A stretch of 64,000 nt of DNA from Desulfobacteraceae bacterium (lineage in GTDB: Bacteria > Desulfobacterota > Desulfobacteria > Desulfobacterales > JAABSP01). The DNA is taken from NCBI GenBank assembly GCA_011389855.1, contig JAABTM010000001.1, positions 7,827-71,826 on the forward strand, given 5' to 3'. The position numbers and the translations under genes were made by a program. How positions within the stretch are numbered: the stretch's first letter is position 1; every line of letters begins with the position of its first letter. Under the pieces are notes generated by a model. The model had not been told where the DNA came from. It saw only the letters and a list, made by a program, of their open reading frames with translations, and ran no database searches. This document shows positions 1 through 64,000 of this stretch, one piece after another.

Positions 1-464
1 GGATCGACATTCAAATAGTTGAACTCAATGGCTGCTCTAGAGACGTTTCCCTCTTTTTGCAGCCAGGGACCATCCTGCAAAAAATTTTTCCGGATATCAT
101 CGTGACTGCTGTCTTTTAGGACAAAAACATAGTTAATCCCTACGCCGAGATAGGAAACATGAGGAAGAATGCGCAGGTAATCCATCACCATTTTCGGCAG
201 ATCCCGGTCACAATCGATTTGTTCCGGTTTTCCGGCCCGAATCTGCAATTTGTTCAACTCGACAACAAACTGTACATCGTTTTCATATACGATGTTTGAA
301 AACGGCGGCGTGATAACAATATCCCGGACATTCCAATCTTCAGGCACAATTTGATTTCCGGCGAGAAAATCATGATTCAGCAGTTTTGGATTGTTCCCTT
401 CTGATAACACAACCACGGATGCATCGAGCATTTCAAGTTCCATTGTTTCTCCTGTTCTTTTCAT
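1..464 (-). CDS. hypothetical protein, N-terminal part only (ORF runs off the window start)
   Basis: Absent from the ORF track because it has no stop inside the window. The minus-strand frame is open from ATG at 464 down to nt 1; a second in-frame ATG at 443 is preceded by AGGAGA. Sequence: MKRTGETMELEMLDASVVVLSEGNNPKLLNHDFLAGNQIVPEDWNVRDIVITPPFSNIVYENDVQF... AT-rich relative to the rest of the window. No family recognised. Confidence 0.4.
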   Translation of the reverse strand, partial: MKRTGETMELEMLDASVVVLSEGNNPKLLNHDFLAGNQIVPEDWNVRDIVITPPFSNIVYENDVQFVVELNKLQIRAGKPEQIDCDRDLPKMVMDYLRILPHVSYLGVGINYVFVLKDSSHDDIRKNFLQDGPWLQKEGNVSRAAIEFNYLNVD

Positions 465-491
465 CGTGGCGGTATTTATGCTTTTGATACA

Positions 492-905
492 TCATTTTCG
501 CCTCCGGATCAATATCGCGCCGTTAGCCGCATTGTTTTGGATGGGTGATGGCCGGGTCAATAGCTCCGCCGCCGGATCGATGAGCAACGTATCCGGTTCC
601 ACATCCGCGAAAACCGGGGTTTCGCCCTGATAGACCACGCAGTTGGCCGCGGCCGCAAAGGTCATGAGCGGCACGATCACCTCATCCCCCGGCCCGATGC
701 CCAACGCATACATGGCGCAGTGGCGGGCCGCCGTGCCGCTGGAGACGGCGACCCCATGCGCGCCCCCCACATAGTCGGCCACGGCCCGTTCAAACTCCCC
801 CACCATCGGCCCGGTGGTCAGCCAGTCGGACCGGAGCACTGAGCAGACCGCGGCCACATCCTTTTCGTCGATGGATTGGCGGCCGTAGGGGATGAAGGGT
901 TTTTC
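492..905 (-). pseudogene. DegT/DnrJ/EryC1/StrS (PseC-like) PLP sugar aminotransferase, N-terminal fragment only
   Basis: Part of track ORF 492..1040. The sequence KPFIPYGRQSIDEKDVAAVCSVLRSDWLTTGPMVGEFERAVADYVGGAHGVAVSSGTAA...GPGDEVIVPLMTFAAAANCVVYQGETPVFADVEPDTLLIDP matches the N-terminal third of this family. Similarity ends near nt 560, where GC content drops. The PLP-lysine region and C-terminal domain are missing. Confidence 0.6.
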
Positions 906-924
906 AATCCGGGGCGCCGCTTCT

Positions 925-1174
925 TTTTCACCCTCAAACGGGTTGATGGCCTTTATCGAATCAAACTGTCTGAAATCCTTAATATTGACTGTGTATATAG
1001 TCGGAATCCCATGGTGTTCGAGCGTCTTGGCGATCTGCACTTGGCAATGGCCACGCGCCCGCCGCCGCGCAACCGGGAAAGCAATTCAACCGACTTACCG
1101 GCAAAAGCCGATGACCGATCATGAGGGTAAATCAGGATGTTGGTATCGACTCCTACGGTTTCTATCCCAACCAC
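925..1174 (-). pseudogene. PIN-domain (VapC-like) toxin remnant, frameshifted and shortened
   Basis: Track ORF 953..1174 starts MVGIETVGVDTNILIY (PIN N-terminal DTN motif). After about 45 codons the frame is lost. A PIN-type C-terminus (GIPTIYTVNIKDFRQFDSIKAINPF) continues in the frame of ORF 492..1040 and reads without a stop into the pseC fragment. The total is far shorter than a normal PIN domain. Confidence 0.5.
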
Positions 1175-1446
1175 GGAAACTTTTCCTCCATTCTTTCCTC
1201 GGCGAGTTTTGAATGGCTCAGTTCTTCGGGGTCCTCCGGCACGCCGATGCGCTGTGCATTTTCCATGCGCTCAAGCAGGCGCCTGGCGGCGGGACTCAAT
1301 TCTTTCGGCTTTTTTTCATCGTCTTCCGCGTCCGTTACCATTACACTAACCTTTAATGTCGATCCCACCGCAATGTTTTCAAAGACGCGGGGATCGACCT
1401 TGATGATGTCTTTATCGGTGAGTTCGCCGATGCATTCGATTTCCAT
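1162..1446 (-). CDS. putative antitoxin partner of the PIN remnant
   Basis: 94-aa ORF whose 3' end overlaps the PIN start by 13 nt, the usual toxin-antitoxin layout. It has an acidic middle section. The assignment is positional; I cannot name a family motif with confidence. Confidence 0.4.
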   Translation of the reverse strand: MEIECIGELTDKDIIKVDPRVFENIAVGSTLKVSVMVTDAEDDEKKPKELSPAARRLLERMENAQRIGVPEDPEELSHSKLAEERMEEKFPWLG

Positions 1447-1461
1447 GGCGTCGCTCCTTCC

Positions 1462-1676
1462 TCAAACGTCCAGTTGGCTGATCATATCCCGCATCTCATC
1501 GACGGTCAAGCGCCAGGGGTTGTCGGCGGCACAGACCCCGCATTCCAGATCATCGAACAGCCGCTCCCCGCACCGGCAGACCCACCCGATCCGCTTGCCC
1601 GGATTGCCCGCCGCACCCGCTTCGCCAGCGTCGGCCGCACCTGATCCATCTGCCGGGTCTTGAAGTTTTTTCTCAT
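1462..1676 (-). pseudogene. WbpD-like hexapeptide N-acetyltransferase remnant (copy A) with foreign 5' junction
   Basis: Minus-strand ATG at 1676 gives [20 protein letters not shown], followed by an internal deletion. The other frame continues [48 protein letters not shown], with the stop at 1462-1464. This is a nucleotide-level copy of segments of the wbpD-like gene at 2696-2767 and 2885-2917. Confidence 0.55.
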
Positions 1677-1791
1677 GTATTCACCACGAAGAGCACGAAG
1701 GGGTTAGAGAACAGCTCGTCGTAGTTGAAAAACGGAAACAACCCCTCAAACCCCGCCATCCCCTATCATCCTCACCTCTACCCTCTATTTT

Positions 1792-2130
1792 TTATCCACA
1801 TTGAAAATAATCACAAAACTCTAAATGATAGCCCTCAAAACATTCTTTTTTAAGCGTACCATATTTTTTTAAAACAACATCTTTTGATACAACAAATGTC
1901 TTTCGTATTATTAATTTTGATGTTTTGGGAATATTTCCATGCTCAAAACCATCATTGTCCAGAATAACTTCTCCTGATCTTAAGTTATCAATTTTACTGC
2001 TTATGGGAATAGCAACAAAATCATTATACGGTAAGTTGTTCTTGAAAACCAAAACAGGCCTTTTTTTAGAATTTTTTAAATCACTGAAATAAAATTCACA
2101 TAACACTATATCGGCAACATTTATGTCCAT
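1792..2130 (-). CDS. PemK/MazF-family type II toxin
   Basis: MDINVADIVLCEFYFSDLKNSKKRPVLVFKN...FVAIPISSK...IPKTSKLIIRKTFVVSKD shows the PemK/MazF-like pattern (K-RP-V-L-V, IPISS, distal S-K-hydrophobic). ATG at 2130 is Met10 of track ORF 1792..2157. It lies in an AT-rich insert. Confidence 0.7.
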   Translation of the reverse strand: MDINVADIVLCEFYFSDLKNSKKRPVLVFKNNLPYNDFVAIPISSKIDNLRSGEVILDNDGFEHGNIPKTSKLIIRKTFVVSKDVVLKKYGTLKKECFEGYHLEFCDYFQCG

Positions 2131-2333
2131 ATGTCGTCCTCTGAAGAATCCCGCCATTCCTCAATAGTACCGGCGGAATGATTCGAAAATAAGGTTACGT
2201 CACTATCATGAACGGTGTCATTCTGGGCATGAGCCAAAGGAAAGACCAGTATTTCAACCTCCTGGTTCAAATATTCCTTTGGTATGCGAATATTATAATT
2301 GACATTCGTAGGTCTGATGATTTTTCTTAACAT
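2121..2333 (-). CDS. putative MazE/PemI-type antitoxin
   Basis: 70 aa from ATG 2333 (Met26 of track ORF 2121..2408), preceded by AAGGAG. The stop overlaps the toxin start by 10 nt. The C-terminal tail TIEEWRDSSEDDIW resembles antitoxin tails. The call is mostly positional. Confidence 0.5.
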   Translation of the reverse strand: MLRKIIRPTNVNYNIRIPKEYLNQEVEILVFPLAHAQNDTVHDSDVTLFSNHSAGTIEEWRDSSEDDIWT

Positions 2334-2554
2334 TTTTTGACTCCTTTGTATATGAGTCAGGCTATGGAATACGGCGCCGACGGCTGCTCGGCGGAAGGCA
2401 GAGGGCACAGGACAGAGGGCAGTGTTATTTGGTGGATTGGCTGCGGAATGAAGTGGGATTGTTGATGATGCCGCCGGTCATTCGGCCGATTTCTTTGCAA
2501 TTTTCGGCTTGCTTCAATATTTCCTCGACAAACCAAGTTTCATCTTCCAGTTTT

Positions 2555-3603
2555 TTATAGGCGGCTTTCTCTAAAGCCGATTTTACACATTCCCTTAGCA
2601 TACAGCACCTCAGTGAAAAATGTTTTATCGCTCATATCCACCAGATATCCCACCTTCCGCCCCCGGTACTCCGCCACCAACGCATGGAGCCCTTCCCCGC
2701 ATTCCAAATCATCGGAAAGCCGCTCCCCGCACCGGCGGACCCACCCGATCCGCTTGCCCGGATTCCCCACCACCATTGCATGGTCCGGCACATTGCGATT
2801 CACTACGGCCCCGGCGCCGACAAAGGCATACCGCCCGATGGTCACGCCGCAAACGATGGTGCAGTTGGCCCCCAGCGTCGCCCCCCGCTTAACCAGCGTC
2901 GGCCGCACCTGATCCATCTTCCGGATCTCGGCCCGGGGTTGTAGATGTTGGTGAACACCATGGACGGCCCGCAAAACACCCCGTCTTCCAGGGTCACGCC
3001 TTTGTAAACCGACACATTGTTCTGGATCTTGCAGTTCGCCCCCACGGACACCGACGGGCCGACCACCACGTTTTGGCCGATGTTGCAGTTCTCTCCGATT
3101 CGTGTGTCGCCCAGAATATGCGAGAAATGCCAGATCTTCGTACCGGCGCCGATTTCGACGCCATCGTCGATGACCGCGGTCTCATGCGCGAAATACCTCC
3201 CCTTGGACGATTCGGCTTTTGTCGCCTGGGTCGATATCTCCATGCGCGGATTATCGAGGGTCGCCTGGGCGGACTTCAGGATCTTCAGCACCCGCAGGCC
3301 CTCCCGGCCGTCCGTGACCGGGGCGGCCCCGTTTGCGACGCAGTCCAGGAAATGAACGCATTCGATCTTCAGCGGCTCGGACTGGGGGACGTCCACCCGT
3401 CCCGGCGCCGCCTTGTCCGGCACGGGCATGTTGTTCTCCCACCGGATTTTGTGGGGATAGAGCAGCAGCTTATCCTCCCACGGCAGGGTGTCGTCGAACA
3501 CCGCCATCTTCTCGTTGCCCACCACCACCAGCTTCTGCTCCTTGAAGGGATGGAGCCAGGAAACGAAGATATGGGCATGGAGGCCCGAGGGGGTGTCAGG
3601 CAT
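2555..3603 (-). pseudogene. truncated WbpB-like oxidoreductase C-domain fused to WbpD-like N-acetyltransferase, frameshifted
   Basis: Track ORFs 2842..3603 and 2555..2974 are one reading frame broken at about 2930-2937 ([10 protein letters not shown] / [55 protein letters not shown]). The N-terminal ~110 aa ([19 protein letters not shown]) match the C-terminal domain of a Gfo/Idh/MocA enzyme lacking its Rossmann half. The rest is a left-handed beta-helix acetyltransferase. The native 3' end is replaced by AT-rich sequence from about 2635. Confidence 0.7.
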
Positions 3604-3845
3604 TATAACTTCCTTTTTGCACAGCGTTTTTCAACAGCTCCGCCCTTTCGATTACATGGCGTCGAATCGCGCCCGGCGCGCCCGCGCTGCGTCTTTCCGA
3701 TGCAAAAAGGGATATATCATGCACGGAGGCGGGCATCAAGGGCTAAAGAGGTGTATTGCGGGGGTGGGAAAGGGATGGGGAGGCGGACCTATCGGGCGGG
3801 CGATTTCGGTGCAGCGGTCTTGCGCTGTTGGCCCTAGTGTGGTCT

Positions 3846-3944
3846 CCGCTTCACCAGCGTCGGGCGAACTTGATCCATCTTCCGGGTCTTGAAGTTTTTT
3901 CTCATGTATTCACCACGAAGGGCACGAAGAGCGCGAAGGAATTC
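3846..3944 (-). repeat. copy C of the wbpD-internal segment plus foreign junction with a 9-nt periodic array
   Basis: The minus strand reads CTTGAATTC CTTCGCGCT CTTCGTGCC CTTCGTGGT GAATAC ATG AGA AAA AAC TTC AAG ACC CGG AAG ATG GAT CAA GTT CGC CCG ACG CTG GTG AAG CGG. The junction is the same as at 1617-1701. The last 33 nt copy wbpD codons at 2885-2917. Confidence 0.6.
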
Positions 3945-4107
3945 AAGGGCCTGTATGTGGGTATGATTTAAGCAACGTCCGCGCAATATGGGTGAGTACC
4001 ATAGAATAGCCGGCGGCATTTTTCAAGAAAAGTTTTGAGCGTTAATCGGAAAAGGCATTGAGGAAGGACGGAAAAAGGCGGGGGATGGCAAATGAGGGGG
4101 GCCGGTT

Positions 4108-5250
4108 TTACCGGCCCGGTTTCTTATGATGCGGCAACTGTTTGCCCGCCTCCCCGGTCTGGGCAATTCCCTTGGATATCACCAGCTTCTCCCCCGCCTC
4201 GACGCCGTCGTTGTAGACCTCGGGGTCTTGCCGGACCGGACCTCTATGGATGGAGCGAATGCGGGGGTAGCGGCGGCGGAAATAGCGGTTGAGCTGGGGG
4301 TCGCCGCGGCGGATGAGGGCGCGGGTTTGGGGGGATTCGTCGGCCAAACGGTCCTGGGCGGGTTCGAGTTTGGACTGGAAGCCGTTGATGATGCCCACGG
4401 CGAAGTCGGTTTTGCGGTGTTGGGTCAGTCCCTTGTCTTTGTTGTAGGTCCGCCACTGGGCGTCGATGTAGTGGCGGACAAAGCCGTGGACGTATTCGGC
4501 CATCTCGATGTTTTGGGGCGTCCCGCTGATCTCCAGCACCCGGCCCATCTTGCCTTTTTCCAGGACGTAGGCCGACGTCCAGATCCCTTCCACGAAATAG
4601 AACTCCATCAGCAGGCCGGCCAGGGCGTAGGCGTCCCGGGTGTGGCGAAGGGCCGGCTCGCCCAGGAAGATGCTCAGGAACCGACGCTCCGACTTCCGGT
4701 CGAAGAGGTCGATGTTGTGGCGGGCGATGAGTTCGTGGGCCTTGACCATGGCGGCCTCGGCTTCGTGGGGGTTGGCGCTTTCCGCCAGGGCCAGCAGCTT
4801 TTGGACCCGCTGCATGATCCGGTCTTCCTCGGAATGCTTCCGGTTGAAGACCTGCTCCCGGAAGGACGGATAGCCCCCCGACGCCCGGGGATCGGCCCGG
4901 AGCAGGTCGCAGGCGCTTTGAAAAACCGGGCCGTGGGGATCCTCCCGCCGTCCCGCCAGCATCCGGTGGGCCAGTTGATGGGCCATCTCGTGTTTCAGCA
5001 CCTCGCGGACGCTGTCCCACGGATGGTTGAGGACAAAGGACCGGCTCAACCGGATTTCGTTTTTGCCGGAAGACCATTCCCCCATCTTCCGTTCCATCTC
5101 CCCGAGGCTGAAAAGGGGCTTTCGCGTCAGGAGGAGGCGATGGCGGTCGTCCAGGGTGTTGCGGGCCAGTTCCCATTCCAGGGAGAGGCCGTGGAGGATG
5201 CGGCGCTCCAGGGATTCCCGGAGTCCGTTTGATCGTTTCGGCTTCGTCAT
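4108..5250 (-). CDS. SprT-like zinc metallopeptidase domain / DUF2786 domain protein
   Basis: 380-aa ORF. It has the HEMAHQ zinc-binding motif in an SprT-like N-terminal region. The central KLLALAESANPHEAEAAMVKAHELI is typical of DUF2786. Confidence 0.7.
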   Translation of the reverse strand: MTKPKRSNGLRESLERRILHGLSLEWELARNTLDDRHRLLLTRKPLFSLGEMERKMGEWSSGKNEIRLSRSFVLNHPWDSVREVLKHEMAHQLAHRMLAGRREDPHGPVFQSACDLLRADPRASGGYPSFREQVFNRKHSEEDRIMQRVQKLLALAESANPHEAEAAMVKAHELIARHNIDLFDRKSERRFLSIFLGEPALRHTRDAYALAGLLMEFYFVEGIWTSAYVLEKGKMGRVLEISGTPQNIEMAEYVHGFVRHYIDAQWRTYNKDKGLTQHRKTDFAVGIINGFQSKLEPAQDRLADESPQTRALIRRGDPQLNRYFRRRYPRIRSIHRGPVRQDPEVYNDGVEAGEKLVISKGIAQTGEAGKQLPHHKKPGR

Positions 5251-5264
5251 GGGCTATGGCGATT

Positions 5265-5296
5265 CCGTAGGGGCGAAAAATTTTTCGCCCCTACGG
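5265..5296. repeat. REP-like perfect palindrome CCGTAGGGGCGAAAAATTTTTCGCCCCTACGG
   Basis: A 16+16 nt perfect inverted repeat lies in the 48-nt gap between the OmpA-family gene stop (5299) and the SprT-like gene start (5250). A second copy is at 15608-15635. It probably acts as a terminator or stabiliser hairpin. Confidence 0.75.
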
Positions 5297-5298
5297 TC

Positions 5299-6237
5299 TT
5301 ACCGCATCATGGTTTCGCCCCGGACGCCCTCGTCCAGGATGATGACCTCCACCCGGCGGTTGCGCTGCTTGCCGCTTTCGGTGCTGTTGCTGGCCACGGG
5401 ATAGGATTCGCCGTAGCCCGTAGCGATGATCCGGCCCGGGCTGACGCCCCGGTGGATCAGGGCCATCTTGACAGATTCGGCCCGCTGCTGGGAGAGCCGC
5501 TGGTTGTAGGCCTCGTTGCCCACGCTGTCGGTGTGGCCTTCCACCAGCACGTTCCGGTTGGGATTCTCCTGCAGGAACGCCACCAGGTTCTCCAGGCTCC
5601 GAAGAGCGCCGATCTTCAGTTCCGCGCTGCCGGTGTCGAAGAGCACGTCGCCCAGGGTCAGCACCAGTCCCCGTTCCGTCCGCCTGGCCTGAAGTTCCGA
5701 CAGTTCCTGTTCCAGACGCCGGGCCTCGGCTCTGGCCTGTTCGGCGTGCTGGCGGGCCATATCCGCTTCCTTTTTGAGCTGCTCCGACCGCTCCTGGGCC
5801 AGCGCCACCTCCCTGGCCCGGACCTCGGCCTCCTGCTTCAGCTTCAGGGCCTCCCGGCGGGCCTCGTCCACTTCGCTCTGACGCGCCTCCAGGAGCACCC
5901 GCCGGTTTTCGTTGCTCAGGGATTCCATCCGCTCCTGGGCTTTTTTGGCCTCGGCTTCGGCCATGGCCAGCTCCACCTGGCGCTGAGCCAGGTAGGAGAG
6001 CCGTTCGACCTCGTCTTCATCGTCGGCCTCCTCGGCCTTGTTGAGCATCTTCCGGGCTTCGTGCATCTCCACCGGCGCCTTGGACATCACATCGGGGTCG
6101 GACTCCGCCTTCTGGTAGAGTGACTGGGCCTCCAGGAACGCCGGGTTGGGCTTCTTGGCGCCGCATCCCATGAGAAGGGATCCGGCCGCGAGAAACAGAA
6201 CGATCCACAGGAACCGTAACGAGGATATTTTTTTCAT
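5299..6237 (-). CDS. OmpA-family lipoprotein with N-terminal DUF4398-like and coiled-coil region
   Basis: Lipoprotein signal peptide with lipobox LLMGC. A long Glu/Ala/Arg coiled coil follows. The C-terminal OmpA-like peptidoglycan-binding domain reads VEGHTDSVGNEAYNQRLSQQRAESV. Confidence 0.85.
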   Translation of the reverse strand: MKKISSLRFLWIVLFLAAGSLLMGCGAKKPNPAFLEAQSLYQKAESDPDVMSKAPVEMHEARKMLNKAEEADDEDEVERLSYLAQRQVELAMAEAEAKKAQERMESLSNENRRVLLEARQSEVDEARREALKLKQEAEVRAREVALAQERSEQLKKEADMARQHAEQARAEARRLEQELSELQARRTERGLVLTLGDVLFDTGSAELKIGALRSLENLVAFLQENPNRNVLVEGHTDSVGNEAYNQRLSQQRAESVKMALIHRGVSPGRIIATGYGESYPVASNSTESGKQRNRRVEVIILDEGVRGETMMR

Positions 6238-6273
6238 GACGCTTTCGTCTCCATTTCGTAAGGGGGTTGACGC

Positions 6274-6654
6274 CTATTGCTTCCGTTCGATCTCCTGACG
6301 GAGAGTGTCGACGCTGTCGGACATCTCGTCGGTTAGCCGGCGGGCCTTTTCGGCCCGGGCCTTGGCCTCGGCCACCCTGGCGTCGGCCAGGGCCTCGTCC
6401 GCCTTTTTGTGGGCCGCTTCGTTTTCATCCTCGGCCATGGCCGCCTTGGCCTCCTGGAGCTTTTCCTCCGCCAGCCGCAGTTGCAGGGGCGCGTATTTGT
6501 CCGCCTCGTTCTGGCGGGCCCGCTGGATCATCATCTCCACGTTGGAGATCTTCTCCGTGGGGGGCGGCGTGCCGGCGCAGGCCGCCAGAAACAGGGCGCA
6601 ACAGGCCGTGAGGATCGCCAGCATCCGCACCATAAGAATTCGTCTTTTTCCCAT
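6274..6654 (-). CDS. DUF4398 domain lipoprotein
   Basis: Signal peptide with lipobox LAAC. The helical body (QRARQNEADKYAPLQLRLAEEKLQEAKAAM) is typical of DUF4398. It is paired with the downstream OmpA-family gene. Confidence 0.75.
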   Translation of the reverse strand: MGKRRILMVRMLAILTACCALFLAACAGTPPPTEKISNVEMMIQRARQNEADKYAPLQLRLAEEKLQEAKAAMAEDENEAAHKKADEALADARVAEAKARAEKARRLTDEMSDSVDTLRQEIERKQ

Positions 6655-6715
6655 ACCGATTTTCCCTTTGAATGTTAAGTTATTTCAATAATTTTATACA
6701 ACAAACTGCTTGCAA

Positions 6716-6745
6716 TTTATAGCACAGAGACTAAACAAGTGTCAA
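6716..6745 (-). promoter_or_regulatory. candidate sigma70-type promoter for the DUF4398/OmpA pair
   Basis: The minus strand has TTGACA, an 18-nt spacer, then TATAAA. It sits in the AT-rich 97-nt gap between the HNH gene stop and the DUF4398 ATG. Confidence 0.35.
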
Positions 6746-6751
6746 CGTATT

Positions 6752-7069
6752 TCAGCCATCTCCCGAATCTTCGCCGCCGGCGCCGATCCCCGACAGATAA
6801 GCCTCCCACTCCATGGGAAGAAGCTCTCTTTTCCTGGTGTTGCAGGTCTTGCAGGCCGGGACGAGGTTGCCCTTGACGGACCGTCCGCCCCGGGACAGGG
6901 GGACGATATGATCCATGGTGAGATCCCTGGGGGACGTGGAACGGCCGCAGTAATGACAGACGCCCCGGTCGCAACGGCGCTTCCACCACTGGGACCCCCG
7001 CAGATCCCGGGCCCGGGACCGTTCCCGCTTCAGGTCTTCTTCTTCGAGATGAAAGGAAAAGGGCGTCAT
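6752..7069 (-). CDS. HNH endonuclease
   Basis: 105 aa with CHYCG...DHIVPLSRGG...NLVPACKTCN (HNH/Zn-finger signature). Its ATG overlaps the upstream stop (ATGA). Confidence 0.8.
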   Translation of the reverse strand: MTPFSFHLEEEDLKRERSRARDLRGSQWWKRRCDRGVCHYCGRSTSPRDLTMDHIVPLSRGGRSVKGNLVPACKTCNTRKRELLPMEWEAYLSGIGAGGEDSGDG

Positions 7070-7905
7070 CCGATTCGCTTTATTCGCCGGACCCAGGATT
7101 CGATCTCCGCCAGCAGGAGGGGATAATACCCCTCGGCGCCCCCCAGGCCCCGGCGTCCGAAAAAATAATTGATCTCCAGAAAAAGCGGCCGGCCGTCGGC
7201 GGGATCGAACAGGAAATCGAACCCGGCCAGATCGATGCCTGTCGCGCGGCAGAACCGTTTGGCCTCTTCCACGGCCCGGGCCTGGAGATGGGGATCGGCG
7301 TCCGGATCGATCCGGGCCCCGCCCCGGACCCCGGAACCGAATCCCGCCGAGGACGACCCGACCCGCCAGTAAGACCGGAATGTCGCCCCGATGACCGCCA
7401 CCCGAAGAGCCCGGTCTCCCGGCGGCACGAAGGTCTGAAGAAGAAACCCCGTCTGGCCGGTCTCCTCATAGGCTTCGGCAAGGGCCGTCAGTTCCGCCAG
7501 CCGTTCCGGGCCGTCCGCCAGAAAGACCGTCTCTCCTTCCCCGCCCCAGGCGAATTTGAAAACCAGGGGATACCCGATGGCCGGATCGTCCGGCGCGCCG
7601 TTGTGCCGCGTCCTGAATTCGGCGACGGATTCAAAGGTCTCGGCGGGCGGGTGGTCGGCGCCGGCGTCCCGGAACAGGCGAATCTGGTCCGGCTTGCGGG
7701 GGTAGCGGAACCGGGCGTCGTAGTTGGGAAACACATGAGCGCAGTTTTCCCGGGCCATACGGTAGAGGCGCTCCCGGCACGCCTGGGGCAGGACCACGGC
7801 GTCGGCGGCCCGGATGGCGGCCAGCTCTTCCGGACCCGGATCGCGCCCCGCGCAGATGCGGTAGTCGTCGCCTTCATACAGCGGGTGGAAGGAGAGGACC
7901 TTCAA
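7066..7905 (-). CDS. ATP-grasp domain protein
   Basis: 279 aa with an ATP-grasp-like C-terminal half (YPLVFKFAWGGEGETVFL...FLLQTFVP...DFLFD...PLFLEINYFFG). The TTG start overlaps the era stop (TTGA). Confidence 0.7.
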   Translation of the reverse strand: MKVLSFHPLYEGDDYRICAGRDPGPEELAAIRAADAVVLPQACRERLYRMARENCAHVFPNYDARFRYPRKPDQIRLFRDAGADHPPAETFESVAEFRTRHNGAPDDPAIGYPLVFKFAWGGEGETVFLADGPERLAELTALAEAYEETGQTGFLLQTFVPPGDRALRVAVIGATFRSYWRVGSSSAGFGSGVRGGARIDPDADPHLQARAVEEAKRFCRATGIDLAGFDFLFDPADGRPLFLEINYFFGRRGLGGAEGYYPLLLAEIESWVRRIKRIG

Positions 7906-8810
7906 TACCCGAATTTCCGCAACGCCCTCGTATCCCGACTCCAGTTTTTCTGCACCCTTACGAACAGCTTCAAAAACACCTGGGTCCCCACCATCCGCTC
8001 GATCTCCTTTCGGGCTTCTTCGCCGATGGTTTTGAGCTTGGCGCCTTTTTTTCCTATGACGATCCCCTTCTGGGAATCGCGCTCCACATGGACCGTGGCG
8101 TGGATGCGGATGAGATCTTCACGGCGCTCGTCGAATTCGTCGATGGTGACGGCGGCGGAATAGGGGATCTCCTGGCCCGTAAACCGGAACACCTTCTCCC
8201 GGATCATCTCGGCGGCGATGAACCGCTCGGGCATGTCGGTGACGGCGTCTTCTGGGAAATAGGGCGGACCTTGGGGGAGTTCCGCGGCCAGGGCGTCCAG
8301 CAAGGGGTCCACGCCGTCGCCGTGACTGGCCGATACAGGGACGATGGCCCTGAAGTCGGCCCGTTGCCGCCAGCGGTCGATGATCTTAAGGAGAAGGGGC
8401 TTCTGGACAAGATCGATCTTGTTGACCACCAGGATCACCGGGGCCCGCAACTTGTCCAGGGCCTCGGCCGTCATCTCCTCCGACGCCGGATCGGGCTGGG
8501 CCGCGTCGATGATAAAGAGGACCGCGTCCACATCCCCCAGGGAGGTCAGGGCCGTCTCCACCATCCGGACGTTGAGCGCTTTTTCGGCCTTGTGGATGCC
8601 GGGGGTGTCGAGAAAAACCATCTGGGCGCCGGGCCGGTGGACCACGCCCAGTATCCGGTTCCTGGTGGTCTGGGCCTTGCGGGAGGTGATGGCGATCTTT
8701 TCTCCCAGCATCCGGTTGAGGAGGGTCGATTTCCCCACGTTGGGCGGGCCCACGATGGCCGCGAAACCGGAGCGAAACCCCTCCCCGCCCGTTTGGATCG
8801 CATCGGTCAC
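7902..8810 (-). CDS. era: GTPase Era
   Basis: FRSGFAAIVGPPNVGKSTLLN (G1), DTPG, NKID, and a C-terminal KH domain. The GTG at 8810 (Val114 of track ORF 7902..9149) overlaps the engB stop as GTGA. The longer ORF N-terminus is Pro/Gly/Arg-rich and not Era-like. Confidence 0.9.
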   Translation of the reverse strand: MTDAIQTGGEGFRSGFAAIVGPPNVGKSTLLNRMLGEKIAITSRKAQTTRNRILGVVHRPGAQMVFLDTPGIHKAEKALNVRMVETALTSLGDVDAVLFIIDAAQPDPASEEMTAEALDKLRAPVILVVNKIDLVQKPLLLKIIDRWRQRADFRAIVPVSASHGDGVDPLLDALAAELPQGPPYFPEDAVTDMPERFIAAEMIREKVFRFTGQEIPYSAAVTIDEFDERREDLIRIHATVHVERDSQKGIVIGKKGAKLKTIGEEARKEIERMVGTQVFLKLFVRVQKNWSRDTRALRKFGY

Positions 8811-9421
8811 GGCGCCGGTTCCTCTTCCGCCGGCGCTGTCAGCCCGCACCGGTCGGCGATGGCGTCCAGGACGGCGTCCTTGCCCTGGCGGGTCTGGGCC
8901 GAAAACAGGATGAGCAGGTCCGAGGGAACCCCCAGATCCCGGGCGATGGCGGCCCGCTGCTTGGCCGCTTTGGTCTTGGAGAGCTTGTCCACCTTGGTGA
9001 GCACCGGCAGGGCCGGGATCCCCTGGCTGTCGAGCCAGGCCAGCAGGTCCCGCTCCTCGACGCCCGGGGTCCGCCGGATGTCCAGGATCACCACCACCCC
9101 CTGGAGGGTGGACCTGGTCGAGAGGTAGGTCTCGATCATGGGGCCCCACTGCTTCCGGATCTTTTCCGGGACCCTGGCGTAGCCGTACCCCGGCAGGTCA
9201 ACGAAGATCACCGCGTCGTTGATGTCGAAAAAATTGATCAACTGGGTCCGGCCGGGGGTGGAGGAGGTCTTCACCAGCCGCTTCCGGTTCACCAGCGTGT
9301 TGATGAGCGACGATTTGCCCACGTTGGACCGGCCGGCGAAGGCGATTTCCGGCAGGGTCGGCTCGGGGTAGTGGCTCTTATTGGCCGCGCTCTTGATGAA
9401 CCGGGCGGAGGCGACGATCAT
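8807..9421 (-). CDS. engB: ribosome biogenesis GTP-binding protein YihA/YsxC (EngB)
   Basis: PEIAFAGRSNVGKSSLINTL, DLPGYGYA and TKVDK motifs; 204 aa. Confidence 0.9.
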   Translation of the reverse strand: MIVASARFIKSAANKSHYPEPTLPEIAFAGRSNVGKSSLINTLVNRKRLVKTSSTPGRTQLINFFDINDAVIFVDLPGYGYARVPEKIRKQWGPMIETYLSTRSTLQGVVVILDIRRTPGVEERDLLAWLDSQGIPALPVLTKVDKLSKTKAAKQRAAIARDLGVPSDLLILFSAQTRQGKDAVLDAIADRCGLTAPAEEEPAP

Positions 9422-10557
9422 CGCGTTTCCAGGTACCGCTCGAGCCGGTCCATGCCCTCGGCGATGTTCTCCATGGAATTGGCGTACGAAAACCGCAGGA
9501 ACCCTTCGCCGTTGCTGCCGAAATCGATGCCCGGCGTCACCCCGACGTGGGCCTTTTCCAGGATGTCGAAGGCCAGTTTGTAGGAATCGCCCGACAGATG
9601 TTTGGCGTTGGCGAAGACATAAAAAGCGCCCGTGGGCTCCACCTGGATGCCGAAGCCCATCTCCTTGAGCCGGCGGATCATGAATTTTCGGCGCTGGTTG
9701 TACGTTTCCTTCATCCGCGCCACATCGTCGCCGGCCTCCCTGAGGGCCGCGATGCCGGCCATTTGCACCATGGAATTGGCCGAGATGAAGAAATTCTGCT
9801 GGAGCTTCTGGATGGACCGGATGTATTGCTCCGGCGCGATGAGATACCCCAGCCGCAGGCCGGTCATGGCGTAGAGCTTGGAAAACCCGTTGAAGACGAA
9901 CGCCTCGTCGGAGAACTCCAGCATGGAATGCTCTTTTCCCTCGTAGACCAGGCCGTGGTAGATCTCGTCGGAGATGATGTGGGGCGACAACCCGGCGATG
10001 GCCTTCATCCGCTCGGGGGAGAGGAGGGTGCCGGTGGGGTTGGACGGCGAGTTGACGAAGATGGCCTTGGTCTTGTCGGTGATGTGCTCGGCGATGGAGC
10101 GGACCCGGAACTGGAACCCGTCCTCCTCGTAGACCGGGACCCGCACCGGCCGCCCCCCCATGAAGTAAATGAAGTTGGGGTAGCAGGCGTAGTGGGGATT
10201 GGAGATGATGACCTCGTCGTCCTTCTCCAGCAGGATGGCGAAGGCGGTGAACATGGCCGGGGAGGTTCCGGAGGTGATGACCACCCGGCCGGGCGCCACG
10301 GAGACGCCGTAGGTGTTTCCGTAATACTCGCAGATGGCCTCCCTAAGCTCGATGAGGCCCAGGCTGTGGGTGTAGTGGGTGTGCCCTTCGTCCAGGGCCC
10401 GGCAGGCGGCGGCCTTGACGCAGGCCGGGGTGTCGAAGTCCGGCTCCCCCACCTCCAGGTGGACGATGTGGGTTCCCCGCCGCTCCATTTCATGGGCCCG
10501 CTCCAGGACGTCCATGACGATAAACGATGTGATGTCCTTCAACCGGCTGGCAATCAT
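9418..10557 (-). CDS. class I/II PLP-dependent aminotransferase (AspC-like)
   Basis: 379 aa with NPSNPTG and the SKLYAMTGLRLGY PLP-lysine motif. Confidence 0.85.
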   Translation of the reverse strand: MIASRLKDITSFIVMDVLERAHEMERRGTHIVHLEVGEPDFDTPACVKAAACRALDEGHTHYTHSLGLIELREAICEYYGNTYGVSVAPGRVVITSGTSPAMFTAFAILLEKDDEVIISNPHYACYPNFIYFMGGRPVRVPVYEEDGFQFRVRSIAEHITDKTKAIFVNSPSNPTGTLLSPERMKAIAGLSPHIISDEIYHGLVYEGKEHSMLEFSDEAFVFNGFSKLYAMTGLRLGYLIAPEQYIRSIQKLQQNFFISANSMVQMAGIAALREAGDDVARMKETYNQRRKFMIRRLKEMGFGIQVEPTGAFYVFANAKHLSGDSYKLAFDILEKAHVGVTPGIDFGSNGEGFLRFSYANSMENIAEGMDRLERYLETR

Positions 10558-10567
10558 GATTCCTCCT

Positions 10568-11443
10568 TCACACCACCTTGTTGAGCGGATATTCGATAAT
10601 CCCTTCGGCCCCGTGCTTCAGGAGCCGCGGGATGAGATCCCGGACCACGCCCACGTCCACCACGATCTCCACCGAGAACCAGGTCGATTTGTACAGGGAG
10701 GCCACCGTGGGGGCGTTGAGGCTCGGCAGGATGGCCACCACCTCCTCCAGCTTGTCCTGGGGCACGTTCATCTTGAGGCCCACCAGGCGTTCGCCCAGGA
10801 GGGCGCCCTTGAGGAGCATGGCGATTTGCTCGATCTTCTCCTTTTTGAAAGGGTCTTTCCACGCCTCGTGGTTGACAATGAGCTGGGTGTTGGTCTGCAT
10901 CAGCTCGTGGATGATCCGCAGCCCGTGGGCCCGGATGGTCGATTCGGTCTCGGTGACCTCCACCACGGCGTCGGCGAGCCCCGAGACTACTTTGGCCTCC
11001 GTGGCGCCCCAGGAAAACTCCACCTTGACGTCGATGTTGCGCTCGGCGAAATAGGATTTGGTGAATTCCACCAGTTCGGTGGCGATTTTCTTCCCCTGGA
11101 GGTCTTCCAGCCTTTCGATGCCGGAGCCGTAAGGGACGGCCAGCACCCACCGGGCCGGCCGGGAGCTGACCTTGGAATAGACCAGATCGGTCGCCACATG
11201 GACGTCGGACCGGTTCTCGGCGATCCAGTCCCGGCCGGTGAGGCCGGCGTCCAGGGTGCCGCTTTCCACGTACCGGGACATTTCCTGCGCCCGGCAGATG
11301 GCGCACTCCAGGGCGTCGTCGTCGATCTCGGGAAAATAGCTGCGGCCGTTGACGTTGATCTTCCATCCCGACCGCTTGAAGAGCGCGATGGTGGCGTTCT
11401 GAAGGCTCCCTTTGGGGATGCCCAGTTTCAATTTCTGCATCAT
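10568..11443 (-). CDS. hisG: ATP phosphoribosyltransferase (long form)
   Basis: [15 protein letters not shown]...[10 protein letters not shown]... plus a C-terminal regulatory domain; 291 aa. Confidence 0.9.
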
Positions 11444-11826
11444 TTATCCTTATAGACCTCCTTGGGATCGAAGACCGGTTCGCCGATGATCCTGACCGAC
11501 CCGTCTTCGATTTTCTTGTAAAAACAGCTCCGGTAGCCGGTGTGGCAGGCGGCCCCGCCCACCTGCTCCACCTTCAGGAGCACCGTGTCGTCGTCGCAGT
11601 CCACCCGGATCTCCCTGACCTTCTGGACATTGCCGGAGGTTTTCCCCTTCACCCAGAGGGTGTCCCGGGACCGGCTGTAATAGGTGGCCAGCCCGGTTTC
11701 CAGGGTGCGGCGCCACGCGTCCGCGTTCATGAAGGCGAGCATCAGCACCTCGCCGGTGTCGTTGTCCTGGACGATGGCTGGCAAAAGCCCGCCCATCTTG
11801 TCGAATTTCAATTCCATCATTCCCAA
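11440..11826 (-). CDS. hisI: phosphoribosyl-AMP cyclohydrolase
   Basis: LLPAIVQD...[29 protein letters not shown] pattern; 128 aa. It overlaps the hisG start. Confidence 0.9.
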
Positions 11827-12008
11827 AGCTCCTGCGCGTCTTTCGCATTACAAAACCATCATTCGTAACGGGATAAAGAAGAGATGTCAAATCTTTTTTC
11901 AACCGCTTCTTGCATCCCGATCCTGTATTTGTTATTGTTGAAAGTCTCTGTATATACGATCCGATATCAACACGATCCAATATCAACCCAAGCAAACCAA
12001 ATCGCATC

Positions 12009-14393
12009 ATGAAAAAACCAAAGCCCAATCGCAAGAGACGCATCAAGAAAAACAGCGCCAAAGAACCCCGAAGCCTTCTCCCCGGTTTATCCCGCTGGCT
12101 GCTTTGGATCGCCGTTTTCATGGGGGTGGCGCTCCTCGCCGGGATAGTGGCCGCTTATCACGTCTACCGTCATTTCAGCATGGATCTGCCCGAAATCGTC
12201 AGCCTCGACGAATACCGGCCGCCGGCGGTCACCACCGTCTATTCCGACGACAACCGGAAGATCGCCGAGTTTTATAAAGAGCGGCGATTCGTGATCCCGC
12301 TGGAGAAGATGCCCGAGCAGTTGATCCAGGCGTTTATCGCGGCCGAGGACGCCCGGTTCTACACCCACCCCGGCATCGACCTCCGGTCCATCGCCCGCGC
12401 CTTCATCAAAAACATGAAAGCCGGGGAAGTGGTCCAGGGGGGGAGCACCATCACCCAGCAGGTGACCAAATCCTTTCTCCTCACCCCGGAACGGAGCTAC
12501 CGGCGGAAGTTCCGGGAGGCCATCCTGGCCTACCGCATCGACAATGCCTTTTCCAAGGACGAGATCCTCTTTCTCTATCTCAACCAGATCTACCTGGGCC
12601 ACGGGGCCTACGGGGTCCAGGCGGCGGCCGAAAACTATTTCGGCAAACCGGCCACCGAACTGGATCTGGCGGAATGCGCCATGCTGGCCGGCCTGCCCCA
12701 GGCCCCCAGCGATTATTCCCCCTACCGTCATCCCGACGAAGCCGAAAAACGGCAGATCTACGTCCTGAGGCGGATGGTGGAGGTAGGGTACATCACCGAG
12801 GCCGAGGCCAGGGCGGCCGAAAAGAAGGAACTGGCGATCAAGGCCCGCCGCAACTACTTCATGGACACGGTTCCCTTCTACACCGAGCACATCCGGCGCT
12901 TCGTGGCGGAAAAATTCGGGGAGAAGCTCCTTTATGAAGGCGGGCTGGAAATCCATGCCGCCGTCAACATCGAGATGCAACAGGCCGCCCGGGCCGCTAT
13001 CGACAAAGGGTTGCGGGAACTGGACCGGCGGCACCACAAATACCGGGGCCCCGAGGGCCGCATCGCCCCGGACGCCATCGAAGACCATCTCGCCGAACTG
13101 GCCGCGGATGCGCCGGAAAACCCGCCCGAACCAGGCGCGATCCGGCAGGGCGTGGTCACGGCCATCGACTCCGGGACCGGCGAGGCGACGGTCGGCGCCG
13201 CCGACATCACCGGACGGCTGGACGCCGGGGCCATCCGCTGGGAAAAAGATGTCGAGGAAAAGAAACTGGCGGTGGGCGACCTCGTCCAGGTAATCCTGAA
13301 GGAGAAATACAAAAAAACGGACGCCTGGTCGGTCCGCGTCACCCAGACCCCCCAGGCGGAAAGCGCCCTGGTCTGCGTCGAGACCGGCGCCGGTTTCGTC
13401 AAGGCCCTGGTGGGGGGGAAAAACTACCGGGAGAGCCAGTTCAACCGGGCCGTCCAGTCCCGGCGGCAGCCGGGATCGGCCTTCAAGCCGCTGATCTACG
13501 CCGCGGCCCTGGACAAGGGGTTCACCCCGGCCTCGGTGATCATCGACAACGCCGTGGTTTACTCCGGCGGCGGTCACTCCCGGGATTCCTGGAAACCCAA
13601 AAACTACGACCGAAAGTTCTACGGCCCCACCCTGCTGAGAAAAGCCCTGGCCAAGTCCCGGAACCTCTCCACCATCAAGATCCTCCAGGACATCGGCGTG
13701 AAATACGCCGTGGATTACGCCCACCGGCTGGGCATCGAATCGGACCTCTACCCGGACCTCTCCCTGGCCCTGGGGGCCTCGGGGGTCTCGCTGCTGGAAC
13801 TGGTGAAGGCCTATTCCGTCTTCGCCAACCTGGGCGAACTTATCGAACCGGTCTTCATCACCAAAATTCTCGACCGGGACGGCAACATCCTGGTGGAGGC
13901 CGAGAACGAAGGCGAACGGGTCATCGAAAAATCCACCGCCTACATCATGACCAGCCTGCTGGAAAGCGTGGTGCGGGAGGGGACCGGCGCCCGGGTCCGG
14001 GCACTGGGCCGGCCCACGGCGGGCAAGACCGGGACCACCAACAACCTCCACGACGCCTGGTTCATGGGCTACACGCCGGGTTACGTCACGGGAACCTGGG
14101 TGGGCCACGACCAGGAGCGCCCCCTGGGCCGGCGGGAGACCGGGTCCCGGGCCGCCGGCCCCATCTGGCTCGACTTTATGAAGACGATCCTGGCGGACAA
14201 GCCGGTCCGCAAGTTCCAAACGCCCAGCGGCGTGGTCTTTTCCAAAATCGACGCCGCGACCGGGCTGCTGCCCAGCGACAGCTCGAAAAAGGTCATTTTC
14301 GAGTGCTTCAAGGCCGGCACCGCCCCCCGGAAGCACACCAAATCGGCCGAGTCGGTGACCGAAGCCAGCGACTTTTTCAAATCGAACATTTAG
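12009..14393 (+). CDS. mrcA: penicillin-binding protein 1A (bifunctional glycosyltransferase/transpeptidase)
   Basis: GT51 motifs (EDARFYTHPGID, GGSTITQQ, RKFREA) and transpeptidase motifs (SAFKP, SRN, KTGTT). The start is taken at ATG 12009 (Met34 of the track ORF), giving a basic N-terminus followed by a TM helix. Confidence 0.9.
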   Translation: MKKPKPNRKRRIKKNSAKEPRSLLPGLSRWLLWIAVFMGVALLAGIVAAYHVYRHFSMDLPEIVSLDEYRPPAVTTVYSDDNRKIAEFYKERRFVIPLEKMPEQLIQAFIAAEDARFYTHPGIDLRSIARAFIKNMKAGEVVQGGSTITQQVTKSFLLTPERSYRRKFREAILAYRIDNAFSKDEILFLYLNQIYLGHGAYGVQAAAENYFGKPATELDLAECAMLAGLPQAPSDYSPYRHPDEAEKRQIYVLRRMVEVGYITEAEARAAEKKELAIKARRNYFMDTVPFYTEHIRRFVAEKFGEKLLYEGGLEIHAAVNIEMQQAARAAIDKGLRELDRRHHKYRGPEGRIAPDAIEDHLAELAADAPENPPEPGAIRQGVVTAIDSGTGEATVGAADITGRLDAGAIRWEKDVEEKKLAVGDLVQVILKEKYKKTDAWSVRVTQTPQAESALVCVETGAGFVKALVGGKNYRESQFNRAVQSRRQPGSAFKPLIYAAALDKGFTPASVIIDNAVVYSGGGHSRDSWKPKNYDRKFYGPTLLRKALAKSRNLSTIKILQDIGVKYAVDYAHRLGIESDLYPDLSLALGASGVSLLELVKAYSVFANLGELIEPVFITKILDRDGNILVEAENEGERVIEKSTAYIMTSLLESVVREGTGARVRALGRPTAGKTGTTNNLHDAWFMGYTPGYVTGTWVGHDQERPLGRRETGSRAAGPIWLDFMKTILADKPVRKFQTPSGVVFSKIDAATGLLPSDSSKKVIFECFKAGTAPRKHTKSAESVTEASDFFKSNI

Positions 14394-14396
14394 AGC

Positions 14397-14417
14397 CTGT
14401 AAGAAAATCTCTTACAG
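14397..14417 (+). terminator. stem-loop directly after the PBP1A stop
   Basis: CTGTAAGA-AAATC-TCTTACAG is a perfect 8-bp stem 4 nt after the TAG. There is no U-tract, so terminator function is uncertain. Confidence 0.3.
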
Positions 14418-14493
14418 TGAAATCAGAATTTCTCCAATTTACAGGTTTCCCTTTCGCCTGATATTCAGGCGCCGTAGTAAAGAAAGCGGCATC

Positions 14494-14521
14494 CTGTCCG
14501 CGAAATGCTGTCCGCGAAATG
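14494..14521 (+). repeat. perfect tandem duplication of a 14-mer (CTGTCCGCGAAATG x2)
   Basis: Seen directly, about 100 nt upstream of the TAXI binding-protein ATG. It may be a regulator-binding direct repeat. Confidence 0.6.
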
Positions 14522-14617
14522 GGGAAGGGAGGTGACAATCTGTTCGGCCGCGACGCGCGGCGGATTCACTCAACCTGTCAACCGTAATGGAAAACCAACA
14601 AAAGAGGAGGTCTGTTC

Positions 14618-15592
14618 ATGAAATCCAAACGTTTTGCAATGGTCGGCGTTATCTGCCTCAGCCTGTGTCTATCCCTTGCTTTTTCCGGAGACGTTTTTGC
14701 CCGGGAGCTGATCGTTTTCGGCGGCGGCCCCGCGGGCGGCACGTTCCAGGTGGTGGCCAACGCCATCCAGACCTACAAGCCCGTCAAGAACTTCGAAGAT
14801 TACAACATCAAGGCCCAGTCCTCGGCCGGTTCCGTGGAGAACCTTCGCAAGACCAACGCCGGCAAAATGCACTTCTCCACCGTCTATTCGGGGCACGTCT
14901 ACCTGGGACGTCACGGCCGGATGAAGAACGACCCCAACAAATACACCGACGTTATGGCCGTGGCGTATCTGTACGGCGCGCCGGCTCAGTTGGTGGTGCG
15001 GGCCGATTCCAAGATCAAGAGCACCAAAGACCTGGTGGGCAAGAAGGTCGGCGTGGGCAATGCCGGCTCCGGCGCCTTCGCCAACTGCGAACTGTTCTTC
15101 AACCACATGGGCGTCTGGGACAAGATCGAGCGCAACGCCATGGGCTACAACGACGCGGCGGCCGCTTTCGGCAACAACCAGCTGGACGCCTTCTGGCTGT
15201 TCACGGCATTTCCCAGCGGCGCGGTCATCATGGCGGCCCAGACCAACGACATCGCCATGATCGACCTGGCGGCTGACGCCGAAGAATCCGGTTTCTTCAA
15301 GGAATATCCATATTTCAGCCGACTGACCATCCCGGAGGGCACCTACAAAGGCGTGGACCAGGACATCCCCTCGTTCCAGGATTCCGCCCTGCTGGTGGCC
15401 AACGCCGACGCCCCGGACGACTTGGTCTACAAGCTGCTCTCGGTGGTCTTCACCGAAGAAGGCCTCAAGCACATGGTCAGCCAGAAGAAAACCTTCAAGG
15501 AGATGAGCATTGAAAACGGGACCAAGGGCATCGTGACCCCCTACCATCCCGGCGCCATCAAGTTCTGGAAAGAAAAAGGCGTGATGAAATAG
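14618..15592 (+). CDS. TAXI-family TRAP transporter solute-binding subunit
   Basis: Signal peptide followed by GGGPAGGTFQVVANAIQ; the length and C-terminal HPGAIKFWKEKG are typical of TAXI receptors. Confidence 0.85.
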   Translation: MKSKRFAMVGVICLSLCLSLAFSGDVFARELIVFGGGPAGGTFQVVANAIQTYKPVKNFEDYNIKAQSSAGSVENLRKTNAGKMHFSTVYSGHVYLGRHGRMKNDPNKYTDVMAVAYLYGAPAQLVVRADSKIKSTKDLVGKKVGVGNAGSGAFANCELFFNHMGVWDKIERNAMGYNDAAAAFGNNQLDAFWLFTAFPSGAVIMAAQTNDIAMIDLAADAEESGFFKEYPYFSRLTIPEGTYKGVDQDIPSFQDSALLVANADAPDDLVYKLLSVVFTEEGLKHMVSQKKTFKEMSIENGTKGIVTPYHPGAIKFWKEKGVMK

Positions 15593-15607
15593 GGCCAATG
15601 CGTTAAT

Positions 15608-15635
15608 GTAGGGGCGAAAAGTTTTTCGCCCCTAC
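15608..15635. repeat. second copy of the REP-like palindrome (GTAGGGGCGAAAA GT TTTTCGCCCCTAC)
   Basis: It lies in the 93-nt gap between the TAXI binding protein and the permease. The core is the same as at 5265-5296. Confidence 0.75.
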
Positions 15636-15685
15636 GGGCCCCGTCCCTCGCCCCATCCCGCTAACCTCATTCAGGCAGGTTCACC

Positions 15686-17629
15686 GTGTACGAAAAACTG
15701 AAACCCATCGAAAAGGTCATCTTCGACGTCCTCTCCGTCGCCCTCGTCCTTTTTTACTCCTATTCCGCCGTGATCCAACCGGCGTCTACACAGTACCACC
15801 GGGGCATCTACGTCATCATCACCTATATCCTCATCTTCCTTCTTTACAAAGGGAAGACCGTCGTCGGCCGGATCATCGACTACGTCCTGATCCTCCTGTC
15901 CATCGTCACGGTGGGCTACTGGATCCTCAATTTCGAGGTGATCAATTACCGGATGGGGATCGAAACGGACGTGGACAAGGCCATGGCAATCGTGGGCGTG
16001 CTCATCGGCATCGAACTGGCGCGTCGGGTGGTGGGCAGCGTCTTCGTCATCATCGGCGTGGTCATGCTGCTCTATGGGGTCTATGGCCCCATGGCCCCTG
16101 AAATCGTCGCCCACGCCGGGGCCAGTTTTCCGGAACTGTGCGTTTCCATCTTTTACCGGAGCGACGGCATTTTCGGCATCATGGCCAATGTTCTGGCCAC
16201 CTACGTGGTCCTTTTCGTCCTCTTCGGCGCCTTTCTGGAAGCCTGCGGCGCCCAGCGGTTTTTCATCGATTTTCCCCTGGCGGCCGTGGGCCACAAGATC
16301 GGCGGGCCGGGCAAGGTGGCGGTCATCGCCTCGGGGCTGTTCGGGTCCATTTCCGGCAGCGCCATCGCCAACACCGTCTCCACCGGCGCCTTCACCATTC
16401 CCATGATGAAAAAAGCCGGCTTCAAACCCCATGTGGCCGGCGGCATCGAACCGGCCGCTTCCATCGGCGGCATGTTCATGCCCCCCATCATGGGCGCCGG
16501 CGGATTTATCATGGCGGAGCTGACCGGGTTGCCCTATTCCTACATCATGCTGGTGGCGGTTTTTCCGGCCCTCATGTATTTTTTCAGCGTCTTCGTGATG
16601 GTCCATTACGAGGCCAAAAAAGACTTTGTCGTCGGCGAACGGCACGAGCGGACCGCCATGGACATCCTCAAGACAGAGTGGCTCTATACGCTGCCTTTGA
16701 TCATCATCACCATCTTCATGCTGACCGGCTATTCGCCGGCCTACTCGGCGATTCTCGGTCTGGCCACCTGCATCGCCATCAGCTTCAAGGAAAAAGAAAC
16801 GCGAATTAACCCCACGCTGGCGGTGGTAATGGGGTTTATCCTGATCCGGTCGATCTTTCTGATCATTTTCAACAAAATGAACAATGCCGAGATTTTGTCC
16901 GACGATTTCATCTCCGGGTTCAAAGACATTTTCACCGACGCCAATGTCTTTATCCTCTCCTTCATCGCCTGCCTGCTGATCGCCTGGTTCCGGAAGGACG
17001 ACCGGCAGGAATCCCGCAGGGAACTGAAGAATTTCGTGCTGGCTTGCCGCAGCGGCACCGAAAGCAGCCTCAAGATCGGCGCCACCGTGGGCGTCATCGG
17101 CATCATCATCGGGGTGCTCACCTTCAGCGGGCTGGTGCTGACTTTCGCCGACATCGTCATCGAACTGGCGGGCGGCTCCCTGCTGCTCACCATCCTATAC
17201 ATCGCCCTGGCTTCCCTGGTGCTGGGCATGGGCGTGCCGGTCACCGCGGCCTATCTGATCACCGCGGTGGTGGCGGTTCCGGCCCTGACCCACCTGGGGG
17301 TCAATGAAATCGCCGCCCACATGATCGTTTACTGGCTGTCCCAGGATTCCAACATCACTCCGCCGGTATGCATCGCGGCCTTTGCCGGGGCCACCATCGC
17401 CAAGGCCAATATGTGGAAAACCGCTTTCACTTCTTTCAAATTCGCCAAGTTTCTCTACCTGGGGCCGCTGCTGTTCGCTTATGTTCCGGGATTTACCCTC
17501 AACGGCACGCCCTTTGACATCATCAAGACGTTTATCTACATCATCATCGGCACCTACGCCTATTCATGGTTCCTGAGCGGCATCTGGATCAAGTCCCTCA
17601 GGGGGATGTTCAGCCGGTCGGCCGCCTGA
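15686..17629 (+). CDS. TRAP transporter fused permease (TAXI-associated)
   Basis: 647-aa polytopic membrane protein with a GTG start. GSISGSAIANTVSTGAFTIPMMKK is typical of the DctM-like module. Confidence 0.85.
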   Translation: MYEKLKPIEKVIFDVLSVALVLFYSYSAVIQPASTQYHRGIYVIITYILIFLLYKGKTVVGRIIDYVLILLSIVTVGYWILNFEVINYRMGIETDVDKAMAIVGVLIGIELARRVVGSVFVIIGVVMLLYGVYGPMAPEIVAHAGASFPELCVSIFYRSDGIFGIMANVLATYVVLFVLFGAFLEACGAQRFFIDFPLAAVGHKIGGPGKVAVIASGLFGSISGSAIANTVSTGAFTIPMMKKAGFKPHVAGGIEPAASIGGMFMPPIMGAGGFIMAELTGLPYSYIMLVAVFPALMYFFSVFVMVHYEAKKDFVVGERHERTAMDILKTEWLYTLPLIIITIFMLTGYSPAYSAILGLATCIAISFKEKETRINPTLAVVMGFILIRSIFLIIFNKMNNAEILSDDFISGFKDIFTDANVFILSFIACLLIAWFRKDDRQESRRELKNFVLACRSGTESSLKIGATVGVIGIIIGVLTFSGLVLTFADIVIELAGGSLLLTILYIALASLVLGMGVPVTAAYLITAVVAVPALTHLGVNEIAAHMIVYWLSQDSNITPPVCIAAFAGATIAKANMWKTAFTSFKFAKFLYLGPLLFAYVPGFTLNGTPFDIIKTFIYIIIGTYAYSWFLSGIWIKSLRGMFSRSAA

Positions 17630-17658
17630 TGCCGACGGAACCCGGAAAGGAGACGATC

Positions 17659-18195
17659 ATGGAATTGCCGCCAGTCAACATCAAAAAGATCCTCTACACC
17701 ACCGATCTGTCCGAAAGCGCGCGCTTCGCCTTCGCCTATGCCGCCAGCCTGGCGGGAAAATACGGGGCGGAGATCACCATCCTCCATGTGCTCATGGAGG
17801 ACGCCAAAATGGAGTCGGGCATTATCGGATACATCGGAGAGGATCGCTGGAAGAAGATCAAGGACCAGAACGCCCAGGAGGCCCGGCAGGCCCTCATCGG
17901 GAAAAAGCGGGAGAACATCGCCATCCGGTACGGCCTGGAGCATTTCGCCGAGAACATGGCCGCCAATCTGGAGAACGAGCCCGAAAAGCGCCTCACGGAC
18001 GAAGTCGTGATCCGCCGCGGCAACCCGGTAGATGGGATCATCGAGGTCTCCGAACAGCGCAAGCCCGATCTCATCGTCATGGGCACCCATGGCCACGGCA
18101 TCATCGCCGACGCCATGATGGGCTCCACGGCCCGCCGGGTCATCCGCAGGTCGAAGATCCCGGTTCTGGTGATTCGACTGCCCGACGAAAAATAG
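17659..18195 (+). CDS. universal stress protein (UspA family)
   Basis: ATG at 17659 (Met32 of the track ORF) is preceded by AAGGAG. Motifs: KKILYTTDLSE...ILHV...DLIVMGTHGHG...GSTARRVIRRSKIPVLVI. Confidence 0.85.
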   Translation: MELPPVNIKKILYTTDLSESARFAFAYAASLAGKYGAEITILHVLMEDAKMESGIIGYIGEDRWKKIKDQNAQEARQALIGKKRENIAIRYGLEHFAENMAANLENEPEKRLTDEVVIRRGNPVDGIIEVSEQRKPDLIVMGTHGHGIIADAMMGSTARRVIRRSKIPVLVIRLPDEK

Positions 18196-19243
18196 TCCGT
18201 CCGGTCCGGTCCGAAACGGTCAGATCCCACGGCTCCAGCGCCGGATCGCCCCCCACCCGGACGGACCGGACCCCGGGCCGGCTTTCCAACGCCCTCAGAT
18301 TCCCGTTCCCCATTCCCCGGAGCGCATTGACGCGCCGGGGATGGGCTTTGAAAAACAACTCGCCGCTCGCCGCTATCAACTCGCCGCTCGCATCCACCAT
18401 CATATCAAAAAAAATCTTCGACAACACCAGATGCCCGAAGGCCGGATGGTAGGGCCCCGCCACGATGGCGGCGCCGGGGGCCAGATCCGCCGATGCCTGG
18501 AGTCCCGTCCGGATGACCGGAATCCCCCGCCCCTCGAACAGCAGGCGGAGGGCGGCGGTCCTTTCGACGCCGTCGGCCAGCGACAACGGCGGATACCGCC
18601 CCTCCCGGAACCGCCGGGCCAGAACGCTCCCCCTGAGCACTACCGTGGGATAGATCCGGACAAAATCGGGCCGCAAATCCGCCACGGCCCGGCCCGTGGC
18701 GGCGGCGCCCTCGGGATCTTCGCCGGGCAGCCCCACCATCATCTGAATCCCCACATTGTAGCCCCGGGCCTTCAGCATCGCGGCGGCCCGTCGGGTCGTT
18801 TCCGCCGTATGCCCCCGGTTGGAGAGGGCCAGCACCCGGTCGTCCATGGATTGGGCGCCCAGTTCCACGTCCGCCGCCGAAAACGCGGAAATCAGGTCCA
18901 GCCGGCGCTCGTCGATGGTGTCGGGCCGGGTGGAGAAGCGGATGGAATGGACCGCCCCACGTTGGACATGGTCCTGGGCCGCCGCCAGCAGGGAACGGAC
19001 CGTCTCCTCGGGCAGTCCGAGAAAATTGCCGCCGTAAAAGGCGATCTGAACCGGATGGCGATCCGGCCGGGCCAAGGACCGGAAGGTCCGGACCTGGCGG
19101 GCCACGGCGGCGGCGTCCGGGAGAACGGGCCCGGCATGAGTGATGGCGGTCTGGTCGCAGAAGGCGCACCGGTGGGGGCAGCCGGCATGGGGAATGAAAA
19201 CGGGAACGATCAGGGGTTTGGCGCGGGAGCGATCAGCGGACAT
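18140..19243 (-). CDS. ELP3-like radical SAM protein
   Basis: PVFIPHAGCPHRCAFCDQ cluster motif (CxxxCxxC). The start is taken at Met11 of the track ORF. It lies directly downstream of rnc. Confidence 0.8.
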   Translation of the reverse strand: MSADRSRAKPLIVPVFIPHAGCPHRCAFCDQTAITHAGPVLPDAAAVARQVRTFRSLARPDRHPVQIAFYGGNFLGLPEETVRSLLAAAQDHVQRGAVHSIRFSTRPDTIDERRLDLISAFSAADVELGAQSMDDRVLALSNRGHTAETTRRAAAMLKARGYNVGIQMMVGLPGEDPEGAAATGRAVADLRPDFVRIYPTVVLRGSVLARRFREGRYPPLSLADGVERTAALRLLFEGRGIPVIRTGLQASADLAPGAAIVAGPYHPAFGHLVLSKIFFDMMVDASGELIAASGELFFKAHPRRVNALRGMGNGNLRALESRPGVRSVRVGGDPALEPWDLTVSDRTGRTIFRRAVESPEPGSSTCG

Positions 19244-19919
19244 TGAGCTGCAGGATGGCCTTGCCGGCGGCATCCTGCTCGGCGGTCTTCTTGCTCTTGC
19301 CCTCGCCGCGGGCCACCACGTCGCGGACCCGGATCTCCACCACGAAGGTCTTGTCGTGGTCCGGCCCTTTTTCGGACACCACCTTGTAGACGGGCATCCC
19401 CTTGTGGGCGATTTGGACGAATTCCTGGAGCTGGCTTTTGAAATCGGGGTCGAGGTTCGGTTTGCGAATGTCCCGGATCAGGCCCGAGAAATGGGACTGG
19501 ATAAAGCGGAAGGCGGCGTTGAACCCGCCGTCGAGGTAGATGGCGGCGGTCACCGCCTCCAGGGCGTCGGCGAGGATCGATTTCTTCCGCCGCCCCTGGG
19601 TCTGGATCTCGCCTTTTCCCATCTGGAGGTATCGTCCCAGCCCGATGGACCGGGCGATGTCGGCCAGTTGGACCTCGTTGACAAGGCCGGCGCGCATCCG
19701 GGACAGGTTCCCCTCGGGGATGTCCGGATGCCGACGCATGAGGAGATGGCTCACCGTGAGGCTCAGGACGGCGTCCCCCAGGAATTCCAGCCGCTCGTTG
19801 TCCCCGAGGCCCGCCGCGGGCTGTTCGTTGACATAGGAGCTGTGACGGCACGCCTCCGCCAGGAGCGATTTGTCCTTGAAACGGTATCCCAGCTTCTTTT
19901 CCAGGGGCGACAGATTCAT
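19233..19919 (-). CDS. rnc: ribonuclease III
   Basis: NERLEFLGDAVL signature plus a C-terminal dsRBD; 228 aa. Confidence 0.92.
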   Translation of the reverse strand: MNLSPLEKKLGYRFKDKSLLAEACRHSSYVNEQPAAGLGDNERLEFLGDAVLSLTVSHLLMRRHPDIPEGNLSRMRAGLVNEVQLADIARSIGLGRYLQMGKGEIQTQGRRKKSILADALEAVTAAIYLDGGFNAAFRFIQSHFSGLIRDIRKPNLDPDFKSQLQEFVQIAHKGMPVYKVVSEKGPDHDKTFVVEIRVRDVVARGEGKSKKTAEQDAAGKAILQLNVR

Positions 19920-20848
19920 GGGCGCGGCGCAATGGCGGGGGCCCCGGCGCCGTCCCCGGGCGAGGGGGACGCCGGCTTTGCCGGCCCGCGGTCGAGGCGT
20001 TGAACGATCTTCTCGTAATAGCGGAAAGGGATGGCCAGATCTCCGCCGCCGGTCCCAATGCGGATTTCGGGCTTGACGTCTCCGTGGAAATCGCTGCCGC
20101 CGGTCATGAGCAGGTCGTATCGGCGGGCGAGGTCGCGGTAGGCTTTCCGCTGGGCGGGCGCGTGTTCGGGGTATTCGGTTTCGATGCCATGGAGCCCCTG
20201 CCCTACCAGGGTCTCGACGATGTCCGGAACGCCGATCCCCTTCGGGAGGCTCAGCAGGCCGGGATGGGCCAGCACGGCGACGCCGCCGGCATCCTGGATC
20301 ATCCGAATGGCGTCGGCGCAGGGGATCCGGTACTTGTCCACGAATGCGGGTCGGCCTTTTCCCAGGTACCGGTCGAAGGCGTCGTCGATGGAGGCGGCCG
20401 CTCCCCGGTCCACCATGAGTTGGGCGATGTGGGGACGCCCGAGCTGGGCGTCCGCGTCGAAACGGTCCGCCAGTTCGGCCGCGGTCAGGTCGATGCCCAT
20501 CCGGTTGAGCTGCGCGATTATCCGGGGGTTCCGGTTCCGCCGGGCCTCCTGGAGGACGGTCAGGGTCCGGTTCAGCTCGGGATCATCCGGGCGGAACCCG
20601 TACCCCAGCAGGTGGAAGGAGCCGCCGAGGGGGAACGCTTCGGGCGGCGCGGCGCTGATCTCGATGCCCGTCAGAAACCGGAGGGACGCCGGGATGCCGT
20701 GGGCCAGGGCCGCGCGAACCCCGTCCACCGTGTCGTGGTCCGTGATGGCCGCGGCCCCCAGCCGGGCGTCGCACGCCATCTCCAGGAGCCGGCGGGGGGC
20801 GTAAGTGCCGTCGGAGGCGTCGGAATGGATGTGGAGGTCGATCTTCAC
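19916..20848 (-). CDS. PHP domain phosphoesterase (TrpH/YciV-like)
   Basis: MKIDLHIHSDASDGT...AITDHDT motifs. Confidence 0.8.
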   Translation of the reverse strand: MKIDLHIHSDASDGTYAPRRLLEMACDARLGAAAITDHDTVDGVRAALAHGIPASLRFLTGIEISAAPPEAFPLGGSFHLLGYGFRPDDPELNRTLTVLQEARRNRNPRIIAQLNRMGIDLTAAELADRFDADAQLGRPHIAQLMVDRGAAASIDDAFDRYLGKGRPAFVDKYRIPCADAIRMIQDAGGVAVLAHPGLLSLPKGIGVPDIVETLVGQGLHGIETEYPEHAPAQRKAYRDLARRYDLLMTGGSDFHGDVKPEIRIGTGGGDLAIPFRYYEKIVQRLDRGPAKPASPSPGDGAGAPAIAPRP

Positions 20849-20855
20849 CGGATCG

Positions 20856-21218
20856 TTACAGCCCCAGCGCCTTTTCCCTCGCCTCCTCCCTTGTCTTGCA
20901 CTCGATGCACTGGGTGGTCACGGGCCGGGCCTTGAGCCGCTCGATGCTGATGTCGTCGCCGCAGACCTCGCAGATGCCGAAGGCGTCGTTTTCGATGCGC
21001 TCCAAAGCCTTTCTGATCTTTTTGATGAGCTTGTGCTCCCGGTCCCGGATCCGGAGCATGAAGTTCCGGTCCGCCTCCAGGGAGGCGCGGTCGGTGGGAT
21101 CCGGAAAGGTTTCTTTCTGGGAGGTCATCCCGGTGACGGTCTCTTCGGCCTGGTTCAGCAGGCTCTCCATCTGCTCTTTCAGAAGATTTTCAAAATAGTC
21201 GATGTCTGCCTTGTCCAT
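20856..21218 (-). CDS. dksA: DksA/TraR-family C4 zinc-finger transcription factor
   Basis: Coiled-coil N-terminal part and CEVCGDDI...CIECK zinc finger; 120 aa. Confidence 0.85.
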   Translation of the reverse strand: MDKADIDYFENLLKEQMESLLNQAEETVTGMTSQKETFPDPTDRASLEADRNFMLRIRDREHKLIKKIRKALERIENDAFGICEVCGDDISIERLKARPVTTQCIECKTREEAREKALGL

Positions 21219-21543
21219 ATGTCAACCTTCGCATGGCGTTCGCGGCGTCCGTGCAGGCGCCGTTGATGTATTTTTCATATTATTCCGGCTGATTATCCAC
21301 TGGCATCTTCCATATAAAATGTCTACTTATAAAAGACTCCAATCTTTAGCACAGACGATATATCCTGTAAAGGTTATTTTTCACGATCCGACGCCGGGCC
21401 GGAGGCTTCCGGCCGCGGGGCATCCCCCGGAGGGTCGGCATGCCGAAGGCTTTTCCCGGAGACGTCGCGGCTATCGTTATGTTGTAATTGGGGGACTTTT
21501 CCATCGCAGCCGGTCCATCCAGCGATAGGACGAATGGAGAAAT

Positions 21544-22452
21544 CTATCCGATGGTGTGGACGATCCGGGATGCGGGGACCAGTTGCACGCTCTCCCGCAG
21601 CCAGTCCATCATCTCCGACAGGACCTCGAAGGTGGCGCCGTAGGGATGGCCGATGCCCACCGCCTCGCCGCGGCGCCGGGCCACGCGGACCAGGCGCCGG
21701 ACCTGCCGCCGGACCGAATCCGGGGTGGGGTCGTGGTCGAGGAAGACGTCCCGGCGGGCGAAGGGGATCTGGAGGAGCCGGGCCGGGCCCCGGCAGATGC
21801 TCTCGCCGCTGGTCTGGCTGTCGATGAAAAAAAGGGAGCGGCGCCGCAGCACCGACAGGATCTGGTACATCTGGGGCCACCGGGTCGTCAGCCGGGAGCC
21901 CATGTGGTTGTTGACCCCCACCGCGCCGGGCACGGCGTCGAGGTTGGCGTTGAGCTGTCGCATCAGCTCAGCCGGGGTCATCCCCGCCAGGAGGGCGCCG
22001 GGACCCGGATCGATCTCCGGATACTCCCGGGGCTCCATGGGCATGTGGACCAGGATCTCCATGCCCATCAGCCGGGCCGTCCCCAGGATCTCCTCCGCAA
22101 AGGGGCTGCCGGGCAGGATGGAGAGGGTCAGTTCCGGCCCCAGACCGATGAGCCGGTTGGCCATGACCCGGTGGTAGCCCACATCGTCGATGATGATGGC
22201 CACCAGGGGTTTTTCATCCGTCGTTTCGGGAAGAGAAATGGAGGGCAGGGTCGGGGTCGGTTCTTCGGGGAAGACCTCGTAGGCGGGGATCCGGAGGTCG
22301 GGCAGGGGCGGGTCCGTCCCCATGCCGGGGGGCGCCGCGCCGAAGGCCGCCAGCACGGCCCAGGCGACGACGGCCGGGAGCGCGACCGCCAGGGGCCAAA
22401 ACGGGTTCACCCCCGCCCGCTTAAACGCAACACGCCTTTTAGTGGTGCTCAT
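21544..22452 (-). CDS. divergent polysaccharide deacetylase family protein (YibQ-like)
   Basis: N-terminal TM helix, then PLVAIIIDDVGY...LSILP...NNHMGS pattern. Confidence 0.8.
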   Translation of the reverse strand: MSTTKRRVAFKRAGVNPFWPLAVALPAVVAWAVLAAFGAAPPGMGTDPPLPDLRIPAYEVFPEEPTPTLPSISLPETTDEKPLVAIIIDDVGYHRVMANRLIGLGPELTLSILPGSPFAEEILGTARLMGMEILVHMPMEPREYPEIDPGPGALLAGMTPAELMRQLNANLDAVPGAVGVNNHMGSRLTTRWPQMYQILSVLRRRSLFFIDSQTSGESICRGPARLLQIPFARRDVFLDHDPTPDSVRRQVRRLVRVARRRGEAVGIGHPYGATFEVLSEMMDWLRESVQLVPASRIVHTIG

Positions 22453-22497
22453 AACCGCGGCGGGCGCCGTCGGACGGGCCGACGGCGACCCGACGGA

Positions 22498-23907
22498 TCA
22501 GCCGTTGAAATTTTTGAAAATATCGTAGCTGACCAGAATCCCCAGTGCCCGCATGATCTGGTTGTCCGCCTGGAGCCCCTCGGGGTCCAGAGGGCCGTAG
22601 CGGTTCTGGGTGGACCGGCGTCGCGGCGTCCGATTTTGGGCGCCGTCTCCGGTCTCGTCTTCCTCCACTTCCTCGTCCATCTCGTCTTCTTCCGCTTCCT
22701 CCTCTTCGAGGACCGGGAAGGCCTCCAGGTGGTTTTTAAGATCTTTTTCCTTGATCATCCTATCGTCCTCCGGGGCCGGTTCCAGGAACCGGTGCTTGAC
22801 CAGGATGTCGGGTTCGATGCCCGCGGCCTGAATCGAGCGCCCGCTGGGGGTGTAGTACCGGGCGATGGTGAATTTGAGCCCGTAGCCGTCCCGGAGGGTC
22901 TCCAGGGTCTGGACCGAGCCCTTGCCGAAGGAGGTGGTGCCGAGGATCAGCCCCCGCTTGTGGTCCTGGAGGGCGCCGGCCACGATCTCGGAGGCGCTGG
23001 CGCTGCCGCCGTTGATGAGCACAACGATGGGATACCCGCGGCGATCCCGGTCCGGGTGGGCGTCGAAGACCTTGGTGTGTTTGGGCAACCGCCCCTTGAT
23101 GGAGACGATGGCGCCGGAATCGAGAAAGACATCCGACACCTGGATGGCCTGGTTGAGCAGCCCGCCGGGGTTGTCCCGCAGGTCGAGGATCAGGCCCTTC
23201 ATGGGCGTCTCCCCCGACTCCAGGGACGCCAGGGCCGCCTCCAGGTCGTGGGTGGTGTTCTCCTGGAAATTGGTGATCCGGATATAGCCGTATCCCGGCT
23301 TGACGGTCAGATGGCGGACGGATTCGATGGGGATGATGTCGCGGACCAGCTCGAATTCGAGGGGCTTGGCCGCGCCCTCCCGGACGATGGTGATGGCCAC
23401 CGCTTCCCCCTTGGGCCCCCGCATCTTCTTGACCGCCTCCCAGAGCATCATGTCCTTGGTGGATTCGCCGTCCACCTCCACGATGATGTCCCCGGCCTGG
23501 ATGCCCGCCTCATAGGCCGGCGTGCCCTCGATGGGAGAGATGACGGTCAGGACCCCCTTCTGCATGGTGATGACGATGCCGATGCCGCCGAATTCCCCCC
23601 GGGTGTCGATCTGCAGCTCCTCGAAGGCCTCGGGGGGGAGCAGCTGGGAATGGGGGTCGAGGCTGCTCACCATGCCCTGGATCGCCTTGTGGATCAGTTC
23701 CTCGGTGTCCACGGGGTCCACGTAATTGTTCTGCACCAAATCGATGACGTCGGCGAAGATCTTAAGCCCCCGGTAGGTGGCGTCGTCTCCGGCCGCGAAG
23801 GTCCGGTAGAAGCCGGACCCCACGGTGCCCAGTAGGATCGCCGCGACCATGACCGTCCACAGTCTCACATAGCGCTTGCGCTGCTTACGCTGCTTTCGCT
23901 GTCTCAT
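22498..23907 (-). CDS. ctpA: carboxy-terminal processing protease (S41)
   Basis: PDZ domain plus LILDLRDNPGG and GGSASASEI...TFGKGSVQ catalytic motifs. Confidence 0.9.
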   Translation of the reverse strand: MRQRKQRKQRKRYVRLWTVMVAAILLGTVGSGFYRTFAAGDDATYRGLKIFADVIDLVQNNYVDPVDTEELIHKAIQGMVSSLDPHSQLLPPEAFEELQIDTRGEFGGIGIVITMQKGVLTVISPIEGTPAYEAGIQAGDIIVEVDGESTKDMMLWEAVKKMRGPKGEAVAITIVREGAAKPLEFELVRDIIPIESVRHLTVKPGYGYIRITNFQENTTHDLEAALASLESGETPMKGLILDLRDNPGGLLNQAIQVSDVFLDSGAIVSIKGRLPKHTKVFDAHPDRDRRGYPIVVLINGGSASASEIVAGALQDHKRGLILGTTSFGKGSVQTLETLRDGYGLKFTIARYYTPSGRSIQAAGIEPDILVKHRFLEPAPEDDRMIKEKDLKNHLEAFPVLEEEEAEEDEMDEEVEEDETGDGAQNRTPRRRSTQNRYGPLDPEGLQADNQIMRALGILVSYDIFKNFNG

Positions 23908-23921
23908 TATCCAAAACTCCT

Positions 23922-25139
23922 TTACCCTTTTTTAAGCCACTTCAGGGGATCCATGGGCTTTCCGTGATGGCGGACCTCGAAATGGAGCATCGGCCCCTTG
24001 AAGGAGCCGGTGTCCCCCACCGTTGCGATCACCTCCCCGGACTTTACGGACTGGCCTTCCTGCTTATACACCTCGTCGGCATGGGCGTAAAGCGTGTAAT
24101 AGCTTTTCCCATGATCGACGATCAACAGATTGCCGTACCCCTTGAACCAATCTGAAAACAGAACGCGGCCGTCCCGGACGGCGCGGATGGGGGTTCCTTT
24201 TTCGGCCTTGATGTCTATGCCGCTCTGAAAATTGACGACGTTGAACTCGGGATTTTTAAAGCGGCCGAATGTCGAAACGATCTTACCGTCCACCGGCATA
24301 TTAAGCAACCCCTTAGCGGCGTTGAACCGGTCCTCGGGAGCTTTTTCCGCGGTTTCGACCTTCAATTCATCGAGCCGGAGGCGTTCGATCTTTCCTTCCA
24401 GCGCTTTGGCGGACTGCTGGAGGGAATCCACGGCGGCCAGGGCCAGGCGTTTCCGACCCCGGACCTCGGTGAGCAGAACCTTCCGCTGGTCTTTTTTCAG
24501 GCCCAGCTCCGCCATCTGCTCCCGGTAGCGGCGTTCCGCCGCCGCCTTTTCGGTTTTCCGGACCTCCAGATCGTTCAACGCCCGGGCCAATTCGCTCTTC
24601 TCCCGCCCCAGCCGGGTCAAAACCGCCTCGTCGTGGTCGAGGATGGTCCGCAGGGCCGTCTTCCGTCTGAAAAAATCGGCCACCGACCCGGCCGACGCCA
24701 GGAAACTCATCCGCCCCAGGCACTGCAACTTATACAGCGCCGCCATCCGCCGGGCCGCATAGGTCTCGGTCTCGTGGATGCGGCGCGCCAGATCGTCGAT
24801 CCAGTTCCGGGTCTCCTCCACCGCCGTGGCGAGCCCGTCCAGGTCGTTCCGGAGGGAGGCCGCCTGCTTCCTGGCCCCGTCCAGCGCCCGGTCGGCCGCG
24901 TGGAGCCGGGCGATGCACGCCTTTTCTTCCTTTGAAAAGGCCGCGGCCTCGGCCTTTTTCTCCTTGATCCGCCGGTCCACCTGACGGGCCTGGTCCTGGT
25001 ACGCATCGACGCGCTCTTCAGCCGCGCCGGGAACGGCCGCCCCCAGCACCAGCACCGCCGCCACCAGGCAGACCGCCGCCGTACAAAGGCCAGATGTCCG
25101 GATTTTTCCGAACAGCGATCTTCGTTTTTTCTCTCTCAT
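23922..25139 (-). CDS. murein hydrolase activator EnvC-like (coiled coil + M23/LytM domain)
   Basis: The start is at Met302 of track ORF 23922..26042 (MREKKRRSLF followed by a signal/TM), overlapping the ftsX stop as ATGA. The C-terminal M23 domain reads GIDIKAEKGTPIRAV..GRV...YGNLLIVDHG..YYTLYAH. Confidence 0.85.
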   Translation of the reverse strand: MREKKRRSLFGKIRTSGLCTAAVCLVAAVLVLGAAVPGAAEERVDAYQDQARQVDRRIKEKKAEAAAFSKEEKACIARLHAADRALDGARKQAASLRNDLDGLATAVEETRNWIDDLARRIHETETYAARRMAALYKLQCLGRMSFLASAGSVADFFRRKTALRTILDHDEAVLTRLGREKSELARALNDLEVRKTEKAAAERRYREQMAELGLKKDQRKVLLTEVRGRKRLALAAVDSLQQSAKALEGKIERLRLDELKVETAEKAPEDRFNAAKGLLNMPVDGKIVSTFGRFKNPEFNVVNFQSGIDIKAEKGTPIRAVRDGRVLFSDWFKGYGNLLIVDHGKSYYTLYAHADEVYKQEGQSVKSGEVIATVGDTGSFKGPMLHFEVRHHGKPMDPLKWLKKG

Positions 25140-26011
25140 GACGCCTTCAACACCTGTCTCAACGAAATATAAGATCCGATCCATCCGACCGCCATGCTCC
25201 CCATCAGAATGCCCAGGACCATCTCGTCCGGGAGGAACCGGGCCGGCAGGAAGCCGCCGCCTTCCGCCACTTTGTCGGCCACGAACCGGAAGCCGGCGAA
25301 GAGCATGCCCATGCCGGCCGCGCCGCCCAGGGCCCCCTGGAGGATCCCCTGCATGTAGAACGGCCCCCTGATAAAGCCTTCGCTGCCCCCCATCAACCGC
25401 AGAATTTCGATTTCGTCCCGCCGGGAGTAGAGGACCAGGCGGACCGTGTTGGCCACGATAAAGGCCGCAGCCAGAAAGAAGAGGCCGCCCATGGCCAGCC
25501 CCGTCAGCCGGAAAAGGTCGATGATCCGGACAAACCGGCTCAGCCACTCCTTTCCGTATTCGACCTCGGAAACCCCCTCCAGCCCGCCGATCCGCCGGGC
25601 CAGCAGCTCGAACCGGTCGCGGTTCCGGAATGCCTCGGCCATGTGGACCTCGTAGGTGTCGGGGAGCGGGTTCTCCTCCAGGGTGTCCAGGAGGGCCGAT
25701 CCTTCCGACATCCCCTGCCGGAGCCGTTCCATGGCCTGTTCCTTGGAGACGAACCGGACGTCCCCCACCCCCGGCATCCCCGCCATTTGAAGGCCCAGCC
25801 GGTCCACCGCCTCCGGCGTCATCTCCGCCTCGAGGTAGGCCATGATCCGGATCTCCTTCGTCCAGAGGGAGAGGAGGGCCGAGGCATTGACGAAAAACAG
25901 GGCGAAGGCGCCCACGATGAGGATGGACAGGGCCACCGTCACCACCGTGACGGTGTTGAGAAACCGGTTGGCCCACATGTCCTTGAGGGCCCGGTGGATC
26001 ACCCGGATCAT
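25136..26011 (-). CDS. ftsX: cell division permease FtsX
   Basis: 291 aa with four TM segments; its position after ftsE supports the call. Confidence 0.9.
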   Translation of the reverse strand: MIRVIHRALKDMWANRFLNTVTVVTVALSILIVGAFALFFVNASALLSLWTKEIRIMAYLEAEMTPEAVDRLGLQMAGMPGVGDVRFVSKEQAMERLRQGMSEGSALLDTLEENPLPDTYEVHMAEAFRNRDRFELLARRIGGLEGVSEVEYGKEWLSRFVRIIDLFRLTGLAMGGLFFLAAAFIVANTVRLVLYSRRDEIEILRLMGGSEGFIRGPFYMQGILQGALGGAAGMGMLFAGFRFVADKVAEGGGFLPARFLPDEMVLGILMGSMAVGWIGSYISLRQVLKAS

Positions 26012-26718
26012 GCCGGCAGTCGGGGGATGGTGGTCGCCACATCCAGTCCCCCGTCCTCCAGGAGGATGACCCGGCCGCCGGTGCGCCGGATCAGGGCGGT
26101 GTCGTGGGTGGCCACCAGCACCGTGGCCCCCCGGCGATGGTATTCCCGGAGCAGGTCGAAGATCACGCTCGCCGATTCGGCGTCGAGGCTGCCCGTGGGC
26201 TCGTCGGCCAGGATGATCTGGGGGTCGCCGGCAATGGCCCGGGCCACCGCCACCCGCTGCTGCTCTCCCCCCGACAGGCTAGGCGGCAGGGCCCGGCGCT
26301 TCTCCTCCATGCCCACGGTGCGCAGGACGCTCCGGACCTTTTTGCGGATGGTCTTCCGGGGCGCGCCCCGGGCCTCCAGGACTATGGCGACGTTGTCGTA
26401 GACGCTCTTTTTGGGGATAAGCTTATAGTCTTGGAAGATGATGCCGAATTTCCGCCTCAAAAATGGGACGCGGCGGCGCGGAATCCGCGACAGGTTGAGC
26501 CCGTCAATGATGATCTGACCTTCCGAGGCGGTCTCCCCCAGGTAGAGCAGCTTGAGCAGGGTGGTTTTCCCGGCGCCGCTGGGCCCGCTGACGAAGAGAA
26601 ACTCGTTCCGGGAAATTTCGAAACTCACGTCCAACAGCGCTTTTTTGGCGTTGTAGCGCTTGTGAACATGAAAAAGCCGGATGATCGGGTCGCCGCTGTC
26701 TGCCGGAGCCATTCGCAA
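26008..26718 (-). CDS. ftsE: cell division ATP-binding protein FtsE
   Basis: Walker A GPSGAGKTT, LSGGEQQRVAVARA signature and Walker B ILADEPTG. Confidence 0.9.
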   Translation of the reverse strand: MRMAPADSGDPIIRLFHVHKRYNAKKALLDVSFEISRNEFLFVSGPSGAGKTTLLKLLYLGETASEGQIIIDGLNLSRIPRRRVPFLRRKFGIIFQDYKLIPKKSVYDNVAIVLEARGAPRKTIRKKVRSVLRTVGMEEKRRALPPSLSGGEQQRVAVARAIAGDPQIILADEPTGSLDAESASVIFDLLREYHRRGATVLVATHDTALIRRTGGRVILLEDGGLDVATTIPRLPA

Positions 26719-26754
26719 GTCTGCCGTTTTGGTGGGGGCGGGGTCGCCGCTGGT

Positions 26755-28083
26755 TTATTCCAGAACTTCCAGCCCCATGGCGCGGAACAGGGCGGCCTTG
26801 AAAATTTTAAAATCGTACAGGGCGTTGTAATAATTGGACATGGTCCGGGTCAGCAGGGTCTGGGCATCCAGGACGTCGGTGCTGGTGGCCACCTGACCTT
26901 TGAACCGCTCCTCGCTGATGCGGAAACTCTCCCGGGCCTGCTCCACCGCCTGCCGCACGGTCAGGATGTTTTGTTCGGCCTCCTGGGTGTTGAGATATGC
27001 CTGTTTGACCTCGAGCAGCACCTGATCCCGCACCGCCTGCTGCTCGTACCTGGCCTGGGTGAGGCGGTTTTGCTTCTCCTCGACGGTGTAGTAGGTCTTG
27101 CCCCACTCCCAGAAATCCCATCGGGCCACCGCCGTCACGTCCCATGAGGATTTGTCGCCGATGCCCGGTCCGCCGTCCACATCCCATTCTTCGCCCCGTC
27201 GATAGTAGTTCCCCTCGAGGTCCACCGACGGAAAATACCCCGACTTGCCCAGATCCTTTTCCCGGCGGGCGATGTCCACCTCCAGCCGGGCTATCTTCAT
27301 CTCCAGCCGGTTGGATTCCGCCGCGTTGAGGCAGAATTCCAGATCCTTGCCGAAGGAGACGAGCCGGCCCCCGTCGGCCAGCTCCAGCGGCGCGTTGACC
27401 GAGCGGTGGAGGAGGCGGTTCAGGTTGGACTTGGCGATCTCCACCCGGTTGCGGGCGGTGATCAGCCCCTGCCGGGCGTTGGCCAGCTCCACCTCGGCCT
27501 TCAGAAAATCATTCAAGGGGGTCATCCCCACCTTGTAGAACTTGTGGGACACGTTCTTGTGGGCCTCGAGCTGCACCACGGCCTGTTGGGCCACGTCCAT
27601 CAGCTTCCGGGCCTTGAGAATCGTATAGAAGAGTTCCTTGGCGCCGAAGATGATGTCCTGCCGCTTGACCCGGTCGGCCAGCTTGGCCGCGTCCAGCCCG
27701 AGACGGGAGATCCGGAACCGGTTGAGCCGGTAAAAGCCGTCGAACAGCGGCTGGCTGATGGAGCCCACGAAGGTGTATTCGTCCTCGGGGACCGCGATCT
27801 CGGTCCGGGAGGACAGGTCCACCCGGCTGTACTGGTAGGACGCGCTGAAGGTCGGGAGAAACTCGCTGCGCCGGATCTTGGTGATCGCCCGGGCCGCGTC
27901 CACCTCTTTGCCGGCGACCTTCAGCCCCAGGTTGGCGTCCAGGGCGGACTGGACCGTCGCCTTCAGGTCGAAGGCCTCGGCTCCGGCCGGGGAAACCGGC
28001 CACGGCCCGCACAAAAGGAAAAACCCGGCAAGAATGAAAACGACGCCGGCGCGTCCGCCGGTCCTGCGATATGAAGATGTCAA
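26755..28083 (-). CDS. TolC-family outer membrane efflux protein
   Basis: Two repeated OEP halves. The start is placed at TTG 28083 (Leu44 of track ORF 26755..28212), preceded by GGGAGG, which puts the signal peptide (VVFILAGFFLLCGP...AGAEA) at the N-terminus. The exact start is uncertain. Confidence 0.75.
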   Translation of the reverse strand: MTSSYRRTGGRAGVVFILAGFFLLCGPWPVSPAGAEAFDLKATVQSALDANLGLKVAGKEVDAARAITKIRRSEFLPTFSASYQYSRVDLSSRTEIAVPEDEYTFVGSISQPLFDGFYRLNRFRISRLGLDAAKLADRVKRQDIIFGAKELFYTILKARKLMDVAQQAVVQLEAHKNVSHKFYKVGMTPLNDFLKAEVELANARQGLITARNRVEIAKSNLNRLLHRSVNAPLELADGGRLVSFGKDLEFCLNAAESNRLEMKIARLEVDIARREKDLGKSGYFPSVDLEGNYYRRGEEWDVDGGPGIGDKSSWDVTAVARWDFWEWGKTYYTVEEKQNRLTQARYEQQAVRDQVLLEVKQAYLNTQEAEQNILTVRQAVEQARESFRISEERFKGQVATSTDVLDAQTLLTRTMSNYYNALYDFKIFKAALFRAMGLEVLE

Positions 28084-28116
28084 GTGACGGCCTCCCGCAT
28101 GGGTTGGGTTTTGGGA

Positions 28117-28147
28117 TTGACCTGTTTCAGCTTTCTTGATATAGAAT
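28117..28147 (+). promoter_or_regulatory. candidate sigma70-type promoter of the pyrE leader
   Basis: TTGACC, a 17-nt spacer, then TATAGA (overlapping TAGAAT). It lies about 140 nt upstream of the pyrE ATG. Confidence 0.35.
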
Positions 28148-28192
28148 CGACCCGAGTTCGGGGAGTGTCGCCTCCGATATTCCTTGCTCGGG

Positions 28193-28248
28193 GCCTCCAC
28201 TGAAAATCCCATTAACAGGCTTCTTCCATGTTCAGTGGAGGCTTTTTT
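28193..28248 (+). terminator. intrinsic terminator/attenuator hairpin inside the pyrE leader
   Basis: GCCTCCACTGAA pairs with TTCAGTGGAGGC as a 12-bp perfect stem around a 26-nt loop. It is followed directly by TTTTTT, 38 nt before the pyrE ATG. No plus-strand gene lies upstream for it to terminate. Confidence 0.55.
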
Positions 28249-28286
28249 ATCGCATTATCGAATCAAAATCAACCATCGAATACACT

Positions 28287-28847
28287 ATGAAAACAGAACT
28301 GATCGACCTTCTCCGCGAAAAATCCTTCCAGTTCACCGATGCGCCGACTTTCAAGCTGGCATCGGGGAAGATGAGCCGCTTCTACGTCAACTGCAAGCCC
28401 ACCACCCTCCATCCGCGGGGCATGTTCCTCTGCGGCCATTTGATTTTCGAGGCCCTGCGCGGCCTCGACATCTCCGGCGTCGGCGGGCTGACCTTCGGCG
28501 CGGACCCCCTGGCCATGGCCGCGGCGTTCGTCTCCGAACTCGAAAAGTCGCCCCTCAAGGCCTTTTCCATCCGGAAGACCCAAAAAGACCACGGCATCGT
28601 CAAGTGGATCGAGGGGGACATGGCCCCGGGCGAACGGGTGGCCATCGTCGAGGACGTGGTCACCACCGGCGGCTCCACCCTCAAGGCGGTGGACCGGGCC
28701 CGGGCCGAGGGACTGGAGGTGGTCAGGGTGGTCGCCCTCATCGACCGCCAGGAGGACGGGGGCATGGAGCGGATCAGGGAGAAAGCGGGCGACGCCGCGG
28801 CCATCATCGCCCTGGACGAGCTGCTCCCTCCCGGTCGCGCTCTCTGA
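28287..28847 (+). CDS. pyrE: orotate phosphoribosyltransferase
   Basis: PRPP-binding motif [13 protein letters not shown]; 186 aa. Confidence 0.9.
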
Positions 28848-30912
28848 CCGCCGCTTCCCGCTCCCGCCGCGCCTGAATCCAGTCCTCGACCCCCGCCGTC
28901 AGGGCCGCCCGCTCCGCTCTGTCCAGCGGTTTTCTCCCGAACCGGGTCCGGTAATGGAGGGCCAGCAGCGGGAAGAGCGGTTCGATATCCCCCGGCTCCT
29001 GTCGGGCCAGCCGCCGGAGCCAGTGGGACAAAGGCTCCCCGGTCTCCCGCCCATAGCCCCGTTCCGAAAGATAGGACTCGATCCGGTAGAAATCGGAATC
29101 GGCCCCGGGCCGGATCTCCGGGCCGCGCCGGACCGCCTCGGCCGTCCGGACCCGCCGGACGCCGCCCCGTTCCCGGTAAAACCGCCGCGCCAGCACCAGC
29201 GCCAACGGGATCAGCAGCCAGACCAGGTGCTTCCGGGCCTCCTCCCGGTACCGGAGCCAGGAAATCCGGTATCGCAGCCAGGCCCAAAGATCGGACATCA
29301 GGGTCCACCCGGCGGCCTCCCGCTCGATGCGGGACCAGTCCGGCGGCGTCACGTCCACCGCCCGCCAGGCGCCGCCGACCCAGGCCAGTGCCCAGGCATG
29401 GGCGTGGCGGTCCCGGACCACGAAGGCCTTTTCCAGCCGGCTGTATTCCTGGACCGAATACCCCACGGCGTACCGGGCCGGCACACCGGCGGCCCGTAAT
29501 AACAGCGTCGCCGCCGTGGCGAAATACTCGCAGTGCCCGGCCCGGCTCCGGACCAGAAAATCGGCCAGAGGCATGGAACCGCTCCCCCGAAGGGCCGGGT
29601 CCAGCGAATACGAAAACCCCTGCCCGAAAAACCGCGCCACGCCCCTCACCGCCGCGTCCGACGCCCCCCCTTTGTCCCTCTGTCCCTCTGTCCCTTTGTC
29701 CCTCCGTCCCTCCGTCCCTTTGTCCCTCCGTCCCCCTGTCCCTTTGTCCCTCCGATCCACTTCCCCACCGATCCCTTCAGCGCTCACGATCCTGTACAGA
29801 ATCTCCGCCAGGTTCCCCGGAATCACCAAATCGTTGGCGTCGGGCGGCCTGGCGAAACCGGCCGCCGGATGATGCCGGGCCGTGTAATCCACTAGGCCGG
29901 GCGCGCCCGCGGCCCGGACGGCGCCGTAGGGGTTGACCGCCACCTCGTCGGCCGGCAGGCCGGAGATCCGGAAGGTCCCCAGGGGCAGCGGCAGGAGCCC
30001 CTCGCCGCCGGAGAGGGGCGTGATAACGGTGACCGTTCGGGCCGGGGACCGGGCCGCGGCCAGGGGCCACTCGCCGCCGCCGGCCTTCCGGACCGTCTCG
30101 AATTGGGCCTTGACCGCATACCACCGGGAATGGCGGTAGGAATTGTAACTCGTCTCCCGGAGCAGCAGACTTTCGCCGCCGGGGTCCGGCCCCCGGACCC
30201 GGAACCTGATCCGGTCCGAGGGCTTCAGTTCCCCCACATCGCCGATGGCGGTCACGGTCCGGAACGGGTCCGCGTCTCCGTTCAGGCTGGCGAACCATTC
30301 CAGCCCCTTCTCCTCGATGATCCCCTGGAGCCGGTGCAGCCCCGCCTGGCCGGCCCAGCCCAGGGCCCCCGCCAGGAGGAGGATCATCCCCCAGAGAACC
30401 GGGGAAAACCGCCGGGACCGGCTGGGCGACAGCCCCAGCCCCGCCAGAAGGAGCACCCCCGGAAAATAACCGGGACTCCGGAAATTAGCGGCGCCGGCCG
30501 ACAGGACGCAGAGGATCCCGTAGGGATAGGTGAGATCGAGGACCACGGCCCGGTCCTGGCTTTTTTTCCCCTTCCGGAAGATCAAAGAGAGGGCCCGGAG
30601 ATCGACGCCGGCGCCGGCGCTCAGCTTCTGGGCCATGATGATGGGGAAATAGGCCATGGGCAGCCACTGGAGGGCGATGAAGACAACCTGGGTGGGGGGC
30701 CTCGTGGCCAGCAGCCAGAGGACCATTCCGATGAAAAGGGTGGTGCAGGCGTCGGAGACCCGGTTGAAATCCGAAAGGGAAAATTCCCACCGCCGCCGCA
30801 AAAATCCGGCCCCTTCCACCGCCGCCGCCATGACGGCGGCGATCTCCCAAAAGCCGGTCCGCCACCCCCAGAAGAGGAGACAGCCCCCCAGGAGCCATCG
30901 CGGCGGCTTCAT
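28804..30912 (-). CDS. transglutaminase-like membrane protein (TgpA-like: DUF3488 + transglutaminase core)
   Basis: The N-terminal region is polytopic. The core motif [28 protein letters not shown] contains the catalytic Cys. An octamer-repeat-derived insert lies at residues ~386-416. Confidence 0.8.
29665..29757 (-). repeat. about 11 tandem units of the 8-nt repeat (GGGACAGA family) inside the tgpA-like CDS
   Basis: The plus strand reads CCCTTTGT CCCTCTGT CCCTCTGT CCCTTTGT CCCTCCGT ... It is translated in frame as [31 protein letters not shown]. Confidence 0.85.
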
Positions 30913-32261
30913 GAGACCGCCAGATCCGCCCGGAGCCGGTGGGGCCGGAGCCGGTGAAACCGGTCGGGCCGATCCGCCATGGGGCCGGGGTCGATGTCCC
31001 GGGCCTCGGCGTCCGTCGCCAGGTAGACCCGGACCGGCAGGCCCAGGGCCCGGAGCGACCCGACAAAGTCCCGGCGCTCCCGGTCCCAGGCGATGAGCAC
31101 GCAGATGCAGCCGCTGAGGGCCGGAGCCCGGGACAGGGCCATGGCGGCCAGCGCGTCGAAGGGTTTGTCCAGGCAGGGGCCGACGCCGGCCAGGATTTCC
31201 AGGAGCCGGTCCGTCTGGGTCAATCCCCGGCCCGCCGTGAAGCAGTAGGCCTCGTCGCCTACGAACATCAGGTCCAGCAGGGAATCCTGGGGGCCGCCGG
31301 CGCAGGCGAAGGAGGCGGCGACGGAGACTGCGGCCTCGAAGACCGGGTCGTGTTTCCGCCGGCCGAAGGTGTCCAGCACCAGGGCGTGGCGGACGAAGAA
31401 CTCATCCAGATACTCCTTGACCACCGGCCGGCCGGTGCGGGCCCAGCTCCGCCAGTGGATCCGGCGCAGGGAATCGCCGGGCCGGTAGTCCCGGAGGGAG
31501 ACGAACTCTTCAGACTCCCCCACGGAGGTGGTCAGGGCCACGCCCCCCGACTGATACCGCCGGCCCGAGGGCAGGGTCCGTTCGGGGATCGGGTAGCGCC
31601 GGGGCAGGATGGCCACCGCCTGGGGCGCCGGGACCCGGATCATGGAATTGACCAGCCCCAGGGGATCGGGTCGGGCGATGGTCGCCCCTTCGAACCGGAG
31701 CCGGCCCCGGGCCGCGGGGACGATCTCCACGGCGATCTCCGCCGCGCCGCCGGGCGGAATGTCCGGCAGCGGGCTGGCCCCGGCGCCGGAAAACCGGGGC
31801 TGTTTCAGGGAGATCAGCCACTGCCACCGGTAGAAGCGCACGTACCGGTCGAAGCGGTTACGGTCCGCTTCCCCGGGTTCGGGAGTTTCCAGGAACTGCC
31901 GGTAACCGGGCCGGGGGTCGGCCATGTCCTCGAAGAGATGGAGCCCCCGCTGGGGTTTGTTGGATCGGTTCTCGACCCGTATCCGATAAGTCAGGGGATC
32001 GTCGGCCGTGCCGAACCGGGGCAGGCGCCGGTCCACCGTAAACCGGCCCCGGAAAAAAGGGATGAAGGCGAAGGCGATCAGCAGAAGGGAGAAAAAGAGC
32101 GTAAAGGCCTGGTAGGCGAGGGTCCGGTTGGTGTCGATGCCCACCACCGCGGACGCGATCAACGCCCCCAGCATCAGGCGGCCGGCGGGGGTGAAGCGGC
32201 GGCCCATCCATTGATTGAACCCATGGAATTTGCGAAAACTGATGAACAGCAGGCGGCGCAT
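30909..32261 (-). CDS. DUF58 domain protein
   Basis: Two N-terminal TM helices, then FVSLRDYRPGDSLRRIHWRSWARTGRPVVKEY (DUF58 signature). It overlaps the tgpA-like start. Confidence 0.8.
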   Translation of the reverse strand: MRRLLFISFRKFHGFNQWMGRRFTPAGRLMLGALIASAVVGIDTNRTLAYQAFTLFFSLLLIAFAFIPFFRGRFTVDRRLPRFGTADDPLTYRIRVENRSNKPQRGLHLFEDMADPRPGYRQFLETPEPGEADRNRFDRYVRFYRWQWLISLKQPRFSGAGASPLPDIPPGGAAEIAVEIVPAARGRLRFEGATIARPDPLGLVNSMIRVPAPQAVAILPRRYPIPERTLPSGRRYQSGGVALTTSVGESEEFVSLRDYRPGDSLRRIHWRSWARTGRPVVKEYLDEFFVRHALVLDTFGRRKHDPVFEAAVSVAASFACAGGPQDSLLDLMFVGDEAYCFTAGRGLTQTDRLLEILAGVGPCLDKPFDALAAMALSRAPALSGCICVLIAWDRERRDFVGSLRALGLPVRVYLATDAEARDIDPGPMADRPDRFHRLRPHRLRADLAVS

Positions 32262-32331
32262 GGCGGCATTCCATCCTTGAAATTCCCTTAAAGCTGCTGT
32301 TTACCATGGTCAACATCCCATTGACAACCCG

Positions 32332-32354
32332 TTCATTTGGCGATAACAAATGAA
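32332..32354. promoter_or_regulatory. candidate operator: 8-bp perfect inverted repeat TTCATTTG-N7-CAAATGAA
   Basis: It sits in the 150-nt divergent intergenic region between the DUF58 gene and the binding-protein gene. A TTGACA box lies just upstream, about 6 nt before the repeat. Confidence 0.3.
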
Positions 32355-32411
32355 TTTATGGCAAAAATTGACAGGTAGCCCGAATGAGATCCCTTTAAGA
32401 GGAACGCACTT

Positions 32412-33584
32412 TTGAGAAGGTTTCCCCTATATCTTTTAATGGTCTTGCTCTTGATGATCGCATCCCTGCCTGCGGCCGGTCGATCCGAGGATTACAAAAC
32501 GACCCCCACCCTCAACGAGGGCAAAAAATGGCGCATCGCCTACTACGAAAGCGGACCCTATGCGGATTACCACCAGACCCTGAAGGTCGTCGTCCAGGGT
32601 CTCATGGATTTGGGATGGATCGAGCCGAAACCCGTGCCGGAATTCCCCGACCTGGACGACAACCGGCCCTTGTGGCGGTGGCTCAACCACTCCGCCAGAA
32701 GCGACTATCTTCGTTTTCTGGAAGACGGCTATTGGTCGGCCGACTGGGAGGATGACAGGCAAATCGCCAACCGGGAGATGTGCATCGACCGATTGAAGCG
32801 GGGCGACGTCGATCTGATCATCGCCATGGGTACCAGGGCCGGCCAGGATCTGGCCAACGACCGCCACGCCGTGCCGACCTTCGTCATGTCCTCCACGGAT
32901 CCGGTGGCCTCGGGCATTGTTCGCAGCGTTGAGGATTCGGGCTATGACCACGTGATCGCCAAGTGCGAACCGTACCGGTACATCCGGCAAATCCATCTAT
33001 GCTACGATATCTTTCGTTTCAATGTCATCGGCGTGGTGAATGACGACCTTGACCCGGACGGCCGCGTTTTCAGCCATCTTGATCATCTGAAACGGGTGGG
33101 GGCGGCAAGGGGTTTTCGGGTGGTCGCCTGCAACGCCCCGGATCGGGACAATTCCCTGGAAACCGTCGCCCTCGCTTACCGAAAATGCGTCCGCTCCCTG
33201 GCGCCCAAAATCGACCTTTTTTACCTTTCCCACCACCGGGGCGCGAACCCCGAATTTTTATACGAGACCCTGAAGCCGCTCTACGCCAGGGGGGTGCCGG
33301 CATGGTCCAGCCGGGGATCCATCCTGGTGAAGGCCGGCGCCGTCATGAGCATCTCACGGGAAGATTTCTCGTTTCTGGCGCCGTTTTACGCGGAGGCCAT
33401 TGCAAAAATCTTTAACGGCGTGAAACCCCGGGAACTCGACCAGCGCGTCAAGGAGACGCTCCAACTGGCCGTCAATCTGGAAGCCGCCCGGTTGACGGGC
33501 TACACCGTCCCGCCCAATGTTCTGAAAATCGCCGATACCGTATACCATCGGATCGAAAAGCCGTCCGATGGACCGGAGAATTGA
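32412..33584 (+). CDS. periplasmic substrate-binding-like protein (ABC-type, probable sensor partner)
   Basis: TTG start preceded by AGAGGA, with a signal peptide. The overall pattern resembles PF04392-type binding proteins. The gene is followed 4 nt later by a histidine kinase. Confidence 0.55.
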   Translation: MRRFPLYLLMVLLLMIASLPAAGRSEDYKTTPTLNEGKKWRIAYYESGPYADYHQTLKVVVQGLMDLGWIEPKPVPEFPDLDDNRPLWRWLNHSARSDYLRFLEDGYWSADWEDDRQIANREMCIDRLKRGDVDLIIAMGTRAGQDLANDRHAVPTFVMSSTDPVASGIVRSVEDSGYDHVIAKCEPYRYIRQIHLCYDIFRFNVIGVVNDDLDPDGRVFSHLDHLKRVGAARGFRVVACNAPDRDNSLETVALAYRKCVRSLAPKIDLFYLSHHRGANPEFLYETLKPLYARGVPAWSSRGSILVKAGAVMSISREDFSFLAPFYAEAIAKIFNGVKPRELDQRVKETLQLAVNLEAARLTGYTVPPNVLKIADTVYHRIEKPSDGPEN

Positions 33585-33587
33585 TCC

Positions 33588-35060
33588 ATGCGCGCCAGCA
33601 AAAAGATAGAATCCGCCGTCATTATCGCCATATCGCTCCTTTTCGGGCTGATCTTCTGGCTGGTGGACGGTATGTTCGAATACCAGTTTTTCCACGAAAA
33701 CCTGAGCTTTCTGCTCCTGGAAGGCCCCGAGACGCTCTGGCAGGCGCTCTTTACAAAGGTTCCGCCCCATTCCCTGTTCGTCCGGTTTTCATTTATCGCC
33801 GCATCGCTTTTGGGCGGGGTCCTGACGGCCCTGTTCGTCTATCGAAAACGCAAAAGCGACGAAGCCCTTTTGGAAAGCCGGCGGGAAAAAATGGACCTTC
33901 AGTCCCGGTTCAACCGATCCCGGAAAATGGAATCCATGGGGATACTGGTGGGCAGCGTGGCCCACGATCTGAACAACATCCTCTCCGGCGTGGTGAGCTA
34001 TCCGGAGATGCTGTTGAGAGACCGGTCCTTAAACGGCAATCACCGGGAACTGGTGGCGGCGACCCTGGAGTCCGGCCAGCGGGCCGTGGCCGTGGTGTCG
34101 GATCTGCTGACCATCGCCCGGGGCGTGACGAGCCCGAAACCCCCGCTGGACCTCAACGGGCTGGTGAGGGAGTTTCTCAGCTCCCCGGAATTTTTAGAAC
34201 TCCGAAAGGCCCATCCCCATGTGTCCGTGGAAACCGATCTGGAAAACAATCTGGCCCGGATCAACGGGTCGGCCCTTCACATCCGGAAAGCCCTCATGAA
34301 CCTGGTGGCCAATGCCGCCGAAGCCGTGACCGGAAAGGGCGCCATCCGCATCCGGAGCGGTCGGCGGACCCTGACGGAACCCCATTCCGGGTATACCGAG
34401 ATCCCGCCCGGAGACTACGCGGTCCTGACGGTGTCCGACACCGGCGGCGGGATATCCCGGGAGGATCTGGGACAGATTTTCCAGCCATTCTACACCCGGA
34501 AGATGATGGGCCGGAGCGGCACGGGGCTGGGATTGACGGTGGTCTGGAACACGGTCCAGGACCATGAAGGGTACCTCGACGTGACCAACGGCCCCGAGGG
34601 CGCGGTTTTCCGGATGTATTTCGAGACCACCCGCGCGCCGGCGACCCGGCCTCGCCCCGCGGCGGCCCCCGCCCTGGAGGAGTGCCAGGGCGCCGGCGAA
34701 AAGATCCTGGTTATCGACGACGAACCGACCCAGCGGGACATCGCATGCCGGATGCTGGGCCTCCTGGGGTATCGGACCGAGGCGGTGGGAAGCGGGGAAG
34801 ATGCCGTGGACTATCTCAAGGTCCATTCCGCGGACCTGCTCGTCCTGGACATGTTCATGAAAGACGGGATGAACGGGCCGGAGACCTATGAAGCGATCTT
34901 GAAGATCAATCCCCGGCAGAAAGCCATCATCGCCAGCGGTTATGCGGAGAATCGGTCGGTCCGGCGAACCCAGGCGGCCGGGGCCGGGGCTTTCCTCATC
35001 AAGCCTTACGACATGGAGACCATAGGACTGGCCATCCGGAAGGAGCTGAAGGGGGCCTGA
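33588..35060 (+). CDS. hybrid sensor histidine kinase / response regulator
   Basis: Two TM helices, then the H-box SVAHDLNNIL. HATPase motifs follow (NLVANAAEA, DTGGGI, GTGLGL). The C-terminal REC domain reads ILVIDDEP...DLLVLDMFM...KPY. Confidence 0.85.
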   Translation: MRASKKIESAVIIAISLLFGLIFWLVDGMFEYQFFHENLSFLLLEGPETLWQALFTKVPPHSLFVRFSFIAASLLGGVLTALFVYRKRKSDEALLESRREKMDLQSRFNRSRKMESMGILVGSVAHDLNNILSGVVSYPEMLLRDRSLNGNHRELVAATLESGQRAVAVVSDLLTIARGVTSPKPPLDLNGLVREFLSSPEFLELRKAHPHVSVETDLENNLARINGSALHIRKALMNLVANAAEAVTGKGAIRIRSGRRTLTEPHSGYTEIPPGDYAVLTVSDTGGGISREDLGQIFQPFYTRKMMGRSGTGLGLTVVWNTVQDHEGYLDVTNGPEGAVFRMYFETTRAPATRPRPAAAPALEECQGAGEKILVIDDEPTQRDIACRMLGLLGYRTEAVGSGEDAVDYLKVHSADLLVLDMFMKDGMNGPETYEAILKINPRQKAIIASGYAENRSVRRTQAAGAGAFLIKPYDMETIGLAIRKELKGA

Positions 35061-35763
35061 CCTCGCCATCCGACCCGTCGAGGAGGATGCCCCGCCGCAC
35101 CGCCCGAACCAGGCGCGCCATCCCGTCGGGATCACGCCTCAACCGCCGTCGCAAGGCGGCGCTGACCTCCATCTGAACCCCTTTCCCTGAACGCCCCCGG
35201 TTGCAGATGTTGGCCGGATGTTCCCCCGCCAGCCCCGCCGATGGCGGCCGGACCGGAAAACCGGCCCGCGCCAATTCGACGGCGATCCGCCGACGCCGTT
35301 CCCCGTCCAGCCCTCCGACCATCACAAACGCGGTTTCAACGTCCCGGTGGCCGTGTACCGCGACCACCACATCGGCCCGCTTCAGGGCCGCCAGGGCCCG
35401 GGGCTCGTCGAAAAGATGGCTTGGCAGATGAAGCCGCCGGTTGCCGCTTTCCAGACACCCCCGGAAACAATAAAGGGAAAACCGGTCCCCGGCGATGGCC
35501 GCCGCCAGTCCGCCGGTTCCCGGCTCGATCCGTCCGCCGTGGGGCGCCGTCACCAGCACCGGCGAATTTTGGCGGTGGTGTTCGACGGTGAAATCCCGTC
35601 CTTCCACGGCCCATTTGCAAAGGCGGGCATAGGCGCCGCTCAGTGGACGTCCCGGCAGGGCCCTTCCCCCAACCGGTCCGCCTTCCGGCACAGCCGCGCG
35701 AAGTGGTCTTTGATCCGTTTTAGGACCACGGCCCGGTCCGCCGGCATGTCGGAATAGACCCAT
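34999..35763 (-). CDS. poly-gamma-glutamate hydrolase family (PghP/YjqB-like, DUF867) zinc hydrolase
   Basis: VLVTAPHGGRIEPGTG...LHLPSHLFDEP...VVVAVHG motifs. The start is uncertain. The only ATG (35763) gives a 124-nt overlap with the upstream gene, and homology begins near residue 45. A CTG at 35643 overlaps the upstream stop. Confidence 0.65.
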   Translation of the reverse strand: MGLFRHAGGPGRGPKTDQRPLRAAVPEGGPVGGRALPGRPLSGAYARLCKWAVEGRDFTVEHHRQNSPVLVTAPHGGRIEPGTGGLAAAIAGDRFSLYCFRGCLESGNRRLHLPSHLFDEPRALAALKRADVVVAVHGHRDVETAFVMVGGLDGERRRRIAVELARAGFPVRPPSAGLAGEHPANICNRGRSGKGVQMEVSAALRRRLRRDPDGMARLVRAVRRGILLDGSDGEVRPPSAPSGWPVLWSPCRKA

Positions 35764-37043
35764 CGTTTGACCAGCGGCCTCAGCCAGAGCAGATCCGCTT
35801 TTTCACGGGCGAAAATAGCCCGCCATTTTTTCAAATAGGGTTTGTCCGGGGGGGAGAATTCATCGATGCGGTGGAAAAGCCGGTCCAGCCGGCCGATATC
35901 GATGCGCCGCCATTGGTCGTCGGCGATCCGGTCGAGGATCCGCTTCAGGACCGTCAACAGGGCCGTGCGATAAACCCGGACAGCCGTCGCCGCCCTGACG
36001 CTTTCCAGCTCCGCCAGATAGATGGGCTCCCGGCAGAGCCGCCGGACCACCCGGCCCGAGGGACCGTGATGATCTTCCACATCCGACAACAGAACCGCCG
36101 GCAGGGGCGACACGCCCCCGGGCCAGGCCCGGGGAGCGAGGTCGAAGAGGTAGTGCGCTTTCAGCACGGCGACGCCGTGATTCAGGAGATCCCGCCGCTC
36201 CTGGGGATCGATTCCCTCCAGGAGGTCGGCAACCACCCGCTCCATCACAAAAGACCGCTCGGCGGTCCGGCGGCGGATCTTGTCCAGGCCGTCCCGGATG
36301 GCGCGCCACAACTTCTCGTCGGAGGCGGCGAGCGGCTCGCCCGCTTCCAGCCGGTCATGGATGAGAATCAGGGGAATCCGAACGGCTTCGAAATCGGCGA
36401 CCGTCGGCAGCATTTCGATCAGCACCGATTCGGCGTCGGGGTTGGCCTCCAGGGTCATCACCGATTCGATGGTCTGGCGCATGAGATAGCGCCGGGCCCG
36501 GAGGGCGTATCCCGATTCCGCCTTCCGGATATGGGGATGTTCGGCGACGGCGGATCGGATGACGGCCAGCCGCTCCCGCAGGTCCCGGGTGATCCGGACT
36601 TCGATGTTGTGTTCCTGCCAGGAGCGGACAAAGGCGATTTCGGCTTCCAGCTCCTCTTCCAGGTCCCCCTGCCACCATTCCCGCCCCCCCAGTCCCGGCA
36701 AAGTCTCGGAAAAGGAGTGGAAGGTCATCAGCCGGTCCATCCGCCGCCGGTCCGGCGGTCCCTGGGTTTCGAGGGTCTCGGCGAGCTGGTCCCGGTAAGC
36801 GGCCCTGAGCGCGGCCAGTTCCCTTTCCATCAGATCCATATGGGCCAGGAACCCCTCCTGGATCTTCTCGAACCGGTCCATCTGAGCCGGGCTGATCTTC
36901 TCGATCTCGCCGGCGCGAAGCTTTTCGGCAAGGTTCCGGACGGTCTTGGCGTCCCGCTGATAGATGGCGTAGAGCGGAAGCGTAATCACGACGCCCAGCA
37001 GGAGCAGCACCGAAGGGATGATGATCAGGAGTTTTTTGGTCAT
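35640..37043 (-). CDS. hypothetical membrane-anchored protein (467 aa)
   Basis: It has one N-terminal TM helix (LLIIIPSVLLLLGVVITLPLYAI). The rest is Arg/Glu/Leu-rich and probably helical. GC and codon usage look like the host. No family recognised. Confidence 0.6.
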   Translation of the reverse strand: MTKKLLIIIPSVLLLLGVVITLPLYAIYQRDAKTVRNLAEKLRAGEIEKISPAQMDRFEKIQEGFLAHMDLMERELAALRAAYRDQLAETLETQGPPDRRRMDRLMTFHSFSETLPGLGGREWWQGDLEEELEAEIAFVRSWQEHNIEVRITRDLRERLAVIRSAVAEHPHIRKAESGYALRARRYLMRQTIESVMTLEANPDAESVLIEMLPTVADFEAVRIPLILIHDRLEAGEPLAASDEKLWRAIRDGLDKIRRRTAERSFVMERVVADLLEGIDPQERRDLLNHGVAVLKAHYLFDLAPRAWPGGVSPLPAVLLSDVEDHHGPSGRVVRRLCREPIYLAELESVRAATAVRVYRTALLTVLKRILDRIADDQWRRIDIGRLDRLFHRIDEFSPPDKPYLKKWRAIFAREKADLLWLRPLVKRWVYSDMPADRAVVLKRIKDHFARLCRKADRLGEGPCRDVH

Positions 37044-37053
37044 GGGAGCGGGT

Positions 37054-37275
37054 CTATTTCAGCTCTTCCGGGCTGTACGGCGCCAGCAAGGATATCTTGT
37101 TCTTATCCATTTCGCTCAGGTCGCTGGTTTCGATCACGCGCCATAGCATGTCCTGCTTCTCATTTTCGCTTTTGCCGGAAAATTTGCGCGAGACAACGAC
37201 GATATGGATGTTGTCCTGATATCGCAAAAGCCCCCAATTTGTCCGCTGGGCCGCCGGGTTATGTGGCATTTTCAA
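37054..37275 (-). CDS. small hypothetical protein (73 aa)
   Basis: ORF in a lower-GC stretch, 10 nt upstream of the 467-aa gene. It has a TTG or ATG (37269) start with AAGGA upstream. There is only a weak BolA/IbaG-like pattern (IHIVVVSRKFSGKS...YSPEE). Confidence 0.4.
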   Translation of the reverse strand: MKMPHNPAAQRTNWGLLRYQDNIHIVVVSRKFSGKSENEKQDMLWRVIETSDLSEMDKNKISLLAPYSPEELK

Positions 37276-37495
37276 TATACCGTTTTCCTTTGTAATAATT
37301 TCCTTATCTACTGTTTTTCAGAAATTTCAGCATTGATCCGGCATTGTCAAATTTTTCTGTACCTTTGAAACTTGTGCATAGGACAATAATTGTTGAACCC
37401 AGGATTATTCTTTCAGCAGTTGTTTATGCCGTCTTTTTGGGAATGACGGATTTTTCATTTCTTTTTTCTCATGTCTCGAATTAATCTGACTTTGT

Positions 37496-37795
37496 CTATA
37501 GCTTACTTTCAACATCCATTCGATCATGAAGTACGCGAATGATTTCAATATGGGTTGTAGTGCAAATGTAAAAAATAAGATGCCTGTCTGCGTGATATTT
37601 CCGGTATCCTTTTCGGATATAATCGCATGATTTGCCTATGAGAGGTTGACGTGCAATCGTGTGAAAGGCATCATCCAACCTTGCCAGATAAATATTGCGT
37701 TGTTCCAGCCCCCATTGCTCTTGTGTGTACCTGCCGATACCCCGCAAATCCTCAACGGCCATTTTGGTAAGTCGGAAAGACTGATCCGTGGTCAC
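37496..37795 (-). CDS. parE: ParE-family type II toxin
   Basis: LTKMAVEDLRGIGRYTQEQWG...YRKYHADRHLIFY...IEIIRVLHDRMD is a typical RelE/ParE-fold ParE. Its start overlaps the parD stop. Confidence 0.85.
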   Translation of the reverse strand: MTTDQSFRLTKMAVEDLRGIGRYTQEQWGLEQRNIYLARLDDAFHTIARQPLIGKSCDYIRKGYRKYHADRHLIFYICTTTHIEIIRVLHDRMDVESKL

Positions 37796-38037
37796 TTTAT
37801 CCCGCTTTCTTCGTCAAGCTCGGTAATCAGGCTACTTAATGAATAATCGCCAGGACCACTTTTCTCACCCTCTTCCAAGGCTCTCTGCAACGCGGCAAGT
37901 TTAAGTTGCCTTTCTTCCAGTAGCCTGAGGCCGGCTCGAATCGCTTCGCTCGCAGATGCAAATCGGCCACTTTGAACCTGCTGGGCGATAAAGGCATCAA
38001 AATGCCTTCCAAGGGTTATACTGGTGTTCTTTTGCAT
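37792..38037 (-). CDS. parD: ParD-family antitoxin
   Basis: MQKNTSITLGRHFDAFIAQQVQSGRFASASEAIRAGLRLLEERQ is the canonical ParD N-terminal RHH region. Confidence 0.85.
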   Translation of the reverse strand: MQKNTSITLGRHFDAFIAQQVQSGRFASASEAIRAGLRLLEERQLKLAALQRALEEGEKSGPGDYSLSSLITELDEESGIK

Positions 38038-38065
38038 GATAGTCTCCCCATCATCGATTTATACC

Positions 38066-38094
38066 AATATATAATATTTTTAGGTGTTGATCAA
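38066..38094 (-). promoter_or_regulatory. candidate sigma70-type promoter of parDE
   Basis: The minus strand has TTGATC, a 17-nt spacer, then TATATT. It lies 28 nt upstream of the parD ATG, with GGGGAGA as the RBS. Confidence 0.4.
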
Positions 38095-38218
38095 GGGGTA
38101 ACCCGCAGAATCAATCAGTTCCTGCGTTGACTTGCCTTTTTTATCTGAGGACTTTATCATATATTCAAAAACGTAACCATCCGAAACGCCCACCGTCGAA
38201 TTCCCATTGAATGGTCGC

Positions 38219-39016
38219 CTAAAACAACCCCCTAAGAAACGCCAGAATCATAAAAACGGCCAGTGCGTAAAAGAACATATCGACCATAGAGGTCGGCTTT
38301 TTTTCCCCGGATCGCGCAGCGGTTCCGGCCATGGACCGCTCCCCCCGCCCATCGTTCTCCGGCGGCGACGCGGTCGTCCCCGCGGTCGTCCCATTGACGG
38401 GTTCGGGCGGGTCCGGGGCCAGCGGGGCGTTGTCCCCTCCGTTGGGGGCGTCGGCGCGGCCGTTTGATGCATCGGCATCTCTTCCATCCAGGGATCGCGC
38501 CGTGGCGGCGCGGTCGGCGCCGATGGCGGTGACCGAGAGTTCCCGGAGCCGCCACTTCGAGGTTACCTTCGCGGGGCCCTGGAAGGCGCGGCCCTCGATC
38601 TCTTGGGTCTCCCCCGCCTCCAGGTAGACGGCCTCGATGGGGTGATATCCTACGGAGAAATCGGTCAGGTGGCCGTCCCGGACGTTGAGGGCCGCGTTTC
38701 GGCCGGCGTCGGTCTCCGAGAAGACCACCTCGGCTTCCAGGGTATTGCCGTTTTTATGGAAATTGCGGGCGCTGCCCAGGACGCCGTTGATGCTGGTGCG
38801 GTTGTGGGAGTCGAGGAGCGGGATGCGGCCGCTGTCGGAAAGGGTCGCCCCGTCGATGAGGAGGATTTCGTTGATGAACCCCTTCCGCTCCCAGTCCCAG
38901 ATCCGGACCGGGTTTTCGGTCACGGCCACCACCCGGACGGACTGGGCGTCGTCGTCGAAGGTTCTTGGCTTCCAGCCGGAAACGGCCGCGTTTCTCGTGA
39001 ACATGTCCTCGGTCAT
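38219..39016 (-). CDS. HK97-family prohead serine protease (S78) homologue with C-terminal membrane anchor
   Basis: IPLLDSHN (His motif), DFSVGY (Ser motif) and RELSVTAIGADRAA match the Peptidase_S78 pattern. A low-complexity Asp/Ala/Pro/Gly linker follows, then a hydrophobic tail MVDMFFYALAVFMILAFLRGLF. AGGAGA serves as the RBS, 48 nt downstream of rng. Confidence 0.6.
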   Translation of the reverse strand: MTEDMFTRNAAVSGWKPRTFDDDAQSVRVVAVTENPVRIWDWERKGFINEILLIDGATLSDSGRIPLLDSHNRTSINGVLGSARNFHKNGNTLEAEVVFSETDAGRNAALNVRDGHLTDFSVGYHPIEAVYLEAGETQEIEGRAFQGPAKVTSKWRLRELSVTAIGADRAATARSLDGRDADASNGRADAPNGGDNAPLAPDPPEPVNGTTAGTTASPPENDGRGERSMAGTAARSGEKKPTSMVDMFFYALAVFMILAFLRGLF

Positions 39017-39064
39017 AACAGTCTCCTGGCGCGGGGGTGGACGAGGGCGACGGTCTAAGCCCGG

Positions 39065-40606
39065 CTATTCCCGGAGGATTTCGAAGACGTCGAACTCCTC
39101 CATGTGGAAGTCGGCGCTGGGATAGATCACGATCTGCTTGCCGATGCGTCCCTCCAGGGCGCCGATGATCCCGTTTTCTTCGCCGTGGAGCAGGTCGGCG
39201 ATCTCCGGGTTGACCCGCAAGGTCAGCTTCACCCCCCGAATGTCCCTGGATTCCCGCAGGATCTCCCGGTAGATGTTGTAGCAGATGGTCTGGCGGGAGA
39301 TGAGGTAGCCCTCGCCTTCGCAGTAGAAACAGGGTTCGCACAGCGTCCGGGTCAGGGACCGGCGGACCCGCTTCCGGGTCATCTGCATAAGCCCCAGTTC
39401 GGACATGGGCAGGATGTGGGTCTTGGACCGGTCCTTTTTCACCGCCTCCTTGAGGGCGTTGTAGACCTTTTCCTGGTTCGACTTCTTCTCCATGTCGATG
39501 AAGTCGATGATGATGATCCCCCCGATGTCCCGGAGCCGGATCTGGTAGGCGATCTCCTTGACCGCCTCCAGGTTGGTCTTGAGGATGGTCTCCTCCAGGT
39601 TGTGCTTGCCCACGTAGCGGCCGGTGTTGACGTCCACGGCCACCAGGGCCTCGGTTTGCTCGATGATGATGTACCCCCCCGACTTGAGCCAGACCTTCCG
39701 TTTCAGGGCCCGGGAGATGTCCCCCTCCAGGTTGTAGGCGTCGAAGATGGGTTCGGACTCTTCGTAAAGGGCCACGGAATCCTTGAGGCTGGGCATGAAG
39801 GTGTCCAGAAACGACCGGATGGCGTCGTACCCTTTCCGGGAGTCGATCACCACCCGCTCCGCATCGTTGAGCAGCAAATCCCGGACCGCCCGGAGGCTGA
39901 CGGTCAGCTCCCGGTGGAGCCGGGAGGGGGTGGACGCGGTCTTGAATTTTTCCTGGATCGCCTCCCAGAGATTCCGCAGGAAGGCCATTTCGTAGAGGAT
40001 CTTCGACTCCTCGACGCCCTCGGCGGCGGTGCGGAGGATGTAACCCATGTCGTCCCGCCGAAGCCGGGCCACCAGATCCCGGAGCCGGGTCCGCTCGGCG
40101 TCGTCCTCGATGCGTCGGGAGACCCCCACGTGATCGGACGTGGGCATCAGCACCAGGAACCGGCCCGGCAGGGAGATATAGGTGGTCACCCGGGAGCCCT
40201 TGGTGCCCATGGGGCCCTTGGAGACCTGAACCAGCACCTCCTGGCCTTCGGCCAGCAGATCCTCGATATGATGGTTTTTGGGCGTCCGCGGCGGAGGGGG
40301 ATCTTCCGCCTCTTCCGGAAGCGCTTCCTCCGCCTCCTCGTCGTCGTCTTCGAAAAGCCGCTCGAACCGGGAATAATCGATGGGCAGGATGTCGTTGACG
40401 TAGATGAAGGCCGCCTGGCTCAGGCCGATGTCCACAAAGGCGGCCTGCATGCCGGGCAGCACCCGCTGGACCCGCCCCTTGTAGATGTTGCCGGCGATGT
40501 CCGCGTCGTCCCGGCGTTTGATATAGAGTTCGGCGATGGTCCCGTCTTCCAGGAGGGCCACCCGGGTTTCGTGATCCGCCGCGTTAATGACCAGCTGTTT
40601 GTACAT
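39065..40606 (-). CDS. rng: ribonuclease G (Rne/Rng family)
   Basis: S1 domain (GNIYKGRVQRVLPGMQAAFVDIG) followed by the RNase E/G catalytic core; 513 aa. Confidence 0.9.
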   Translation of the reverse strand: MYKQLVINAADHETRVALLEDGTIAELYIKRRDDADIAGNIYKGRVQRVLPGMQAAFVDIGLSQAAFIYVNDILPIDYSRFERLFEDDDEEAEEALPEEAEDPPPPRTPKNHHIEDLLAEGQEVLVQVSKGPMGTKGSRVTTYISLPGRFLVLMPTSDHVGVSRRIEDDAERTRLRDLVARLRRDDMGYILRTAAEGVEESKILYEMAFLRNLWEAIQEKFKTASTPSRLHRELTVSLRAVRDLLLNDAERVVIDSRKGYDAIRSFLDTFMPSLKDSVALYEESEPIFDAYNLEGDISRALKRKVWLKSGGYIIIEQTEALVAVDVNTGRYVGKHNLEETILKTNLEAVKEIAYQIRLRDIGGIIIIDFIDMEKKSNQEKVYNALKEAVKKDRSKTHILPMSELGLMQMTRKRVRRSLTRTLCEPCFYCEGEGYLISRQTICYNIYREILRESRDIRGVKLTLRVNPEIADLLHGEENGIIGALEGRIGKQIVIYPSADFHMEEFDVFEILRE

Positions 40607-43118
40607 GACGCTCCGCTATCGCTGCTGTCGCTGTTTTGACGATCCTGGACTGTTTGATCTCCTCCTCGGGGAGAGCGAAGATCTCCCGGAGAACCTCCGC
40701 CGGCCGAACGGTCTTGCCGGGTGCGTTCCGAAGGGACAGCATCAGCCGTCCCGAATCGTTCAGATCAATCTCCTGGATCATATCCTTTAAATCGATCTTT
40801 TTCAACTTTCCTTTGCGGTTCGTCCGGGAAACGACCCATTCCGTCCGGTCCAGAAACCCCTGAATCGGACCCCGGTCGAAGGGCCGGTCCCGGGGGGGCG
40901 TCGCCTCGTACCTGTCGATGCGGTCCCCGCCGGACCGGTCCTTTCCGGCGGCCAAGGGCCGGCACGACAGGACCCGGAGCCCCTCCGGCAGGTGGGCATC
41001 GAGCCGCTCCACGAGATCTTCGGGCCGGACAGACGCCGACGCCGACAGGTCGAAGCGCTCGCACCGGCTCTCCATGCCGACGGGGAGCGGATCGGAAAAA
41101 GCGATCTTGGGCATGGGGTGAAACCCCTGGGAGTACTGGACCGGCACGGCGGCCCGCCGCAGGGCCCGGACAAAAATGTTGACCATCTCCAGGTGGCCGA
41201 AATACCGGGCGTCCCCCTCCTTGGCGAAAGCGACCCGGACCTTCCGGAACCCGTTCTTTCCGGACCGGTGTCGCGCCGATCCAGCGGCCGGCGGCATCGC
41301 CCGGAGATCCGCCGCCTCCGGCGGCCATATCCGGGGCATGACCGTTTCGAAATCGCAGACGCCGCAGGCGTTGCAATCGCCGTCCCGGCAGTCGCCGGTG
41401 GGCGCGGCCGCCAGGGCCCCTTCCCATTCCGCCTTCAGAAAGTCCTTGTCCACGATATCGATGTTGTCCCAGGGCAGCGGTTCCGACAGATCCCGGCAAC
41501 GGGTCGTGTAGGCGTCCATATCGATCCCCTCCCGGCCCAGGGCTTCTTCCCATTTGTCGAAATCCAGGTGGTCGCTCCACCCGTCCAGCCGGCACCCCAG
41601 CTCGTAGGCCGCGACCAGCAGGGGGGCCAGCCGCTCGTCGCCCCGGGCCCACAGCCCCTCCAGCAGGCTGGCTTTGGGGTTCTGCCATTTCAGCCGCACC
41701 CCGCCGCCCCGTATCCGCTCCTGGAGCCAGTCGATCCGCTCACGGGATTCGTCCAGGGAGAGCTGGGGGGCCCATTGAAACGGGGTGTGGGGTTTGGGGA
41801 TGAACGTGCCCACGCTCACGTTGATCTTGGGCCGCCGCCCCCCCGGCCCCTTGAACCGCCGGAGCCGGTCCACCAGCGCGACCATCTCCTCCAGATCGGC
41901 CTGGGTCTCGGTGGGAAGGCCGATCATGAAATAGAGCTTGATCACCTGCCACCCCAGGCGGAAGGCGTTTTCCACGGTCTCCACGATGTCGGCTTCCGCG
42001 ATGTTCTTGTTGATGACATCCCGGAGGCGCTGGCTCCCGGCTTCGGGCGCGATGGTGAACCCGGTCTTGCGCACCCGCCGGATCAGTTCCATCAGCTCGG
42101 GGGTAAGGGCGCCCGCCCGGAGGGACGGCAGGGAGACGGCCACCCGGTCGGCGGCGCACCGGTCCATGAGCCGGGCCAGCAGGGGGGCGATGGCGGCGTA
42201 ATCCCCCGTGGACAGCGACATGAGGGAGAGATCTTCGTACCCGGTGGCCGTCAGCCCCCGGTGGGCCAGATCCATCAATCCCTCCGGGGACCGCTCCCGG
42301 GCCGGCCGGTAGATCATGCCCGCCTGGCAGAACCGGCAGCCCCGGGTGCAGCCCCGGGCGATTTCCAGCCGCAGCCGGTCGTGGACCGGCTTGCCGTAGG
42401 GGACCACGGGCCGGGAGGGAAACGGGGCCGCGTCAAGATCGTTGACAATGGCCCGTCGAACCGGTATACAGTCGGAATATTTGGGTAAACGGGATTCAAG
42501 GCCCGGCACGTAGACCCCCTGGAGGCCGGCCCAGGCCTCCAAAAGCCGGTCCCGGTCCCCCGTCGCGCGCTCTTTCCATTCGAGCCAGGCATCCGTCATC
42601 CTTACGACGACCTCCTCCCCTTCACCGATCACCATGGCGTCAAAAAACGGGGCGAGCGGGGCCGGGTTGCAGGTGCAGGGGCCGCCGGCCGCGACGAGGG
42701 GATGATCCGGGCCCCGGTCCCGGGCGTAAAAGGGGAGGCCGGCCAGATCGAGGATCGTCAGCACGTTGGTGTAGTTGAGTTCGTAGAGGAGGCTGAACCC
42801 CAGGATATCGAACTCGCCCAGGGGGGTTCGGGTCTCCAGGGAAGTCAGGGGGAGCCCGGCGGATCGCAGCCGCGCCTCCATATCCGGACCGGGCGCGAAA
42901 ACCCGTTCGGCCGCCGTGTCGGGCCGGCCGTTGAGGATATGGTAGAGGATCTGGAGCCCGAAATGGGACGTGCCGATCTCGTAGAGGTCGGGAAAGGCCA
43001 GGGCGAACCGGAGCCGCACCCGGTCAGGATCTTTCCGGACCCGGTTGACCTCCGATCCGAGGTACCGGCTGGGCTGATAAACGGTCGGTAAGATGTCTTG
43101 AATGCTTTTGATCTTCAT
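40584..43118 (-). CDS. B12-binding-like radical SAM protein fused to DUF2344 (TIGR03960 + TIGR03936 type)
   Basis: GCTRGCRFCQAG cluster motif. The 844-aa two-module architecture and the position directly upstream of rng are typical for this family. Confidence 0.85.
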   Translation of the reverse strand: MKIKSIQDILPTVYQPSRYLGSEVNRVRKDPDRVRLRFALAFPDLYEIGTSHFGLQILYHILNGRPDTAAERVFAPGPDMEARLRSAGLPLTSLETRTPLGEFDILGFSLLYELNYTNVLTILDLAGLPFYARDRGPDHPLVAAGGPCTCNPAPLAPFFDAMVIGEGEEVVVRMTDAWLEWKERATGDRDRLLEAWAGLQGVYVPGLESRLPKYSDCIPVRRAIVNDLDAAPFPSRPVVPYGKPVHDRLRLEIARGCTRGCRFCQAGMIYRPARERSPEGLMDLAHRGLTATGYEDLSLMSLSTGDYAAIAPLLARLMDRCAADRVAVSLPSLRAGALTPELMELIRRVRKTGFTIAPEAGSQRLRDVINKNIAEADIVETVENAFRLGWQVIKLYFMIGLPTETQADLEEMVALVDRLRRFKGPGGRRPKINVSVGTFIPKPHTPFQWAPQLSLDESRERIDWLQERIRGGGVRLKWQNPKASLLEGLWARGDERLAPLLVAAYELGCRLDGWSDHLDFDKWEEALGREGIDMDAYTTRCRDLSEPLPWDNIDIVDKDFLKAEWEGALAAAPTGDCRDGDCNACGVCDFETVMPRIWPPEAADLRAMPPAAGSARHRSGKNGFRKVRVAFAKEGDARYFGHLEMVNIFVRALRRAAVPVQYSQGFHPMPKIAFSDPLPVGMESRCERFDLSASASVRPEDLVERLDAHLPEGLRVLSCRPLAAGKDRSGGDRIDRYEATPPRDRPFDRGPIQGFLDRTEWVVSRTNRKGKLKKIDLKDMIQEIDLNDSGRLMLSLRNAPGKTVRPAEVLREIFALPEEEIKQSRIVKTATAAIAERHVQTAGH

Positions 43119-43213
43119 GATATATATAAGGGTGGCCCTGTCGTATTGTTGTTGCCTTCAGATTCGCTGCAAGGAGCGACGATAAACGATTACTATAGGC
43201 CAAATCGGAGTCA

Positions 43214-44596
43214 ATGCCAATAACGAAAAGAAAAAAAGCGGCCCGGCGCTTCCTCCCTGCGGCCCTCATGGCGGCCCTGTGGCTCCTGGCCCTCGCGACG
43301 CTTTTCCCGGCCCCCGCCGCCGGTTTCGACCGGGAGACCCCGGTGGTCCGAGCGGTGCGCGCCTACGGGCCGGCGGTGGTCAACGTCGGGTCACGGCAAG
43401 AGGTTCGTCGGAGCCCCTTTCACGGCTTTCGGATGGATCCCTTTTTCGACCGGTTTTTCCGGGACTTTTTCGAACCCGACCCGCGGGAACGGTACGAGCG
43501 GGCCAATCTAGGTTCCGGCGTGATCATCGACGGCGACGGAGGGCTGATCCTCACCAACGCCCATGTGGCGGCCGGGGCCGGCGCCATCATCGTGACCCTC
43601 CAGGACGAACGGGAATTCGACGCCCGAATCGCCGGCATGGACGCGGCCTCGGACCTGGCCCTGCTCCAGATCGATACCGAACAGCCCCTGCCGGAGATGA
43701 AAATGGGCGATTCCAACGACCTGATGATCGGGGAGACGGTCATCGCCATCGGCAACCCCTTCGGCTTCTCCCACACCGTCACCACCGGCGTCGTCAGCGC
43801 CGTCAACCGGTCCATCCGGACCGAGGACCGGGTCTATCACAATTTCATCCAGACCGACGCTTCCATCAACCCGGGCAACAGCGGCGGCCCCCTGCTCGAC
43901 ATCAACGGCGAACTCATCGGCATCAACACCGCCATCTACGCCAAGGCCCAGGGGATCGGATTCGCCATCCCCATCAACTCGGCCAAGCGGATCATCGCCG
44001 ATCTCATCGAGTACGGGGAAGTCATCCCCGGCTGGCTGGGCCTCATCGTCCAGGAGCTGGACTTCCGGGTGGCCCGGTACATGAACCTGCCCCGGGGCAT
44101 CGGCGGCGTGGTGGTCAAAACGGTCGAAACCGGCGGACCCGCCGAAAAGGCGGGCATCCGGAGCGGGGACATTCTCCTGACCGTCAAGGGACGACCGGTG
44201 GCGTCGGTTCCAGATTATCGCGTAATCCTGCGGTCCATCCCCTCGGGGGAAACGGTCGGGCTGACCGTCTGGCGCGACGGTGAAAAGAAGACCCTCCAGG
44301 CCCGGACGGCGGTCTTTCCGGCGGACCGCATCGACGAACTGGCCTTCCAGCTCTTCGGCATCCGGGCGAAGGACCATCCGAAGATCCGGGGCATCGTGAT
44401 CTCCCAGGTGAAGCCGGGGTCCCATCTGGCCGAGATCGGGGTCCGGCCGGGTGACGTGATCCGGGCCATCGACGACGCCCCCGTCGAAGGTATGGCGGAT
44501 TTCAAAAAGACGGTGGTCAAATACCGGAACCGCTCATCGGCGGTGGTACTCCTGCAGCGCAAGGACCGGGCGTACTACATCACGGTGAATCTATAG
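43214..44596 (+). CDS. degQ: DegQ/HtrA-family periplasmic serine protease (two PDZ domains)
   Basis: Signal peptide, then TNAHV (His), DLALL (Asp) and GNSGGPL (Ser). Two PDZ-like regions follow. Confidence 0.9.
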   Translation: MPITKRKKAARRFLPAALMAALWLLALATLFPAPAAGFDRETPVVRAVRAYGPAVVNVGSRQEVRRSPFHGFRMDPFFDRFFRDFFEPDPRERYERANLGSGVIIDGDGGLILTNAHVAAGAGAIIVTLQDEREFDARIAGMDAASDLALLQIDTEQPLPEMKMGDSNDLMIGETVIAIGNPFGFSHTVTTGVVSAVNRSIRTEDRVYHNFIQTDASINPGNSGGPLLDINGELIGINTAIYAKAQGIGFAIPINSAKRIIADLIEYGEVIPGWLGLIVQELDFRVARYMNLPRGIGGVVVKTVETGGPAEKAGIRSGDILLTVKGRPVASVPDYRVILRSIPSGETVGLTVWRDGEKKTLQARTAVFPADRIDELAFQLFGIRAKDHPKIRGIVISQVKPGSHLAEIGVRPGDVIRAIDDAPVEGMADFKKTVVKYRNRSSAVVLLQRKDRAYYITVNL

Positions 44597-44616
44597 TGGA
44601 AACAACAGGTCTTGCC

Positions 44617-45942
44617 ATGAAGATCACATGCGAGAAATGCCGGTCCGCCTTCAAGGTCGATGAAAGCCGCATCAAGAAGGAGGGCGCCAAATTCCGCTGC
44701 TCCAAATGCGGTCATGCCTTCGCCATCCGACCCAAAGGGGAGGCCGCCCCTTCGACCGACCCCCCGGCGGCGAACGGCGCCGACGGCGACAAACCGTCCA
44801 TCTCCCCGGAATTGCTGGAACTCAACAAGGACCTCCACTCTCAGATGGAGCGCAAGACCCTGCCCGCCGCCGAAGGCCCCCCGGTGTTCCGGATCATCAA
44901 AAACGACAACTGCCCCCTGTACGAAACCGGGGACGAATTCCAGCTCTCGGGCAAGATATTCCGGGTGCCCGTCAACAAGGCCCCCTGCCTGATCCTGGCC
45001 AGGGACGTGCTCAAGCTGCTCCAGACCCAGGGCGAAACGAACATCGATCCGAACCCGGCCTACAAATGCAGCGGCTGCACCGGCCGCATCCTGTTCAAGT
45101 ACAAACAGCCCGCCAAGGCGGAGGCGCCCCGGGCCCCCGAAGGCAAGCCCGACAATTACATGGGCGCCGTGGTCAGCCTGCTGAGCAGCTTTTCGATCTT
45201 CAAGGGCCTCCAGGAGGACGAGATCCGGGACATTGTCTCCTTGCTGCGGCACAACAATTTCCAGGAGGACGACGTGATCCTGCGCAAGGGGGAACCCGGC
45301 CGCAACCTCTTCATCATCGTCACCGGCAAAGTGGAGGTGGTCAGCGAGGACGGCATGTCCATCGCCTTCATGGGCTCGGGGGATGTCTTCGGCGAAATGA
45401 GCCTCCTGTCCGGCGATCCGGTGGGCGCGACCATCAATGTGGTGGAGCCGAGCACGGTGCTTTTCATCGGCGCCAAGGATTTCAAAAAGGTCCTCAACGA
45501 GATCCCCGGCCTTCAGCTCAACTTCACCCGGCTCCTGGCCCGGCGGATGGCCGAGATCAACCTGGCCCGGTCCGAGGAATTCGCCTCGGGCATGACCGGC
45601 AAGCTGTCGGAAATGCCGCCGGCCGAACTCTTCCAGACCCTCAACGTCAACCAGAAGACCGGCGTGCTGACCCTGAAGCTCCCCCGGGAGTCGGCCTATC
45701 TCTCCTTTCGGGAAGGGGAACTCATCAGCGCCCGGTACCGCAACAAAGAGGGGCAGGAGGCGTTTTTCGAACTGCTCAAGATGAAGGAGGGCCGGTTCAA
45801 GTTCATCCCCGGCCTGTCGCCGGAAGAGATGGAGGCGCCGGAAGTGGGGGACTTCATGCACCTGCTCATGGAAGGCCTCCGGAAGATCGACGAAGACGAC
45901 AAGAATTTCCTCCGCACCATGATCCCTAACCTGACGCAGTGA
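44617..45942 (+). CDS. MJ0042-type zinc ribbon / cyclic-nucleotide-binding / DUF4388 multidomain protein
   Basis: ATG 44617 (Met8 of the track ORF) gives MKITCEKCRSAFKV...FRCSKCGHAF, a zinc ribbon. A Cys-containing middle module follows, then a cNMP-binding domain (GEPGRNLFIIVTGKVEV...FGEMSLL). The C-terminal part is DUF4388/PATAN-like (ELFQTLNVNQKTGVLTL...GRFKF). Confidence 0.75.
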   Translation: MKITCEKCRSAFKVDESRIKKEGAKFRCSKCGHAFAIRPKGEAAPSTDPPAANGADGDKPSISPELLELNKDLHSQMERKTLPAAEGPPVFRIIKNDNCPLYETGDEFQLSGKIFRVPVNKAPCLILARDVLKLLQTQGETNIDPNPAYKCSGCTGRILFKYKQPAKAEAPRAPEGKPDNYMGAVVSLLSSFSIFKGLQEDEIRDIVSLLRHNNFQEDDVILRKGEPGRNLFIIVTGKVEVVSEDGMSIAFMGSGDVFGEMSLLSGDPVGATINVVEPSTVLFIGAKDFKKVLNEIPGLQLNFTRLLARRMAEINLARSEEFASGMTGKLSEMPPAELFQTLNVNQKTGVLTLKLPRESAYLSFREGELISARYRNKEGQEAFFELLKMKEGRFKFIPGLSPEEMEAPEVGDFMHLLMEGLRKIDEDDKNFLRTMIPNLTQ

Positions 45943-45965
45943 TTCTGAGGACCGACTTTTAGCGC

Positions 45966-48272
45966 ATGGAGGACCCTTTGGCGAACGAAACGATGCAAGC
46001 CTTAAACGACGCAGCCACGCTGCTGCTCCAAATCGAACCCGGAGACAGCGACGGCGACCTCGCCCGGCTGAAAGACAGACTGGACGCCTTGGCCGGAGAC
46101 GACGGCGTCCCCGAACCGGCGCGGACCGCCGCGGCCAAGGCCGCGTCCCACGCCGATGCCCTTCTGTCCCCGGACCCGGCCGACCCGACTTTCTCCGACG
46201 GCATCTCCGCCCTGGGCCACGCCATCGAAGCCGCCATGCACGCCCTTGAAGAAGGAACGGCCCTCCCTTCCGCCGCCGACCCGACTCCCGCGGACGAGCC
46301 CATTGTCGCAGCCGCCCCGGAGCCAGAAGCCGTTCCGACGCCGGAACCCCCAAGCCGGCCCGAATCTGCAACTAGCAACCCGCAAACCTACCAACTCCCC
46401 GAAGAGGCCGACCTCGACCTGATGGAAGCCTTTATCGTGGAAAGCAGCGACCTGCTGATCAACGCCGAAGAGGCCCTTCTGTCCCTGGAATCGGACCCCG
46501 GCGACATGGACGCCGTCAGCACGGTCTTCCGGGCCTTCCACACTATCAAAGGGACGTCCTCCTTTCTCGAACTAAACCTCGTCTCCGATCTGGCCCACCT
46601 GGCCGAGACCCTGCTGAGCCGGGTCCGGGACGGGGAAATCCAGTTCGCCGGCGGGTATGCCGACCTGGCCCTCCGGTCCCTGGACGCCCTCAAGGAAACC
46701 ATGGGCGAAGTCCAGTCCGCCCTGGACGGGTCTTCCTATTCGAAGCCGGCGTCCTATGACGGACTCCTAGCCGTCCTGACCGACCCCGAGGCCGCCGGGA
46801 TCTCCGAATCCCGGATCGCGGCCGAAACCCCCGCCCCCGAACCGGAGGCCCCGGTCGCTCCGACCGAACCGGAACCCGAACCGGCGCCCCCGGAACCCGA
46901 ATCGACGCCCCCGGAAGAAGCGGCCGCTCCCCCGTCTCCGCCGGAACCGGCCCCCGCCAAAGCCGAAGCCCCCCCCTGGCAAGACGCGGAGGCCCCGGAC
47001 CGGAAACAGGAGAAATCCGAGCCGAGCCGGGGGATTAAGGATTCCTCCATCCGGGTGCCGGTGGAGCGCCTCGACCGGTTCATCGACATGGTGGGGGAGC
47101 TGGTGGTGGCCCATTCCATGGTGGTCCAGGACGAGACGGTGGCCTCGGGGGGCCGCCACGAGCTGTCCAAAAAAGTGGGGCAGACCAGTAAGATCGTCCG
47201 GGAACTCCAGCGCATGAGCATGTCCATGCGGATGATCCCCCTCAAGGGAACTTTCCAGAAAATGACGCGCCTGGTGCGGGATCTGGCCCGGAAGGCGGGC
47301 AAGAACGTCTCCTTTCTCAACGAAGGGGAGGATACCGAGATCGACCGGAACATGGTGGACATCATCAACGACCCCCTCGTTCACATGGTGCGCAACGCCG
47401 TGGACCACGGCATCGAGAGCCCCGAGGACCGGGAACGGGCCGGCAAGCCGGTCAACGGCATCGTCCAGCTCTCGGCCTACCACTCGGCGGGCAACGTGGT
47501 GGTGGAGATCCGGGACGACGGCCGGGGGCTCGACCGGGAGGCGATCCTGTCCAAGGCCCTGGAGCGGGGGCTGATTCAGTCCATCGACGGGTTGTCGGAC
47601 GAAGAAGTCTTCAGCCTGATTTTCCAGCCCGGGTTCTCTACGGCCCAGAGCGTCTCCGAGGTCTCGGGCCGGGGCGTGGGCATGGACGTAGTCAAGACCA
47701 ATATCGAATCCCTCCGGGGGCAGGTGGAGGTGAAATCCTGGCCCGGACAGGGGTCCGCGGTGAAGATGAGCCTGCCCCTGACCCTGGCCATCATCGACGG
47801 CATGGTGATCCGGGCCGGTGAGCAGAAATTCGTCATCCCCACCATCTCCATCGTGCGATCAGTCCAGCCCTCGGCCGCGGACCTGTCCCGGGTTTTCAAC
47901 CGGGGGGAGATGCTCTCCCTCCAGGGCAAGCTGATACCCATGTTCCGGCTCGGCCGCCTTTTCGACATCCCCGACGCCGCCGCGGACCCCACAAAGGCCA
48001 TCGTGGTGGTGATAGAAGACGACCGGCGGCAGGTCGGCCTCCTGGTGGACGAACTCATCGGAAGCCAGCAGATCGTCATCAAGACCCTGGGGGATGCCCT
48101 GGGCGACATCCCCGGCATCTCGGGCAGCGCCATCATGCCCAACGGCCGGGTCGGCCTGATCCTCGACGTCGGCGGCTTGGTGCGGCTGGCCAATGATTCC
48201 CATTCAGAAAAGCAGGCGATCAATGAACTTAGCCAAAGCGATGACGGCGGAACTGAACGAGAAACAGTTTAA
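45966..48272 (+). CDS. cheA: chemotaxis histidine kinase CheA
   Basis: The Hpt domain (FRAFHTIKGTSSFL) sits after a ~180-aa Ala/Pro-rich extension. Dimerisation, HATPase (NAVDHGIE, DDGRGL, GRGVGMD) and CheW-like domains follow. Confidence 0.9.
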   Translation: MEDPLANETMQALNDAATLLLQIEPGDSDGDLARLKDRLDALAGDDGVPEPARTAAAKAASHADALLSPDPADPTFSDGISALGHAIEAAMHALEEGTALPSAADPTPADEPIVAAAPEPEAVPTPEPPSRPESATSNPQTYQLPEEADLDLMEAFIVESSDLLINAEEALLSLESDPGDMDAVSTVFRAFHTIKGTSSFLELNLVSDLAHLAETLLSRVRDGEIQFAGGYADLALRSLDALKETMGEVQSALDGSSYSKPASYDGLLAVLTDPEAAGISESRIAAETPAPEPEAPVAPTEPEPEPAPPEPESTPPEEAAAPPSPPEPAPAKAEAPPWQDAEAPDRKQEKSEPSRGIKDSSIRVPVERLDRFIDMVGELVVAHSMVVQDETVASGGRHELSKKVGQTSKIVRELQRMSMSMRMIPLKGTFQKMTRLVRDLARKAGKNVSFLNEGEDTEIDRNMVDIINDPLVHMVRNAVDHGIESPEDRERAGKPVNGIVQLSAYHSAGNVVVEIRDDGRGLDREAILSKALERGLIQSIDGLSDEEVFSLIFQPGFSTAQSVSEVSGRGVGMDVVKTNIESLRGQVEVKSWPGQGSAVKMSLPLTLAIIDGMVIRAGEQKFVIPTISIVRSVQPSAADLSRVFNRGEMLSLQGKLIPMFRLGRLFDIPDAAADPTKAIVVVIEDDRRQVGLLVDELIGSQQIVIKTLGDALGDIPGISGSAIMPNGRVGLILDVGGLVRLANDSHSEKQAINELSQSDDGGTERETV

Positions 48273-49056
48273 AAAGATCAGCGCGATCGTTTACGAACTC
48301 TGCGGCATCCACCTCAAGGCGGGCAAAGAAGCCCTGGTGCGGGCCCGGCTCATGAAGCGGCTCCGGGCCCTGGGCATGGAGAGTTTCGACGCGTACATCC
48401 ATTATATCGAGAGCGAAGCGGGGAGCCGGGAACTGGGGATGATGGTGGACGTCATGACCACCAACAAGACGAGCTTTTTCCGGGAACCGGCCCATTTCGA
48501 TTACCTGCGGGACCACGTTCTGCCCACCGTCCACCGACGGCGGATGCGGTTCTGGACCGCCGCCTGCTCGTCGGGGGAAGAACCCTACTCCCTCGCCATT
48601 TTCATCCGGGAGGCCATGCCGGACATCGATCTGAGGGACGTGAAGATCCTGGCGACGGACATCTCCACCCGGATGCTGGAAAAGGCCCGGCGCGCGACCT
48701 TTCCGAGGGAGGCGCTGCGGGAGATCCCCGGACACCTGCTGCAGAAATATTTCGTCAAGACGGCCCTGGCCGCCCCGGACGCGCCGCCCCTGTACCGGGT
48801 CAAGGATCCGGTGCTGGCCATGGTCCGGCTGGCGCGGCTCAATCTCATCGACAAATGGCCCATGAAAGGACCCTTCGACGTCATCTTCTGCCGAAACGTC
48901 ATGATCTATTTCGACCGATCCACCCAGCAGCGGCTCATCAACCGGTTCTGGAACTACCTGGAGCCCGGCGGATACCTCTTCGTCGGCCATTCCGAGGGGC
49001 TGTCGGCCATTTCCCATAAATTTCACTATGTGCGGCCGGCGGTGTATAAGAAATGA
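48223..49056 (+). CDS. cheR: chemotaxis protein methyltransferase CheR
   Basis: TTNKTSFFRE, RFWTAACSSGEEPYSL and FCRNVMIYFD motifs. The start could be 48223 or 48241; either overlaps the cheA 3' end. Confidence 0.88.
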   Translation: MNLAKAMTAELNEKQFKKISAIVYELCGIHLKAGKEALVRARLMKRLRALGMESFDAYIHYIESEAGSRELGMMVDVMTTNKTSFFREPAHFDYLRDHVLPTVHRRRMRFWTAACSSGEEPYSLAIFIREAMPDIDLRDVKILATDISTRMLEKARRATFPREALREIPGHLLQKYFVKTALAAPDAPPLYRVKDPVLAMVRLARLNLIDKWPMKGPFDVIFCRNVMIYFDRSTQQRLINRFWNYLEPGGYLFVGHSEGLSAISHKFHYVRPAVYKK

Positions 49057-49057
49057 A

Positions 49058-49092
49058 GGGACAAAGGGACAAAGGGACAGAGGGACAGAGGG
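49058..49092 (+). repeat. 4.4 tandem units of the 8-nt repeat GGGACA(A/G)A, G-rich strand in mRNA sense
   Basis: GGGACAAA GGGACAAA GGGACAGA GGGACAGA GGG starts 1 nt after the cheR stop codon. It satisfies the G3-N5-G3-N5-G3-N5-G3 pattern. Confidence 0.9.
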
Positions 49093-49102
49093 TGAGCGTT
49101 AC

Positions 49103-49126
49103 AGGCGCTCGGCGCCTTGGTTTTTT
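49103..49126 (+). terminator. canonical intrinsic terminator between cheR and cheD
   Basis: AGGCGC-TCG-GCGCCT stem-loop followed by TGG TTTTTT. It lies inside the spacer between the two inverted octamer arrays. Confidence 0.65.
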
Positions 49127-49170
49127 GATACATCCGTTGTTCCCGGCGCATATGATCTTCCACCCTTGGG

Positions 49171-49246
49171 CCTTTGTCCCTCTGTCCCTCTGTCCCTTTG
49201 TCCCTCTGTCCCTCTGTCCCTCTGTCCCTCTGTCCCTCTGTCCCTC
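49171..49246 (-). repeat. about 9.5 tandem units of the same 8-nt repeat in inverted orientation
   Basis: The plus strand reads CCTTTGTC CCTCTGTC CCTCTGTC CCTTTGTC then CCTCTGTC x5 and CCTC, ending 9 nt before the cheD ATG. It is the reverse complement of the array at 49058-49092. Confidence 0.9.
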
Positions 49247-49255
49247 GGTGTTTCA

Positions 49256-49729
49256 ATGAAACACGTCGTCTACGTAGGGGACATGAAAACCGGGGAGCGG
49301 GAGGACATGCTCGTGACCCATGCGCTGGGAAGCTGCCTGGGGCTGATGGTCTACGACCCCGTGGCCCAGGTGGGGGGGTTGCTCCACGCCATGCTTCCGC
49401 TGTCGAGCATCAATCCCCAGAAGGCCAGGGCCAATCCCTACATGTTCGTGGACACCGGGGTTCCCACGCTTTTCAAGACCCTGTACCACATGGGGGGACA
49501 GAAATCGCGCCTCATCGTCAAGGTGGCCGGATGCGGAAAGCCGCTGGGCAACGACGCGATGTTCAAGATCGGAGAGCGGAATTACACGGTCTTGAAAAAA
49601 CTGCTCTGGAAAAACAACGTACTGCTGCAAGCGGAACAGGTTGGCGGCACGGCCAGCCGCACGGTCCATTTCGACCTGTCGACGGGCCGCACCACCATCA
49701 GCAGCGGCGGCGCCAAAACCGATTTATAG
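49256..49729 (+). CDS. cheD: CheD-family chemoreceptor glutamine deamidase (short paralogue 1)
   Basis: [10 protein letters not shown]...[29 protein letters not shown] carries Thr21, Cys27 and His44 at canonical CheD positions. The ATG at 49256 is in frame within track ORF 49028..49729, whose upstream part is repeat read-through. Confidence 0.8.
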
Positions 49730-49751
49730 GGGGGAAGAAGAAAGGACGATA

Positions 49752-51233
49752 ATGAAACAAATGGGCGTGAGAAAAAAGATGGGGACGGTCACGGTGATCA
49801 TGATCTTGGTCTCCATTCTGGTGGCCGCGAGCTTCAGCATCTACGATTATGTCCGGGAACGGGGTCGGATGGCCGAAAATTTCAACGAAATGATCGATCC
49901 CATCGCCAAGCGGCTGGCCAACGGCATCCAGAGGCCGCTCTGGTTCCTGGACGAAAGCCTGACGGAAAAGCTCATCGAACTGGAGATGATAGACAAACGG
50001 GTCTACGGCGTGGTGGTCCGGGAATCCGACGGCAAGACCGTTTTCGCCGCCAAGAAGCGGAACGCCGACTGGGCGGTCGTGGACGCCGAAGGCGCCATGG
50101 AAAACGGATACGTGGTCAAGGAAGAACCCATCCAGTACGAGGGCAAGACCATTGGGACCGTCGAAGTGTATTTCACCACCCGGTTCATGCAGGAGGCCCT
50201 GAACGATCTCATCGTCTCGATCGTCGTCAAGGTGGTGGTCATGAGCGTGCTCCTGGTCTCCATCCTGCTCTTCATCGTCAACCGGTTTTTCATCCGCCCC
50301 ATCTCGGAAGTGACCGTCGGGCTGGACGACATCAGCACGGAAGTGAATCTGGCCGTTGAACAGGTGGCCGAGACCAGTCAGCATCTCACCGACGGCGCCT
50401 CCCGGCAGGCCTCGTCCGTGGAAGAGACCTCCGCATCCCTGGAGGAAATGAATTCCATGATCCGGCAGAGCGCCGAAAACCTCAAGCACGCCAGCGGCGT
50501 GATGTCGGAGACGGGCCAGGTGGTCGGGGACGCGGCCCGGTCCATGTCCCGGCTGACCGATTCCATGGCCGACATCTCCAAGACCGGCGAAGAGACGCGG
50601 AAGGTCATCAAGACCATCGAGGAGATCGCCTTCCAGACAAACCTCCTGGCCCTCAACGCGGCCGTGGAGGCGGCCCGGGCCGGCGAGGTGGGGGCCGGGT
50701 TCGCCGTGGTGGCCGAGGAGGTCCGGAACCTGGCCATCCGCTCCAGCGACGCGGCCCGGAACACGGCGGACCTCATCGAGGCTTCCATTCAGGGCATCCA
50801 GAACGGCTCCGAGGTTGTCTTCAAGACCAACGACGCCTTCAAAAGCGTGGCCGATGGCGCCAAAAAGGTGGAATCCCTGCTGACCGAGGTGACGGCCGCC
50901 TCCCAGGAACAGGCTCAGGGCATTCAGCAAATCAACTCCGCCATGTCGGAGATCGACAAGGTCACCCAGGAAAACACCGGTTCCGCCGAGAACATGACCG
51001 CGGCCCTGGAAGGGATCAACGGGCAGGTGTATCACATCAAAACCTATGTCCGAAAGCTGCTGGGGCTCATCGGCGCCAAAGGCGGGGCCGCCGGACCGCG
51101 GCGTCAGGACCGGCAATCCCGGCAAGCCTACCTTCCGGAAAGCGACGACGACACGTTTCTCCTGGACGAGGACTGGGAGCGGCAAGCTTCCCAAAAACGG
51201 AAAGCGCTGCCGGAAACGACCGAAAAGGAATAG
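49752..51233 (+). CDS. methyl-accepting chemotaxis protein
   Basis: ATG 49752 (Met38 of the track ORF). Two TM helices flank a ~150-aa periplasmic region. The signalling domain core [38 protein letters not shown] is highly conserved. Confidence 0.88.
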
Positions 51234-51278
51234 ATGCCCGAGAGAACAGGGCAAGGGGTTTAATGAAAAGGGGAGACC

Positions 51279-52127
51279 ATGAATCCTGAGATCGTGGAAC
51301 GGATCGAGACCGACGCAGCCGCCTTCGCCGCCCGGCATCGGGATGCGGCCGGGGCGCTGCTCGACATCCGGACTTCGTCCGCCGCCGCCGTCTCCGGACG
51401 GCTGGACGCGGCGGATTCCCGGATCGCCGACATCGCCCTCAATCTAATCAACAGCGGGTATTTCGGCCTTCCCCGAAACGCCAAATCGATCCCCCACGCC
51501 CATGAAATGATGGGCGGCGAGCGGTTGGCCCAGGCGGTTCTGGCCGCGTGGGCCCATGGCCTGCTGTCGGCGCCGGTCGCCGGATACGACCTGCCGGCCG
51601 GGGACCTCTGGCGGCACGCCCTGGGGGTGTCCATCGCCTCGGAGAACCTGGCGGAAGCGGTCCGGGTCGATGGGGGCCGGACCGCCTTCACCGCCGGGAT
51701 CTTCCACGATATCGGGAAGCGGGTTCTGGGACCTTACGTGGCCGATGCGTCGGACGACATCGAACGGAAAACCGAAGAGGGAGTCTCCTTCGAAGCTGCG
51801 GAAGCCGCCGTGCTGGGGATCGACCACGCGGCCCTGAGCGGCCGGATCCTCTCGGCCTGGCATTTTCCCCGGGAACTGATCGAAGCCGTCCGCTGGAGCC
51901 ACGTTCCGGACGGGATGGACCCGCCCTCCCTTCTGGCGGATCTCCTCCATGTCAGCAACGTCCTGTGCCTGACCATCGGCATCGGCATGGGAAAAGAGGG
52001 ATTGAAATACAAAGCATCTCCGGCGGCCACCAAACGGCTCAACGCCAAAATCGGGACGCTTGAACTGGTGGCCAGTCATACGCTACAATGGACGAACGAA
52101 CTGGCCGATCCGTCCGGCGCCGTCTGA
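51279..52127 (+). CDS. HDOD domain protein
   Basis: GIFHDIGKRVL...GIDHAALSGRILSAWHFP pattern typical of HDOD. Confidence 0.8.
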   Translation: MNPEIVERIETDAAAFAARHRDAAGALLDIRTSSAAAVSGRLDAADSRIADIALNLINSGYFGLPRNAKSIPHAHEMMGGERLAQAVLAAWAHGLLSAPVAGYDLPAGDLWRHALGVSIASENLAEAVRVDGGRTAFTAGIFHDIGKRVLGPYVADASDDIERKTEEGVSFEAAEAAVLGIDHAALSGRILSAWHFPRELIEAVRWSHVPDGMDPPSLLADLLHVSNVLCLTIGIGMGKEGLKYKASPAATKRLNAKIGTLELVASHTLQWTNELADPSGAV

Positions 52128-52171
52128 CGTCCGGGAAACCATCATCAAAGAGCCTGTTGAAAGGTTCGATT

Positions 52172-52558
52172 ATGCCCATGAACATACTGATCGTCGACGA
52201 TAGCGCGGTCATGCGGTCCATGATCCTGAAGTCCCTTCGCATGGCCGGCCTGGATATCGCGGCGGCCCACCAGGCAACCAACGGGCTGGAGGGGCTGACC
52301 CTCCTCAACGAACATCCCATCGACGTCGTCATCGCCGACATCAACATGCCGGTGATGAACGGCGAGGAGATGATCCAGCGGATGAAAGCCGACGACAAGA
52401 CCAAAAACATTCCGGTCCTGGTCATCTCCACCGAGGGGAGCGAAACACGGAAAGAGAGCCTGAAAGAACAGGGCGTCGCATTTATCCATAAACCCTTTTC
52501 ACCGGAACAGATCCGGGACACCATGAACGCGATTCACAACAGCGCGGGGAGGACGTGA
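52172..52558 (+). CDS. cheY: CheY-like single-domain response regulator (copy 1)
   Basis: ATG 52172 (Met29 of the track ORF). ILIVDDS...VVIADINMPVMNG...VLVISTEG...FIHKPF motifs; 128 aa. Confidence 0.88.
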   Translation: MPMNILIVDDSAVMRSMILKSLRMAGLDIAAAHQATNGLEGLTLLNEHPIDVVIADINMPVMNGEEMIQRMKADDKTKNIPVLVISTEGSETRKESLKEQGVAFIHKPFSPEQIRDTMNAIHNSAGRT

Positions 52559-53046
52559 TGACGGACCAGGTAAAAGAGACGATCTACCGGGTGGCGGAGG
52601 ATGTGTTTGAGAAGCTGGCGTTTCTGTTCTCTTTCCGGGAAGAAGAAAGAGAGCCCATGGATTACGGCGCGGCGGCGGTGGCCGGCGTGACCTTTACGGG
52701 CCAGTTCGAGGGGCGGCTGGCCCTGGCGGTCTCCGAGGAGGTGCTGCCGGAACTGGCCGCCAACATGCTGGGCATCGAAGAGGAGACGACCCGGGAAGAG
52801 CAGCAGGACGCCCTCAAGGAACTCATCAACGTCGTCTGCGGCAACCTCCTGCCAGAGCTGGCGGGCCGGAAAAAGATGTTCAACGTCAACGCCCCGCTGA
52901 TCCTCTCCCCCGAGGAGATCGGCGTCGTCACCGCGGCGCCGCCCGCCGCCGCCGCCAAACTGGCCCTGGAAGACGGCCAGTGCGACCTGATGCTCTATCT
53001 GGACGAAGGCGTCTCCCTCGACCCGGAGTCGTCCGAGGCGCCATAG
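52555..53046 (+). CDS. cheX: CheX/CheC-family CheY-P phosphatase
   Basis: It contains the exact phosphatase consensus D-x3-E-x2-N-x22-P, as DALKELINVVCGNLLPELAGRKKMFNVNAP. The start is GTG 52555 or ATG 52558, overlapping the cheY stop. Confidence 0.8.
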   Translation: MMTDQVKETIYRVAEDVFEKLAFLFSFREEEREPMDYGAAAVAGVTFTGQFEGRLALAVSEEVLPELAANMLGIEEETTREEQQDALKELINVVCGNLLPELAGRKKMFNVNAPLILSPEEIGVVTAAPPAAAAKLALEDGQCDLMLYLDEGVSLDPESSEAP

Positions 53047-53089
53047 GCGGCGCCATTCACCCCCTTTATGGTTGGAGTTAATTGGATCC

Positions 53090-53542
53090 ATGAAACATAT
53101 TGTCTTAGTCGGGAATATGAAGGTCGGGAAAGAGGGAGACACCATCGTGACCTACGCGCTGGGGACGAGCCTGGGCTTGATCGCCTACGACCCGGTGGCC
53201 AAGATCGGCGGTCTGCTCCACGCCATGCTGCCCCTGTCGAAATCCGATCCCAAAAAAGCTGAGGCCAACCCCTGCATCTTCGTGGACACCGGGGTTCCCA
53301 AACTGCTGGATGAGATCTACAATATGGGCGGCGAAAAATCCCGGGTGGTGATCAAAGCCGCCGGATGCTCGCGGCCGGAGGGCGACAACGAAATGTTCAA
53401 GATCGGCGAGAAGAATTACGCCGTCCTCAAAAAGATCCTGTGGAAAAACAACATCCTCCTGGAAACGGAAGATGTGGGCGGCGCCGCCAACAGGACGGTC
53501 CAGTTCAACATATCCACGGGCGAAATGACCGTCACATCCTGA
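53090..53542 (+). CDS. CheD-family paralogue 2 with Ser in place of the catalytic Cys
   Basis: MKHIVLVGNM...[29 protein letters not shown]. By eye it is roughly three fifths identical to paralogue 1. Position 27 is Ser (codon 53168-53170), and Thr21 and His44 are retained. Confidence 0.75.
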   Translation: MKHIVLVGNMKVGKEGDTIVTYALGTSLGLIAYDPVAKIGGLLHAMLPLSKSDPKKAEANPCIFVDTGVPKLLDEIYNMGGEKSRVVIKAAGCSRPEGDNEMFKIGEKNYAVLKKILWKNNILLETEDVGGAANRTVQFNISTGEMTVTS

Positions 53543-53612
53543 CGCCGCGCCCCTACGGGACCGTCAATCCAATTTCCCACGCCCCCGGCGTGGTCGCGAT
53601 AAAGAGGTTAAA

Positions 53613-55550
<1,938 letters not shown>

Positions 55551-55558
55551 CCACCGCC

Positions 55559-56014
55559 ATGATGCGAAAAGCCATCATCTCCGATGTCAAGGCGATCCAC
55601 GCCCTTCTTCAGCTTTACGGCAAACGGGGGGAACTCCTCCCCCGCCCCCTCACGCGGATTTACGATCATCTGCGGGATTTTACGGTCTTTGCGGACGATG
55701 CATCCGGAAAGTTGACGGGCTGCTGCGCCCTCCAGTTCTGCTGGGAGGACCTGGCGGAGATCCGGTCCCTGGCGGTCCACCCGGATTTCACCGGCCAGGG
55801 CATCGGGACCCTGCTCCTGGAGGACGCGGTGACCGAGGCGACCCGGTATCAGATCAGGCGGCTGTTCACGCTGACCTACCGGCCGGGGTTTTTCGAGCAG
55901 TTCGGATTCCACCGGGTCGACCGGTCCGAACTCCCCCTCAAGATCTGGGGCGACTGCCTCCTCTGCGTCAAATTCCCGGATTGCGACGAGATCGCGATGA
56001 TGAAAGCGTTATGA
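55559..56014 (+). CDS. GNAT-family N-acetyltransferase (short ArgA-like)
   Basis: AEIRSLAVHPDFTGQGIGTLLLE is the acetyl-CoA binding motif; 151 aa. Confidence 0.8.
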   Translation: MMRKAIISDVKAIHALLQLYGKRGELLPRPLTRIYDHLRDFTVFADDASGKLTGCCALQFCWEDLAEIRSLAVHPDFTGQGIGTLLLEDAVTEATRYQIRRLFTLTYRPGFFEQFGFHRVDRSELPLKIWGDCLLCVKFPDCDEIAMMKAL

Positions 56015-57070
56015 ATAGATGAAATTGGATGGACAGGGGGGATATTTCCACACCCCGGGCCGGGGCAGGATCTGCTGCCGGCCCACCGTAAGCCAGTTGA
56101 GGTCCGGCTTGAGTTCCCGGAGTTTGCCGTGCTCCGGCGGGCGGGCCTGATCCGTGGGAAAATAGGTGACCTGGAGGATGCAGATGTTCGTCTCTCCATC
56201 CCGAGCCGCCACGTAATTCTTCTTGAAGGTCCGGACCCCCAGGCTGTTGGCCTCGGCGATCCGGGCCGTTTCGTCGGGGTTGTACTTCACCAGCACCAGC
56301 TTGGTCACCCCCCGCTCCGAGATGCGGATCAACGCCCGGCTTTCGCTGCTGCCGGCATATACGGTATTGATGCAGGGAATCCGCTTGAGGTACTGGGCCG
56401 CCACGATGGCCGCGGTCCGACGCCCCCCCACCATCACCGGCAGGCCGTAGTACTCGAAAAACTTTTTCTGGATGTCTTCGGCGTACTTGTCCCCTTTTTC
56501 ATAGAGGTCTTTGGAGATGTAGCGCAGGTTTCGGGCCATGGATTCGGCCGCATCGGCGATGGGCCAGTCGATCCGGACGTGGAAATGGCTGAGGCTGTAC
56601 CGGTTCCGGGTCTGGCTGGCCGGGTCCCGCTGGATGAGCAGGGCGTAGTCCATGGGCAGGAGGGCCTTGAGGAAATTGAAGAAATGGGCCGACTCCAGGT
56701 ATTTCTGGAACCGGTCGAAGGACTTGTCCAGGGGCAGGTAGCGGGAACGGGTCAGGTTGGTCTTGGTGGTCCGGTTCGCGTCGAAAAACCGGATGTATTT
56801 CTTGTGGGCCGCGGGGATGGAATCCTCGACGAAAATCACCAGAAAGGCGTTCTGGGGCTCATACTCCACGTCCGGCAGCAGGGCCCGGGGCTTCAGCTCC
56901 CTTTTTTCCACGAACGGGTAGGCGATGTCCCGCTCCAGGAACTTGTGGTAGGAGTCGATGAGGGCGTATTCCACGATGAACTGGTCCAGCTCGTCCCGAA
57001 GCAGTTCGTAGTAGGATCGCCGGAGCCGGTTGGCATGACTCAGTTCTTCCCTTACGCTCCAGAACGCCAC
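56009..57070 (-). CDS. hypothetical protein (353 aa)
   Basis: GTG start preceded by GGAGGAGG. No TM segment and no motif recognised. Composition is host-like. It sits 22 nt downstream of the small Cys-rich gene in the radC transcription direction. Confidence 0.6.
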   Translation of the reverse strand: MAFWSVREELSHANRLRRSYYELLRDELDQFIVEYALIDSYHKFLERDIAYPFVEKRELKPRALLPDVEYEPQNAFLVIFVEDSIPAAHKKYIRFFDANRTTKTNLTRSRYLPLDKSFDRFQKYLESAHFFNFLKALLPMDYALLIQRDPASQTRNRYSLSHFHVRIDWPIADAAESMARNLRYISKDLYEKGDKYAEDIQKKFFEYYGLPVMVGGRRTAAIVAAQYLKRIPCINTVYAGSSESRALIRISERGVTKLVLVKYNPDETARIAEANSLGVRTFKKNYVAARDGETNICILQVTYFPTDQARPPEHGKLRELKPDLNWLTVGRQQILPRPGVWKYPPCPSNFIYS

Positions 57071-57092
57071 GGTCCTCCTCCCGCGGCCCCCA

Positions 57093-57389
57093 TCAGGGCC
57101 GCCGCTTTTTTCCCGCGTCTTTCGATCGTGCTTTCTCCTTTATCCGGTTGTGGATCGTCTTCTTCCGCGACCATCGTTCCCAGAATCCCATCATGCCCGC
57201 CCCGTAGGCCCGGTCCACCATGGCGTCCTTCACCTTCAGCCCGTCCCTGGCCGCCATGGCCCGGCGGAGACAGTCGGTCTTGAGGGGGCATTGCAAACAG
57301 TCGAGCGGCGTGTGGCGGAGGTCGTCCTTCCCCATGGGAAAGACCGTCTCCAGGTCGCCGTAACAGCCCGGCCTTTCCGCCCCGGTCAC
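57093..57389 (-). CDS. small Cys-rich basic protein (98 aa)
   Basis: This is the 3' part of track ORF 57093..57890. The GTG at 57389 overlaps the radC stop as GTGA; an alternative ATG is at 57335. Sequence: PGCYGDLETVFPMGKDDLRHTPLDCLQCPLKTDC, then a Lys/Arg-rich tail. Confidence 0.5.
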   Translation of the reverse strand: MTGAERPGCYGDLETVFPMGKDDLRHTPLDCLQCPLKTDCLRRAMAARDGLKVKDAMVDRAYGAGMMGFWERWSRKKTIHNRIKEKARSKDAGKKRRP

Positions 57390-58114
57390 AGCGGCGTCTC
57401 CTTCCCCTGGACCATTCGGCTGATGTACCCCGCGTCGGCGAAGCTGAAATACCGGTTGTCCCCGATCACCAGGTGTTCGTGGACCGTGATGCCCATCACC
57501 CGGCAGGCCTCGATGAGCTGGCGGGTGACGGCGATGTCCTCGGCCGAAGGGCTGGGATCCCCCGACGGGTGGTTGTGGGCGAAGATCAACGCCGCCGCGT
57601 GCTGGTCCAGGGCGGCCCGCACCACCTCCCGGGGATAAACGGAGCTGGCGGTCAGGGTCCCTTCGAAGAGGGTTTCGGTCCCGATGATCCTGTTTTTGGC
57701 GTCCAGGAACAGGGCCTTGAAACATTCCCGGTTCCGGTCCCGCATGGTGCCGTAAAGGTAGTCGAACAGCTCTTGGGAGTTGTTGACCGGATCCCGCTTG
57801 ATCAGCCGCTTCTCCAGGTACCGGTCGGCCACCGCCTTGGCGAGCTTGACGCCGAAGACGTTGGTGGGGCCGATCCCGTCGATCTCGCACATCTCCTCCA
57901 CCGACGCCTCGAACACCCCCTGAAAGCTTTTAAACTGCTTCAACGCCGCCTTGGCCGCGTCCTTGCAGTCCCGCCGGGGCGTGGCAAGCGTCAGCAGCAG
58001 CTCGATCACCTCGTAGTCGTGGAACCCCTCCAGACCCGACGCCAGAAATTTCTCCCGCAACCGCTTTCGGTGGCCGGCGCCTTTGTGTTCTTTATGTGCT
58101 TTGGTCTCGGACAA
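57386..58114 (-). CDS. radC: RadC-family JAB/MPN domain protein
   Basis: N-terminal HhH region, then the C-terminal JAMM motif IFAHNHPSGDPSPSAEDI. Confidence 0.88.
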   Translation of the reverse strand: MSETKAHKEHKGAGHRKRLREKFLASGLEGFHDYEVIELLLTLATPRRDCKDAAKAALKQFKSFQGVFEASVEEMCEIDGIGPTNVFGVKLAKAVADRYLEKRLIKRDPVNNSQELFDYLYGTMRDRNRECFKALFLDAKNRIIGTETLFEGTLTASSVYPREVVRAALDQHAAALIFAHNHPSGDPSPSAEDIAVTRQLIEACRVMGITVHEHLVIGDNRYFSFADAGYISRMVQGKETPL

Positions 58115-59143
58115 TTATCGCTCGTCCAACTCATCCTTCAAATCCCTCGTCATCAACCGCTTCAACGCCTCGGCCGGGGAGACCTCGTCGTAGAGGACAT
58201 GGTAGATCTCGTGGGAGATGGGCATCTCCACGCCGAGTTTCCGGGAGAGGTTGTAGACCGACTTGGCGGTTTTGACGCCTTCGGCCACCATCCGCATGTC
58301 CGCCAGGATCTCCGTGAGGGTCATCCCCTCCCCGATTTTCCTGCCCACGGTGTGGTTCCGGCTGATGTCGCCGGTGCAGGTCAGGATCAGGTCGCCGATG
58401 CCCGCCAGACCGGTGAAGCTGCGGGGGTTGGCGCCCATTTTGACCCCCAGGCGGCGGATCTCGGTGAGCCCCCGGGTGATGAGGGCCGCCCTGGTGTTGA
58501 GGCCCAGCCCCAGCCCGTCGATGATGCCGGCGGCTATGGCGATGACGTTTTTGACGGCGCCGCCCAGCTCCACGCCGATGACGTCCTCGCTGGTGTAGAC
58601 CCGGAAGGCCGGGGTGGCGAACGCCTGCTGGACTTTCCGGGCCGTTTCCGGGGAGGGCGAGGCCGCCGTGACCGCCGTGGGCACGAGCCGGGCCACCTCC
58701 TTGGCGAAAGAGGGCCCCGACAGGACCGCCAGCCGGTCGGGCCGGATCCCGGTCAGGGTGTCGGCCAGAACCCCGGACATGGTCAGGTGGGTGCCGTTCT
58801 CGATGCCCTTGGACGCCGTCACCACGGTGGTCTTGTCGGCCACCATCCCCGCCATCTTCTGCCCGGTTTCCCGCATCACATGGGAGGGGACCACCACCAG
58901 CAACAAATCCCGGTCGGCCGCGACCCGCTCCAGGTCGTTGGTGGCGGAGAGGTTGTCCGACAGGGTCACCCCCGGCAGAAACCACTCGTTTTCCCGCCTG
59001 GCCTCAATGGATTCCCGCACCTCCGGCTCGTACACCCACAAATCGATGGAATACCCCTTGACAGCCAGAAGATTGGCCAAAGCCGTCCCCCAGGAGCCGC
59101 CGCCCACAACGCCGATCCTCGCATCCATAAGGTTCTCCATCAT
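58115..59143 (-). CDS. gpsA: NAD(P)H-dependent glycerol-3-phosphate dehydrogenase
   Basis: [14 protein letters not shown] Rossmann motif, [12 protein letters not shown]; 342 aa. The ATG overlaps the gyrA stop. Confidence 0.9.
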
Positions 59144-61680
59144 GCCTCCGGCTCCTCCGGCCCTTCGTCCCTTTCTGCCTCTGTCCCTCCGTCCCTCTGT
59201 CCCTCTGTCCCTCTGTCCCTCTGTCCCTCCATCCCTTCTTCTTCCAGTTCCTCCTCCTTCTCCGCCAACCGCGCCGCCCCCACCACCCGCTCGTCCGTCT
59301 CCAGGTTCATGAGCTTGACGCCCTGGGTGTTGCGGCTGATGACCGAGATGCCGGAGACCGGCATCCGGATGATCTTGCCGCTGTCGGTCATGAGCATCAG
59401 ATCGTCGTCTTCTTCCACCAGCAGGATGGCCACCACCCGGCCGTTCCGCTCGCTGGTCTTGATGGTGATGACGCCTTTGCCGCCCCGGCGGCGGAGGGGG
59501 TACTCGTCGATGGCGGTCCGCTTGCCGAAGCCGTTTTCCGTGGCGGTGAAAAGCGTCTGGCCGTGGCTGAGCACCTCCATGCCCACCAGGTGGTCGTCGG
59601 CGGACAGGCTCATGCCCCGCACGCCCTGGGCCGCCCGGGTCATGGTCCGCACATCCGATTCATGGAACCGGATCGACTGGCCGTTGGCGGATCCCAGAAA
59701 GACGTTCATGCCGCCGTCGGTGATCCGGGCCGCCATGAGTTCGTCCCCTTCGGTGAGATTGATGCCGATGATCCCGCCGGTCCGGGGGCGGCTGTAGGCC
59801 ATGAGATCGGTCTTTTTCACCATCCCGTTCTTGGTGGCCATTAGGATGAAGCGGTCGGGCGTGAAGTCCGGCACGTTGAGGACCGTGGTCAGTTTTTCGT
59901 CCTTGCCGAACTCCAGGAGGTTGACGATGGCCTTGCCCCGGGATGAGCGGCCCGCCTGGGGGATGTCGTAGACCTTGCACCAGAAGACCCGCCCCAGGTT
60001 GGTGAAAAAGAGGAAGGTGTGATGGGTGGAGGCTACGAAAAGGAGGTAGACGAAATCGTCCTCCTTCTTGCCCATGGCGGTCTTGCCCCGGCCGCCCCGC
60101 CGCTGGCTGGTATAGAGGGTGATGGGGTTCCGCTTGATGTATCCGCTCCGGGTGATGGTGACCACCATGTCCTCTTCGGCGATCATGTCGGCGATGGTCA
60201 GCTCCCGGGTGGAAGCCGCGATTTCGGTGCGCCGCTCGTCGCCGTAGGCCTCCTGGAGGGCGGTCAACTCCTCCTTGATGATGTCGAGGACGATCCGCTC
60301 GCTGCCGAGGATCTCCTTGTACCAGGCGATGTCCTTCAACACCTGCTGGTATTCCTCGACGATCTTTTCCCGCTCCAGGCCGGTGAGCCGGTGGAGGCGC
60401 ATGTCCAGGATAGCCTGGGCCTGGGCCGCCGACAGCCCGAAGCGGTCCATCAACCGCTCTTTGGCCTCGGGCGCGTTTTTGGACGCACGGATCAGCGCCA
60501 CCACCTCGTCGAGGTTGTCCAGGGCTATCTTGAGTCCTTCCAGGATGTGGGCCCGCTCCTCGGCTTTCCGCAGGTCGTACCGGGTCCGCCGGACGATGAT
60601 CTCCTTCCGGTGGCGGATGAACTGCTCCAGAAGCTCCTTGAGGGAGAAAACCTGGGGCCGGTTGTGGAGAACCCCCAGCAAATTGATCCCGAAGCTGGTC
60701 TCCATCTGGGTGTGCTTGTAGAGCTGGTTGATCACCACCTCGGCCATGGCGTCCCGTTTCAGGGCGACGGCGATGCGCATGCCCTGCCGGTCGGACTCGT
60801 CCCGGACGTAGCGGACCCCCTCGATGACCTTCTCCTTCATCAGGGCGGCGATCTTCTCGATGAGCTTCGACTTGTTGACCTGGTAGGGGATTTCGTAGAC
60901 CGCGATCGTCTCGGCGCCGGTCTTGGGATCCTCCTCCACCTCGGATTTGGCCCGGATCCGTATGACCCCCCGGCCGGTCCGGTAGGCGTCCCGGATGCCG
61001 TCCACGCCGTAGATGACCCCGGCGGTGGGAAAGTCGGGGCCCGGCACATGTTGCATCAGCTCTTCCAGGGAGATGGCCGGCTCGTCGATGAGCGCCTTCA
61101 GGGCGGAGATGATCTCGGTCAGGTTGTGGGGCGGAATGTTGGTGGCCATGCCCACGGCGATGCCCGAGGAGCCGTTGATGAGCAGGGAGGGGAGCTTGGC
61201 CGGAAGCACCGAGGGTTCGGTGAGGGATTCGTCGTAGTTTTCCACCCAGTCGACGGTCTCTTTTTCCAGGTCCGCCAGCATTTCGTGGGCCATTTTGGCC
61301 ATCCGGACCTCGGTGTACCGCATAGCCGCCGGCGGGTCGCCGTCGACGGAACCGAAGTTGCCCTGGCCGTCCACCATGGGGTAGCGGAGGGAAAAGCTCT
61401 GGGCCATACGGACAATGGCGTCGTAGACGGCGCTGTCGCCGTGGGGGTGGTATTTACCGATGACGTCGCCCACGATGCGGGCCGACTTTTTGTAGGGTTT
61501 GTTCCAGTCGTTCTTCAGCTCGTGCATGGCGAAAAGCACGCGGCGATGCACGGGCTTGAGGCCGTCCCGAACGTCCGGGAGGGCCCGCCCGATGATCACG
61601 CTCATGGCGTAATCGAGATATGATCGCTTCATCTCGCTGGCGATGCTGATCTCGGGCAATCTGTCTGTTTCTGTTGTCAT
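59140..61680 (-). CDS. gyrA: DNA gyrase subunit A
   Basis: [28 protein letters not shown] and the catalytic Tyr region AAMRYTE, followed by C-terminal beta-pinwheel repeats. The last ~30 codons are encoded by the octamer repeat. Confidence 0.95.
59161..59240 (-). repeat. about 10 tandem units of the 8-nt repeat forming the extreme 3' end of gyrA
   Basis: The plus strand reads CCCTTCGT CCCTTTCT GCCTCTGT CCCTCCGT, then CCCTCTGT x4, then CCCTCCAT CCCTTCTT. It is translated as [25 protein letters not shown], followed by PEEPEA and the stop. Confidence 0.85.
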
Positions 61681-61699
61681 AGAATCTCGATTCCATCCC

Positions 61700-62767
61700 T
61701 CACACGGACCGCACCAGGTTCCGGTAGCTTGTGTTGTAGATGTCCGTCAGGGTTAAAAAAGCGGTCACCACCAAAGGACCGTAGAGGATCCCCAGGATCC
61801 CGAACAGCTTCAGCCCGCCGATGATGGCCAGAAAGACCAGCAGGGTGTGCATCTGAACCCGGCTGCCCACCAGCCGGGGTTTGAACAGGTATTCGATGCC
61901 GCCGGACAGGCCCACGTAGAACACCAGTAAGAGGATCCCCGCCAGGATGCGCCCCTCGATCATGAGGTAGACCGCCGCCGGCGCGAGGACCAAGCCGATC
62001 CCCACGATGGGCAGAAACGCCAGGATCGACATGACGACTCCCCAGAGAAAGGCCGACGGCAGCCCCGCCAGGGTGAAGGCGATGCCGCCGGCGACGCCCT
62101 GGATCAGTCCGCAGAGGCCGTTGCCCACGATGACGGCGCCGGCCATTTCCCGGAACTTCCCGATCAGCTTCTCCTCCTGGTCCTCGGGCAGGGGGCACAG
62201 GTCGATGATGAACGAAATCAGCCTGTCCCCGTCGATGAGCAGGTAAAAGGCCACCAGGAGCATGAAGAAAAAGTTGACCAGGAACCTGAACACGTTGGAG
62301 GCGATGGCGTTGGCCTGCTCGTAAAGGAACAGGCCGACGATCTTGCCGATCTCCGGGATGGCCCGGTTGACTTCCTCACCGGTCAACTTGATGTTGAAAT
62401 GGGCCAGGACGGTCCCGGCCCGCTCCAGCAGCGCGCTGCTCTCGAAAAGGCCCTGGATGTGGTTGCGCAGCCCCGCCCCCCGGGCCATGAGGTACATGTC
62501 ATAGGCCTCCTTGGAGAGGACCCCCACCAGCAAAACAATGGGGATGAACAGCACCAGAAAGACGACCCCGCAGGTCAGAAAAGAGGCGATCCCGGGCCGG
62601 AATTTTTTTTCAAACCGCCCGTGCAGCGGCTTGAAGACCCCCGTCACCACCGACGCCACCACGATGATGGAGAAAAAGGGCAGCAGCAGCCACCCCAGCA
62701 GAAAACAGGACAGGAGGAATAACGCGAGGAAAAACCAGACGATGGTGTTTCGCGAGGCATCCTGCAC
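61700..62767 (-). CDS. AI-2E family transporter (PerM/YhhT-like)
   Basis: 355-aa polytopic membrane protein with a GTG start. The pattern [22 protein letters not shown] is typical of the family. Confidence 0.85.
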
Positions 62768-62846
62768 TCTTCTCTCCGTTCTCCCGGCGGCGCGGCCGTT
62801 CCCCGGGGCGCTTAAGAGGCCAGGGGCGGGCGGTTCGGGCCGGGGC

Positions 62847-63002
62847 CTACCGGCTGATCAGGCCGCCGGCCGCGACCAGCAGCATCGCCTCATAGGCCGC
62901 GACGGGGGTGTAACCGCCGAACAGCGCGAAAATGACGCCCCCGCCGATGATGGCGGGCACGCCGAAAACCACCAGAATTCCCAGTCTTCTCGGAATATCC
63001 AT
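62847..63002 (-). CDS. possible small membrane protein (51 aa)
   Basis: Below the ORF-track length cutoff. ATG 63002 is preceded by AGGAG. Sequence: MDIPRRLGILVVFGVPAIIGGGVIFALFGGYTPVAAYEAMLLVAAGGLISR, with two hydrophobic stretches. Confidence 0.4.
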   Translation of the reverse strand: MDIPRRLGILVVFGVPAIIGGGVIFALFGGYTPVAAYEAMLLVAAGGLISR

Positions 63003-63098
63003 TCTCAACTCCTGTCAATGGTTTCGGGATCTTCCCAAGGTTTCAACAAATATGCGAGTCTATCTGAAAATACGGGATTTTGCAACAGAAATTCGTCC

Positions 63099-64000
63099 CT
63101 ATCGCTCGATGAGCATGGCCATGCCCATGCCGCCGCCGATGCACATGCTGATCAGGCCGGCGCCGTAACCCTTCCGCTTCATCTGGTGGATGGCGGTCAC
63201 CATCTGGCGGGCGCCGGTGGCGCCGATGGGATGGCCCAGGGAGATGCCGCTGCCCAGCTCGTTGGGCTTTTCCGTGGGAATGGACAGCTCCCGCATGCAG
63301 CCGATGGCCTGGGCGGCAAAGGCTTCGTTGAGTTCGATCATGTCCAGGTCGGCGACGGTCCGGTTGCCGGCTTTCAAAACCTTCCGGATGGCGGGCACCG
63401 GTCCCAATCCCATGTAGGCCGGGTCGAGACCGCCCGAGGCAAAGGATTTGATTTTTACCAGGGGTTCCAGCCCCAGATCCCTGGCCTTTTCGGCGCTCAT
63501 GAGCAGCACGGCGGCGGCCGCGTCGTTGATGCCCGAAGCGTTGCCCGCCGTCACGGTCCCGTCTTTTTTGAAGGCGGGCCGCAGATTCCCCATCTTTTCC
63601 ATGCTGGCTTCCATGGGCCGCTCGTCGGTGTCGAAGACCGTGTCGCCCTTGCGGGACTCGATGGTGATGGGCGCGATCTCCTCGGCGAAAATCCCCTCCT
63701 TGATGGCCGCCATGGCCCGCTGATGGCTCAGCACGCCCAGCTCGTCCTGTTCCTCCCGGCTTATGCCGTAAAGGTCAACGATGTTTTCCGCCGTCAGCCC
63801 CATATGGTAGCCGTAGAAGATCTCATAGAGGCCGTCGAAGACCATGAGGTCGTAGATGTCGCCCACGCCGGTCAACTCCATCCGGTGGCCCCAGCGGGCC
63901 TTGGGCAGGGCCATGGGGGCCTGGCTCATGTTCTCCTGGCCGCCGGCCACCACCACCTCCGCGTCGCCGGTCATGATGGCCGACGCCCCCAGGGCGATGG
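63099..64000 (-). CDS. acetyl-CoA C-acetyltransferase (thiolase), C-terminal part; continues beyond the window
   Basis: VVVAGGQENMSQAP...NASGINDAAAAV...CIGGGMGMAMLIER are thiolase signatures. The frame stays open upstream of Met at 63974 to the window end. Confidence 0.9.
   Translation of the reverse strand, partial: IALGASAIMTGDAEVVVAGGQENMSQAPMALPKARWGHRMELTGVGDIYDLMVFDGLYEIFYGYHMGLTAENIVDLYGISREEQDELGVLSHQRAMAAIKEGIFAEEIAPITIESRKGDTVFDTDERPMEASMEKMGNLRPAFKKDGTVTAGNASGINDAAAAVLLMSAEKARDLGLEPLVKIKSFASGGLDPAYMGLGPVPAIRKVLKAGNRTVADLDMIELNEAFAAQAIGCMRELSIPTEKPNELGSGISLGHPIGATGARQMVTAIHQMKRKGYGAGLISMCIGGGMGMAMLIER

Follow-up and report, generated by a model that had tools for sequence, protein, structure and literature searches.

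An inverted array of a stop-free octamer at a cheR–cheD junction may be tolerated as a translated bridge between coupled genes

Rickettsia palindromic elements (RPE), reportedly described by Ogata et al. in 2000, are said to be hairpin-forming selfish repeats that occur both between genes and in frame inside them, including inside housekeeping genes. They are palindromes of 100–150 bp of unique sequence and add a tolerated peptide segment to their host proteins. Arrays of short units form a different kind of system, and Rehm et al. (2015) described dispersed G-rich heptamer arrays with the unit GGGAATC in Xanthomonas and GGGGAYT in Nostoc (the STRR repeats), which contain 2–26 copies, lie mostly between co-oriented genes at an average of 28 nt from the upstream stop codon, fit the quadruplex rule, and show under-representation within coding sequences (PMC4692102). 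Each genome has 70–75 convergent inverted pairs of these heptamer arrays that are capable of forming stem-loops, and copy number is variable among relatives (PMC4692102). Mycobacterial interspersed repetitive units (MIRUs) insert at start codons and carry an internal ORF that is coupled at -4 nt, minimising the effect on the host gene (reviewed in PMC12548453), and the REP, BIME and REPIN sequences are dispersed inverted doublets that form long hairpins, affect mRNA stability and downstream expression, and are associated with RAYTs (PMC3116915).

Here we describe an element with features of several of these systems that lies between the chemotaxis genes cheR and cheD of a Desulfobacteraceae bacterium, in a 64,000-nucleotide stretch of one contig (the window) in which the gene order by Pfam is CheA, CheR, CheD, MCP, HDOD and CheY. 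The element consists of two inverted arrays of an octamer flanking a short spacer (Table 1). The sequence reads as 4.4 units of GGGACARA (the G arm), a 78 nt spacer and 9.5 inverted units (the C arm), in agreement with the initial annotation, and Tandem Repeats Finder (TRF) reports (AAGGGACA)4.6 at 49056–49092 with 96% matches and (CCTCTGTC)9.5 at 49171–49246 with 95% matches. A single base (A, 49057) separates the cheR TGA stop codon (49054–49056) from the first GGGAC, and the first in-frame ATG of cheR is at 48193. At the other end the cheD ATG (49256–49258) is positioned 9 nt downstream of the C-rich array, and the top CheD homologues listed are 156–161 aa long, nearly all of them 157 aa. 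There is no strong Shine-Dalgarno sequence upstream of cheD in the window, as had been noted, and the only candidate is a weak GGTG at 49247–49250. In the minimum free energy (MFE) structure a 7-bp hairpin, GTGTTTC (49248–49254) and GAAACAC (49258–49264) around AAT, encloses the cheD start, and the T-rich part of this 49247–49264 segment aligns as homologous to the native tttttttcca of a sister lineage. Terminal inverted arrays, a length of 150–210 bp across alleles and the lack of a transposase gene give the element a MITE-type architecture.

Table 1. Positions in the window of the cheR–cheD element, its flanking genes and the other clear octamer arrays.
Feature	Position	Strand	Details and basis
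Octamer array in the CDS of a transglutaminase-like membrane protein (28804–30912, minus strand)	29668–29754	-	TRF period 24; Pfam
cheR	48223–49056	+	Pfam CheR_N + CheR, E = 4e-62; ORF list; start as called in L118
Bridging small ORF, 68 codons	49053–49259	+	ORF list; ATG 49053–49055, TGA 49257–49259
Segment missing from L118 and L119	49055–49254	+	exactly 200 nt; blastn
G-rich arm	49058–49092	+	GGGACAAA x2, GGGACAGA x2, then GGG
Spacer / hairpin loop region	49093–49170	+	78 nt; blastn, alignment
Terminator-like hairpin	49103–49126	+	AGGCGC-TCG-GCGCCT at 49103–49117, TGG, T6 at 49121–49126; consensus scan
C-rich arm	49171–49246	+	9.5 units TYTGTCCC; minus strand G-rich
Junction with cheD	49247–49264	+	weak SD-like GGTG at 49247–49250 and small hairpin over the cheD start
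cheD, 157 aa	49256–49729	+	Pfam CheD, E = 4.7e-26
Octamer array in the gyrA C-terminal tail (gyrA 59140–61680, minus strand)	59154–59236	-	10.25 units; Pfam

A homologous element is present at the cheR–cheD junction in five lineages, namely the window and those represented by contigs L121/L129, L122, L123/L124 and L128, with CheD proteins that are ~90% identical. The alleles share a common plan, with AAATGAA followed by a 4-unit G arm, an alignable spacer of 72–93 nt, a C arm of 4–10 units and then cheD; the window spacer aligns as homologous to those of L122 and L128, and more distantly to those of L121 and L123. Homologous elements occupy this junction in six other independently assembled contigs, and we therefore conclude that the arrays are not an assembly artefact. 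In a sister lineage (L131–L133) there are no arrays and the genes are separated by a 10-nt gap (AAATGAtttttttccaATGAAAC / ATGAtttttttccaATGA), and more distant relatives have unrelated gaps at this position, one of them with a GGAGGG Shine-Dalgarno sequence. A neighbor-joining tree of cheR and cheD places the sister lineage outside of the element-bearing clade. It follows from this distribution that the element was inserted once, in the ancestor of a Desulfobacteraceae-like clade, and was then inherited through ~15% nucleotide divergence. The arrays change quickly in length, as L121 and L129 differ by only 1.2% in their genes, yet are four C-arm units apart. The L122 and L128 arms carry matching changes (GGCAC/GTGCC and GGCGC/GCGCC), and the two arms thus evolve in concert.

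Two short contigs from public sequencing runs, L118 and L119, lack the element precisely. They are 99.9–100% identical to the window over 4.8 kb and encode an identical CheD, and blastn aligns L118 positions 1–1719 to 47336–49054 with one mismatch, and 1720–4834 to 49255–52369 with none. The junction reads AAGAAAT followed directly by AATGAAAC, so as to restore a direct stop/start overlap (TAATG) between cheR and cheD. We first read this difference as a fresh insertion in the window, but rejected it in view of the homologous element in six relatives and the position of the empty contigs on the tree, where they are beside the window and inside the clade; the element was lost very recently in one strain. 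Recombination between the flanking repeats does not explain the loss: the junction AAGAAATAATGAAAC lacks microhomology, and it differs both from the ancestral sequence and from what recombination at AATGAA would yield. Template switching by reverse transcriptase, or slippage, across the AATGAA or AAT repeats was likewise discarded, since it predicts AAGAAATGAAAC where AAGAAATAATGAAAC is observed. The AATGAA direct repeat does flank the element (GAAATGAA in L121), and the native cheR AAATGA and cheD ATGAAA account for the two copies. We also considered that AATGAA is a target-site duplication from which both of the ATGA overlaps described below were derived, but this is weakened by the sister junction ATGAtttttttccaATGA, which already has both.

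It had been noted that the two arms could pair over more than 30 bp, and RNA folding is in accord with this. The plus strand of the 49040–49270 region has an MFE of -108.4 kcal/mol (z = -8.9), with a predicted G-arm:C-arm stem of ~35 bp to which the C arm contributes only its spacer-proximal ~36 nt, and long stems of this type are predicted for all of the alleles, with MFEs from -72 to -114 kcal/mol. Searching Rfam 15 with the element gave no match above the gathering score, and the only sub-threshold hits were microRNA-precursor look-alikes, which arise because of the long stem. The G arm also fits the quadruplex rule (at least four G3 tracts with 1–7-nt loops), with five G3 tracts at 49058, 49066, 49074, 49082 and 49090 that are separated by 5-nt loops and lie in the sense strand of the transcript. 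Far greater stability is predicted for the competing G-arm:C-arm duplex than for the quadruplex.

The spacer in the window contains what the initial annotation described as a textbook terminator, and a consensus scan recovers it. Its local fold is -10.0 kcal/mol with a 3-nt gap before the T6, and a competing hairpin, GAGCGTT-ACA-GGCGCTC at 49094–49110, is present in the full-length MFE structure. However, folding and alignment of the orthologous elements show that the terminator is restricted to the window allele. In L122 and L128 the fold is only weak, in L123 the U6 falls within another hairpin's loop, and in L121 and L129 the spacer has no T-run; the T-run is retained in four of the five lineages, which hints at some other constraint. 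The small hairpin over the cheD start is similarly limited, to the window, L122 and L128. It had been further proposed that quadruplex, long hairpin and terminator are mutually exclusive folds. This is so for the first two, which would both occupy the G arm, but no base of the terminator hairpin belongs to either arm, and transcription reaches its T-run ahead of the C arm, such that the long stem cannot compete with it. Competition for the G arm thus appears to be between quadruplex and long stem only, with the terminator lying outside of it.

A search of the window with the pattern GGGACRRAGGGACRRA, allowing at most one mismatch, gave 27 matches versus 0.07 expected from shuffled sequences. 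Three other locations with related arrays had been reported, but clear arrays occur at only two, both within coding sequences, in gyrA and in a gene for a transglutaminase-like membrane protein; both genes are on the minus strand, and the array's G-rich strand is their sense strand. A further two-unit match, at 6892–6907, is at chance level. There are thus three octamer-array sites in the 64 kb window, and further sites in relatives include the gpsA–radC junction in L121 and L123 as well as gyrA tails. The gyrA-tail array has 10.25 units in the window and 4.25 in the relatives L120 and L123, a difference of 48 nt (6 units) that keeps the reading frame. A relative whose GyrA is 92% identical has the array, with 4.25 units, at the same place; in GyrA proteins at or below 77% identity the tail is plain and acidic.

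The composition of the unit bears directly on how it can reside within genes. The G strand of the octamer contains no T and the C strand contains no A, and a stop codon is therefore impossible in all six frames. Moreover, since 8 and 3 share no common factor, the three frames of a strand all read one 24-nt cycle, giving the benign cyclic peptide GTEGQRDR from the G strand and SVPLSLCP from the C strand.

To place the octamer in a wider context, we scanned one genome per species for (GGGACRRA)3 and found at least 117 stretches. Phycisphaerae and other Planctomycetota predominate among the matches listed, which come from many phyla, and several of the genome bins contribute many matches. The listed loci contain 215 arrays, and inverted pairs less than 100 nt apart have a strongly skewed, strand-independent polarity (11 G-then-C versus 1 C-then-G). 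An ORF-spanning test of coding location is noisy in GC-rich DNA, and we relied only on cases backed by Pfam. In genome bins of Phycisphaerae these include in-frame hairpin elements inside IleRS (L036) and aconitase (L083), with one Pfam match spanning the insert, and in-frame single arrays that have Pfam domains to either side, inside LeuRS (L032) and DnaE (L058). The core CTCCGCC recurs in three of the four hairpin spacers of one Phycisphaeraceae genome bin. No second copy of the window spacer was found by blastn in the window or in the fetched loci L001–L117 outside of the orthologous junction, and scans of JGI metagenomes for the spacer and of metagenomes for the cheR/G-arm junction gave no match, nor did exact-protein look-ups of the window GpsA and CheR. 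The proposal that this is a MITE-like insertion is sustained in part: there is an insertion relative to the sister lineage, a hairpin and a dispersed family, but no second copy of the spacer in the loci and metagenomes scanned, and the insertion at this site is old.

Viral contigs contain 11 stretches of the real pattern compared with 4, 6 and 3 for permuted units, and with only this 2–3-fold excess we do not claim a single cross-phylum family or a uniquely special octamer; independent origins of similar stop-free purine-rich octamers are possible. When the repeat was sought as a sequence string in the papers searched, unit dimers gave no match and single octamers matched unrelated primer lists only. 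The view that it does not belong to a described repeat family holds to this extent for the sequence, but not for the kind of repeat, for which the Xanthomonas and Nostoc heptamers are a precedent (PMC4692102). A paper on intrastrand triplexes (PMC4666352) was considered as a further precedent, but concerns a different motif.

The junction in the window is spanned by a small ORF, the ATG of which overlaps the cheR TGA (aaATGAag), and the TGA of which overlaps the cheD ATG (caATGAaa). ATGA overlaps are known to couple translation through termination-reinitiation (PMC6728339, PMC10666635). Equivalent ORFs are present in L128 and L122 (159 nt in each), L123/L124 (186 nt) and L121 (183 nt), all of them divisible by 3. 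The frame is shifted in L129/L130 by four additional C-arm units, giving a 215-nt version that is still open but that terminates with a TGA 1 nt before the cheD ATG, such that the exact -4 overlap is broken. The bridging ORF is open in all six alleles examined, whereas the frames in register with cheR and with cheD have stops in the spacer in most alleles. An N-terminal extension of CheD was rejected: although the cheD frame has no stop as far back as 49028 in the window, it has stops in all of the relatives. The peptide itself is not conserved, with the alignment of the window and L122 spacers showing ~3 synonymous versus ~12 non-synonymous codon differences.

The weight to be given to an open frame at this junction depends on where stops could have arisen. 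The arms are incapable of containing stops and the comparison bears on the spacer alone (~75–90 nt), for which shuffling gives a chance of remaining open of ~0.5 per lineage and, with shared ancestry left out of account, of 0.048 over five. By itself the open frame is therefore only suggestive of coupling, although the finding that the ORF lengths are multiples of 3, despite array steps of 8 nt, adds to it. No Shine-Dalgarno sequence for cheD is present anywhere in the element-bearing clade or in the sister lineage, and the outgroup L125, which has a longer untranslated gap and no element, has its own GGAGGG. The sister lineage has a 5-codon mini-ORF, ATGATTTTTTTCCAATGA, with the same double ATGA overlap and without a Shine-Dalgarno sequence. 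Because this mini-ORF already has both overlaps, the element appears to have landed inside a coupling mini-ORF, and to have stayed open since. The element had been suggested to be a switch that uncouples cheA–cheR from cheD–mcp–cheY, but a stop-free ORF with ATGA overlaps at both ends, open in every allele, points instead to preserved translational coupling.

We favor the interpretation, to which we assign a probability of roughly 0.58, that the element is a tolerated palindromic repeat that is translated as a bridge to preserve cheR–cheD coupling, and that it is probably not a switch. In this model, the 200-bp palindrome of inverted GGGACARA arrays that entered the tiny cheR–cheD junction would have been tolerable there because it could be translated, its unit being stop-free in six frames. 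Ribosomes finishing cheR would reinitiate on the small ORF, and in translating it would unwind the ~35-bp stem, disrupting the allele-specific terminator hairpin in passing; they would then stop atop the cheD ATG and reinitiate there, presumably providing the ribosome supply for a cheD that has no Shine-Dalgarno sequence. What would matter is translation itself and not the sequence of the peptide, and slippage could drive the drift in array length with the arms remaining complementary. The sequence comparisons show the anatomy of the element, its phylogenetic history and loss variant, the conserved open frame with its overlaps, and the family's in-frame presence in coding sequences; from these we infer translation of the small ORF, maintenance of coupling by that translation, and a selfish or neutral status for the element in place of an adaptive one. 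Several considerations run counter to this model. A predicted stem of approximately -100 kcal/mol, starting 1 nt past the cheR stop, might block reinitiating ribosomes, cheD could start independently on a U/C-rich unpaired leader, and the L129/L130 allele dispenses with the exact -4 overlap.

A structured switch, in which the quadruplex, the long hairpin and the terminator are alternative folds that set transcription or translation from cheA–cheR into cheD–mcp–cheY, would account for the good terminator-like hairpin with U6 and its upstream competitor in the window allele, for the five sense-strand G3 tracts, and for the 7-bp hairpin over the cheD start, and it is consistent with retention of the element through ~15% nucleotide divergence and of the T-run in four of five lineages. 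We nonetheless regard it as unlikely. The terminator hairpin is weak, rearranged or lacking its T-run in the other lineages, the start-codon hairpin is confined to three alleles, and the long stem is no competitor to a terminator whose bases all lie outside the arms and which is transcribed earlier than the C arm. Elements of the same kind also lie inside essential coding sequences, where efficient termination would be lethal, and a near-identical strain has lost the element and retains a direct stop/start overlap. Another proposal is that the element is neutral junk, an untranslated intergenic repeat hairpin next to a cheD that initiates by itself, in which the open frame and the overlaps are by-products of stop-free arms and of a cheD that starts with ATGAAA. 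The TGA at the cheD start is intrinsic to ATG AAA and the ATG at the cheR stop to AAA TGA, the chance of an open spacer is about even in any one lineage, the peptide is not conserved, and a change of frame is tolerated in L129/L130. It fits less well with five lineages having ORF lengths in multiples of 3 in spite of the 8-nt array steps, with the lack of a Shine-Dalgarno sequence for cheD in both the clade and its sister when an outgroup with a longer untranslated gap has GGAGGG, and with the stop and start lying within 0–10 nt of each other in the loss variant as well as in the sister lineage. On balance we think it doubtful.

Highly improbable, in our view, is that the element is an active MITE- or REPIN-like copy, inserted recently by a transposase that recognizes the arrays as terminal inverted repeats. 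Its age and vertical inheritance, with the empty site being a loss nested in the clade, are hard to reconcile with recent arrival, notwithstanding that two near-identical contigs differ only by the exact presence or absence of 200 nt. The flanking AATGAA repeat (GAAATGAA in L121) could be taken as the mark of transposition, but the native cheR AAATGA and cheD ATGAAA explain it, the sister lineage argues against target duplication, and AAGAAATAATGAAAC at the loss junction is neither the ancestral sequence nor an AATGAA-recombination product. Inverted terminal arrays around a short core, the CTCCGCC core in three of four hairpin spacers of one Phycisphaeraceae bin, and the strong polarity of the pairs (11 versus 1) do have the appearance of a mobile element; against these, no second spacer copy was found in the window, the fetched loci or the two metagenome scans, and solo arrays such as that in the gyrA tail are not MITE-shaped.

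If the element is indeed a translated bridge, then an operon has absorbed a highly stable 200-bp palindrome at a tightly coupled junction without apparent harm, by virtue of its translatability. Coupled translation of chemotaxis genes is argued to keep protein ratios stable or to buffer them (PMC2716512), which provides a clear reason for coupling to be preserved. A stop-free and frame-independent 8-nt unit would also explain the repeats inside gyrA, IleRS, LeuRS, aconitase and DnaE, and this property may offer a general route to selfish DNA that coding sequences can accommodate; such arrays are a possible source of new disordered protein segments and of new small ORFs. A bolder suggestion, which we regard as unlikely, is that hairpins of GGGAC-type octamers constitute an undescribed cross-phylum class of coding-compatible selfish DNA, with a unit selected for being stop-free and frame-independent, and with a polarity that derives from a dedicated generating activity. 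Its scope may include Planctomycetota/Phycisphaerae, Desulfobacterota, Acidobacteriota, Bacteroidota and some viral contigs, and the activity may be, for example, a single-strand transposase specific for hairpins, or one that adds G-rich repeats to 3' ends from a template. Were this correct, stop-free units would let elements colonize essential genes and translationally coupled junctions. In practical terms, arrays of this type cause breaks in short-read assemblies and surplus ORF predictions, and they are misleading for programs that predict terminators or quadruplexes; the natural loss variant (L118/L119) is a ready-made experimental control.

Comparison with known systems places the element among several of them. 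As in a Rho-independent terminator or attenuator, the window allele combines a GC stem of 6 bp and a loop of 3 nt with a U6 run, inside an ORF resembling a translated leader, but here the U-run begins 3 nt past the stem, and the hairpin is absent or altered in the orthologous elements. The REP, BIME and REPIN sequences are similar in being inverted hairpin doublets in intergenic DNA within operons, and different in that REPs are single imperfect palindromes of ~20–40 nt, extragenic and with a conserved 5' tetranucleotide, whereas here there are tandem octamers. Borg tandem repeats (PMC9879509) are likewise fast-evolving and near-perfect, keep the frame within ORFs and encode disordered polar peptides; however, Borg units are locus-specific, of local origin, and multiples of 3 when within ORFs (PMC9879509), whereas here a single 8-nt unit recurs across loci as inverted pairs.

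The closest parallels are with the three remaining systems. With the Xanthomonas and Nostoc heptamers the element shares tandem G3-containing units just past an upstream stop codon (here only 1 nt lies between the cheR stop and the G arm), occurrence in inverted pairs (11 versus 1 in the listed loci) and variable copy number. It differs in its unit length (8 nt by TRF period, versus 7 nt), in its Desulfobacteraceae-like host and in that two of the three window sites are coding, and neither a bridging ORF nor a stop-free property is reported for the heptamers (PMC4692102). MIRUs resemble it as repeats of variable copy number at within-operon junctions with an internal ORF overlapping the downstream start by 4 nt, and the ORF at 49053–49259 overlaps both the neighboring stop and the neighboring start and is conserved in relatives; MIRUs are nevertheless direct tandem units of 40–100 bp without a long hairpin, are found only in mycobacteria, and have no sequence relationship to the octamer. 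The likeness to RPEs is in palindromic elements placed in frame inside conserved genes, seen here for IleRS and aconitase, although RPEs have neither short-unit arrays nor frame-independent coding, and their hosts and sequences are unrelated. By analogy, the element is perhaps best seen as combining the genomic behavior of the Xanthomonas and Nostoc heptamers with a MIRU-type junction ORF and an RPE-type capacity for in-frame insertion.

The gpsA-radC junction is a second stop/start junction colonised by the repeat, in some lineages only. In the window the gpsA stop adjoins the likely radC start directly (TAATTG); in L121, a contig from a relative, a full hairpin element composed of G arm, spacer and C arm separates the gpsA stop from the radC ATG and has no stops in either the gpsA or the radC frame, and a C-rich array is present at the same junction in L123, likewise a relative's contig. 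The chemotaxis cluster of the relatives (L121-L124) encodes three CheD paralogues together with CheX, CheB and several CheY-like receivers, and the repeat element is positioned upstream of the first cheD only. The initial annotation referred to related arrays at three other places in the window, the third of which may be GGGACAGGGGGACGAT (6892-6907); this is no array, but a two-unit match at chance level.

Locations of the compared junctions, the chemotaxis region and the viral contigs with arrays
Feature	Sequence	Position	Compared with
Equivalent of relatives' chemotaxis cluster	window	downstream of 52558	
gpsA-radC junction	window	57941-58140	L121 11441-11650; L123 18940-19000
GGGACRRA-array viral contig	IMGVR_UViG_3300009128_000230 (L142)		
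GGGACRRA-array viral contig	IMGVR_UViG_3300031999_006178 (L135/L137/L143)		
GGGACRRA-array viral contig	IMGVR_UViG_3300033407_000965 (L134/L144)		

At the cheR-cheD junction, arm expansion seems to be confined to the cheD-proximal arm, with C arm versus G arm unit numbers of 9.5 versus 4.4 in the window, 6 versus 4 in L121, and 10 versus 4 in L129, a further relative. Because the C arm is the longer, about 36 nt of CU-rich RNA just upstream of cheD (window 49211-49246) are predicted to be unpaired. The spacers of three relatives (L122, L128 and L123) contain the motif TGATTTTTT, the window counterpart of which is TGGTTTTTT (49119-49128), and TGATTTTTT is identical to TGATTTTTTT, the native cheR-cheD junction in the sister lineage without arrays (L131). 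This match may be a coincidence, or a trace of element formation.

The cheR-cheD gap length leaves a remainder of 1 on division by three in all seven contigs compared (window, 199 nt; L121, 175 nt; L122, 151 nt; L123, 178 nt; L125, 25 nt; L127, 292 nt; L131, 10 nt). The outgroups L125 and L127 have unrelated intergenic sequence at this position and lack the bridging ORF, the small ORF that spans the element and overlaps the cheR stop and cheD start, yet their gaps have the same remainder.

Among loci retrieved by the octamer pattern scan, one from a Phycisphaeraceae genome bin (L117, 1160-1290) contains a hairpin that shares this architecture but has arms made of another octamer, GGAAGTCG/GGAAGTGG, and the complement of that octamer, which suggests that octamer-arm hairpins are a general class and not one sequence. 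A CTCCGCC/GGCGGAG core, in either orientation, is common to three of the four hairpin-element spacers in a single Phycisphaeraceae bin, JBAYVY01 (L043, L099 and L117), where about 0.03 occurrences are expected per spacer, a hint that a mobile unit has left related copies of itself in this genome. The octamer-hit loci (L053, L111, L117, L043, L036 and others) also contain numerous tandem repeats of period 7, whose units are diverse (95 TRF rows, 14 of them from a single Bacteroidales locus), and in general the genomes behind these loci seem to have an abundance of tandem repeats with units of 7-8 nt. In each of the three viral contigs, GGGACRRA arrays occur at two or three separate places, and viral contigs matching permuted control patterns have one stretch each; it may be that such arrays also spread inside the genomes of phages.
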